Shown here piece after piece: positions 1 to 64,000 of a stretch of 64,000 nt of DNA. The notes under the pieces were generated by a model that saw only the letters and a program-made list of their open reading frames with translations, ran no database searches and was not told the origin of the DNA. The stretch is taken from the NCBI GenBank assembly GCA_012295275.1, contig CM022672.1:25296001-25360000 (forward strand). Reading direction: 5' to 3'. The translations under genes and the position numbers were made by a program. The DNA is from Chrysomallon squamiferum (lineage: Eukaryota; Animalia; Mollusca). The number at the start of each line of letters is the position of its first letter. The first letter of the stretch is position 1.

Positions 1-1096
1 GTTTCTGTGATGGCATCGACTTTCTATCAGGATGTGACCAAGATGCTCAGAGTGTGAAACTTAAACTTTTCACATCTCTCAGTTTATGGCTGAGCTTTCA
101 AAAGTAATTAAATATAGAAAGCTATAAACATGTCAACAAATAGTTAGTTTGACACTTCAATACATGATGGTGAAAACAAAACAAAAAATATGTTTTAAAT
201 AGCAAAAGTACAGATTTAAATGCTTTGGAAAAGTTATAGACTGAATTTCATTGCAGTTAGAAATCTGGGTTGGTAGATAATGAAACCATCAAAAAGGCAG
301 AAAAATTTAAATAGGAATGAATAAATAATTACCCAAATATATTCCATAATTTTTATTTTTATTTTTTTTTCTGCTATAGTTAAAAAAAATATATTAATAG
401 TAAAAAAAAAAAAATAATAATAAATAAATTAAAAAAAGAAAAAATCTGATGAAGAAATAAACCTGACACTGGCCATAAAAAAAAAAAAAAGAGATTTAAA
501 TACCATTTGAAATTTTTTATTATAATTATAATCTTCTCAGCTATAAACATATTCTCAAATCTCTGAAGTGGTGTTGCAAACACAGTACTTCACAAGTACT
601 CAAGAATACCTAGTCAAAATAAATCATTTTCTAAAGCATATCGCTTCATACACTATGTTTGGTTTTTATCTTCAGTATATTTTATGGGTTAAAATGAGTT
701 GTTATCAGAAATATCTCAATGGAGATAAGTTTTTAAATATTTTTTCATCAAAATATGTTCTATAGTACGTGAGAATTTACAGTTGAGATAATAACTTCAA
801 AAATAAAAACACAACTAACTCACATGATTCTGACACCATTTTTCTGCAGTTAGCAGACATATTAATGAAAATAAAACTGCATCTTTGATTCTTGTTTTCA
901 GATTTTGACACAAATTATTAACAACAGATGCTGCATGCTTGCTACAATCACAGACCACATGGAATGAGAGAAAAATCAACTGATTAAGCTAGAAGAATGA
1001 ATGGACAGGAATACAATGAAATAATTTCCAAAATCATTAAGAAAACATGTTATATTTATATAAATATATTCTGTATATCCTATCAACCTACCTATC

Positions 1097-1180
<84 letters not shown>

Positions 1181-2916
1181 ACAAACACAGACATACCAAA
1201 ATTCTTCAGGAAACATCTCAAGACCGAAAAAAAGGGTACAAAACAAATTAATGATAATTAATTTCATCTGACTTTAAGTAATCTGCAAGATAGACATTAA
1301 TCACACCAACAATTATCTAATAACTGCTAGGGGAATGTTAATCTATTTCACTGATACTCAACCTTTCATACAAACATTAAGTAACAAGATAATCAGTGTA
1401 GTTTCGTTCCCTCTTTTGTAAGTGCAAATATCTGGCAGACTTGAACACATTTACAGCAAGTTGTAACTTAATGAATTTTCCGTATCTTTTGTGGTACAAA
1501 CAAGTACAAAAAGGATAATGAATAGTAGACTCAGTAGGTTTATATGCTTTCTTTTTTTCTTCTCCTTCAAGTATTTCAGTGTAGTAAAATATAAATACAA
1601 TATATGCTAGTAAAAGAAGGGTGGAAAAGGGAATAAGTAATATACCAAAAATTACAGGATAAAAATATACTTGAACAAAATAAAAGAAACAAAACAAAAT
1701 AAATAAATAAATAAATACTATTTTATTATTATTGAGTATAATATAGAAAAATGTCAATAAAATATCCCATGAGTCATTTAAAAGAAGAAAAAAATGGAAA
1801 GAAAAAAGGAATGTACCAAATTATCCAGCTAAAATATACTGAACTAAAAAAAGAGAAAAGAACTAAATAAAATAAAGTAAAATAAAATAAATGAAAAAAA
1901 GTATATATTAATACAAATTCATTCAGTATAGTTAGTAGAATAGGAGCAAAATATTTGATGAAAAACTTATTTAGTAGAATTGATAAAAATTAAAAATTAA
2001 AAAAAACCCACACAAACAAACAAACAAAAACAATGCATCAAAATGGAGAATATAGTATCTAACAAAATAGACATACATCACTAGTGTGAAATATTTCCTA
2101 AGTACTAAGCAATGACCATTAAGCCAGCAATTTGTCTTGGCAAAGTAACAGTAAATCGGACGTGTGAAGCGCCAGAGTGATCAACCATATTTTGTTTGTG
2201 TCAGTAAAAACAACACCGGTGCCTGTTATCACTGAGATAATCAGAGTCCACAGTGTCTGAGTCAACAAACAGTGGAGAAAATTATGTTTGGGTATTCAAA
2301 ACTGGTGTTTTTCCTTTCAAACTGGACTGAGTGATTTCTGTAATATTTCAATTCATTATTAAAAACAAGAAGAAGAAGAAATTAAACAAAAAAAGAAAAA
2401 AAAGAAAAGAAAAAAAAGCCCAAATATTTCTGCCTGTAACTGACAAAAGAGGTCACAATTCTGTTAAGAAGAATGCAAAAGAACAGGAATTAATGTGTTT
2501 GAAAAGAAAAAGAACAATTTGTTTTTAGTGTAATTTTTTTGTTTTTCTTTCTTTCTTTGACAGAAGATGTTGGCTGAACACGTGAACTCCAAAGTTTTAA
2601 GAAAGAAAAAATATAATGGTTTCATTTTACAAATTTTTACATGTATTTTATAAAGACATTGGTCCAGTTATTTTGAGATTATAACATGCAAGCACATACA
2701 TACATTTTTATTTTAGTTAGCTTTATCCTTTAAGCTTTTCGAACTGGTTTGGTTTCATTTATTTCTAGGAGTTGTTTTTATTTACTTTTAGCATTAAAAA
2801 TTATAATAATGAAAACAATAATACAAAATAGATAATAATAAGAAGAAATAAAGAAAGAAAAAAGAAAGAAAGAAAATAAAATAATGAAATAAAATGCACT
2901 AAAATGCACTAAATGA

Positions 2917-2956
<40 letters not shown>

Positions 2957-3759
2957 AAACTCTTTCAACCAAGTACTGTTGTGTTCCAATATTATTTATA
3001 TCCACAGAACTGCACAAATAAAAATATTGTCAGTACAAACAAATTCTGAATTCAGATGAAAGATTGCAGATCAGTTTGGCTAATTACATTTACATATCAG
3101 AATCAGACATAACAGGTTCTCAACTTTCTTCGGAAACAATAAATCTTCTGTTCAAGGAATTCAATATTTTGATCTAATTTGGAGGCTTTACCAATTCTGA
3201 AGACGGACAGAATGAAGCTGGAATTGGTTAAATCCTTTTGCTTGTTAGACTTAATTTCCTTTCCTGACTTGCTTGGTTTTATTTATTTTAAGAACTTGCT
3301 AGATTTAATTTACTTTAGGACTTTTTGGACTTTATTTACTTTTAACATGTGCTTGGTTTTTACTTATTTGAGGACCTTTTTGGTTTTATTTGCTTTCAGA
3401 AGTATTTGGGCCATTTTTTTTTTTTTTTTTACTGTTAGGACCTGCCTGGTTATATTTATTTCCAGGATTTGTTTGGTTATAATTACCTTTACATCATGTT
3501 AATTTTTATTTATGTAAAGAATTCATTAGGTGTTATTGATTTTCAGGATTTTTTATATTTACTCTGTGGAATAATTTTGTTTTTATTTACTTTTAGGACT
3601 TGTTTGATTTGATGTGTTTTTAGGACTAGTTTTTTTTAGCCAGGTCTGTGATCAGCTAATATGGATTAGAACGAACTAATTAGACAACATTATAATTATT
3701 ATATAAAAGTTAGTAGTCTATTGAAGTAGTGATGATAAAGAAATGTAACAAAAACTTAC

Positions 3760-3823
3760 CAGTGAAGTCCCAAATCAGAACATCTTCAACTGATTCATGC
3801 ACAAAGTACAAGTTTCCCAAGGC
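3760..3823 (-). CDS. INPP5A: INPP5A coding exon 5 (ALGNLYFVHESVEDVLIWDFT); gene probably continues beyond position 1
   Basis: Matches ALGSFYFLHESLKNIYQFDFK; 64 nt, ttcttcag acceptor, CTG|GTAAGT donor. I could not find exon 6 in 1-3759. Confidence 0.92.
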
Positions 3824-3844
3824 CTGAAGAAAAAAAAAATAATA

Positions 3845-3899
<55 letters not shown>

Positions 3900-3930
3900 T
3901 AAAGTAATAATAACAATAATAACAAAAATG

Positions 3931-3961
<31 letters not shown>

Positions 3962-4811
3962 CAAAATAGTAACAATAACAATAATAAATAAATAAATAAA
4001 TAAATGAGAATAACATTATATTAGAACAAATACAATGAATGAACACTAAAATAGTGTGTATGTAGCAACTCCCACAATGGGTGGTTTTGCTCCTGGGGTG
4101 ATGGAAACATCTTATGGAACAATAAATGCAATATAGGTGACTGAGTGGCTATTGGCAGCAAAATGGTATTTGTAGGATTACAGGACTAAATTTAAAAAAC
4201 CAATATGTATTAAAAGAGAGACAGAGATAAAAACATCATAAACTTTAAAGAAAAAAATGAAAAAGAAAATTAATATAATACTATTAATAGGCTGCATTAT
4301 ACAATATACCTATATCAAGTTAATTTTACAATAAATTCTTAAAATATATTTTGCAAATTAATATAGAAGACTTAGACAAGCCAGATTATTTATTATTTTG
4401 TCATATGAACACAAGTAATAAAAACAAGTTTCTAAAAACTGGTATCAATTGTATTTTTTGTAAATGCTGATAAAAAATTTAATTTTGTGTTATATTTATG
4501 AAACAGCTTTCTCCATTTTTCATTCTTTTTTCTTCTTAAAATAAAAAAATAAAAAATGGTAAGAATGAAAAGACTGGATATTAAAAATAACCAGCTATAC
4601 AAGAATTTGAATGATTCATGACATCTCAAGTCACACTTCAATTAGATCCAGTTAGAACGTGTCCTGCATTGTAATTGCATCATATTAAATAAAACTCTAT
4701 AGCTACAAGGAAAATTAAAAAATACTGCAGCTGAAGAAATCAGATATTCTCATATAAGACATGCTTTATAAAATGGTTTTTACAAGTTGTATGTGTATGT
4801 GGTGTTTGTGT

Positions 4812-4851
<40 letters not shown>

Positions 4852-7800
4852 TGCGTGCAGTGGGCCTAAGTAACTGGGCAATGTATGATTGCAAAAAATA
4901 TATCCATATTAATTTATTATTTTTATTAAATAATTAGAAAAGGTTTACAAGTTATTTTATGCATCCAGTATATTTACAAGAATTACACAAAATGCATTAA
5001 TTTTGATGCATTTTTCAGCTCATTATTGACAGAATAGCATTTTGAGGAAATTTACAATTATACACCTATCTATATATTAACTAAGGAAACATATGGGATA
5101 TCAGGTACTTTCTGTTAGATGTGTGTTAAAAACATCTGAAGCTTCATTTTTATGCTAGACACCTGTTATCTATTTTCAACATTTAAGCCTAAAAATAAAA
5201 CTATAAATTAAAAGGGAAGGAAAATTAAATCCACATTTTTTTTATTACATGTATGAGAAAACAGAAAAGTTTATTAGCTGTAACAAAGTTTTTGTCTTCA
5301 TGTTTTTCCACATAATTAATATTTACTTGTGATAAAACATTCACAGAAAAAAAAAAAAAACCCACTCAAAAAGGAACAAAACAACCCAAATAAAAAATAA
5401 TAATGGTAATAAAAAATAATTAAATAATTAAAATTAAAATTTATATATATATATAAAAACAATAATAATAATAAATAAAAAGTAAAAAGAAAATATGTGA
5501 CAACAAAACAACAAGAAGAATGACAATAACTGACAAACATATTTTAGCTGGATTCAACTAAGAAATCCAACTGTATAACCATACACAGCAATAACTTTTA
5601 AAACTGTCATCATTTATATTTCTTATTTATTATTGTTGTTACTTTTCTTGTTATATAGGTAGATGACATACATCAACTTGCAGTAAAAAAAAAAGCTGAA
5701 ATGTTCATAAAACAACAGAAAACCTAGGATTAACTGAACTGGCTTGATTCCAGAATCTGCAAAATTCTTCCATGCTTTTCAAAGTGTTTTTTTTTTTTTT
5801 TTTTTTCTCTCTGCATAAAAATATTAACAATGTTATGGGATGGACAGAAGGTACATAAGGAACACTAATTATAGAAGAAAGCAGATTAATTTGGCAGAAA
5901 AAGAGCCCAACTGTTGTTGCCAGTGAAATGGAAATGACATGTGGTACTATGACAATTATTATGAGATTAATGAGATGAGTTATTCTGTTTAAAGACACAT
6001 GTTACACCACTGTCTGACAGTCTGTGAACATCTACACAATTAGGGGTGATACAGGTCAAATCTGTTTTCACACAGTGATAACAAAAATATAAATTATATT
6101 ATAGAAATAATAATAATAAAATTTAAAATTAAAAAAAAAAAATAGGAGAAGAACTGATTAATTTTGTCTGCAGTAGTTAATGAATGTTTTGAATAGTGAT
6201 TCTGAATTATTCTGTATTATTATTATTATTTTGTGTTAACAAATAAATAAATAAATAAATTATTAAACCAGACAAATTAAAAAGAAACTAGAAACAAATC
6301 TAAAAAACCACTAGGAACAGCTTTAAGGAAAGCATTACATGCAAAGATGTATTGTGATGGTTTTGTACTGGATTTACACAAGAAGAATATTGATAAAGAA
6401 AATTGTCATTTTTTTTTTTTAAAATCCAACTATATTTAGTTTTCATTTTATTTCTCACAGATTTTTAATTTTCAAAATATTTAAGTTTTTTTTATAAATG
6501 TTTTCAATTTATTATTATTATTAGATTAATTTAAAGGAATGATAATGTATTACTATTACACACTGATTGACTGAAATGGTGAAAAATGTTAGCTTCCCCA
6601 TATGTACAGATATATATATATATATCTATATATGTATATGTAAATTAAAATGTTTAATAGGACACACACATATACTGATATCAAGCAAATACTTTCTTTG
6701 CCAGTATATTGTAAGCTTGTAGAAAATAGTAAACAAATACGTCTTTAAAATAAAAGCCAAACTAACTTATATCATTCAAATGCCAGTTATCTGCAATTAC
6801 ACACACACATACATGAATATGCTTACACACACACACACACTTCATGACAAAACAAAAACGAAACTTGTTTTTTCATGTCAGGCGGTCCAAAATTGACCAT
6901 CCAAAGCACAACACATTTAGCAAACCAAATTATAATAAAATAAAAATTGGCCAAATTAATTTCATGCTTGTCAAGCACAGAGGCTTAATAAACAATGATC
7001 AATAAAATGTTAATTAATATTGAAGACAAAATCTTGAGAAGTAAACATTTTTCAAAGTCATCAGTACCAATAGCTAAGTACTGAAATGTTGAATTATTTA
7101 CCATTTGTATTACCTTTTTACACACACAAACTGAAACACACTTACTTACATACATACAGATATACATATTAAATAACAAATTGTTTATCAAGATACCATG
7201 ATGAGAATTTCAGTCGACATTTAAATTGCCAGAAATGAATTTTCTAGGACACATACAGTTATATTTTTTATTTCTTTTATACTGATATCATATTATGCCA
7301 TTATGCACGGTATATATATATTTGTTTCTATTTATTTATTTATGATTATTACTACTACTACAATTTTTTTGGAGGGAGGAGTTGTGCCATTATGAATGAT
7401 AAAGCCTGAATTATATCATTTTCTTGATGGGGGGTTAGAAGTAAAAAATAAGAAGAAGAAAAAGAGAAGAGAGAGAGAGAAAGATAATCTGATTTGGAAA
7501 GGAAATTTCATATTGTAGAAAAAAAGAAGAAAAAAAAAAAAGTAAATTATGTGCATGGAGAATCTAACAAAACGACAATGAAATATAAACACAAGAAAGA
7601 AAGAAAAATAAATGAACTACCCTAAATATACACACACTGTTTCAGATAATCCTGCTTTTTCATTCCTGACTTACTATATCAAATTTAGAAATTTAATAAA
7701 TCTGTGAAAACAACAAAAAAACAACACTTTTTTTCCTCCATTCCAATTTTTCTTCACAGATATGTATTCAAAAACTGATTAAGCTAGGAAACACCCAAGA

Positions 7801-8375
7801 GGATTTAATATTTGCAATAATAAAATGTAATTATTATCTGTCTGTCTGTCTCTCTGTCAGTTAGGGATATTTGAAGTATCTTGTTAAAACAATAACTGTT
7901 ATAATGATTAATAAACTGGACGTGATTTAAAATAAATAAGAAAATAAATAAATAACCAAAAAGACAAATTTCAATTTTTTTTAAAATTAAAAAAAAATTA
8001 AAAGATAAAATAAATAAATAAATAAATAACATAAAAAAAGACAAAAATAAGAACAAAATCAGTCTGTTTCAGCAGTCTGTTTAGTATTTGTTATTTGTTT
8101 CCCTGAAACTGTTACATCTTGATCTTCACAATCACACACACACACAATATAAAAATAAATAAAAATAAATAAAAATAAATAAAAATAAATAAATGGCTAA
8201 AACAATAATAACAGCAACAAGGAGCAAGACAAAATTAAGAAAAACACTAAAAGCAACTCAAACGGACAGCCAGCACTTAGTATTTGTTTCAGTTAATTAT
8301 TTCACATGGCAAGTGATGACTTATCAGATCTGTTCAGGTATTTAAAATACATGTTACTGTCATCAATCAGCTCAC

Positions 8376-8463
8376 CGTGAACTTGTCAGCAGCAGTATAA
8401 TCCTCGTCTAAAAACACCCTCGCTCTGTCGTATTTCTTCAGCGTTTCACATGCCAGGAGGTTT
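8376..8463 (-). CDS. INPP5A: INPP5A coding exon 4 (NLLACETLKKYDRARVFLDEDYTAADKFT)
   Basis: Matches YNRARVYLDENY...FT; 88 nt, tgttgtag acceptor, ACG|GTGAG donor; phase fits exon 3. Confidence 0.93.
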
Positions 8464-8619
8464 CTACAACAGAGAAGAAAACCACTCATTAATATTTTTA
8501 CAATATATGTGAAAGACAGATGTGTTTTCATTTTTATTTATTTATTTTAATCTTTAATTATATGGCAAAAATTCATTACAATAAGGAAAAAGGAAACAAG
8601 AAATTGTATTGTCCCTGGA

Positions 8620-8690
8620 TTGTCTGTTCTTTTCCCAGTTAGCAGTAAGGGTTCTTTTATATGCACCTTTCCATAGACAGGAAAGTACTG
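8620..8690. mobile_element. Possible SINE core fragment
   Basis: agcagtaagggttcttttatatgcacctttccatagacagga resembles a gastropod SINE central domain as I remember it; not verified. Confidence 0.3.
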
Positions 8691-9049
8691 GGTTGAAAAA
8701 AAAATACATGGTGTCTTTTAAGTGAAATTCATAGTAATTATTTAGTTACTTGTACACATATTTATTCAACAACCTATCTGCCAATTCAGAATATGTATAT
8801 AAATAACAGATACATATTTCAGGTCTCAGCTCTATATACTGGGACATAGCCTGGTCCATATTTATCAGATTTATCCCTTACATTTTTTATTACAAAAGAT
8901 AATGCTAACAATAATCAATTAATATTTATTTACTTAAATTAACAAATGAACACATTACAGATTTCAACAGGAATAATTATCAGAGTGTTACATTTTTTTT
9001 TTTTATTTTTAGTTTTATTGTTAATTTCCAGTCAGAAAATCTATTTAAT

Positions 9050-10030
9050 TTTATTTACTTTTAGGATTTTTATTTATTTATTTATTTATTTTATTTGTTT
9101 TTTTTTTTTTTTTCAGAACTTTTCAGATTTTATTTACTGTTAGAACTTATTTTTTTTTTTTTCAGAATTGGTTTCATTTTATCTGTTTTCACTACTATGA
9201 TTAGGTTTTATTTACTTTCAGGACTGGTTTGGTTTTATTTATTTTTTTTTATTTTTTTTTGCTTTTAAGTCTTGTCAGATTATATTTGCTTTTAGAACTG
9301 GTATGTTTTTAAATGCTTTCAGTACTGTTTGCTTTTACTTTCATTGAACAGATCTGTACTCAGTTAAAATGGATTAGAATGAATTAATTATACAAAAGCC
9401 AGTGTCATTCTGCAAAGGATTAGTGCTAATACTGCTCCAAAGAGCTGCTTGTCAATTAACAATAAATGACATTTTTTATGCACTGATCTAAAAACCCTTT
9501 CAGCAAGAAGTACTGTCCAGAATGGGAGATAGTTTAATGATTATTTGTCAATCAGTAAATCTACTTAATTTTATTAACTTTTAGGATTTTATTTTATTTT
9601 ATTGTATTTAATTTTCACTTTCAGGACTTTTTTTACTATTAGAACTTATTTTCTTTCAGAACTGGTTTTGTTTTATCTGCTTTCACTATGATTTGGTTTC
9701 TATTTGTTTTAAGACTGGTTTGATTTTATTTATTTTTAGATCTTAGAAGACTTTGTTTGCTTTTAAGTCTTGTTAAATTTTATTTGCTTTTAAGTCTTGC
9801 TATATTTTATTTTATTTTAAGTCTTATTAGATTTTATTTGCTTTTAGGATTGTTTGCTTTTAACTTGACTGAATACTTCTGTACTCAATTATGCTGGATT
9901 AGAATGAATTAATTAGACTATATTAAAATTATTATACAAAAGCCAATGTCATTCAGCAAAGGAATAATACTACCACTGTTTCAAAGAGCTACCTGTCAAT
10001 TAGCAACAAATTACATTTTATATGCACCTT
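9050..10030. repeat. Degenerate ~23-bp T-rich tandem repeat plus unique tail, locally duplicated (about 9050-9490 and 9570-10030); related copy at about 3230-3710
   Basis: Recurring ttttatttacttttaggact-like units followed by a shared ggattagaatgaattaatta...tacaaaag tail. Confidence 0.6.
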
Positions 10031-13000
10031 CCCACTACGGAAAAAACTACAACAACTTCCAATTGATACACTGGCCCTATAAGAGTACACAGAAGAGGAA
10101 TGATTCTCTGAAGACATTTCTGTACATGGAACAAACAGATCAGTAAAATATTTATAAAATAGGTTTTAGGAATAACATTCTTGTATTTAAATTCACCCTG
10201 TCATTCAGTGGTTGGTAACATTAAGTGCAGAAACAAACATCTATCAGTAAGTAAGGATGTTCAGAAAAAAGAAGATGTCACATGAAATAAACATGATCAA
10301 AAAAGGTTATTATTCATAAAATATTTGCTATTACATGTATACATACAAACTGTAAGATGGAAACTTACTGCAGTACACTGACACATACATAAACACACTG
10401 TGTGTGTGTGTGGGGCCATGTATGTGCATGTGTGTGTATGTTATATAAGGTACATAATGATGACGTGTTTACTACTGATTTAATTATCAATATGGAATAC
10501 AATATATCATGTTTTGTCTGGTCTGATTTTGATGTACGCAAATAGCCCAGTGAAGAAGCTATTGTGATCTATCCTGTAGCAGTTCCCGTACCACTAATAA
10601 CCATCAGATGCTGATTAACTTTCATAATGCTATTTCTGGAAGCAGGCTATCAAGTTTACAGTTCACTTCATTTTTACCTGTACTGAGTTAAAATCAGTGT
10701 TCGTTTTGCTCTGTTTGTAAAATAACAATGTTAAACCTGAACGAATCATGGAATAAATTATTACTTTTGTAGAAATATTTTTAATTCAGTGGGTTATTGT
10801 TATTAGTTATCAGATATATTTTATTTAATTATTTGTTTATTATTATTATTTAATATGTTGTTGTTGTTGTTTTTTAATAAATATTATTCCTTACAATTAT
10901 TAAATCTATTATTTGTTTGTTTATTTATTTACTGTTGTTCTTACAACTACTATGACTGTGACTGTAACTCTACTACTACCACCACTTTCACAACTATTAC
11001 CATTATTATTATTGTTACTACTACTGTTATCACTTTGTTGTTGTTGTTATTATTATTTTTGTCAATGATTTATTTATTTATTTATTGTTTAAAATAAACT
11101 TTTAACAAAGTTAAAACTGATTTGAAGTTACCAGTTTCATATGTATATAAACTGAAGCCATTCTTTATGACACCAGTCTCTGAATAATGAACTACAAAGC
11201 TTATCAGATTAAACTCTACAAACAGGACATTAACAATTAATATACTTTTATTTAATTAGCTTGCTAACCTTAACAGTTAATCATGAAGTTGTTAATTTGC
11301 TTGTTAACATGCTTTCTGACAAACTAATTTCAATCTGTTATGAAACTGTATGAAAGTAATACTTCACAAAAAAATTATTCTGTTTAATTGTACTTTAACA
11401 ATGACACCTACAAAACCTATAATAGGAAATGTATAGAAATACATATGAAATGAAATGACATGAAATGAATAAATAAATAAATAAATAAATAAATAAATAT
11501 ATATATAAATGTGTGTGTATATGTATATATATAAAAACACACACACATATATTTTTTCTTGTTCGTCATATTAGTAATTAATATATTTCATCCATATTAA
11601 ACATTATTAAATTAAGATGACCAATAAACAAACTGAACATTTTTTTTTAATTATAAGCAGTAATTAATTATTAAAATTAATTTAATTATTTTTATTATTA
11701 TTACTTTTTTATGAATATGCTATATAAATATTCAGTAATTCAGGGCTTTATCACACACATCTTTTCTTTGTTTAGGTGGGTGGGTTTTTTTTAAAATAAA
11801 TATTTTGAACATGCAAACACTTGATACACATGTATATCAGGAACTAGTTATATGAATGCATTTTGTTTAGCTTCTTAGAATGAATTTATTCATTTATGTC
11901 TCTTGATTAATTCAGCTGTCATGTATTACCTCAAAAAGAATTACATCACAACCACAATTTCAATACAGATAAATTCACCAGTTTTTAGTATTAAACATGC
12001 TAATCAACAATACACATATAGCTGAACCTGTCTATGACAGCCACTCAAAACAGCAGGCAAAACTAGTTATTTTAGACAGTCAGTACATATATATAACAGA
12101 ATGCATTGTGGGGAAAATAAGTTGAGCTGCATAGACAATTGACTATTATATTGAGGTGTCACAAAAACAGATACATATATGTTATATATGCCTACATATT
12201 GCATACCTATATATGTATATGCATATGTATGTACACGTGTGTATGCATGTATATGTGTATGTATGTATGTATATATGTATATGTGTGTCTATGTGTGGGT
12301 GGGTGTGTCTGTATGCATATATGTGTTTATAATATGTACTAAGATAAACAACTTTATAAGTGATTACATTTATCAAAAGACTTGTAATCTATATACAATC
12401 TATTATTTATCAAAGTGTTTTATCAGCATGCCAAACAATTCTACTTGACATTATTTGAACATAACCAATGAATAAAGGAAATGTTGTAAATATTCTGAAC
12501 AGTTTAATACAAATGCTACTTAATTTCTGTATTCAGTGTTATTGGTTTAAGCACTCAGATTGACAACTCAAACTTAATTTCAAGGATAATCCATCATCTA
12601 GTAAAATTCCTGCTGCTAACAGAGGTGAAATAAGGTGCTGATCATTAAAAGTAATATATCAGAAACCAGAAGTCGACATAAAACTAAACATGATCTGGCC
12701 TCTATCATATCCACAAAATGAACAGCCTTGCATGTGTTTATATTTAGAGTGATTTATTTTACCTCCTGCACGAAAACTTATAATTCATTTGTAAACATAT
12801 GTTCTTTAAAAAAATGTAATAATGTATTTGATAAATATAAAAAAAAAAAAAAAAAAAAAAAAATATTTATTTTACTTGCATGTATATATTTACAATGATT
12901 ATATTTATTTCTGTCATGAAAACTTATAATTTATTTCTAAGCAATTTGGTAAAAAAATAAAAAATAAAAATTAGAACAAAAATAATTTGTTATCATCTTT

Positions 13001-16000
13001 CAAGGTGGAATGGATAATTTATGTTCATTTAAAAAACCAACAAGAAAAAAACAACACTGAACACAATTTCTTTGTATATTCAATGGTTAGGGCATAAGCC
13101 AGAGGAATAATAGTGTCACAAATTTTACATTCTAAATATTACCTCATGAATAATTTGACAAAGTCTATGAAATGAGCTTTCTTATCTATGGACAAGTGTA
13201 CAAAAAACATTTTAAGTGATAATGTAACACAAGTGTAGATTTTTGGCAGCATGCATCATCTCTGAAATAGTTATGTTAATAATTATTTAAAAAAAAAAAA
13301 TAATAATCATAAACTTTAAAAAAAAAATGCACATTACATCATTATGTGATAACTATGAATACTGAAAGGTGTTGAGCCAATAATTAATTCATTCCATCTT
13401 TTATAAAGTCAGAAAAAAAAAAATAAAGAATAAAATAAATGTTAAAACCACATCCATCATGACTCACAAGATACATAAATGCACTTCAGCAAGCATGCAC
13501 AAACATGTTCACTCTTTAAATACCATGTTAATTATCACAAGCAGCTGAAAATAATTATTATTTACTAAATTAAAACATATTTCATTTTGTATTCCAGCAT
13601 GTACATTATTACATGTATTATATCCATACATCAATCCATCCATATATACACACGAAAATACATACATACATTAAAAATATTCATATATCCATCCATTTAC
13701 CCATGCCCACACATACACTGTTCAAATGTTAATATCCAGTTATCCCTGAACTTGAATCTCTATTTTCATCTCCAATGACTCCCAATTCTTTTCCATCCAG
13801 TCAGCAAGATTTTGATAAAGAATTTTGATTTACTGGGTGGAAGATAAGAGAAATTATTAATTCATTATTTTTATCGTCCTGTAAGAAATGCCCACTGCTC
13901 CCAAATGGACGATGCTGCATGCTTTGGCAACCACTGTGTTAATCAGAACAGATGATCAGTTTGATTACAAGAACAATGTTTATGGAAATATTAATGGGTA
14001 AAAATGAAAACTGTACAAACCCTCATCACTGCTATAAAGTAAATATGTTAGAAATGCAAGGTAAGACAATATAATCATCTATAAAGTTTATTATTTATAA
14101 ATTATGTCGCAGGCAATTTTGCTTTAAAGTTAAATTCTAACATGTAAGCACCTCTCAGTATAATTGTGTCTGTGTGTAAAACTGTTATTAAAATTAATTG
14201 TTAAACAATAAAATGAATATATAAACACAAAAATTCATCAATAAAGCTTTCTGCAAAGTGTCATATTTCTGTGAAACAAGTGTGCAGTAATTAAGACTCA
14301 GTGATGTATAATTAAAGATCTTTTAGTCATATCATCATAAAATAAACATATTGCCTTACATGAATATCAAGTATACAGGACTTTTCAATAAAACACATCA
14401 AATAAGTGATTAAAACAAGCTGATTCCATGCTGTGACACAAAGTTTGACACAAGTTGTATGAACTATTTATTTGACTGGTGTCAACTACAGAATGAATCT
14501 AATTAAATCTTTATACTAGTTCATATTTCAGCCATGCATCAAATGGTGACCTTACTGAATACATTGTAACCACCGAACCTGTGTAAGAACCCTATTAAAG
14601 CCACTGTATAGATAAAATAACTGTTAATAACAACAGAATGTCAGCTAGAGAGGGCAGTGTTTGCTTATAATATTTAAAAAAAATATATATACATTATTAA
14701 TTTTGTTTTACAATTTATCTGAGTTACCAAAGCATACTCTTCACAATCATGTACTGCTGTTTGCCTCAAAGTACTAATATTTTGTTAAAACTCATCTTTT
14801 AAAAATTTCTAAGACTGTTTTCTTAAGACAAAATATTGTTGTGCTCTGCTATGCCTGTAACTGCTATAGAAAGCTTATGATATGCACAACTCAGAACTGA
14901 TGCATAATAAAAGCAATTCAATTATTTTTTCCAAAACTGTCCTTTATACTTAAAACTCTGATGCCATGGTCATACTGGGGTTTTACAGCAGATCAGAAGT
15001 GCAATAAAGCATCATACTCAAATCGCAATAAATAACATCTATGTGGCCCAAGTGAAGTCGATGTTTATATTCAGTTTCAGTGTGAATTGTCTGCGTCAGA
15101 ACAGTTACAGCAATAAATAATCAGCCTACCCCACAACAAGCACAATGCTCAGTGATTCATCAGCCACGCCTGTTCAGGACTGCATGTCAACTTCACTTCC
15201 ATTCTGGCAACTGGGGAAAGCACATGTACTCAACGGAGTGTCAGTTTGTAAAATTTTATTGTCATCATCAGAAACATCATAAAAAATAATTAATGTGTCA
15301 TTGTTTACATTTCATATTTTTGCTTCCATGGACACATACATCTTGGAATGCATCCAGTTTATTGCAGACACAGTGTGACACATTTTGTTTTGTATCAAAA
15401 TGGGTTGTTGCTGGGAGATTGAAATCATTTTAATCAAATAGGTTTTATTATTTCAGTATAAGGAAAGTGAATCAAAAGCACCATAGTTGAAAACAAAGCA
15501 TAACATTATCAAATTTTTTTTTTTTTTTTAAATATCACTAATATTTAATTTATATGTTTTTGATGTATAGAATTGTGAGAATTGTCATAATTAATGTTCT
15601 GTAATATTTTTATATTTAAAGTTAATGATTATAAATGCTTCAGCATCATTAAAAATATTAAGAAAAAAAGAAGTAGACAGTCCCAGCCATAGCAGAAAGC
15701 CTTAAAAAATTCAGTGTTATACACTGGGTAGAGTGTAAGGCTTTCTGCTGTATATTATAGTTAATGAAAAAAAAAACCCCAAAACGACATGAAAATGCAT
15801 AAAAATAATTCATTATGATTACCCTCTACTGCTGAAAACAGGAAACCTGATGTGAAAATTGTCTTCAATGGGCTGCCCCTCTGACCAAACAGGAGGCAGT
15901 TCTGATGGAGCTGTAACAATCTCCCATCATGTAATTACAATATGTCTCAGTGGAAAAACAGGACGTTGCTCCAAGCCATACAACACAAGTGATGTGATCA

Positions 16001-17656
16001 ACAGTTCAAGCTATCTCAATAATGTCAGACTATCGCACAATTCTGCCATTTAGAAACATAACTTATGATGAAGCCATTTAATTAAATACTAAGAATACCT
16101 TATAATAATATTTCTCTTTTCTTTCTCAAATTTCAATTTAAATAAAATAATTTAAATCAAGTCAATGACATTTAAAATTTTGTTAAGATAACCTACATTT
16201 TTTTTCCAATAATAAAATCCATCCACTAAACACAGACACATGCACACAGATAGATAGACTGATATGAATTACTTCTAATGAGATAGAGAAAAATACTGTG
16301 AAATTCAAAGGGTTCAAGCAGTTGAACAGACCTACAGTGGCATGACTAAATGGTCTAATAAACTATTTTTTATACTTCTAAGTTATTATTTTATTAGCAT
16401 GGGCAATCTATTATCACTTATAACAAGTAAACCCTGTCATTTACGTATCCACAGCTGAAGCTGGAATGTACAGAGAGGCTTAAAGCTGTATTTTGTTCTG
16501 ATAACAGTAGAACAAATTATAGTAAACTGGAATTCTACTGAAAAAACTGACCACGTGCTTTCAATTTGTACTTTTTCGATATTGTATTTTGTTATTACTT
16601 ATGATATCATTGCAAAGAATAAATTTAAAAAAATAAATAAATAAAATAATTTTAATTTTTTAAAATAATCTGGTAACATGCAAAATATATAACACGATAT
16701 CATGTATAATCAAAGGTACACTTTCTATAAACCTCTGATCTACAGATACTAACTTAAGCATTAGGTAGAAGTCATAATAATAATAATCATCATAATATTA
16801 ACAACAATAATAAAATAATAATAATAATAACGTTTGCTTTTTAACAGATATAAAAGGAAATCTGGTAAGCAACAAAAAAGAAAGTAATGACATTCAATGA
16901 TGCCAATAAATATCTGACATACAAGTTTGTGCATGTAGTAAATAAGGTGTACACAAACAAATGTAAATGATTTTGTTATGGAAATATCTATTATATGTCT
17001 GTATTGATCAAGAACTATATTTTGTATTATAAATCAATACTTTAGCATTTATGGATATCAAAAATTGGAAGAAAACAAAGTTGCTTCAGTATTATACTAT
17101 TGTATTTTTTTCTGTCTTTTACTTTTAATAATACCTAATAAATATTTACAGAAAAGAAAATATAACATTGTGAAAATGCAGAAAACAGTTCGTACATTAA
17201 CCCATGACAGACACACTTACACACAAAATAATTCAAACATGTAACTACTACCAATACTACATTGTAATGTATAGTAATATTTTTTACACAACAGTATTAA
17301 ATAACAACTTTCAAGTAACACAGAATGTTTCTAAAATATCAGTTTCAAATCAAGGTGATTTTAAGGACACTTGTTTTGGCCCCTGTTCAAACTATCACAG
17401 ACAAATACTTAGAAGATGAAAGGATAAATATAAACCTAAATCCCAGCCAGGTAATTGTAACACTGCAAATTACTTCTTAATGAATAACCTATTTTACATT
17501 CTCTCTACAAAGAAGCTTAGATCTGGTTCTGAAAGCTATTTGGCTTGTATTAATAAACACACATACTTATGATACTTTAACATGTGAATATAGGTGAATG
17601 GATTTAAATGTCACACCTACCTACCAACCTACCTACCTGCAAACCAATGTACATAC

Positions 17657-17691
<35 letters not shown>

Positions 17692-18486
17692 CACATATGT
17701 ATATGATCTGTAAGTAATAAATAAGAACAGAAAAGCATTTATGAAGATAGGCAGAAATGAGGAGATACTTCATACACAAAAACACTCAAGTACACGTATT
17801 AAGAGAGGAAGTATCTGTTCCACTGCCAACAGAGATTCTTAGACAAGACACACTTTTATCTCTTAAGTACTAATGCAGAAATATTTGTGTAAACTCAGGA
17901 CTATTATTGTTTATGGAAAGTGATCAGTGAATCTCAATATTTAGGCATGATTCTGAGCTACAACCAAGTTGTAAAGAAACAATTGTAATGACAAACAAAA
18001 CAGGAATGAGTAAATAAAGACTGAGATAAAATATGAGGCTCTTGCAATCTGTAACTAGAAACTGTGTTGAAATGAAGTGTTTATTTTTAGTATATGTATT
18101 TGTACATCACTCAAGATTCTCAGTTTACTTTGTGTGTAGGAGGTAATAGTATACCCTTCATTTCTTTTTAAAGTTTATCTAAAAACAATATACACATATA
18201 TACATATATACATACATGTATACATACAAAAAGACATATGTTCATATATGTATGCACACACATAATAAAAAATTATTTTTTCCTTTTGTTATATAAAAAC
18301 ATATTCAAAACAAATTAACTGTAATAGTTGAAAATAAATAAATAATAATAAAACTTGAAATAACTATTTCACTTCAAGTTATTAAAACCCAAAATGAATT
18401 ATTAATAATAATGATAATAATAATAATAATAACAACAATAATAATTAATAGAGTAAATAAAAAAAATAAACAAAAACCATATGAAC

Positions 18487-18548
<62 letters not shown>

Positions 18549-19184
18549 ATATACACAAGACATTTTATTCTTGATAATGTGCCAAGCTGTGGTCTGATGT
18601 GGTTTGAGGAGGTTTTTTTCCTTTTTGTCAGCATATCTTTACATATGACTAGTACACAACATTCGATTAGCTAAACAATATTAGTTACTGTAAATGTGTT
18701 TTATTATTATTTTTTTTTAATATGAAGGAAAAAATAGCTCACTTATTCAAGCATTATGATTGTATGTTATTTTGAAAAATCAGAAAACTTTATTTTAAAA
18801 TGATAATAATGAATAAATAAATAAATAAATAAATAAATAAGAAAACCAAAATTTACTCATGAATCAGGTCAGATGATTTTACTTTATTTTGAAACAATAA
18901 TACGAAGAAGAAAAAACTTTCAATTCTAATGCCGGCAAAATGATTACCATTTTCAATTTTTGCTTTGTGTTAAAAAGAAAAATAGAAAAAGATATACAGC
19001 AATAAACACCACCACCAAATATGATTCTGAACTTGAAAAGAATGAATATAATGAAGTCATAACTTGAGAATTTATGTGTAATGCCTTAAGAAATAAGTGA
19101 CTTTCTAATAAATAAACTTGTTTTAGACAGCCAAAAGATCGATGGAAAGCAATGGAAAGAATGAGAAATCAGATTATTACTTAC

Positions 19185-19285
19185 TTGACGAACTGGTTGA
19201 CATGCTGCATGGAGGCCTCATAGTTTTTACCTCCAACCTCCTGACAGTGTACAGCTACAAGTCCTGGTTGAAGGCGATCAATACA
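19185..19285 (-). CDS. INPP5A: INPP5A coding exon 3 (CIDRLQPGLVAVHCQEVGGKNYEASMQHVNQFVK)
   Basis: Contains HCQE.GGKNYEASM, the diagnostic INPP5A motif; 101 nt, ttttcacag acceptor, GTAAGT donor. Confidence 0.95.
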
Positions 19286-19320
19286 CTGTGAAAATAAATA
19301 AATAAACACACATATATATA

Positions 19321-19861
19321 CAGGGTGTCCCAAAAGTAACCGAACTGCAAACTTAAATAAAATTAGATATTTAAAATAACAAATTTAATTCCATCTTTTA
19401 TGTCATTTTATGTTATCTTCTGTCAGTACTAGTCTTTGGAATGATTTTTGTCACCTGATTGTAGTGTTCTTTGTGATTGAGAATTCTGTTTTACTGTGAT
19501 AATGCGGACATCTATGATGTTGTGTTTTAATACTGTTCAGCTAGGGACCAATCAAATGGCCTGCAAGATCCCCGGATCTGACACCTACCTGATTTCTTTC
19601 TATGGGGAGTTCTAAAAATGCAGTTTATGCTAATAAACCTAGGACCATTGATCAACTGAAACAAAGTATTCAGCACGAATGGAACCAAATTTCAGTGGAA
19701 ACTTGCCAAAAAGTATGTCGCAGTGTTGTCAAAAGGTGTTGTGATTGTATTGAAGTTCAAAGTAGACATTTTGAACATTTGTAAATTGTAAATACTAAAT
19801 ATACAAATTAAATATCTAATTTTATTTAAGTTTGCAGTTTGGTTACTTTTGGGACACCCTG
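19321..19861 (+). mobile_element. Internally deleted Tc1/mariner DNA transposon (541 bp) in INPP5A intron 2
   Basis: ~54-bp terminal inverted repeats (CAGGGTGTCCCAAAAGTAACC...), one mismatch, TA on both flanks. Frameshifted transposase C-terminus WPARSPDLTP..DFFLWG..KNAVYANKPRTIDQLK. Confidence 0.92.
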
Positions 19862-20100
19862 TATATTCTTACAGTTATAGAATATTCTGGACTGTAACAA
19901 GTTTTCCACAATTTGATTTTTTAAAATATAAATACATACATATTTACACTTGCATTTACACACAGACACACATACACACAGACACACACAACAAACAAAG
20001 AGATAAAATATTATTAGCTTTAAACAACGGAGCTTATCTTTAATAAATCAGATATCATAATACTGTTAGCACCTAATGCATTGTCAAGAGTAACATTTAC

Positions 20101-20142
20101 CTGTAAAAATGCTTTAAGCCATGGTTTGAACATAACATCTGG
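20101..20142 (-). CDS. INPP5A: INPP5A coding exon 2 (PDVMFKPWLKAFLQ)
   Basis: 42-nt exon with tttttcag acceptor and CAG|GTAAA donor. Aligns to PENLQKNWLREFYQ; phases fit exons 1 and 3. Confidence 0.85.
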
Positions 20143-20533
20143 CTGAAAAATAAGAAAAACACTTTAGGGTAAAAAAATGTGTTTGTAAAATGAAAATCCA
20201 AAAATAACTAAGAAATAAATCCATTAAACTGACTCCAAAATACAATAAAATATAAAAATACACAGTGACTTTCATAATTAACATTATGATCAGAACACAA
20301 ATTTGTTTTATGATATACATATATATAAAAACACACAGACACACACATGTCTACATGTGCAGAATGTCTATTTAACTGATTTGATTTAATGACAGTCTTA
20401 TGAATGTAGTGTGGACTAACTTATGGACTGTAAATAAAGGTTTTTGCAATTAATATTTTTAAAATTTAGAAACAAAATCAGCAACAAATATTATCTATTA
20501 CAAAGCATTTATTTATTTATATTATAATTGTTA

Positions 20534-20594
<61 letters not shown>

Positions 20595-21139
20595 TTTATA
20601 ATTTATTTATTTATTTAATTGTGATGTTGTATTGGTTTCTTTATATAGCATTAAGTTTTACTTATGAACATAACAAGACACATCATTTAATACAATTCAG
20701 TTAAAAACAAACTATGTCAATTATGATTAAATTAATGAAACAGAATTTTAATCTGAAAAAAATTAGAATGTACCATATATTCAAAAAGAAAATCCCAGTC
20801 TTCAACAGCACAAAGTACAATAATAAAAACAAACAAACAATAAATAAAAATTATAAATTGTTAGTGTGTGTCTGTGTGTGCGTGCATATGCATGTCATCA
20901 TGAGGGTGTCCAGTCAACAAGTCTGTAACATGACTGTATAAACTTAAAAAATAAATGAATAAAAATCAGAAATGCAATGACTAAATAAACTATTCTGTTA
21001 AATGGATTTATCAACAGTTTCTCAGGTTACTTTGAACTATTGATTACACACATTTGTGACAAGGAGTTCTTGGTTATTGATTTATTCATTGATTTTACCA
21101 GCTGTTTAAAATGATTACATTTCTTGGTTTTTGTTGTTG

Positions 21140-21189
<50 letters not shown>

Positions 21190-23009
21190 GAATATATGAT
21201 TTAAATTAAACAATTTGTTTGGAAATCCAGGTTTCTTTTAATATATCTCACAGTTATTACATTACACTATTTCCTTTTTATCTGTCTTTCAATTTACATT
21301 CACTATCTCTCAAAATGAAATATTACACATATACATGTGTCTGTGTGTGTGCATGCATGTGTAAAATATATGTAAGGTAATTCAGGGCACTAAACCTGTT
21401 ATTATCAGTTGTATGTATTGGGCAATAAAATATGTATTTAAAAAAAAAAAAATAATAGTAATAAAATATTTTAAAAAGTAAATATAAAAAACAAAAATAA
21501 AAAAAAATAAAGAACTAAAAGAAATGAATGATTTTCCTTCATGAACTATATATATATATTTTATATTTATTTATTGTTTTTGGTTTGTTTATTAATAAAT
21601 TATCTAGTTGAGCTCATATTCTGTGATGTCAGATAACATACAATACTTTAATAACAACAACAAAATAATAATAACAAAGGTCTCCTTTATACTTATCAGA
21701 AATAAAATAAAAATAAAATTTAAACAAAAGTTTCAGTGAACTCTGCATATACACAGATAAGCTACACATTTTTAATAAAACAAATATAATGTAGGTTTGT
21801 ATGTAATACTTAACTTAAAACTATATTTAATCTTCTTTTTTAACTTTAAAAACAATTCTGAATCAGTTATCACTGGACAAATTACAAAAAAAGAAGCATG
21901 TGTTAAAAAATTTAAATTTTTAAGATGTAAAAAAATTAACTAGTTAAAAGTCACTAATGTTACTTAACAATCAGGCTGTATTTCAGTAATAAGAACAGAC
22001 TTGACACTGTGTATATGTGTATGTGTTTTCTGTGTGTATAGGTTTGTTTAACAAGCAGGCTAATAACTATTGCATACAAACTTTACTGGGACAGTAGCTA
22101 TCTAGAAGTCATTTAAATAAACAATACATTTTTTAATTGATATATATATTAAATAATAATAATAATAATAATATTTGTAACTTAGACCGAGTTTATCCTG
22201 GATCTATAATAAAGAGTAAGATGTCAGCTTGTCACTGGTAAAACAAATAAATACTTAAAATGACATTTAATATATACATATTCATAAATTCTGTCACATT
22301 TTTACTACAGAAATACACTTGTGTACTTGTTTATATTAATGAACAACCTGCATTTACATTTGCTAAATATGCAGAGTACATTGCCTGGATTGCCTCACTG
22401 GATATTAACAGTAACATTTGATACTGTCATTGTCATGAATAAGGTATTAAAACAAAAAAATAACCTGATTAAATTGCTAAATGTAATTATTATAACCTGA
22501 TCAAAATATGTAATATTCAATATGGTACCAGCACTTACTCAAGGACATAAATTAGTTAGCAAATTAAAATAACAAAGAAGAATTTAAATGAGATGCTAAT
22601 CATAAATTAGAATCAGCAGTACAAAGGTTAATATTAAAATTTGTCTGGTATGTTAGATTCACATTATCTGTAATTTCCTGTAATCATAACAAGACAGGAA
22701 CAATAAAATGAAACAAAGTTAAGTGATCACTCATTAAATTCCTGAAATTATAAAGTTGACAATTTTAGATTAACAATTGGGCAAAACAAAACAAAACAAA
22801 CAAAAATAATTCTATTTTAGAAAATCAAAGAAACTTTTTTCTAGGTGTTTTAGTATTTCTCTTTACTTTGTTTTCCAAATGTTATAATTCTTTTATCTAT
22901 CTACAGGTAAGATTTTATTAACACAGTATGACTTTCACCAGTGGTTTTACATCTATCTTGATACAATTTGTTTCTGACAGATTATTTATATTCTTTATAA
23001 ATACAAAAA

Positions 23010-23040
<31 letters not shown>

Positions 23041-23666
23041 TATTTATTTATAGATATAAACTATGTATGCTTATATTCAACACATTTTTATATTGATAAC
23101 TAATAGTAAGGTGTCTGTATCTATTATATTAATAAAAGTGATATGAGAGAGAAAAACCCCAAGGGCTACCCTTATTGATCTGTGATGCAGCTGGAAAGAA
23201 CTGTCTGTGGCATTTGATATAAACTAGTTACTGACAATAGCCAAAGACTGCTAGAAAATGCACATTTGGATTACAGAAGAATTATTGTCTTCAGTGGGTT
23301 GCAGGCAGTAAATAATTTCACTTACACGTGCACATCAGATAAGCTTCAACTACAGATCCATGTACTAGTTCCAGTACACAGTGATCTTCCTAACTGTATA
23401 GTCTGCTGTACATGTTATACAAAAGTATAACTCTGGCACTGTATCAAACTGCAGGTGGTAAACCAAGATGACAAAACGTCTGAGAAAATTACATCACAGA
23501 AGTACTGGGTCTAATTGTTGATTGTTTACTAAAATGTTTACTCTACCGAATATATGATTAATTTTTATTATTAGCATGTATAACATTATATACTATATTT
23601 AACAATGTTATATATAAATTATAATTATGTTAATCTTAAAATAAAAAAAATAAAAATAAAGAAAAA

Positions 23667-23709
<43 letters not shown>

Positions 23710-24089
23710 AAATTCTTTGTAGTTTTTTCCCCCTACACTGCTTGGATGAATCTTAGCATAAAAAACATTTTAATTATTCCTGTAATAATTATCTTAATCA
23801 TTACATGGTCTGACATTACATAAATGCCACTGTGTATGAAATAGAGAATTATAGCTTATGACTTTAATATAATCTATAGTATACTGCATAGCTAGCTAGC
23901 TGTTCAGTCTCAGCGGGCTTAAAATATTTACATTCGTGACCATTTCGCATTGAAATAAATCAACACAAGTATAGTCAAGGCATATATTGAGTGTAAAGAT
24001 GCATAAAACGGGAACTAATAATTTACTGATAAACATGTTTCAAGAATTAAGTACAACAAGAATTTTGACAGCTACCAATGTGCGCTCAC

Positions 24090-24161
24090 CTCTTCGAAAA
24101 TAGACCCGACATTCGCACTGACTAGCAAGATTTTACAACAATCCCCGTTCATCTTCCGCAT
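24090..24161 (-). CDS. INPP5A: INPP5A coding exon 1 (MRKMNGDCCKILLVSANVGSIFEE)
   Basis: Hand translation matches the recalled INPP5A N-terminus LLVTANVGSLFDD. In-frame TAA directly upstream of the ATG; donor GAG|GTGAG, phase 0. A second ATG lies at 24152. Confidence 0.9.
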
Positions 24162-24340
24162 TTATCGAAGATCCAAACAAAATATGGTTATTTACTAAAA
24201 CTGTGTTCGAGGCATAAAATGCAACAATCTTTCATGATGCACTCAATACATAATCCTCCTGCAGACATCCTACATTCGGTATTTTTCGTAACTTGCTAAT
24301 GAAGTTTTTGACGTCACACAGGAGCGCCATCTCTAAGGGA
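24162..24340 (-). promoter_or_regulatory. Probable INPP5A 5'UTR/proximal promoter with CRE (TGACGTCA, 24309-24316) and YY1-like GCGCCATCT (24324-24332)
   Basis: Locally CpG-richer sequence directly upstream of the start codon; motifs read by eye; TSS unknown. Confidence 0.45.
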
Positions 24341-24416
24341 GATTACTCTAATACAATTATTCTATTGATTAGGTACAATGCTAGTATTGTCGTTGTTAAA
24401 TATTCATTGCATTCAG

Positions 24417-24477
<61 letters not shown>

Positions 24478-24608
24478 CCACTAAAAAAACTTTTTAATAA
24501 TAATACAAACTTAATAACTTATCATTTGAAGAAGTACAGTTGTTTCGCTATTTCTGATAAAGACAAAATTTAAACTAATAAATCATATTAATTTTATTTC
24601 TCTCTTAA

Positions 24609-24644
<36 letters not shown>

Positions 24645-24944
24645 AATACTAAGTGGCAAAACGTGTGTTTCTCTTAAAAATTAAATTTGATTTGGTGCAT
24701 AATTAATATATTAGATCAATGTAAATTATTTAAGATAAGATAACCTATATGCACCATATAATATAAAGGAAACTGAAACGAAAACAGAAGTAACAAAAAA
24801 TATTAAGCCATATAAAAAGTAACGATGCGATAAGTAGCGACTGATATGTTTCTGGGGCAGAGGGAGCGATTAAAATGTTTGTGTAAAAACCTTAGTGATT
24901 GCATGACATTCCTAAAATATCTTATTGTTCTTCATGATTCTTTC

Positions 24945-24994
<50 letters not shown>

Positions 24995-25205
24995 TAGAAG
25001 AAGAAGAAGAAGAAGAAGAAGAAGAAGAAGAAGAAGAAGAAGAAGAACGTAGTAAATTATCTACAGCTCATTAGGGATTTTTCTATATCAAATTAATAAT
25101 TTATGTTTACCAAATAACCGTCTGCGTAAAATAGAAAATATAATTTTCTGTGCGTTTGTATGTATGTACCTATGTATATCTGTGTTTTAATTTTAGCATC
25201 AAAAT

Positions 25206-25302
<97 letters not shown>

Positions 25303-25747
25303 GCTATATATATCAAACACACAAACACGCACAGACTAAGGGAACAAATAACTAATTTGGTCTATATAGGAAAAATTAAACATTTTAAATCTGATTTTAA
25401 CTGATTTTCGTCCTTCTGCGTAACACTGTTTAAAAATGATAACATTAACATTTTTGGAATTTCTTACAATTTGAAAAACACTTTTTAAACATACTATGTC
25501 TTTTTTGTTTTATATATATAATAAAATACTCTTTAAATGTATCGGCAGTGAGTCACCCGATGTCTGACACCACACCTTGTAAGAGTTAAAACGGAAACAA
25601 ATACTTAGGAGTGATGACCGCTTAGTTGTCACCTTAGGAACTGGAAAAAAAAAAAATAAAAAAAAAAATATATATATATATATATATACTAATTGTTTTG
25701 TTTTGTTTTGTTGGTGTTTTTTTATTTTTTTTTTTTTTTTTTTATTA

Positions 25748-25800
<53 letters not shown>

Positions 25801-26963
25801 AGAAAAAAAATTAAAAGAAAAAAAACGAAAGAAAGAAAAAGAAATTAGTTTTTAAATTTGTATTTCCAACATAATTAGTAACAACACCTACTACACGCAG
25901 AGCTAGGACAGACGCACACACACGCAGTGACTCACAGTAAAACGCACATCTAGAACTATCCCTGATTTCGGAAATGCGTAAAAAGTTTTTTCTTTGTTTA
26001 AAAAATTAAATCAGCTGTCAGACTTTGTGGAGAAAAACAAGCAACTGATGGGATCCAAGAAAGATATAAGTGAAATAATATTTATTTATTATTTTGTAAA
26101 ATTAGTTTACCTGTCTGGCCCATTATTACTATTTCTGTCTGTATGTGTGTGTGTGTGCATGTACGTACGTACGTACTTAAGTAGTACATGTATACTTGTT
26201 TTCTGTCTCTTTTTATCAATGTCTGTGTGTATTTGTGTCTGTTTGACTGTATGTAACAACTGTAACAACACTAAGAACAACAGCAGAAGCAGGAACGACA
26301 ACAACGATAACCACCATACCACAGCAATAACAACAACAATAACAACAACGAAAATGATGATCAAAATAACAGTAAATAAATAAATGAAGGTTTATCTCCC
26401 AGTCCGGACTACATCCTAACGAACGGATCAATGGACACCTTCAGAAATCATATATCAACTAATTGGACATCAGACAGAGATACGTATCTGAATATGTTCT
26501 TTATTCTTAACGAAAGGAAATATCCCTAAAGTATTAATCAGAGTAGTCGTACGTTTAATGTGAGTTGAATAAGAGGCTTCACCTGACATATGTATTTTTC
26601 TTAGTTACGTTTCTTTACCTTGAATTTGAATGTTCGAAGTACCGCTAATCTGTAATCATAGAGTTAGAAGCCAGGAACCGAACATAAAACAACATTACTA
26701 ATACTGTACAAGTATTAATAAAAATACTAATTAAAAAAACAAGTTGTAACACTGTTTTACAAAATTTAAAAAATCAACTCACGCGTCATGAACAAGCAAA
26801 GGATATATATATATATATATAAAGAACTGTTTTACAAAATTTAAAAAAACCATCTCTCCAAAATCATGCACTGCTTTCTTCTCTGTAATAATAACACACA
26901 AACAGAATTCAGATATATATATATATATATAACAGTTTATATATATTCATACATTTCTACATA

Positions 26964-27948
26964 TAGAACAGTTTTAAATACAGTTCAGTAAATTTGTACA
27001 CTTACTAGAACAGTTTTAGATACAGTTCAGTACATTTGTACACTTACTAGAACAGTTTTAAATACAGTTCAGTAAATTTGTACACTTATTAGAACAGTTT
27101 TAAATACAGTTCAGTAAATTTGTACACTTACTAGAACAATTTTAAATACAGTACAGTATTTGTACTCTTATTAGAACAATTTTAATACAGTACAATACAT
27201 TTGTACACTTACTAATACAGTTTTAAATACAGTACTATACATCTGTACACTTACTAGGACAGTTTTAAATACAGTACAGTATATTTGTACAATAACTACA
27301 ACAGTTTTAAATACAGTACAGTACAATTGTATAACTGGAATAATTTTAAATGCAGTACAGTACATTTGTACATTTACTAGAACAGTTTTAGATACAGTTC
27401 AGTACATTTCTACACTTACTAGAACAGTTTTAAATACAGTTCAGTAAATTTGTACACTTACTAGAACAGTTTTAGATACAGTTCAGTACATTTGTACACT
27501 TACTAGAACAGTTTTAAATACAGTTCAGTAAATTTGTACAGTTACAGTTCATTTTAAATACAGTACAGTATTTGTACACTTATTAGAACAATTTTAATAC
27601 AGTACAATACATTTGTACACTTACTAGTACAGTTTTAAATACAGTACTATACATCTGTACACTTACTAGGACAGTTTTAAATACAGTACAGTATATTTGT
27701 ACAATAACTACAACAGTTTTAAATACAGTACAGTACAATTGTATACTTACTGGAATAATTTTAAATGCAGTACAGTACATTTGTACACTTACTAGAACAG
27801 TTTTAAATACAATACAGTATTTGTACACTTATTAGAACATTTTTAAATACAGTACAGTATTTGTACACTTACTAGAACAGTTTTAAATACAGTACAGTAA
27901 ATTTGTACACTTACTAGAACAGTTTTAAATACAGTAAAGTACATTTGT
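26964..27948. repeat. 41-42-bp minisatellite (cttactagaacagttttaaatacagttcagtacatttgtaca) downstream of TIR copy 1
   Basis: Over 20 tandem units; variant units recur as a higher-order block. Confidence 0.92.
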
Positions 27949-28279
27949 TATTTGTTATTTGATATAAGTAATATGATATATATATATATATATATACAAT
28001 CAAACTAATTTTTATTAACATTTTTTTTTATACAAAGCTTCTTGTTTTTATATGTGTACTTAAAAGGTTTAATTCGTCCGTTTCTCAAGTCAAAGTCTTT
28101 GATGACGTCCTCAGATCCGTTGCTAGAAAACTAATTATTCTTCTGAGGCTGCTACAATGTGCTAACTTTGCCTATAGGATAATACTGCCTTCAAGATGAA
28201 ATGACTTCCATCACAGTTATCAAAATTAGAAGAGGAAGGGAGACAATCACTATTTGCGCTCTCACTGACATAAATTTAG

Positions 28280-28356
28280 TTAAAAGTATGGCTGATCAGG
28301 TTTGGATAGAAGGTGACATGCCATTCTGAATGAATGTTCTCCGAAACTAAGGTTAC
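28280..28356 (-). CDS. TIR copy 1 terminal exon C (SNLSFGEHSFRMACHLLSKPDQPYF*); full model 385 aa
   Basis: tttttattatttttccag acceptor, phase 1. Peptide homologous to the independently predicted terminal exon at 58774-58874. Confidence 0.72.
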
Positions 28357-28401
28357 CTGGAAAAATAATAAAAAGCAAGCAAATAAACAAACCGACAAGC
28401 A

Positions 28402-28447
<46 letters not shown>

Positions 28448-28917
28448 TAAATAAATAAATAAATAAATAAATTAATTAATTAATTAAAGGTCTTATAGCT
28501 GATAGATGCAGGTTCCACATAGAAATAGTTAACATCATCGCACGAGCTTTAGTCCTTTGAATATCTGAACAGTTTTCCCATTGCATTATCGTGTATAGTT
28601 CTTAATTATAATACTAATTACGCTTTCTTCCATTGGTCCTAATTAAAAATTTGTTTCTCATCCATTTTCTACTTTTTTCTTTATCAAACACAAACACAAG
28701 ACAGCGAAAAAAGCGAGCGAGCGAGAGAGAAAGATAGGGCAACAATAGCAACGACAATAACAAATCAAAGAAAACAAAACAACACTATAAGAGACAGAAA
28801 ACATAGAAAAACAAAATAAAACACACAAACACATACACAAACAAAAATAAGTAATCAAATAAATCAAATAAATGATAATGATAATAATAATAATAATTTA
28901 AAAAAAAAAAACAATTC

Positions 28918-28960
<43 letters not shown>

Positions 28961-29038
28961 AACCAAATAAAACCAAACAAAACGAAACAACAAGAAATAT
29001 TAATAAACACGTAAAATGAATATAAACATGTAACTAAC

Positions 29039-29176
29039 TAGATGGAAGCGATATACTGGAAAAGACAGACGACATTTTGTTCCAGCCAGAAGACAGCAGA
29101 ACTCGGACACTGCTGAAAGATTCCAACTCAGCCGGACTTCCACTGCTGCCGCTTATATTGAGTTCAGAAAACGCCA
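29039..29176 (-). CDS. TIR copy 1 exon B (VAFSELNISGSSGSPAELESFSSVRVLLSSGWNKMSSVFSSISLPS), 138 nt, phase 1-1
   Basis: ttttgttctatttcag acceptor, A|GTTAGT donor. Shares the AFSE start with exon A and LLSSG..MSS.F with the hybrid exons. Confidence 0.68.
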
Positions 29177-29806
29177 CTGAAATAGAACAAAATTTGTGTG
29201 ATTTGCAGTCTGAGTTCTCACCATGTACAAATCTGCTTTGTGCAAAATATACCAGGGGTTGTGTTTGCGTCAGAAACGTTCGTTCATTGTTACGCTCTAC
29301 ATGGAAGCCTGCAAGGAAGCCTTGATACTCACTGTTGATAGTTCTGTGTTGAATTTGTGTGTTGATGTTTTGTAGTGGTAATGTTTTCTTTGTGAGGAAG
29401 GGTTGTTAAATACTTTTACATTTAAGCAAATAGTGTACAACTTGAAATAGCACCGTTTATGTTTTAAGTGTTTGCGTCTGTGTATGTGTATATATATACA
29501 TGCAACACCAACACCACACACAGACACCAAACGTGCACACACATACATACACGGATATTAATGATATAATTTCTGTTAAAAATAATAAATGGATTTGTAT
29601 GTAGAAAGCTTATTTATGACATGCGAGAAAATATCTCTCTCTATCTACTTGTGTATGTATTACCTCTCTCTATGTATGTATGTATGTATCTACGTATGTA
29701 TATCTATGTTTGTATGTGGGTATGTATATCACGCAAACAAACAAATTCATGCACATACATGATACACAAAAAGACATATGACAGACACAGTTTATTATAA
29801 CAGTAC

Positions 29807-29989
29807 CTGGGTTTGGGCTGGAAACTCGTTTGGTGTTTTCCGTGGAAGGAGATATGGTGAATGACTTCTCTCTGTAATAGCTATAGGACCTCTCGATGAA
29901 GCTGTAGTTTTGGTATTCATCGGCTTCTCTTTTCTGTGCCATATTGACGTTCATAACCTCACTGTCACCTCCCTTCATTTCACTAAAAG
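29807..29989 (-). CDS. TIR copy 1 exon A' (tandem duplicate of exon A), 183 nt, phase 1-1
   Basis: Same splice sites as exon A; net 27 nt shorter, frame kept. Confidence 0.65.
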
Positions 29990-30033
29990 CTAATGAATGC
30001 ATGAATGAATAAATAAATAAACAAATAGAGAGA

Positions 30034-30150
<117 letters not shown>

Positions 30151-30337
30151 ATATCGTCAAATATAAACTAGGAACTATTATTAAAATCACCTGTAACCTA
30201 ATAATATGAACCTAAGCTATTATTAATATCAAATCTAATTCTTGAAAAGTAGTGGTAACAATTACATTATTGTTAATGTTAACTGTGATGCCTTAATAGT
30301 GTCAAGCTAAAAAAAACAACAACAACAAACATAAGAG

Positions 30338-30382
<45 letters not shown>

Positions 30383-31026
30383 GAAAATTTATATTGGTAA
30401 ATGAACTATTTTTAATAATAATTGTAAACATTTATTAATACCAGCTGTAAATTATTATCAATATCAGCAATGTTATTAATCAGAAGAAATAAACCCCAAT
30501 AATAAAAAAAACACCAAAACATCAAATTTATATTGATTTCTTTTCTAATGTCCAAAGAAAGCGTTATCAACATATATATCTTTAAAAATATATATATATA
30601 TATATTTTTTTTTTTGCTGTATGTAAGAATCTAGGAGATATTCCGATGAAGGACAGTATGCTATTGTTTGTATATATATATATATATATATTTTTTTTTT
30701 AAAACAAAATTATTTTCGAGATAATAGAGACAGAGTGAGGAATGGACTGATGCGAAGTATATATATATACACGGATATTAATGATATAATTTCTGTTAAA
30801 AATAATAAATGGATTTGTATGTAGAAAGCTTATTTATGACATGCGAGAAAATATCTCTCTCTATCTACTTGTGTATGTATTACCTCTCTCTATGTATGTA
30901 TGTATGTATCTACGTATGTATATCTATGTTTGTATGTGGGTATGTATATCACGCAAACAAACAAATTCATGCACATACATGATACACAAAAAGACGTATG
31001 ACAGACACAGTTTATTATAACAGTAC

Positions 31027-31236
31027 CTGGGTTTGGGCTGGAAACTCGTTTGGTGTTTTCCGTGGAAGGAGATCTGGTGAATAACACCGCTCTGCAATAG
31101 CTATAGGACCTCTCGATCAAGCTGTAGTTTTGGTATTCTAACCCTTCGTTCTGGAAAACAAATTCATCGGCTTCTCTTTTCTGGGCCATATTGAAGTTCA
31201 TAACCTCACTGCTACCTCCCTTCATTTCACTAAAAG
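31027..31236 (-). CDS. TIR copy 1 exon A (AFSEMKGGSSEV...RVSSPNP), 210 nt, phase 1-1
   Basis: cattag acceptor, CAG|GTACTG donor; open and in frame with the TIR exon. Confidence 0.7.
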
Positions 31237-31286
31237 CTAATGAATGAATGAATGAATAAATAAATAAACAAATAGAGAGATACTCA

Positions 31287-31376
<90 letters not shown>

Positions 31377-31593
31377 CCTCCCTCTCTCTCTCTCTCTCTC
31401 TCATTAATATCGTCAAATATAAACTAGGAACTATTGTTAAAATCACCTGTAACCTAATGATATGAACCTAAGCTATTATTAATATCAAATCTAATTCTTG
31501 AAAAGTAGTGGTAACAATTACATTATTGTTAATGTTAACTGTGATGCCTTAATAGTGTCAAGCTAAAAAAAACAACAACAACAAACATAAGAG

Positions 31594-31632
<39 letters not shown>

Positions 31633-31996
31633 GAAACTTTATATTGGTAAATGAACTATTTTTAATAATAATTGTAAACATTTATTAATACCAGCTGTAA
31701 ATTATTATCAATATCAGCAATGTTATTAATCAGAAGAAATAAACTCCAATAATAAAAAAAACCCCAAAACATCAAATTTATATTGATTTCTTTTCTAATG
31801 TCCAAAGAAAGCGTTATCAACATATATCTTTAAAAATATATATATATATATTTTTTTTTTTGTATGTAAGAATCTAGGAGATATTCCGATGAAGGACAGT
31901 ATGCTATTGTTTGTATATATATATATTTTTTTTTTTTTTAAAACAAAATTATTTTCGAGATAATAGAGACAGAGTGAGGAATGGACTGATGCGAAG

Positions 31997-32027
<31 letters not shown>

Positions 32028-32046
32028 AGGTATTATACGTGTTTAC

Positions 32047-32596
32047 CTCCCTCTTTCTTTGCAGTGTTGCTGTCAGTCAAACTCAGACAGTCATCAGCCT
32101 GGAGTCGCATCCTGTACTTTTCTATTCCTGACTTCAAGGCACGATCCAGCCTACCAGTCCAGTCTTCTCTCCTTTCTCTCCAGTGATTTATAGGTAGAAA
32201 AAGGACTCTTCTCAAGTTCAGCTCCCTGGGTATTTCATCCTGTGTTAATCCAAAGGCGATAGGAATAAGACGATAAGCCTGCTGCTCTTCCAACAACAAC
32301 TTGAAGACTGAATTCTGACAGTAATGTTCCCAAGAACTTCGTAAAAACTCCTGGGTCAGAACGATCAGGACAAAAAAGGAACTATCAAAAGTTTCGAAAT
32401 GTTCGTCAAAGAAAGACTGACCTGGACAGGCATCGCGAGATACAACATAGTTAGGACGATAGCCAAGCTGTTCTAAAGTGTCTGATATAAATAAAGCTTT
32501 GTCTTCATCTTCTTCAACTGATTCCTTATGGATAATGTAACAATAGTATTTAAATTCAGGAGGTAATTCAGGAGGTAATTCATCAGCCATTACCAT
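32047..32596 (-). CDS. TIR gene copy 1, TIR-domain exon (first coding exon; acceptor at 32611)
   Basis: TIR pattern: betaA YCYIIH, DE..AL...LEQLG, BB loop RDACPG, betaC FVLIVLTQEFLRSSW, betaD RLIPI, EIPREL. Acceptor ttcttcag; G|GTAAA donor (phase 1) conserved in all four copies. Confidence 0.9.
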
Positions 32597-33230
32597 TTTT
32601 TCCTCAAAATTCTGAAGAAAAAAAAGAAACAATAAAAAAATTAAAAAAAAAAAAAAATTGAAAAATTAAATTAAGTATCTAATCCACACACACACACATT
32701 CACATATATGAATGTGTGTTTGTGTTTTATACACACATATACATAAACACACATACATTCATATATGTTCGTGAAGGAAAATGCATCAACAGTAAATTAA
32801 GTACGTTATTAAACTGGCGCAGACATAACAATACATTTAGAACTGTGTTTAAAACCAACGCTGTCAGAATTTTGACCTAGCCAGTCATGGATCGACTGAA
32901 CATAGAAATATATCGCAGAATGACGTGAGTAGGTAATGAAGCTAAGATTTGCATTTTAGAATCTGTAATTTTCACGAGTAATTTCATGACGGCCCTGGGT
33001 TATTATTAAATACCCGGAAGGCCTTAACTTTTTTCATTGTAACTGTTTTCCCGCGCAAAATGAATCGCCATTAAATACCAAAATATAGATTGAACAATAT
33101 CATTATTCCTTCATGTAGTTCGAAATTCAGAATTCGAATGAACTTTCTTTGTATTCTATCCTTAATTATTTCATTCATTACAATATTTAGCCATTAATAC
33201 AGTGTAAAGGCAGAGAGAAAACAAACTTAC

Positions 33231-33290
33231 TGCATCGTCAAGGTAAAAATGCTCGATAGGAAATTACGTATTGGCTAACTTCTATATTTA
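33231..33290 (-). other. Probable non-coding 5' exon of the TIR genes (donor CA|GTAAGT; equivalents end at 41285, 47040, 52707); 5' boundary unknown
   Basis: Strong donor at the homologous position upstream of all four TIR exons, each of which has an acceptor just before its ATG. Confidence 0.5.
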
Positions 33291-35537
33291 ACTGCGATTA
33301 TTTAGGACAGGCTTCTGACTTACGTTGTTTGATGCATATCATGTGATCGTTGAGTGATCATAACTGTTTAATTTTTTAATTAAATATTTCACATTACAAT
33401 AAAATGTATTATAAAATTAAAATTATATGGTGCAATAATATTATAATTTTAAAACTTTAGCACTTCCTGGATCGTTAATTGCAGGTTCGGCTCTAACAGA
33501 CTGTATTTTTTGAACGGTTTGTTTGCGAGGGGATAGCTTTAAAAATTAGGTTTCAAATATATATTATTTTATGTATATTTAGATGTGTGAGTGTGTTTCT
33601 TTAAATATGTGTACGTTTGAGTGGTGTTTACATTTGTGTTGGTCTGTCAGATTACGAGTAAAACTGATGTGTTAAACAGATTTTAATAATATATATTTAT
33701 TTTTAAAACATATTTATTGTCGAGATTCTGAATGTTCAACATGACCACTGTTATTATGTTATAACTGAAAATCAGGTACAAAAATTTATTTCTAGAAATT
33801 CAGAATCGTTTTACGATTTGTATCCTTAACCTGTATATATGTGTGTGTGTCTGTGTGTGTTTGTGTGCGTGTGTGTGTGTGTGTCTGTGTGTGTGTGTGT
33901 GTGAATTTATTTGAATAGTTTCGTGTGACACATGATTCTAGAAGTTCTAGTATGAGTTTGCACATTTTCTTTTCATGTGTGCCTTTCCCCATAAGCATTA
34001 TCTTTATTTTACTAATTTAAAAATCTATTGGGTGTCAAAATCATCATAATCATCGTCAAGATAATTATCATCATCACTGTGGTTTTCGTCATCATCATCA
34101 TCGTCCTCGTAGACGTCATCAATATCATCATCGTCATAATCATCATCATCATAATCACCACCATCATCTTCATCATCATCATCATCACCATCATTATCAT
34201 GATAATGTTCCATTGTTTGGCGAAAGCGTCTAAGATATCTCTGTGTTTCCATTCCTCACTGATTGTTTAATCTTTATTGTAAGTAAATTCTTTATCAGTG
34301 ATAGATTTATTTTTTACTGACAATGATAGAAATATGAACTGAAAACTGCATTAAATTGACAATAACACTACAGAAGAGGAGTTATATTTTATTTACTGTT
34401 AAACTGCACTTCAAAACAGAAATTAAACTGACATGTTGATTTTTCTACATACATAACGATCATCCTTTGTAAATAAATAATGAATGAACGAACGATTAAT
34501 AAAAATAAATAAATGAATAAATAAATAATAATGAAAATTAAATAAAAATAAACAAATAGAATAAAAAGATTAATTATTAAAACTATTTCTTATATTTCTT
34601 CTTCTACAACTTTGCTAAAATCACTATTCTACCAGTGTAATAATCATAGTAATAACGATAATAACAATACTATAATAATAACAAAAACAACAATGACAAC
34701 AATAATAATATTAAGAGCAATAATGATAATAATAGTATTAGTAATAATAGTAGCGGTATAAGAGGTATTATTGTTAGCAGTAGCAGTAGTAGTGGTGGTG
34801 GTGGTGGTAGTAGTAGTAGTAACTAAGTAAGCAAGTAATTATAAAATACTCCAGTTCCGTCGTTATCGACTCATTATTCTTATCGTTTAAAACTTAAATA
34901 TTAAATAATCTAGATTTCTGTCAAGATAATAATATTTTACATTTAATTCCCATTCGCTTCAAACTATTAAATATTTCGAGTAATATTTGAAATAACAATC
35001 GAAGATTTAAATCAAAATCTGTCATGGAATTTTGACCAAGAAAATGATTTATAAATAAATGGGTAAGAAAAAAAAAAAAAAAAAAAAAAACAACACGTAA
35101 ATGTGTCAAAAACAATATGACAAAAATGGAATAAGAAAATACTATAACTACTGTTACTATTACTAAATAAATAAATATATATATAATTGGTAAGCTTGGA
35201 TGTTTCAAAAGAAATAAAAAGTAAAGTAAATAAAGTTTAGCATAAAAACCTTAGTTCTGCAATAATGTTTTGCATGACAATGCATGTTTCAAAATGAATA
35301 AATAAATAAATAAATAAATGACTTTGCACTAAAAAGTTTGCAGGCGTTTCACTTTTTTTTTTTTTTGTATTTTTCTTCTTTTTTTTTTAATTCGGGGTAG
35401 TTACACTTGCTGGTTATTACACATTTATGTCTTATTTGAAAAAGAAAAACAATAGCAAATGCTCGGTTACAGTTACTTCCTATGACAACTTGTTCCGTTA
35501 ACCAACCGGTAACTTTTTGACGTAAGTTCTAAAAGCT

Positions 35538-35734
35538 TCACTGAAGCTCGAAACCTGAATAAAAAGCAGACGACATTCCGTCCAAGCCAGAAGACAGAAG
35601 AATGGTGAAACTGTCGCTTGTACAGTTTTGGGATTCTAACCACTCGTCCTGGAGAACAGATTCTTCAACTTCTTTTTTCTGAGCCATACTGCAGGGAAAA
35701 ACGTAATAGTCACCTCCGTTCATTTCGCTGAAAG
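35538..35734 (-). other. Orphan A/B-hybrid terminal exon (AFSEMNGGDYY...LLSSGLDGMSSAFYSGFELQ*), duplicate of 49352-49548
   Basis: ttcattag acceptor, phase 1, open to TGA. No TIR exon of its own; lies downstream of copy 2. Confidence 0.55.
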
Positions 35735-35897
35735 CTAATGAAAAAATGAAAGAATAAATAAATAAATAAATAATTAAATAAATAAATAAATCGATAGCAG
35801 CTTTATAAGGCTGTAAATGAATAAAGAAAGAAATAATTATAATAAGATGACAATGGTAATTACAATTTAAAAATACAAAACAAAACATACAAAAATA

Positions 35898-35974
<77 letters not shown>

Positions 35975-36541
35975 CATCACATTAACGTCTCAATTTTTAT
36001 CCAACAGTTGTTGTTTTTTCTTCAGTTAAATAAATAAATCAAGTAACTGTCAGCAAATCACAAAATTTGACTAAATTTTATCATAAAAATACAGGGGGAT
36101 AACTCTTCAAAGGCCCGATCATTTTCCACCTTGTTTGATTTGAAATACTGTTCTGTACTACAGTTACAGTGTATGCAATCCAGCTTTGGGTGGTGATAAG
36201 CATAATTCTTTACTCTCTGACTCTTTCTGCCTCTCTTTCTCTGTCTCTCTCTATATATCTCTACTGTCTTTATCTCTCTGTCTCTGTGTGTGTCTCTCTT
36301 TATCTTTGTTTGCCTCTCTTTCTCTCTCGGGCCAGTTCTCTGCAACATAACTACGATATTACTGTCTATAATGTTATACTATAGTTGTCTATCGTGTTGT
36401 GGAAATAGGCGAAGAAAATAAAGATGTAATCGAAATCGAACTTGTGTAGTTTTTGAGTGAGGGCGCTTTACGCACCTGGCCACATTAGTATACACTGTAG
36501 GCTAATATTAATATAAACTAATGATATTAATAACTCTAATT

Positions 36542-36606
<65 letters not shown>

Positions 36607-36689
36607 TCTTCCACTGACACTGCGCCCAAAACAAACCATCTCTCCAAAATCATGCACTGCTTTCTTCTCTGTAATAATAACACACACGT

Positions 36690-37208
36690 ACACAGAATTC
36701 AGTAAATTTGTACATTTACTAGAACAGTTTTAGATACAGTTCAGTACATTTGTACACTTACTAGAACAGTTTTAAATACAGTTCAGTAAATTTGTACACT
36801 TACTAGAACAATTTTAAATACAGTACAGTATTTGTATACTTATTAGAACAATTTTAATACAGTACAATACATTTGTACACTTACTAGTACAGTTTTAAAT
36901 ACAGTACTATACATCTGTACACTTACTAGGACAGTTTTAAATACAGTACAGTATATTTGTACAATAACTACAACAGTTTTAAATACAGTACAGTACAATT
37001 GTATACTTACTGGAATAATTTTAAATGCAGTACAGTACATTTGTACACTTACTAGAACAGTTTTAAATACAATACAGTATTTGTACACTTATTAGAACAT
37101 TTTTAAATACAGTACAGTATTTGTACACTTACTAGAACAGTTTTAAATACAGTACAGTAAATTTGTACACTTACTAGAACAGTTTTAAATACAGTAAAGT
37201 ACATTTGT
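36690..37208. repeat. Shorter array of the same minisatellite downstream of TIR copy 2
   Basis: Same unit and variant order as about 27370-27948. Confidence 0.9.
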
Positions 37209-37538
37209 TATTTGTTATTTGATATAAGTAATATGATATATATATATATATATACAATCAAACTAATTTTTATTAACATTTTTTTTTTATACAAAGCTTC
37301 TTGTTTTTATATGTGTACTTAAAAGGTTTAATTCGTCCGTTTCTCAAGTCAAAGTCTTTGATGACGTCCTCAGATCCGTTGCTAGAAAACTAATTATTCT
37401 TCTGAGGCTGCTACAATGTGCTAACTTTGCCTATAGGATAATACTGCCTTCAAGATGAAATGACTTCCATCACAGTTATCAAAATTAGAAGAGGAAGGGA
37501 GACAATCACTATTTACGCTCTCACTGACATAAATTTAG

Positions 37539-37615
37539 TTAAAAGTATGGCTGATCAGGTTTGGATAGAAGGTGACATGCCATTCTGAATGAATGTTCCC
37601 CGAAACTAAGGTTAC
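37539..37615 (-). CDS. TIR copy 2 terminal exon C
   Basis: 77 nt to TAA, near-identical to 28280-28356. Confidence 0.68.
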
Positions 37616-37660
37616 CTGGAAAAATAATAAAAAGCAAGCAAATAAACAAACCGACAAGCA

Positions 37661-37738
<78 letters not shown>

Positions 37739-38324
37739 ATTAATTAATTAATTAATTAAAGGTCTTATAGCTGATAGATGCAGGTTCCACATAGAAATAG
37801 TTAACATCATCGCACGAGCTTTAGTCCTTTGAATATCTGAACAGTTTTCCCATTGCATTATCGTGTATAGTTCTTAATTATAATACTAATTACGCTTTCT
37901 TCCATTGGTCCTAATTAAAAATTTGTTTCTCATCCATTTTCTACTTTTTTCTTTATCAAACACAAACACAAGACAGCGAAAAAGCGAGCGAGCGAGAGAG
38001 AAAGATAGGGCAACAATAGCAACGACAATAACAAATCAAAGAAAACAAAACAACACTATAAGAGACAGAAAACATAGAAAAACAAAATAAAACACACACA
38101 CATACACATACACAAACAAAAATAAGTAATCAAATAAATCAAATAAAACGACCTTAATAATAATAATGATAATAATAATAATAATTAAAAAAAAAAAAAA
38201 TTCCAAAAAGAACAAAAAAAAAAAAAAAAAAACCCTCCAAGAAACCAACCAAATAAAACCAAACAAAACGAAACAATAAGAAATATTAATAAACACGTAA
38301 AATGAATATAAACATATAACTAAC

Positions 38325-38462
38325 TAGATGGAAGCGATATACTGGAAAAGACAGACGACATTTTGTTCCAGCCAGAAGACAACAGAACTCGGACACTGCT
38401 GAAAGATTCCAACTCAGCCGGACTTCCACTGCTGCCGCTTATATTGAGTTCAGAAAACGCCA
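38325..38462 (-). CDS. TIR copy 2 exon B (contains FSELNIS)
   Basis: 138 nt, near-identical to 29039-29176, same splice sites. Confidence 0.65.
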
Positions 38463-39091
38463 CTGAAATAGAACAAAATTTGTGTGATTTGCAGTCTGAG
38501 TTCTCACCCTGTACAAATCTGCTTTGTGCAAAATATACCAGGGGTTGTGTTTGCGTCAGAAACGTTCGTTCAATTGTTACGCTCTACATGGAAGCCTGCA
38601 AGGAAGCCTTGATACTCACTGTTGATAGTTCTGTGTTGATTTTGTGTGTTGATGTTCTGTAGTGATAATGTTTTCTTTGTGAGGAAGGGTTGTTAAATAC
38701 TTTTACATTTAAGCAAATAGTGTATAACTTGAAATAGCACCGTTTATGTTTTAAGTGTTTGCGTCTATGTATGTGTATATATACACGCAACACAAACACC
38801 ACACACAGACACCAAACGTGCACACACATACATACACGGATATTAATGATATAATTTCTGTTAAAAATAATAAATGGATTTGTATGTAGAAAGCTTATTT
38901 ATGACATGCGAGAAAATATCTCTCTCTATCTACTTGTGTATGTATTACCTCTCTCTATGTATGTATGTATGTATCTACGTATGTATATCTATGTTTGTAT
39001 GTGGGTATGTATATCACGCAAACAAACAAATTCATGCACATACATGATACACAAAAAGACATATGACAGACACAGTTTATTATAACAGTAC

Positions 39092-39296
39092 CTGGGTTTG
39101 GGCTGGAAACTCGTTTGGTGTTTTCCGTGGAAGGAGATATGGTGAATGACTTCTCTCTGTAATAGCTATAGGACCTCTCGATGAAGCTGTAGTTTTGGTA
39201 TTCATCCCTTCGTTCTGGGAAAACAAATTCTCTTTTTTTTCTGTGCCATATTGACGTTCATAACCTCACTGTCACCTCCCTTCATTTCACTAAAAG
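39092..39296 (-). pseudogene. TIR copy 2 exon A, 205 nt: frameshifted, or a consensus error
   Basis: Splice sites intact but length is not a multiple of 3; indels around 39203-39240. Confidence 0.55.
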
Positions 39297-39343
39297 CTAA
39301 TGAATGAATGAATGAATAAATAAATAAACAAATAGAGAGATGC

Positions 39344-39436
<93 letters not shown>

Positions 39437-39645
39437 TATCGTCAAATATAAACTAGGAACTATTATTAAAATCACCTGTAACCTAATAATATGAACCTAA
39501 GCTATTATTAATATCAAATCTAATTCTTGAAAAGTAGTGGTAACAATTACATTATTGTTAATGTTAACTGTGATGCCTTAATAGTGTCAAGCTAAAAAAA
39601 ACAACAACACACACACAAAAAAAACAACAACAACAAACATAAGAG

Positions 39646-39699
<54 letters not shown>

Positions 39700-39987
39700 G
39701 AAAATTTATATTGGTAAATGAACTATTTTTAATAATAATTGTAAACATTTATTAATACCAGCTGTAAATTATTATCAATATCAGCAATGTTATTAATCAG
39801 AAGAAATAAACCCCAATAATAAAAAAAACACCAAAACATCTAATTTATATTGATTTCTTTTCTAATGTCCAAAGAAAGCGTTATCAACATATATATCTTT
39901 AAAAATATATATATATATATATATTTTTTTTTGCTGTATGTAAGAATCTAGGAGATATTCCGATGAAGGACAGTATGCTATTGTTTG

Positions 39988-40018
<31 letters not shown>

Positions 40019-40124
40019 TTTAAAACAAAATTATTTTCGAGATAATAGAGACAGAGTGAGGAATGGACTGATGCGAAGTATATATATATGTGTGTGTGTG
40101 TGTGTAGGTATTATACGTGTTTAC

Positions 40125-40656
40125 CTCCCTCTTTCTTTGCAGTGTTGCTGACAGTCAAACTCAAACAGTCATCAGCCTGGAGTCCCATCCTGTACTTTTC
40201 TATTCCTGACTTCAAGGCACGATCCAGCTTACCAGTCCAGTCTTCTTTCATCTCTCTCCAGTCACTTGTAGGCAGAAAAAGGACTCTTTTCACGTTCAGC
40301 TCCTTGGGTATTTCATCTTTTCTTAATCCAAAGGCGATAGGAATAAGACGATAACCCTGCTGGTCATTCAACAGCTCAAAGAAGGCTGAATTCTGACAGT
40401 AAATTTCCCAAGTACTTTGTAAAAACTCCTGGGTCAGAATGATCAGGACAAACAAGGAACTGGCTAAAGTTTCGAAATGTTCGTCAAAGTAAGAGTGACC
40501 TGGACAGGCATCGCGAGATGCAACGTAGTTAGGACGATAGCCAAGCCGTTCTAAATTCTTTGACATAAATAAAGCTTTCTGATCATCTTCTCCAACTGAT
40601 TCATTGTTGATAAAGTAACAACAGTATTTAAATTTACAAGGTACTAGATCAGCCAT
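40125..40656 (-). CDS. TIR gene copy 2, TIR-domain exon (acceptor at 40677)
   Basis: Intact paralogous TIR ORF with RDACPG; same phase-1 donor. Confidence 0.9.
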
Positions 40657-40695
40657 TACGATTTTTTCGTCAAAATTCTGAAAAAAAAAAAAAAA

Positions 40696-40744
<49 letters not shown>

Positions 40745-42494
40745 ATATTAAGTATCTAATCCACACACACACACACATTCATATATATGTATGTTTGTGT
40801 TTTATACACACACATCTTTTATACGTGAAGGGTAATGTATCAACAGTAAATTAAGTACGTTATTAAACTGGCGCAGCCATAACAATACATTTAGAACTGT
40901 GTTTAAAACCAACGCTGTCAGAATTTTGACCTAGCCAGTCATGGATCGACTGAACATAGAAATATATCGCAGAATGACGTGTGTAGGTAATGAAGCTAAG
41001 ATATGCATTTTAGAATCTGTAATTTTCACGAGTAATTTCATGACGGCCCTGGGTTATTATTAAATACCCGGAAGGCCTTAACTTTTTTCATTGTAACTGT
41101 TTTCCCGCGCAAAATGAATCGCCATTAAATACCAAAATATAGATTGAACAATATCATTATTCCTTCATGTAGTTCGAAATTCAGAATTCGAATGAACTTT
41201 CTTTGTATTCTATCTGTAATTATTTCATTAATTACAATATTTAACCATTAATACAGTGTAAAGGCAGAGAGAAAACAAACTTACTGTATTGTCAAGGTGA
41301 AAAGGCTCGATAGGAAATTACGTATTGGCTAACTTCTATATTTAACTGCGATTATTTAGGTCAGGCGTCGCTTCTGACTTACGTTGTTTGATGCATATCA
41401 TGTGATCGTTGAGTGATCATAACTGTTTAATTTTTTAATTAAATATTTCACATTACAATAAAATGTATTATAAAATTAAAATTATATGGTGCAATAATAT
41501 TATAATTTTAAAACTTTAGCACTTCCTGGATCGTTAATTGCAGGTTCGGCTCTAATAGACTGTATTTTTTGAACGGTTTGTTTGCGAGGGGATAGCTTTA
41601 AAAATTACGTTTTACTGTTTCAGTAATCGTTGTTGGTCGATTGGCAAAGACACAGAAATGACACACAGGATTTCATAAGCTGAGTCATGTTTTCACGTTT
41701 TTTTTTTTTTTTTTTATTGTGTTTTTCTCTTTTGTGACTGTTATCTTTGTTTCCGGTCTATGAGAAGGTGTATATGCAAACTATCTTTTGCTGCTTGTCG
41801 AAAAACAGTAGCCAATACCGGATGTATGACATAACTGCTGCTGGACGAAATCACCCCTTTTCATTACAGTTCGGAATAAATAACAGAATAAAAAATAAGT
41901 AAATAACAAATGAATAAATAAAAGGGAATCAGTAAAAAATTAATTAAATAAAATAATAATAATAAATTTAAAAAATAAAATCCCCACATAAATGCATCTA
42001 TAAAATTCCTTATAAATAAAAAAAAAAAAAAATGTACACATTTTTTAAATAAATAAATAAATAATTTAAAAAAATAAAATATTAAAATTTAAAATAAAAA
42101 CATACCTCCCCGACAAAAAAAAGAAGAAATATATATATATTAAACTGACAATAACACTACAGAAGAGGAGTTATATTTTATTTACATCTTCACAGTTAAA
42201 ACTGCACTTCAAAACAGAAATTTAACTGACATGTTGATTTTTCTACATACATAACAATAATCCTTTGTAATGAATGAAAGAAAGAATGAATAAAATAAAT
42301 AAATAAAATAAAAAGATTAATTTTTTTATTATATTTCTTCTGCTATTAATACTATGCTACTATCACTATTACTTCTACCAATATCTGAAATAATATTAAT
42401 AATAATAATAGTAATAATAATAATAATAAAATATAATAACAAAAACAACAATGACAAGAACAATAATATTAACAACAGTAATGATAACAATAAT

Positions 42495-42915
42495 GGTATT
42501 ATTATTGCTAATACAATCTAACATTAGTTTAAAACAATAGTAATGTTTACCGTCCTGTTAGTATCTTCTTTCTTATCCTTAATATCTAAAATATTATGAG
42601 CAGAGTCCAAATAACGTTTTGGAGGTAACATATCCAGATCTAGGGATGGGATATAGAAAGAAGAGTATACAGCGCATATATTTTTGGTCTTTTTTCGTTT
42701 GTTTCGTTTTGGTAATAACGATATAACTATCGTTTTGAAAGTTGTGTTTGCACTCTCCCCTTTTCATTACAGTTCCCAATAAATAACGGAATAAAAAATA
42801 AGTAAATAACAAATGAATAAATAAAAGGGAATCAGTAAAAAATTAATTAAATAAAATAATAATAATAAATTTAAAAAATAAAACTCCCACATAAATGAAT
42901 CTATAAAATTCCTTA

Positions 42916-42956
<41 letters not shown>

Positions 42957-43419
42957 TACACATTTTTTAAATAAATAAATAAATAATTTAAAAAATAAAA
43001 TATTAAAATTTAAAATAAAAACATACCTCCACGACAAAAAAAAAAAAGAAAAGAAAAAAAGGAAGAAATATATATATATATATATATATATAACAAGAAC
43101 TAAGTTAAACAATAATATCGTATTTGATCAGTTTTAAGTAATGGATATGTACCTCGTGTCATGATGACCTGAAATAAAGTCAACACAAATCTTGTCATGG
43201 TTCAGATAATAAATACAGTATCGCCTAGAAGTGACGTAGACGTTTTAACATTAACTAGGCAAGAACAAACATGTCATACTTATATTTGTTATAGATAATA
43301 ATATACACAGCGTTTATCTGAAAACATATTATTTACATAACAGCCATATATACCATACTATATATGTGTGTGTGTGTATATTTTGTATGCACGAATGGAT
43401 GTACTTGTATGCTCATCTC

Positions 43420-43513
<94 letters not shown>

Positions 43514-43523
43514 CATATATGTA

Positions 43524-43560
<37 letters not shown>

Positions 43561-44936
43561 GCTTCTATATATGTAAGCATAATTCATTTAACAAAATATT
43601 ACATTACCGTATATCAGTTTATGAAACATTAATATACTTATATACGTTTATGTACAGTACACACCGCATTCAAAGCTTCCTTGTATCTATATTAATATAC
43701 ATATTAGAAGTGGAAGTCCAGTTATACTTCAGTAATCCGTTTATATATGGCACGTATGTTAGAATTGGTCAAAACCGTGTATATATTATGTACAAACGAG
43801 TTTTCATAGAGAAAGTACTTATAGGATGTGAACAAAAACAAAGAAACAAATAAAAATAAGTAAATAAATACAAAAGAAGAAAGAAAAAACGAGAGAAAAA
43901 AAAAACCACGAAAAGAAAAGAAAATATTTTAATTTGCTACGTATACATAACACAAAATTCCGAGTATATATATACTGTCTCTATGTATATGTATCCATAT
44001 GTGTGTATAGATATATACACACACAGAGACACACACATACACACACACATGCACACACAGAGACAGTATAATTACTATACTGATACATACAGTATCTAAT
44101 GAACAGAATACACAAGTAGACTTTATGCTATCACAGACAAAGTGATCAAGAATTATACATATTTCCCCATCGACATATTCGCTGAACTTAAGAATCCGGG
44201 TATTTTCTCAAATCTGATAATCTACATTTAAAAAAAAACTAATGACAGAAAAACGTTTTGACAATGACCATTCAGATGTGGAAAGGATATTCTGGTCTGC
44301 TAAGAAAGTGACACAACATCCGGTAAAACAGGAGAAGATAATGACCGGAGGCCGGCTCTTCTGTTCTTGAGGCTGAAAAAAACAACAAATTAATAATAAT
44401 AAAGTGAAAATATTATATCAGAATTTATATATATACATATGTTGTTTTTTCAGTGTGTTCTTACTTCATATAATTTATGTAAGTTTAGTTTTTCCTTGAT
44501 GTAATGTGTATGTATGTATATATGTATGCATGTACGAACGTATATATGTAAGTATGTTCGTATGTGTCAGCACAAAAATGTAGGTGACTATATATTTAGA
44601 TGTATGTGGATGTGTATACATAGATATGCAAAAAAAATGTATTATTCTATACACAAATACACAGACTCACATGAACAGTTTTATGAGATTTCTATGGAAA
44701 TTACATTACACTCCAAATCAGATTTAGATGTTATAATAATGATGATGATGATGATGTTAATTATGATTACGACGATAATGGTGATGATGATAATAATATA
44801 TATTATACATTTTGTAAAATTATAACCCTCTTCGTTTTTCATGTTTCATCCATAGTTAGTAAGTTAATATATTAACAGAATATATAAGCAAACATATTCT
44901 CTAACCGCTGAAACTCTTTATACAAATGGCCTTTGA
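42495..44936. repeat. Segmental duplication block Z, direct copy of about 57147-59460 (last intron part, last exon and 3' region of the large-exon gene)
   Basis: Collinear high similarity, e.g. 43130-43380 vs 57710-57970 and 44100-44420 vs 58600-58940. Confidence 0.9.
44272..44372 (-). CDS. Probable terminal exon of TIR copy 3 (ASRTEEPASGHYLLLFYRMLCHFLSRPEYPFHI*); model 208 aa
   Basis: gtttttttcag acceptor, phase 1, in frame with the copy 3 donor; duplicate of 58774-58874. Confidence 0.62.
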
Positions 44937-44971
44937 TAAAGTAGTGTCGAGTCTAATGTTTATATTAAAAG

Positions 44972-45077
<106 letters not shown>

Positions 45078-45292
45078 TCTCTCTCTCATACATACTTACT
45101 CAGATCACATATACACACCATAGAGTTTCCAGCCCAAACAAACAAAGTCATGCACATACATGATACACAAAAAGACATATGACATAGTTAATTATTACAT
45201 TACTTGGGTTTGGGCTGGAAACTCGTTTGCTGTTTTCTGTGGAAGGAGATCTGGTGAGCGACACCGCTATATCATATATATATGTGAGTCTG

Positions 45293-45390
<98 letters not shown>

Positions 45391-45445
45391 GCATCTCTCG
45401 ATTTATTTATTTATTTATTCATTTATTCATTCATTCATTCTTTAG

Positions 45446-45655
45446 CTTTTAGTGAAATGAATGGAGGTGTCAGTGAGGTTATGAGCTTCAATATGGCACA
45501 GGAGAAAGAAGCCGATGAATCTCTTTTCCAGAATGATTGGTTAGAATCCCAAAACTGCAGCAGCAACACGACGTCCTGTGAATATCATATAGCGGTGTCA
45601 CTCAGCAGATCTCCTTCCAGAGAAAACAGCAAACGAGTTTGCAGCCCAAACCCAA
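45446..45655 (+). pseudogene. Inverted exon A paralogue (210 nt, acceptor kept, donor lost) inside copy 3
   Basis: AFSEMNGGVSEVMSFNMAQEKEADE... lies on the plus strand, opposite to every other family exon. Confidence 0.8.
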
Positions 45656-45877
45656 ACGAGTTTCCAGCGCAAACAAACAAATTCATGCACATACATGATA
45701 CACGAAAAGACATATGACAGACATAGTTAATTATTACAGTACTTGGGTATTTTCGAGTTAATAATAGAGACAGAGCTAGGAATGGACTGATAGAGATGCG
45801 AAGTGTATATATATATGTGTGTGTGAATAAAATAAAAAAGATTATAGAAAATTGTTGCAGTCCATATAAGTGTTTAC

Positions 45878-46403
45878 CTCCCTCTGCCTGTGCAGTAAAC
45901 CCCAGAAGGTTGTTAGCCTGGCGTCCCCTCGTGTACTTTTCTATTCCTGACTTCAAGGCACGATCCAGCCTACCAGTCCAGTCTTCTCTCCTTTCTCTCC
46001 AGTGATTTATAGGTAGAAAAAGGACTCTTCTCAAGTTCAGCTCCCTGGGTATTTCTTCCTGTGTTAATCCAAAGGCGATAGGAATAAGACGATAAGCCTG
46101 CTGCTCTTCCAACAACAACTTGAAGACTGAATTCTGACAGTAATGTTCCCAAGAACTTCGTAAAAACTCCTGGGTCAGAACGATCAGGACAAAAAAGGAA
46201 CTATCAAAAGTTTCGAAATGTTCGTCAAAGAAAGACTGACCTGGACAGGCATCGCGAGATACAACATAGTTAAAACGATAGCCAAGCTGTTCTAAAGTGT
46301 CTGATATAAATAAAGCTTTGTCTTCATCTTCTTCAACTGATTCCTTATGGATAATGTAACAACAGTATTTAAATTTACGACGTAATTTATCAGCCATTAC
46401 CAT
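45878..46403 (-). CDS. TIR gene copy 3, TIR-domain exon (acceptor at 46418)
   Basis: TIR core nearly identical to copy 1, different N-terminus and exon tail; phase-1 donor G|GTAAAC. Confidence 0.9.
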
Positions 46404-47658
46404 TTTTTCCTCAAAATTCTGAAGAAAAAAAAAGAAACAATAAAAAAAATTAAAAAAAAAAAAAAATTGAAAAATTAAATTAAGTATCTAATCCACACAC
46501 ACACACATTCATATATATGAATGTGTGTTTGTGTTTTATACACACATATACATAAACACACATACATTCATATATGTTCGTGAAGGAAAATGCATCAACA
46601 GTAAATTAAGTACGTTATTAAACTGGCGCAGACATAACAATACATTTAGAACTGTGTTTAAAACCAACGCTGTCAGAATTTTGACCTAGCCAGTCATGGA
46701 TCGACTGAACATAGAAATATATCGCAGAATGACGTGAGTAGGTAATGAAGCTAAGATTTGCATTTTAGAATCTGTAATTTTCACGAGTAATTTCATGACG
46801 GCCCTGGGTTATTATTAAATACCCGGAAGGCCTTAACTTTTTTCATTGTAACTGTTTTCCCGCGCAAAATGAATCGCCATTAAATACCAAAATATAGATT
46901 GAACAATATCATTATTCCTTCATGTAGTTCGAAATTCAGAATTCGAATGAACTTTCTTTGTATTCTATCTGTAATTATTTCATTCATTACAATATTTAGC
47001 CATTAATACAGTGTAAAGGCAGAGAGAAAACAAACTTACTGTCAAGGTAAAAATGCTCGATAGGAAATTACGTATTGGCTAACTTCTATATTTAACTGCG
47101 ATTATTTAGGACAGGCTTCTGACTTATGTTGTTTGATGCATATCATGTGATCGTTGAGTGATCATAACTGTTTAATTTTTTAATTAAATATTTCACATTA
47201 CAATAAAATGTATTATAAAATTAAAATTATATGGTGCAATAATATCATAATTTTAAAACTTTAGCACTTCCTGGATCGTTAATTGCAGGTTCGGCTCTAA
47301 TAGACTGTATTTTTTGAACGGTTTGTTTGCGAGGGGATAGCTTTAAAAATTAGGTTTCAAATATATATTATTTTATGTATATTTAGATGTGTGAGTGTGT
47401 TTCTTTAAATATGTGTACGTTTGAGTGGTGTTTACATTTGTGTTGGTCTGTCAGATTACGAGTAAAACTGATGTGTAAAACAGATTTTAATAATATATAT
47501 TTATTTTTAAAACATATTTATTGTCGAGATTCTGGATGTTCAACATGACCACTGTTATTATGTTATAACTGAAAATCAGGTACAAAACTTTATTTCTAGA
47601 AATTCAGAATCGTTTTACGATTTGTATCCTTAACCTGTATATATGTGTGTGTGTCTGT

Positions 47659-47692
<34 letters not shown>

Positions 47693-49351
47693 CTGTGTGT
47701 GTGTGTGTGTGAATTTATTTGAATAGTTTCGTGTGACACATGATTCTAGAAGTTCTAGTATGAGTTTGCACATTTTCTTTTCATGTGTGCCTTTCCCCAT
47801 AAGCATTATCTTTATTTTACTAATTTAAAAATCTATTGGGTGTCAAAATCATCATAATCATCGTCAAGATAATTATCATCATCACTGTGGTTTTCGTCAT
47901 CATCATCATCGTCCTCGTAGACGTCATCAATATCATCATCGTCATAATCATCATCATCATAATCACCACCATCATCTTCATCATCATCATCATCACCATC
48001 ATTATCATGATAATGTTCCATTGTTTGGCGAAAGCGTCTAAGATATCTCTGTGTTTCCATTCCTCACTGATTGTTTAATCTTTATTGTAAGTAAATTCTT
48101 TATCAGTGATAGATTTATTTTTTACTGACAATGATAGAAATATGAACTGAAAACTGCATTAAATTGACAATAACACCACAGAAGAGGAGTTATATTTTAT
48201 TTACTGTTAAACTGCACTTCAAAACAGAAATTAAACTGACATGTTGATTTTTCTACATACATAACGATCATCCTTTGTAAATAAATAATGAATGAACAAA
48301 TGATTAATAAAAATAAATAAATGAATAAATAAATAATAATGAAAATTAAATAAAAATAAACAAATAGAATAAAAAGATTAATTATTAAAACTATTTCTTA
48401 TATTTCTTCTTCTACTACTTTGCTAAAATCACTATTCTACCAGTGTAATAATCATAGTAATAACGATAATAACAATACTATAATAATAACAAAAACAACA
48501 ATGACAACAATAATAATATTAAAAGCAATAATGATAATAATAGTATTAGTAATAATAGTAGCGGTATAAGAGGTATTATTGTTAGCAGTAGCAGTAGTAG
48601 TGGTGGTGGTGGTGGTAGTAGTAGTAGTAACTAAGTAAGCAAATAATTATAAAATACTCCAGTTCCGTCGTTATCGACTCATTATTCTTATCGTTTAAAA
48701 CTTAAATATTAAATAATCTAGATTTCTGTCAAGATAATAATATTTTACATTTAATTCCCATTCGTTTCAAACTATTAAATATTTCGAGTAATAGTTGAAA
48801 TAACAATCGAAGATTTAAATCAAAATCTGTCATGGAATTTTGACCAAGAAAATGATTTATAAATAAATGGGTAAGAAAAAAAAAAAAAAAAAAAAAAAAA
48901 AATTAAACAACACGTAAATGCATCAAAAACAATATGACAAAAATGGAATAAGAAAATACTATAACTACTGTTACTATTACTAAATAAATAAATATATATA
49001 TAATTGGTAAGCTTGGATGTTTCAAAAGAAATAAAAAGTAAAGTAAATAAAGTTTAGCATAAAAACCTTAGTTCTGCAATAATGTTTTGCATGACAATGC
49101 ATGTTTCAAAATGAATAAATAAATAAATAAATAAATGACTTTGCACTAAAAATGTTTGCAACTGTCGCTTTTTTTTTTTTTTTGTTTTTTCTTCTTTTTT
49201 TTTTTCGTCCTGGAGAATACATTCTTGCTGGTTATTTTTTATGTCTTATTTGAAAAAGAAAAACAATAGCAAATGCTCCGTTACAGTTACTTCCTATGAC
49301 AAAAATGTTCCGTTAACCAAATAAATAAATAATTAAATCTAAAAAAAAGCT

Positions 49352-49548
49352 TCACTGAAGCTCGAAACCTGAATAAAAGGCAGACGACATTCCGTCCAAG
49401 CCAGAAGACAGAAGAATGGTGAAACTGTCGCTTGTACAGTTTTGGGATTCTAACCACTCGTCCTGGAGAATAGATTCTTCAACTTCTTTTTTCTGACCCA
49501 TACTGCAGGGAAAAACGTAATAGTCACCTCCGTTCATTTCGCTAAAAG
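49352..49548 (-). pseudogene. A/B-hybrid terminal exon downstream of pseudogene copy 4
   Basis: Acceptor and phase fit the copy 4 donor; 5' half resembles exon A and 3' half resembles exon B. Confidence 0.6.
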
Positions 49549-49835
49549 CTAATGAAAAAATGAAAGAATAAATAAATAAATAAATAATTAAATAAATAAA
49601 TAAATCGATAGCAGCTTTATAAGGCTGTAAATGAATAAAGAAAGAAATAATTATAATATGATGGCAATGGTAATTACAATTTAAACATACAAAACCAAAA
49701 CATACAGAAATACATCTCTCTCATCGTCTCTCTCAGTAATTGTCAGCACATAACAAAATGTGACTAAATTTTATCATAAAAATACAGGGGGATAACTCTT
49801 CGACCTGTATTTCTTAAGGTATCTAGTTCATTTAA

Positions 49836-49939
<104 letters not shown>

Positions 49940-50433
49940 TAGTCTCTTTGACTCTTTCTCTCTCTGACTCTTTCTGCCTCTCTTTCTCTGTCTCTCTTTA
50001 TATATCTCTACTGTCTTTATCTCTCTGTCTCTGTGTTTGTCTCTCTTTATCTTTGTTGGCCTCTTTTTCTCTCTTGGGCCAGTTCTCTGCAACATAACTA
50101 CGATATTACTGTCTATAATGTTATACTATAGTTGTCTATCGTGTTGTGGAAATAGGCGGAGAAAATAAAGATGTAATCGAAATCGAACTTGTGTAGTTTT
50201 TGAGTGAGGGCGCTTTACGCATCTGGCCACATTAGTATACACTGTAGGCTAATATTAATATCATAAACTATTAATATAAACTAATGATATTAATAACTCT
50301 AATTCGTGACAAGTAGTGGTAACAATTAAAATATTGTTAATATAGTCAAGCTGTTTTTAATATCATGTACAAATAGTTATAATTATTTATTTGTTCTTTC
50401 ATATTAGATTTCAATCGTTACACTTACTAAAAA

Positions 50434-50529
<96 letters not shown>

Positions 50530-51032
50530 TAAATATATAACGCAAGGTTATATTGATATATAAACTATTATTAATATGAACTATAAACCATTTTTAATAC
50601 CATCTGTTAACTTTTATGTATTGTTAATTCAACTAAAACTATTAATTAGTAACAAAAACAAAAAACAAAAACAAAAAACAACAACAACATTAACAATAAT
50701 AATAATAATAATAATAATAATACATTTCGGTACAATTTTTATTGATTTCTATTACTGATTATTCAGTTTCTTTAGAAAGCATTATTAACATATATATCTT
50801 TAGAAAACTGAATATTATGTTACTGTTGTAAGCATCTAGGAGGTGTTCCAAAGAAGGACAAATATGTTATTGTTTGTATGTATATATGTTACTGTTTTTG
50901 ATGTTTTTAAGACTATTTTCGGGATAATAATAGAGACAGAGTGAGAAATGGATTGACAATGATGTGAAAAAACATATATACATGCAATGTAAAAAAATAT
51001 AAAAATTTGTTGTAGTCAGTATACGTATTTAC

Positions 51033-51612
51033 CTCTGTCTTTCTGTGCAAAGTTTCTGACAGTCAAACTCGGAGAGTCATTAGCCTGGAGTCCCCTCGTG
51101 TATTTGTCTTTTCCTGACTTCAAGGCACGATCCAGCTTACCAGTCCAGACTTCTTTCATCTTTCTCCAGTCACTTGTAGGCAGAAAAATTACTCTCTTCA
51201 CGTTCAGCTCTCTGGGTATTTCATCTTGTCTTAATCCAAAGGCGATAGGAATAAGACGACAACCCTGCTGCTATTGCAACAGCTCCAAGAAGGCTGAATT
51301 CTGACAGATTCTAAAACCCTATCTTAGCTTCATTAGCTACATACGTCATTCTGTGATATGTTCTTGGGAACTTTGTAAAAAATCCCGGGTCAAAACGGTC
51401 GGGACAATCACGGAACTATCTAAAGCTTCGAAATGTTCGTCAAAGTAAGAGTGACCTGCACAGGCATCACGAGATACAACGTAGTTAGGACTAAAGCCAA
51501 GCTGTTCTAAAGTGTTTGATATAAATAAAGCTTTCTCTTTGTCTACTTGAACTGGTTCATTATGGATGATGTAACAGTAGTATTTAAATTCACGAGGTAA
51601 CAGACTAGACAT
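51033..51612 (-). pseudogene. TIR gene copy 4, disrupted TIR exon
   Basis: Homologous TIR sequence with a ~50-bp insertion (51308-51357) bringing a TGA, a second in-frame TAG near 51271-51273, W->Q in the SSW motif and BB loop RDACAG. Confidence 0.88.
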
Positions 51613-52917
51613 TACGATTTTCTCCCAGAATTCTGAGTAAAAAAAAAAAAAAAAATAAATAATAATAATAATAATAATAAATAAATAAATAAATAAAATA
51701 AAAATTTAGAAGAAGAAAGAAAGAAAAGCGAAAAGTTAATTAAAATAATTCATCTGCGTTTGTGTATGTATTTTCCAGACATATATACAAACTATATTCA
51801 TAAAAACATACGTACTTACGCGAGCACACACACTTACAATCACACACATACATCCATACAAACATGTGAAGAATAATGTATCAACAGTAAATAAAATACG
51901 TTATTAAACTGGCGCAGCCATAACAATACATTTAGAACTGTGTTTAAAACAACGCTGTGAACATTGTGACCTAGCCAGTCATGGATCGACTGAACATTTG
52001 AAACATATCACAGAATGACGTGTGTAGGTAATGAAGTTAAGATAGGGTTTTAGAATCTGTAAGCTGTGGAAAATTCTACCAAGTACAAACAGAAGATAAT
52101 GTTCCATAAAAAACTGAACCGAAATACAGCCTGCTTTATCTGTCTATTAATTAATTTATTTTATCTTATTCATTTATATACCTATTTCATTTATTTTATT
52201 TTATTTATTTTATTTTATTTTATTTTATTTTATTTTATTTTATTTTATTTTATTTACTGTCTAGGAGAACATGTTATAAATGACGTTATTTCTTTTCATA
52301 GTTGTAATTTCGAGACTGCCCTAGATTCACTAAGTATAATTATAAATACTTTTTCTCTATCTCTCTCCTTTTCTCAGTACTAGAAATAATGGATGCATGA
52401 ATGAAAAGAGGACAGTTCATTTCTTACCGCACTAAACAGATTAAACCGATGTGAACTGAAATCAGGAATCCCGTTGACAAATGCACAAAGTATCAGTCAA
52501 ACTGCTATTCTGTCGCAAAATGAACCGCCATGAAATATCCAAATGTAGATTGAACAATATTATTATTCCTTAATGTAGTTCGAAATTCAGACTCAGAATG
52601 AACTTTCTTTGTTTTCTATCTGTAATGATTTCATTCATTTCATCAAAATGGAATTAAAATATTTAGCCGTTAATACAATGTAAAGGCAGAGAAAATTCAA
52701 ACTTACTGTATCGTTAAAATATTAGCTAAGTTCTATATTTAACTACGTATCTAGAACAGCCAAAGAATAGACGTCATTTACCTGAATCATACCGTTTTTG
52801 ATCTTAGTCTGCTGTGACATAATCTTTTCTTCTTCAACCTATTTTTATTTATTTGTTTATTTTAAAGCACTTTTTATCTCTTTTGTTTGTTTGTTTGTTT
52901 GGTCTTTCTTCTTCTTC

Positions 52918-52948
<31 letters not shown>

Positions 52949-53146
52949 AAAGATAAAAGAAATAAGAAAGATATGAAATTCCTCTATGTAATAACTAATA
53001 TAATCTATATAACACTTTATATAGTCATATTAACAGTCATTTTAACATACTTTAGGTAAGGGCATGGCCGTAACTGCATTGAGGCAAATGCCTCACACGC
53101 AAATTGACGATTTTTATTATTTATATTTATTATTTTTTTTTATTTT

Positions 53147-53235
<89 letters not shown>

Positions 53236-53998
53236 GTACATCAGTGCTACTTAAAGCACTTACCTGCCTTCATTCACAAATAAAAAGCACGTGTGGCTGC
53301 AGTGTTATCCTGAATTTCAAAGTGACTGCAGACTCATCAGCTCCATAATGTTAGGAATGAGGGATAGCTCGGATACACACGTAGGCAGGGGAGATTTCAG
53401 AGGAGTTGGGAACTCTCCTATAATCGTCCCCTGGCATACGTTGAGTGAACATAACTATTATGAATTAAATTTTTTACATTACAATTAAATGTGCTATAAA
53501 ATCAAAATTATATGGTGGTATGATATTGTTTAAAACTTTAGGCCTAAAGTGGCACCCGTTCGAACTTACTAGACTGTTAATTCTAGGTTGAATTGTATTA
53601 AACTAGTTGATTTACTCAAACACGGAAAAGACATATAATAATATCATAAGTTGAGAGCTGTTTTCACTTTTTTTCCTCTTCTGTGACTGTTATCTTCACA
53701 TATACTCTATGAGAAGGTGCATATGCAAAATATATTTTGCTGCTTATCAAAACACAGCAGTCAATACATAACACATATTGGACAAAACCACTGCCTGACA
53801 GAATTATTCATTATTTTGTTCTTTAAGAGAAAAGTTATTTTAATCTTCAGTGTTCTTTATGTAAGCAAAAGAAAACGACCATATTTTAATATCCAACTAG
53901 GTATTCAAATTTTCATATGTGCGCGTGTGTGGTTGTTTATATATGTGTACCTTTGCGTATTGTGTTTATTTGTGTGTTGGTCTGTCCGATTACATGTG

Positions 53999-55548
53999 TG
54001 TAACTAGTCACTTGGCGTAAAGCCCAAGACCGTCAGACATTAGGCCTAATGACTAAAATTTTCAGGAATTAAGGCCAATAGACTAAATTTTGGTTCGTGT
54101 TGTTGGACATTCTCTTTTGCTTACATCTGTTCATTGAAGGGATTAGTGGTTCAGTTCAATTCTTTATTATCGTAAACTTTACAGCTTATTGATATACAAT
54201 GTCAATAATAAAAAAATGCAAGAAGTACAAATAGAGACAATATGATAAAAAAGAAATTTAATATAGCACATAAATTATATCTAACTAAACAATAATTTTC
54301 TACACTGAAATGCTTTAAACAAATATGTTCGCTAATTGCAGTGACTTGAATTTTCAATCTTATCTTCAATCTCACCATTGTTACATAAAATACATATTCC
54401 TATATCTCCCAGTCTCAACTGTGAACATAGCCTCTCTTTTGTTAAGTATCTTTTATAAATTATTGGTATAGATTTGACTAAATAAACCTGAAATGTTACA
54501 CCGTCTGTAATGTATTTATGTAAATTGTCACATTTCACAGATGTATTTAGCTGAACTGAAAGATTCCGCCTTGCTTGGTCATATATTATTTACTTAATTA
54601 TGCACAAATAAAGGAAGAGTACTTCTTGATTATGTACCAGCTAAAGAAGATCTCTGTTGACCCCAGGAAGAAAACCCACCATGAGTACTTACCACCTCAT
54701 GTACAAGTTTGAAAACCTTCAATGTGAAGACGTGCAGAAACTGACCAAAAAGCACCAAACAGATGAAGACACACCTCTGTACTTCGTTTCCACTGAAGAC
54801 ATCTTTGACGTCATCAAGCGGACACACATCTCAACAGGCCAAGGTGGACGTGATCGGATGCTGAAAGAACTATTCAAAATGTATGTGAATGTGGCACATG
54901 AAGCTATCGAACTGTTCACGTCGCTATGCATGGACTGTCAACAGAAACGCAAGAGGCCAACAACCAAAGGAGTGGTGGTCGAACCTATTCTGACCAAGGA
55001 GTTTTCGTTACGTAGCCAAGTGGATCTTGCAGACATGCAGTCCTTACCCAGTGGAAAGTACACGTGGAGCATGGTTGTAAGGACTATTTGACCAAGTCCT
55101 GTATTCTCAGTATAGCACTGCTATTGTTGGATGACATGAACAAAGAATGTGCAATGTCTGTTAGAGCAGCAGTGTCAAAGGAATCATCTGCAGGGGGAGA
55201 AAGGTTTGTAAAATGCAGCTGTGGAGGACAAAGAGGTGTCAAACAAAACGTTGTAAATGTTTCAAGAACAATATTTTGTGCAACTCAACATGACACTCAA
55301 GTTTGAATTGCTGTTATAAATAGAACACTACTTGATGCGTTTCTAAATAAATGTTTTCCTGCAATTCCTGTCATTCATTTTGATTCAGTCATTTTGCCTA
55401 ATGTCTAGAGGTCTATTTAAGTCGTTTGGCCCAATTCCTGGAAATTTTAGTCATTAGGCCAAACGCCTGACAGTCTTGGGCATTAAGTTAAATGCCTAAA
55501 CATTTCAGGCATTAGGCCAAATGCCTAGTTTGACTACTGACTGTAACA
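53999..55548 (+). mobile_element. Degenerate Ginger/GIN-type DNA transposon with KRBA2/SCAND3-like integrase relic (ORF 54657-55091 plus Cys-rich tail fragment)
   Basis: Eroded HHCC zinc finger (H.STGQGGRDRM...C..CQ) followed by PI...F..R.QVDL.DMQ integrase start. Imperfect ~80-bp inverted repeats (54005-54088 vs 55416-55495), TGT...ACA ends; absent from the paralogous sites near 33655 and 47460. Confidence 0.8.
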
Positions 55549-58029
55549 TATATACAGAATCATTTTAACGTCTTTGTGCAATTTTCAACTTTTGATCTAC
55601 TAATAAAACAGATGTGTAAAATAGATTGTACAAAAATATATATATTTATTGTTGACATTCTGAATGTTCAACTTGAATCGTGTCAGGAAATGTATCTTTA
55701 ATGTGTGTGTGGGTGTTACGGAAACAAAGTATAGCTATGAATTTATTTAAACAGCTTCGTGGGACTCATCATTCTGGAAGGTCTAATATGAGTGTGTACA
55801 TTTTCTTTTCAACAGTGGCTTTCCCCATAACCATTATTTATTTTAAATTTAAAAATCTACTGGGTGTCAAAATCATCATAATCATCATCATCAAGATCAC
55901 CATCATCTTCGTCATCGTCGTTATCATCATCGTCATAATCATCATCGTCATCATCATCATCATCATCAGGTCATCGTCATCCTCCTCAGCATCATCGTCG
56001 TTATCATCATAAGGTCATCGTTATCATCATCATCATCATCATCATCATCATAATGTTGTATTGTTTGGCGAAAGCATCAAAGATATCTGTGTTTCCTCAT
56101 ATAAAACATGCTACCATTCCTCACTGATTGTTTAATCTTGTTGCAAGTAAATTCTTTATCAGTGATAAATTTATTTTTTACTGACAATGATAGAAATATG
56201 AACTGAAAACTGCATTAAATTGACAATAACACTACAGAAGAGGAGTTATATTTTATTTACATGTTCACAGTTGTTAAATTGCACTTCAAAACATAAATTT
56301 AGTGTCTAGCAAATTAAACTGACATGTTGATGTTTCTACATGCATAACCATCATCCCTTGTAAATAAATAATGAACGAACATATGAATAAAAATAAATAA
56401 ATGAATAAATAATAATTATTATTTCTTATATTTCTTCTTCTACTAATACTACTATCACTGTTACCTCTACCAATATCTGTAATAAACTTATTAATAATAA
56501 AATAATAATAATAATAATAATAAAATATAATAACAAAAACAACAATGACAATACCAATAATATTAACAACAATAATGATAATAATTAGTAATAACAGTAG
56601 TGGTATAAGAGGTATTATTATTAGTAGTAGTAGTATTATTAGCAGCAGTAGTAATAGTAGTAGTAATAGTAGAAGTAAGTAAGTAAGCAAGTAACTATAA
56701 AATTCTCTATTTTCGTCGTTATCGGCTCATGATTCTTATCATTTCGAAACCGAAATTTGATAAGAATCATTCACTATGATCAATCTTTAATTTAAAAATT
56801 AAAAAAAAAAAAATAATTCCATGTCAAAAAGTCTAACTAAATTTCTCACAAGATAATTATATTTTACATTTAATTCCCATTCGTTTCAAACAACTAAATA
56901 TTTCGAGTAATATTTGAAATAACAATCGAAGATTTAAATCAAAATCTGTCATGGAATTTTGACCAACAAACTGATTTATAAATAAATGGGTCTGAACAAT
57001 ATATCTATATTATTTTTCATTCTATTAAATCACGGATGTTTAATTTTTTTAATCTTTTTTTTGTTGTTGTTGTAAGTAATAATAGTAATTATATTAAATA
57101 ACTTATTTTCAGGTAAGCTGACGCTACTTCTGTATCGTATTAGTCATGGTATTGTTATTGCTAATACAATCTAACATTAGTTTAAAACAATAGTTAAGCG
57201 TCTGTTAGTATCTTCTTTTTTATCCTTGATATCTAAAAAATTATGAGCAGTCCGAATAACATTTTGGAGGTAACATATCCCGATCTAGGGATGGGATATA
57301 GAAAGAAGAGCATACAGCGCACATATTGTTTGTTCTTTTTCGTTTGTTTTGTTTTGGTAATAACGACATAACGTTCGTTTTGAAAATTGTGTATGCATCT
57401 GCCCTTTACATTACAATTCGCAATAAATAACAGGGTAAAAAAAACAAATAAGTAAATAACAAATGAATAAATAAAAAGGGAATCAGCAAAAAATTAATTT
57501 AAAAAAAATAATAATAAAAAAAAAAAAAAAAAATAAAAAAAACCCCACATTAATGCATCTATAAAATTCGTTAATTTTTTTAAATAATTAAATAAATTAT
57601 TTACAAAATAAAATATTAAAATTTAAAATAAAACCATACCTCCCCCACAAAAAAAAAAAAAAAAAAAAAAAAAAGCATATATATAACAAGAACTAACTTA
57701 AACAATAATATCGTATTTGATCAGTTATAAGAAATGGCTAAGAACCTCTTGTCATGACCTGAAATAAAGTCAACACAAATCTTGTCATGGTTCAGATAAT
57801 AAATACAGTATCGCCTAGAAGTGACGTAGACGTTTTAATGTTAACTGGGCAAGAACAAACATGTCATACTTATATTTGTTATAGATAATAATATACACAG
57901 CGTTTATCTGAAAACATATTATTTACATAACAGCCATATATACCATACTATATATGTGTGTGTGTATATTTTGTATGCATCAATGGATGTACATGTATGT
58001 ATGTATGCATATATGTGTATGTATTTATT

Positions 58030-58062
<33 letters not shown>

Positions 58063-58773
58063 GTATGCTTCTATATATGTAAGCATATTTCATTTAACAA
58101 AATATTACATTACCATATATCAGTTTATGAAACATACGTTTATGTACAGTACACCGCATTCAAAGCTTTCTTGTATCTATATTAATATACATATTAGAAC
58201 TGTAAGTCCAGTTATACTTCAATAATCCGTTTATAATGCACAGAAATATATGCGGCACGTGTGTTAGAATTGGTCAAAACTGTGTATATATTATGTACAA
58301 ACGAGTTTTCATAGAGAAAGTACTTATAGGATGTGAAAAAAAACAAAGAAACAAATAAAAATAAGTAAATAAATACAAAAGAATATAGAAAAAAACGAGA
58401 GAAAAAAAAAAACCACGAAATAAAAAGAAAATATTTTAATTTGCTACGTATACATAACACAAAATTCCGAGTATATATATACTGTCTCTATGTATATGTA
58501 TCCATATGTGTGTATAGATATATACACACACACAGACACACACATACACACACATGTACACACACAGAAACAGTATAATTACTACACTCATACATATATA
58601 ATCAATAGAATATACAAGTAGACTTTATGCTATCACAGATAAAGTGATCAAGAATTATACATATTTCCCCATCAACATATTCGCTGAACATAAGAATCCG
58701 GGTATTTTCTCAAATCTGATAATCTACATTTTAACCAAACTAATGAAAGAAAAAAAGTTCTGACAACGACAAT

Positions 58774-58874
58774 TCAGATGTGGAAAGGATATTCTGGTCT
58801 GCTAAGAAAGTGACACAACATCCGGTAAAACAGGAGAAGATAATGACCAGAAGCCGGCTCTTCTGTTTTCGAGG
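58774..58874 (-). CDS. Terminal exon of the large-exon gene (SSKTEEPASGHYLLLFYRMLCHFLSRPEYPFHI*)
   Basis: Poly-T-cag acceptor, phase 1, in frame with the 59825 donor; homologous to TIR exon C. Confidence 0.78.
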
Positions 58875-59824
58875 CTGAAAAAAAAAAAAAAAATAATAAT
58901 AATAATAATAATAAAGTGAAAATATTATATCAGAATTTATACATATGTGTGTTGTTTTTTCAGTGTTTGTACTTCATATGGTTTATGTAAGTTAAGTTCT
59001 TACTTGAGGTAATGTGTATGTATGTATGTATGTATGTATGTATGTATGTATGTATGTATGTATGTATGAACGTATATATATAAGTATGTTCATATGTGTC
59101 AGCACATGTATGTAGGTGACTGTATATTTAGACGTGTGTGTATGTGTATACATAGATACAAAAAAATGTATTATTCTATACACAAATATACAAACTGACA
59201 TGAACAGTTTTATGAGATTTCTATGGAAATTAATTACACTGCAAATCAGATTGCGATGATATAATGATGACGATGATGATGTTAATTATGATTACGACAA
59301 TAATGGTGATGATGATAATAATATATATTATACATTTTGTAAGATTATCACCCTCTTCGTTTTTCATGTTTCATCCATATTTAGTAAGTTAATATATTAA
59401 CAGAATATATAAGCAAACATATTCTGTAACCGCTGAAACTCTTTATACAAACTGCCTTTATATATATATATATATATATATAAGTATTTTAGTCAATAGT
59501 TTACTTAGATTCAAATTTCAGTCTTGCCGCTGATCAGTTTGAACAATTTGCTGTTTCCCTTGTATTAACCTATATTTAACGCATAATGTTCCTGAATATT
59601 TAAAAAAAAAAAAAAAAAAAAAATCATTTAGTATTATGAATGGTACGAGTTTACTAGTACAAAATTTAAATTATTATTTAAAAAAAAAAAAAAAATCTAA
59701 TTAAATGAATTTGAGGAGCTCGTTTCGGAGGTTTAGTGTCTTTTTGTTAAAATTAGATTTAATAAACTACTATTTATTACAGTTTAGAGTTAGACAACAA
59801 AAAAAAAAAAAACTGTAAACTTAC

Positions 59825-62722
59825 AAGATGCATCTTTTAAAGAATTTTCTTCTTCGGATCTTAAAGTTTCGCTTTTCTTACTGGCTTGCTGAATCGATGT
59901 TTCGTTTTCAGGGACAAATCCACTTTCATTTTTGAACGCTGTCGTTTCTTGCCAGCTGTCATAAGACAATTCCTCGGCGTGCCAGATTTCACCTATCACA
60001 ATATCACTGTTTTCCTTGGTGTCGTCGGAAATGCTGCTGTTGTTTGACGTTGTCTTCTCGATGATGGCTGTTTTAGTGATGGTTGAGCCAACGGACGAAT
60101 TTTTCTGAGAATTCGTAATGTTGTTTTCTGAATAAGGTTTGTTATCTGAATCAACAATAGTCTGTAGAGGTTGTTTTGCTGTTCCATTGCTCTTGGTGAA
60201 ACCTCTCTCCTCTCTGGCTGCATCAGTTTTGGTTATTTTGACCTTTACAGCTTCTGTGGTTTTCTTATCTTTGAAACCACTTCTGTTCTTTTCTGTTGTT
60301 TCTGAAGAAGATTTCTGAATGACTTTTTCTTCTGGATTCTTTGAAGCTGTATGACTGTCAGAAATATAACCAGTGGTTTGAACAGTTGTCTTGGCAGATG
60401 CATCAGTAACAGATCTAATGGTTGGTGGTTTCTTCAAACCACTGGAGTCACCGCTAGACTTTCTGGTCTCAGCAGACAACTGTTTTGTTCCTAAATTCAG
60501 TGAAGTTTCATTCTGTTCATGCTTGAGGTTTGAACTGCTTGTAATGGGTTTCTTCATCGAGCTGAGGTTTTCTGTTTGTTTTAAAACTTCAAATTTAGTT
60601 TCTTCGCTGGTTGAAGACAGAGAGACTGGACTATCGTCTTTCAACGTCTCTTTAGTTTCACTCGCCAGAACGTTTTTCTGTTTCGTTTCAGAGTTTATAG
60701 TCGCAGTTTCTGTTTTAATCTCTAATACTTCTTTAAGTTTCCCTTCGTTCTGCGTTGTCATGGTTTCAGTTTCTGTTTTAGGTTTCCCTTGGTGATGCGT
60801 CGTCGCGATTTCAGTTTCTGTTTTCGTGGGTAAGTACGATACTCTGCCCATCGGCTCTGGATTCATTTCATCGCAGAACTTGAGAATATGTTCCTGCAGT
60901 CTAGCTGCAGTTGAATTAGATTCAGTAATACCAGTTTTATTATCACTCACATTTGAAAGTTTACTATCGCTTGGCTGCTTTTCGTTTACTTTAGGATTCT
61001 GATCTGCGGCAGGTATTTTACTCAGTGACGTTGATGTTTCTTGTGCACTGACAACGATATCGGTATTTGTTTTTGCTCCTCGAATCGATGGCAAGATTTT
61101 ATTTTCGAGATCTGCACGAGATAAAGATGCACTATTGCCAAAATCCTTAACATTATAAAGTCTGTCGTAAACATTTGTCGAATGTCGTCTGAACGATTCA
61201 TTCATCATTTGTCCAATGTCTGGATTCACTGAGATTCTGGTTGTGTTTAGCTTTTGAGCTTCTGTTTGTCTTCCAACTGAAAGAGGAACGTCCCTCCTCA
61301 GCCCTGCTGATTCCAGCCTGTTCACAACTGATGTCTCAATGTCATCCTGGCCGGGATGTCGACGAGAACTCGAGTTTTCATCGTGGGCCGTTTCCTTAGC
61401 AACAAATTTCTCTTTCTCACCCAGTTTGGATTTACTATTAATATCGTCAGAAATTCCTTTGTTTTGTTCCCCTTTGTTTACATTTTTGGTCTCTTTACTA
61501 ATTTCTGCACCATCGCGTTTGTCTGTTTTCATATCTGAACTTTGAACTTTGAGGGAAGGAGATTTCTGAATGATTCCACTGCGTTCTGACATTCCTATAT
61601 CAGTTTGGTCCTTATCGTCTCTAGATTCATATTTATGTGAAGAAATGGTATCGTTTAACTTCTTTTCACTGTCAGTATCCAGCGTGACTCTTTCTCTCTG
61701 ACTGCTCTTTCCTATGCTGGTTGGTTTGGACACATTTAAATCCGTTGAGTCTTCACTTGAAGTTTTCTTACTCATTATCACCACAGGCTGAAGGGAAGGA
61801 GGAAGAACGTTTTTAGACGTGAACTGATCCGTGCTCTCTTCCGAGATCTCATTTCGCAGTAGCTTCACCTCTTTCTTCTCAGTCGCTGCTGCCACCGATA
61901 CAAAAGACTGTTCTGTTTGTTTTAAACTTTGTTTTGCTTTAGTTTTGTTGTCAGTCAGCTTAATCACGGCAACAGGAGGAGCACCTACAGAATCTTTTGT
62001 TACTTTTGCTTCCGAGGACAGACTTCGTGAGGTTACCTTTGCCTGAGAAACGTCAGCTTCCAGCCTTGGTTTTTTGGCAATGTCTATGGACGCTGGAGGA
62101 GTTGCTGGCAGAGTGGATTTCATTATCTCAGTCTCTGTCGAGCCCAGATTGCTCGGCAAAGAGTGAACATCTTTTCTTCTTTGTTTATGGTCCAGTGTTG
62201 CAGACGTACGTAACGAATGCTGCTGAAGAGGATCTTGGATTTTAACGACCGTGTTCTCTGGCAGGATGGCTTCTGAGGATTTCCACTGGCGAGATGTAGA
62301 GGAAGCCAGTTTGTTTGCAGAGACATACTTTTCAGACACATCAACAACAGCTCGCGGAGATTCAGGCAACATTTCCTTTGGTCTTTTAGGCAACGTATGT
62401 CTTCCATCTTCATCTGCGTCTTCGGAAACGTGTTTGACGACGACAGGTGACGGCATGGGCGACACCTTTGAAGTTGCTTTTTTCTTTGATCCCCAGTCGA
62501 CTTCGTCTTTGCTGGGTACTGTGGTGTGGTATGAACCTCGTGGAGAAATGTTCACCACCGGAATTGGAGTCGGAGGTAACGTTGGTTTATTCATGGTGTC
62601 GTCGTTGTTGTTCAAGTTACCGTCTTGCTGAGCGGCTGACTCGGCGTCCTGCTTGTTTCTCGGTGATTTTACTGTTTTCCCGTCTGGAGAATCCCCTTTT
62701 CGTCTCACTGGGCTGCCTTTGT
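59825..62722 (-). CDS. 2898-nt internal exon (966 codons, phase 1-1) of an uncharacterised S/T/K/E-rich, probably disordered protein; 5' exons not identified
   Basis: Long non-repetitive, GC-elevated ORF; tctcttttcag acceptor and T|GTAAGT donor; no globular domain recognised. Confidence 0.9.
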
Positions 62723-63753
62723 CTGAAAAGAGACAACAACAACATTTAGTTATCATTTTTAAATCGAAATATAATCAAATAAATGTATTTAACAGAAGTT
62801 CCACAAATAAAAAAATATATAAAAAATAAAAATGAAAAAAATAATAAAATGAAATAAAATAAAATAAAATAAATATCAATAAACAAATAACTTTATTCAC
62901 TTATATTTAAATAAATAAATGGTATGAAAAACAACAGAAGACCATTATTGAATTTTAAGATAATTTGGTATAACCAAATAGTCAGAGACAGTAGAAATAG
63001 ACAGATAAACAACCAGATATAAGTAGATTTAAACTCCACACACACACACACACACACAGACACACACACTAAATATTAAAAATAAATAAATAAATAAAGA
63101 TAGGTAGATAGACAGATAGATTGATAGATAGATAGATTAGATAAATCGCTATACACACACGTAGGTAGACAAAAAGCCAGATACAAAGAAAGACCGTAGA
63201 AATTTCAATACTCATGGATGCTATACGATTATCTCCCTTCATCGCGCAAATGCCGCATCAGCATCAACGAGAACACGCACAAACAAAACATGGGAAACAT
63301 TTACACAAGGCACATTTGTTATATATACGTACCTGCACACACACACGCGCACATGTTCAGATTCAGTTTCTTCACCATGTCGCACGTGAAGGAAGAGAGA
63401 AGTACAATAAGAAAAAGAGCCTGTCAGTCAGTCATCGGTTTCTCTTCTTTTACATTTACAAGTATCGATCCCCGTTCTATATTTATCTCTAACATGTATT
63501 TACTTACAGGCAACACGATGTGGATGTCCACTTAATTTGGTTTGTTAGAACCCCTTTAAATATGTGTAATTCATAAATGTATATGTTCCTGTATATTCAG
63601 TCTTGCATCCATCTGTTGATATGTAACTCTATACCTACGTATAGACCCACCCACATGTACACGCAGACTCATAAACACAAAAAGGCGTATAATTATGTAT
63701 AATAGATATATAATGCAAACACCGACATCCATCAATATGTATGTATGGATGTA

Positions 63754-63820
<67 letters not shown>

Positions 63821-63893
63821 ATATATATATATGTATGTATGTGCAACATGTATGTGCAGTGTATATAATTATACTCAAACACACACACACAGA

Positions 63894-63929
<36 letters not shown>

Positions 63930-64000
63930 CACACACACACATATATATACATACATATATACACACACACACATATATATACATATATATACACACACAC

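What the first reader, a model, noticed from the sequence alone, without database searches (positions are those of the whole stretch)
58774..58874. Same C-terminal motif ends both the TIR proteins and the ~1000-aa disordered neighbour
Seen: TIR exon C ends FRMACHLLSKPDQPYF* and the large-exon gene ends YRMLCHFLSRPEYPFHI*. That is 8/16 identical plus F/Y, L/F, K/R, D/E and Y/F conservative changes. Several identical residues use different codons (AGA/CGG, TCC/AGC, CTA/CTT, CCT/CCA, CCA/CCT), which points to protein-level constraint. Both are phase-1 terminal exons. I do not recognise the motif. Inference: an amphipathic, possibly S-acylated membrane-targeting helix or a docking motif. The large gene may be an older family member whose TIR exon lies beyond 64000.
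Basis: partly seen in the sequence, partly recalled or inferred. Interest (0 to 1): 0.8.

Follow-up and report, generated by a model that had tools for sequence, protein, structure and literature searches.

The report
Snail TIR proteins share tail helix
A cluster of short immune-type TIR-domain genes and a neighbouring gene for a huge, probably unfolded protein end in the same unnamed 16-residue tail, and the large gene's counterpart in a vent snail carries a related TIR domain, so they likely form one family of signalling adaptors whose tail is predicted to be a helix that may anchor them to a membrane.

Summary
The two tails share 8 of 16 residues, far above background. An RNA contig splices the large exon to its tail exon exactly.

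A profile of the tail found one protein among 1.84 billion: the large gene's orthologue in the vent snail Gigantopelta aegis. Its longest isoform starts with a TIR domain 34% identical to the cluster's TIR and joins the linker at the same boundary. Its shortest isoform lacks the TIR and starts at a Met shared with the window gene.

The shared plan is TIR, low-complexity linker, conserved tail.

The TIRs lack the NADase glutamate and partly resemble TIRAP. The tail matches nothing in Pfam, the PDB or the papers searched. Best reading: scaffold adaptors positioned by a C-terminal amphipathic, possibly S-acylated helix (about 50%). A protein-docking motif is the close rival (35%). Function is untested, and the family is seen in only two species.

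The parts
58774..58874 (-). Terminal exon of the large gene (tail type D), phase-1 acceptor, encodes the conserved C-terminal helix and stop
   Evidence: spliced RNA contig; 22 of 32 residues identical to the G. aegis tail
59825..62722 (-). 2,898-nt phase 1-1 exon, 965 codons, Ser/Lys/Thr/Glu-rich low-complexity linker with short conserved islands
   Evidence: RNA contigs in 3 of 3 RNA runs laid; orthologous to G. aegis P0001/P0003
62592..62594 (-). First Met of the large exon (codon 43); aligns with the start Met of the TIR-less G. aegis isoform X3; would give a 956-aa TIR-less protein
   Evidence: use as a start is inferred
59919..59984 (-). Best-conserved linker island (16 of 22 identical), containing SWQET, a candidate TRAF2/3-type docking site
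   Evidence: the TRAF consensus is recalled, the MAVS PVQET comparison is
44272..44372 (-). Second copy of tail exon D, 1.5 kb downstream of TIR exon 3 and in phase with it
   Evidence: open 213-residue model; 4 substitutions, 3 silent and 1 K/R; splicing untested
45878..46418 (-). TIR exon copy 3, phase-1 donor
   Evidence: Pfam TIR_2 E 1.2e-9
32047..32611 (-). TIR exon copy 1, start Met inside the exon, phase-1 donor
   Evidence: Pfam TIR_2 E 6.7e-10
40125..40677 (-). TIR exon copy 2, phase-1 donor
   Evidence: Pfam TIR_2 E 6.1e-8
51033..51632 (-). TIR exon copy 4, broken by four in-frame stops, three of them within an inverted insertion of nearby intron DNA; probable pseudogene
28280..28356 (-). 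Terminal exon type C, copy 1 (tail of TIR gene 1)
37539..37615 (-). Terminal exon type C, copy 2 (tail of TIR gene 2)
31027..31236 (-). Candidate linker cassette exon B (210 nt, phase 1-1, open)
   Evidence: splicing untested
29807..29989 (-). Candidate linker cassette exon B, tandem copy (183 nt, open)
   Evidence: splicing untested
29057..29176 (-). Candidate linker cassette exon, diverged B type (120 nt, open, weak donor)
   Evidence: splicing untested
38343..38462 (-). Candidate linker cassette exon, diverged B type, copy 2 (120 nt, open)
   Evidence: splicing untested
39092..39296 (-). B-type exon copy, frameshifted (205 nt)
35555..35734 (-). B-type exon copy (180 nt, open) lying after tail C2; no in-phase TIR exon upstream within that gene
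49369..49548 (-). B-type exon copy (180 nt, open) downstream of broken TIR copy 4
45446..45654 (+). Inverted B-type exon directly behind TIR exon 3, with a 64-nt remnant at 45268-45205 on the minus strand

Best explanation
The large gene and the short TIR genes share a C-terminal tail and, through the G. aegis orthologue, a related N-terminal TIR domain, so they likely form one gastropod family of non-enzymatic TIR signalling adaptors whose tail is predicted to be a helix that likely positions them on a membrane. Shown: the shared tail, the splice of the large exon to its tail, the TIR in the orthologue, the common exon boundary, a TIR-less isoform in G. aegis, and loss of the NADase glutamate. 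Inferred, in order: (1) the TIR binds other TIR domains through its RDxxPG loop, as TLR adaptors do; (2) the linker is a disordered spacer that presents short docking sites, one of them a candidate TRAF site; (3) the tail folds as an amphipathic helix on a cytoplasmic membrane face, possibly fixed by S-acylation of the invariant Cys, so the protein works like a sorting adaptor (TIRAP, TRAM, dMyD88) built in the MAVS order of domain, disordered linker, C-terminal anchor; (4) the TIR-less isoform keeps tail and docking sites and would act as a competitor; (5) the short TIR genes arose from the large gene by partial tandem duplication with loss or replacement of the long linker, then multiplied and diverged, and one copy recently regained the large gene's own tail exon.
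For: Tail similarity far above chance, with silent codon changes. Exact splice in RNA. Single hit among 1.84 billion proteins is the orthologue, with the motif at its C-terminus. Isoform X1 has a TIR (Pfam E 2e-4, below the curated cut-off; 34% to TIR1, E 6e-20). X1 and X2 diverge at residue 187/188, matching the window's exon start; X3 starts at the Met shared with the window. All TIR donors and all tail acceptors are phase 1. Best PDB match of the G. aegis TIR is TIRAP (E 6e-6); window TIRs match TLR15, TLR2, MyD88, TRAM and TIRAP. The W+4 catalytic position is Cys or Ile (position defined in PMC7075850). Tail helix predicted at residues 6-23 (pLDDT about 90 for 11-20); hydrophobic moment 0.60, reached by 94 and 64 of 5,000 shuffles for the window and G. 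aegis tails. Known TIR sorting adaptors all need a membrane-positioning part (PMC6901815).
Against: The C-type tail has a weaker moment (0.42, 937 of 5,000 shuffles) and lacks the hydrophobic YLLL run. Invariant Arg, His and Ser lie on the polar face, which suits a specific binding partner better than plain lipid insertion. The tail is not polybasic (2 K/R in the last 22) and not a transmembrane segment (best 19-residue hydropathy 0.72 and -0.16). The window gene's own TIR exon was not seen. The short linker exons show no significant similarity to the large linker, and the 3' UTRs of tails C and D are unrelated (267 of 300 shuffles as good), so the direction of descent is not shown. Cluster TIRs are only 26-29% identical to the G. 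aegis TIR over the full alignment. The TRAF-type pattern is low in information (5 and 4 matches per protein). Only two species are known.
Confidence: 0.5

Rival explanations
1. Same family, but the tail is a protein-docking motif: a short helix plus P-x-x-P that binds a downstream partner, another family member, or the protein's own TIR domain as an autoinhibitory latch. The TIR-less isoform would then act in trans.
For: Eight positions are invariant across all three tail types (R, M, C, H, L, S, P, P), several on the polar face. The C-type tail keeps these while losing most hydrophobic bulk. Identity of 18 of 22 between species is more than a lipid-inserting helix usually needs (inference).
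Against: The large-gene tail also conserves a long hydrophobic run and a clear amphipathic face in both species. No match to any solved structure or family. An enzyme-recognition site for acylation could explain the polar-face conservation equally well (inference).
Confidence: 0.35
2. The tail is a portable last exon: the short TIR genes had a separate origin and captured the neighbour's last exon long ago, mainly as a way to end the transcript, and the motif matters only in the large protein.
For: This capture is visible today: the block holding tail D and its flank was duplicated (88% over 1,474 nt) and now lies in phase behind TIR exon 3. No similarity between the short and long linkers.
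Against: Tail C has kept 8 motif residues while silent sites and the UTR have diverged beyond recognition, so it is under protein-level selection in the TIR genes. The large gene's orthologue has a related TIR with the same boundary.
Confidence: 0.08
3. The tail is a degradation or trafficking signal (C-terminal degron or sorting signal) that keeps the adaptor level low.
For: It sits at the extreme C-terminus and is hydrophobic; short conserved termini often do this (recalled knowledge).
Against: The last residues differ among the three tails; conservation centres on the helix 5-15 residues before the end.
Confidence: 0.05
4. Chance or convergent likeness between unrelated short exons.
For: The match is only 16 residues long, and flanking DNA is unrelated.
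Against: Score twice the best background in the window; 1 of 20,000 shuffles; same terminal position and phase; TIR homology through the orthologue.
Confidence: 0.02

Closest known systems
Gigantopelta aegis XP_041368607/8/9, 'dentin sialophosphoprotein-like' isoforms X1-X3
   Same: Orthologue of the large gene: 42% over the first 329 aligned residues, tail 22 of 32 identical, same exon boundary, same internal Met.
   Different: Its database name reflects only composition. It has an extra repeat-like stretch in the linker. Whether G. aegis has short TIR copies with the tail is unknown: none passed E 0.001, but a tail as diverged as type C would probably not pass.
TIRAP/Mal (TIR group 10 of PMC7075850, passages read)
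   Same: Best solved-structure match of the G. aegis TIR; RDAxPG loop, charged AA loop, W-x-x-Y, P-x-E-L/I, no FW box; single TIR with a presumed membrane-positioning part.
   Different: The two Box 1 cysteines, the later Gln/Glu of the alpha-C patch and the Tyr/Arg of the alpha-D motif are not kept. TIRAP's anchor is a basic N-terminal lipid-binding stretch; here the candidate anchor is C-terminal, hydrophobic and not polybasic. Group 10 is described as chordate.
Arthropod MyD88 (dMyD88; PMC7075850 and PMC6901815, passages read)
   Same: Invertebrate TIR adaptor with a membrane-positioning segment C-terminal to the TIR.
   Different: No death domain here; the tail is far from the TIR in the large protein and is not basic.
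MAVS and miniMAVS (PMC3743401, PMC11763982, passages read)
   Same: Layout analogy only: N-terminal interaction domain, long disordered linker with a TRAF-type site (PVQET against SWQET), C-terminal anchor, and a domain-less form starting at an internal Met.
   Different: TIR instead of CARD; no transmembrane helix; the short form here comes from a different first exon in G. aegis, not from alternative translation. No homology claimed or tested.
Orphan and ecTIR-DC TIR proteins of molluscs (PMC9334734 and PMC6321704, passages read; the Gerdol 2017 survey seen only as a citation)
   Same: TIR as the only recognised domain, lineage-specific expansion, function unknown.
   Different: No passage read describes a shared conserved C-terminal tail or a 900-residue linker; assignment to a numbered ecTIR-DC family could not be tested.

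Membership tests
TIR domain proteins | TIR domain by profile | tested here: met
   Pfam TIR_2 above cut-off for 3 of 3 intact window exons; G. aegis X1 E 2e-4, below cut-off, supported by E 6e-20 to TIR1 and PDB matches
One family with the large gene | TIR exon upstream of the large exon in this genome | not testable with these tools
   No genome held beyond the window; shown only in the G. aegis orthologue
One family with the large gene | Shared tail motif, phase and exon boundary | tested here: met
TIRAP/Mal (group 10) | Box 2 RDxxPG loop with small residues | tested here: met
   RDACPG in copies 1-3, RDAVPG in G. aegis; motif
TIRAP/Mal (group 10) | Box 1 YDVCVCH with two cysteines | tested here: not met
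   window Box 1 has Cys in other positions, G. aegis none
TIRAP/Mal (group 10) | alpha-C patch W-x-x-Y-x3-Q-x3-E and alpha-D motif YPxELRxxY | tested here: not met
   only W-x-x-Y and P-x-E-L/I kept
TIRAP/Mal (group 10) | Basic N-terminal phosphoinositide-binding segment | tested here: not met
   TIR begins within about 10-20 residues of the start Met in all copies; feature
NADase TIRs (SARM1, plant, bacterial) | Catalytic Glu four residues after the alpha-C Trp | tested here: not met
   Cys in window copies 1-3, Ile in G. aegis; position
MyD88 | N-terminal death domain | tested here: not met
   No death domain by Pfam in X1 or the window exons; TIR is N-terminal
MAVS / tail-anchored proteins | C-terminal transmembrane helix | tested here: not met
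   best 19-residue Kyte-Doolittle mean 0.72 (D) and -0.16 (C); the usual threshold near 1.6 is recalled
Sorting adaptors (functional class) | Resides on a membrane before signalling and needs that location to signal | not testable with these tools
   Only a predicted amphipathic helix; definition
S-acylated proteins | Thioester-linked fatty acid on the Cys | not testable with these tools
   Cys invariant in 3 of 3 tail types, at the helix interface edge
ecTIR-DC families | Family-specific domain architecture and TIR clade | not tested
   The defining survey was not among the papers found; protein searches with the TIR found no scored relatives

The most novel reading that the evidence does not exclude
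This is the missing molluscan counterpart of the vertebrate TLR sorting adaptors: a TIRAP-like TIR held on membranes by a new type of S-acylated C-terminal helix, tuned by a built-in TIR-less competitor isoform, and diversified in this lineage by swapping tail exons among fast-evolving short copies.
Probability: 0.25. Interest if true: 0.7.

Novelty: new variant of a known kind. Interest (0 to 1): 0.5.

Why it matters
Molluscs have many TIR-only proteins of unknown role, and TIRAP, TRAM and TRIF orthologues were not found in Aplysia (PMC9334734). A TIR family with a conserved, uncatalogued 16-residue tail gives a small, directly testable handle on how such proteins are positioned or wired. It also corrects an annotation: the 'dentin sialophosphoprotein-like' gene of G. 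aegis encodes a TIR protein with TIR-less isoforms. The locus shows last-exon swapping in progress. The reach is limited for now, since the family is seen in two related animals only and no function is shown.

Tried and rejected
Word-index protein searches found nothing for the TIR or the large exon. They are weak negatives: one search missed P0001, which is in that collection and within the length range.

The Atlas gave no usable hit for the tail (0.77) and only generic TIR clusters for the TIR. The one metagenome locus (L001) is a chance match inside a bacterial ORF that looks like a phosphate-transport protein (label from my reading); rejected.

The tail has no match in Pfam, NCBIfam or PDB sequences (best E 0.13), and none by Foldseek. 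The wider structural search could not be run, and a single helix is uninformative there anyway. The TIR model from a 3-sequence alignment was unusable (pLDDT 38). The complex prediction of TIR with tail was not available, so docking on the TIR is untested.

An in-window candidate upstream exon near 63330-63380 with a good phase-1 donor (seen) does not match the RNA loose end; that loose end has 0 matches in the window at up to 3 mismatches. Homology between short and long linkers: not significant in 5 and 12 shuffle tests. ITIM, LIR, BC-box, pLxIS and CaaX readings of the tail (motifs recalled, checked by eye) fail because the key residue is not kept across tail types. Ten paper searches found no description of this tail; one search searched two tail 10-mers and two accessions and returned 0 papers. 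Subscription papers and supplements were not seen. Earlier-finding look-ups returned nothing relevant.

Full report
1. Setting. The window is AT-rich, microsatellite-rich animal DNA. No whole genome is held. On the minus strand lie a 2.9-kb exon (62722-59825), a short terminal exon (58874-58774), and a tandem array of four TIR exons with short exons between them. The species was not determined; the only named relative found is the vent snail Gigantopelta aegis, at 37% identity in the linker, so the window is likely from a related gastropod (inference).

2. The observation. The two tail types share 8 of 16 residues; 5 of the 8 use different codons and DNA identity is 28 of 48. The ungapped score is 56, against at most 28 elsewhere among 50,021 windows, and 1 of 20,000 shuffles reached the local score. 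All tail exons have phase-1 acceptors and all TIR exons phase-1 donors.

3. RNA. Five runs hold the large exon, four on record as RNA and all four from one study. I laid three RNA runs and the fifth run. RNA contigs cover the large exon in 3 of 3 RNA runs. One contig of X3 runs from 60075-59825 into 58870-58666 with four letters between, exactly the predicted splice. The tool's joint table listed none, so I read this from the table of pieces. A contig of X1 covers the tail with 173 of its 264 letters; its remainder is not among the rows shown. One X1 contig goes on for 20 letters upstream of the large exon. These letters are not in the window and, read by hand in the exon's frame, contain a stop four codons before the junction. 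It is a single contig end at depth 3.9. The TIR genes were not tested with RNA.

A two-sequence profile of the tail, run over 1,835,955,588 representatives, gave 1 protein at E up to 0.001. It is G. aegis XP_041368608, named 'dentin sialophosphoprotein-like'. It aligns with the large exon (42% over 329, E 1e-51) and ends in the same tail: 22 of 32 identical, 18 of the last 22, against 331 of 887 in the linker. Its cluster has three isoforms. X1 (1,405 aa) starts with a TIR (Pfam E 2e-4, under the cut-off) that is 34% identical to window TIR1 over 130 residues (E 6e-20) and 26-29% over the full alignment. X1 and X2 part at residue 187/188, where the window's large exon begins, and X3 starts at residue 243, the Met that aligns with codon 43 of the window exon. 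So the orthologue has one TIR-bearing and two TIR-less forms, and the stop-bearing loose end in the window's species fits a TIR-less form. The window gene's own TIR exon must lie beyond base 64000 and was not seen.

5. Anatomy of the cluster. Exon models TIR1 to C1, TIR2 to C2 and TIR3 to the second D copy are open to their stops. Short phase 1-1 B-type exons lie between; 6 of 7 minus-strand copies examined are open multiples of three, one is frameshifted; I chose their splice sites by eye. The second D copy came with a duplicated block of intron, exon and flank (88% over 1,474 nt). Its 4 substitutions are 3 silent and 1 K/R, none in the motif. The B exon behind TIR3 is inverted, so TIR3 would splice straight to D. 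TIR4 is broken. Pairwise dN/dS among TIR1-3 is 1.8, 3.8 and 1.9 on few silent sites, without a significance test. Some duplicates are 96-99% alike and could partly be allelic copies assembled in tandem; the D duplicate at 88% is too diverged for that.

6. What the TIR is. The window TIRs match TLR15, TLR2, MyD88, TRAM and TIRAP structures; the G. aegis TIR matches TIRAP best (E 6e-6). They keep RDxxPG and lack the NADase glutamate, so they are likely scaffolds. Against the group-10 definition they keep the loop, W-x-x-Y and P-x-E-L/I but not the Box 1 cysteines or the rest of the two patches, and they have no basic N-terminal segment. They may work like TIRAP; they are not TIRAP.

7. What the tail is. 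It has no match in Pfam, NCBIfam, PDB sequences, Foldseek or the Atlas. AlphaFold2 predicts one helix over residues 6-23. In type D and G. aegis the helix is amphipathic (0.60; 94 and 64 of 5,000 shuffles); in type C it is not significantly so (0.42; 937 of 5,000). It is neither transmembrane nor polybasic. R, M, C, H, L, S, P, P are invariant; the Cys sits at the edge of the hydrophobic face and R, H, S on the polar face. This splits the evidence between a membrane helix with an acylated Cys and a protein-docking helix. I favour the first modestly, because the hydrophobic run is conserved across species in the long form and because TIR sorting adaptors need such a part. The linker has short conserved islands; the best (16 of 22) contains SWQET, which recalls the TRAF2/5 site PVQET of MAVS, but the pattern is common.

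8. Comparison with what is known. The layout parallels MAVS, including a domain-less short form, and dMyD88 has a C-terminal lipid-binding part; both are analogies. TIRAP, TRAM and TRIF orthologues were not found in Aplysia, which has many unexplained TIR proteins. Papers: passages read from PMC6321704, PMC7075850, PMC6901815, PMC7895826, PMC9334734, PMC3743401 and PMC11763982; the rest seen as search listings only; no supplements read. The 2017 survey of bivalve TIR families was seen only as a citation and might already list this architecture. No paper among ten searches names the tail or the accessions (and those listed under Tried and rejected).

9. Verdict. Observation confirmed; family inference supported through the orthologue; mechanism unproven. 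A new variant of a known kind (TIR adaptor with a new tail), interest 0.5.

Noticed in passing
window 51290-51365 and 52002-52060: TIR copy 4 is interrupted by an inverted copy (59 nt, 95%) of intron DNA lying about 700 bases upstream, a likely template-switch insertion.
   Followed up: partly
window 54004-55525: Transposon-like insert between the large gene and TIR copy 4: inverted ends (81% over 83 nt) around an ORF fragment with a weak integrase zinc-binding match (E 0.002).
   Followed up: partly
window 20141-20100, 19284-19183, 8462-8376 (minus): Small exons of a downstream gene whose peptides resemble inositol polyphosphate 5-phosphatase A; this label is recalled, and Pfam and PDB scans of the short pieces gave no hit.
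   Followed up: partly
window 26900-27950 and 36700-37210: Minisatellite of about 39-42-bp units, duplicated with the TIR gene ends.
   Followed up: no
window 29038-29325 and 38324-38662 (plus): Open frames of 95 and 112 codons antisense to the diverged B-type exons; probably incidental.
   Followed up: no
window 32047-46418: TIR copies 1-3 show more amino-acid than silent change (dN/dS 1.8-3.8, few sites, untested), a hint of diversifying selection.
   Followed up: partly
window 62594-62540 and 61356-61290 region of the large exon: Further islands conserved with G. aegis, including a PxIxIT-like stretch at exon residue 54 and an amphipathic-looking stretch at residue 457; motif names recalled.
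   Followed up: no
window 61379: A 24-base in-frame deletion in one RNA run, and many single-base differences in the large exon, show polymorphism among individuals.
   Followed up: no
upstream of window 62722 (RNA loose end): The 20 loose letters plus two junction letters contain a perfect 6-bp inverted repeat (seen by hand); could be a 5' leader hairpin, chance or an assembly artefact.
   Followed up: no
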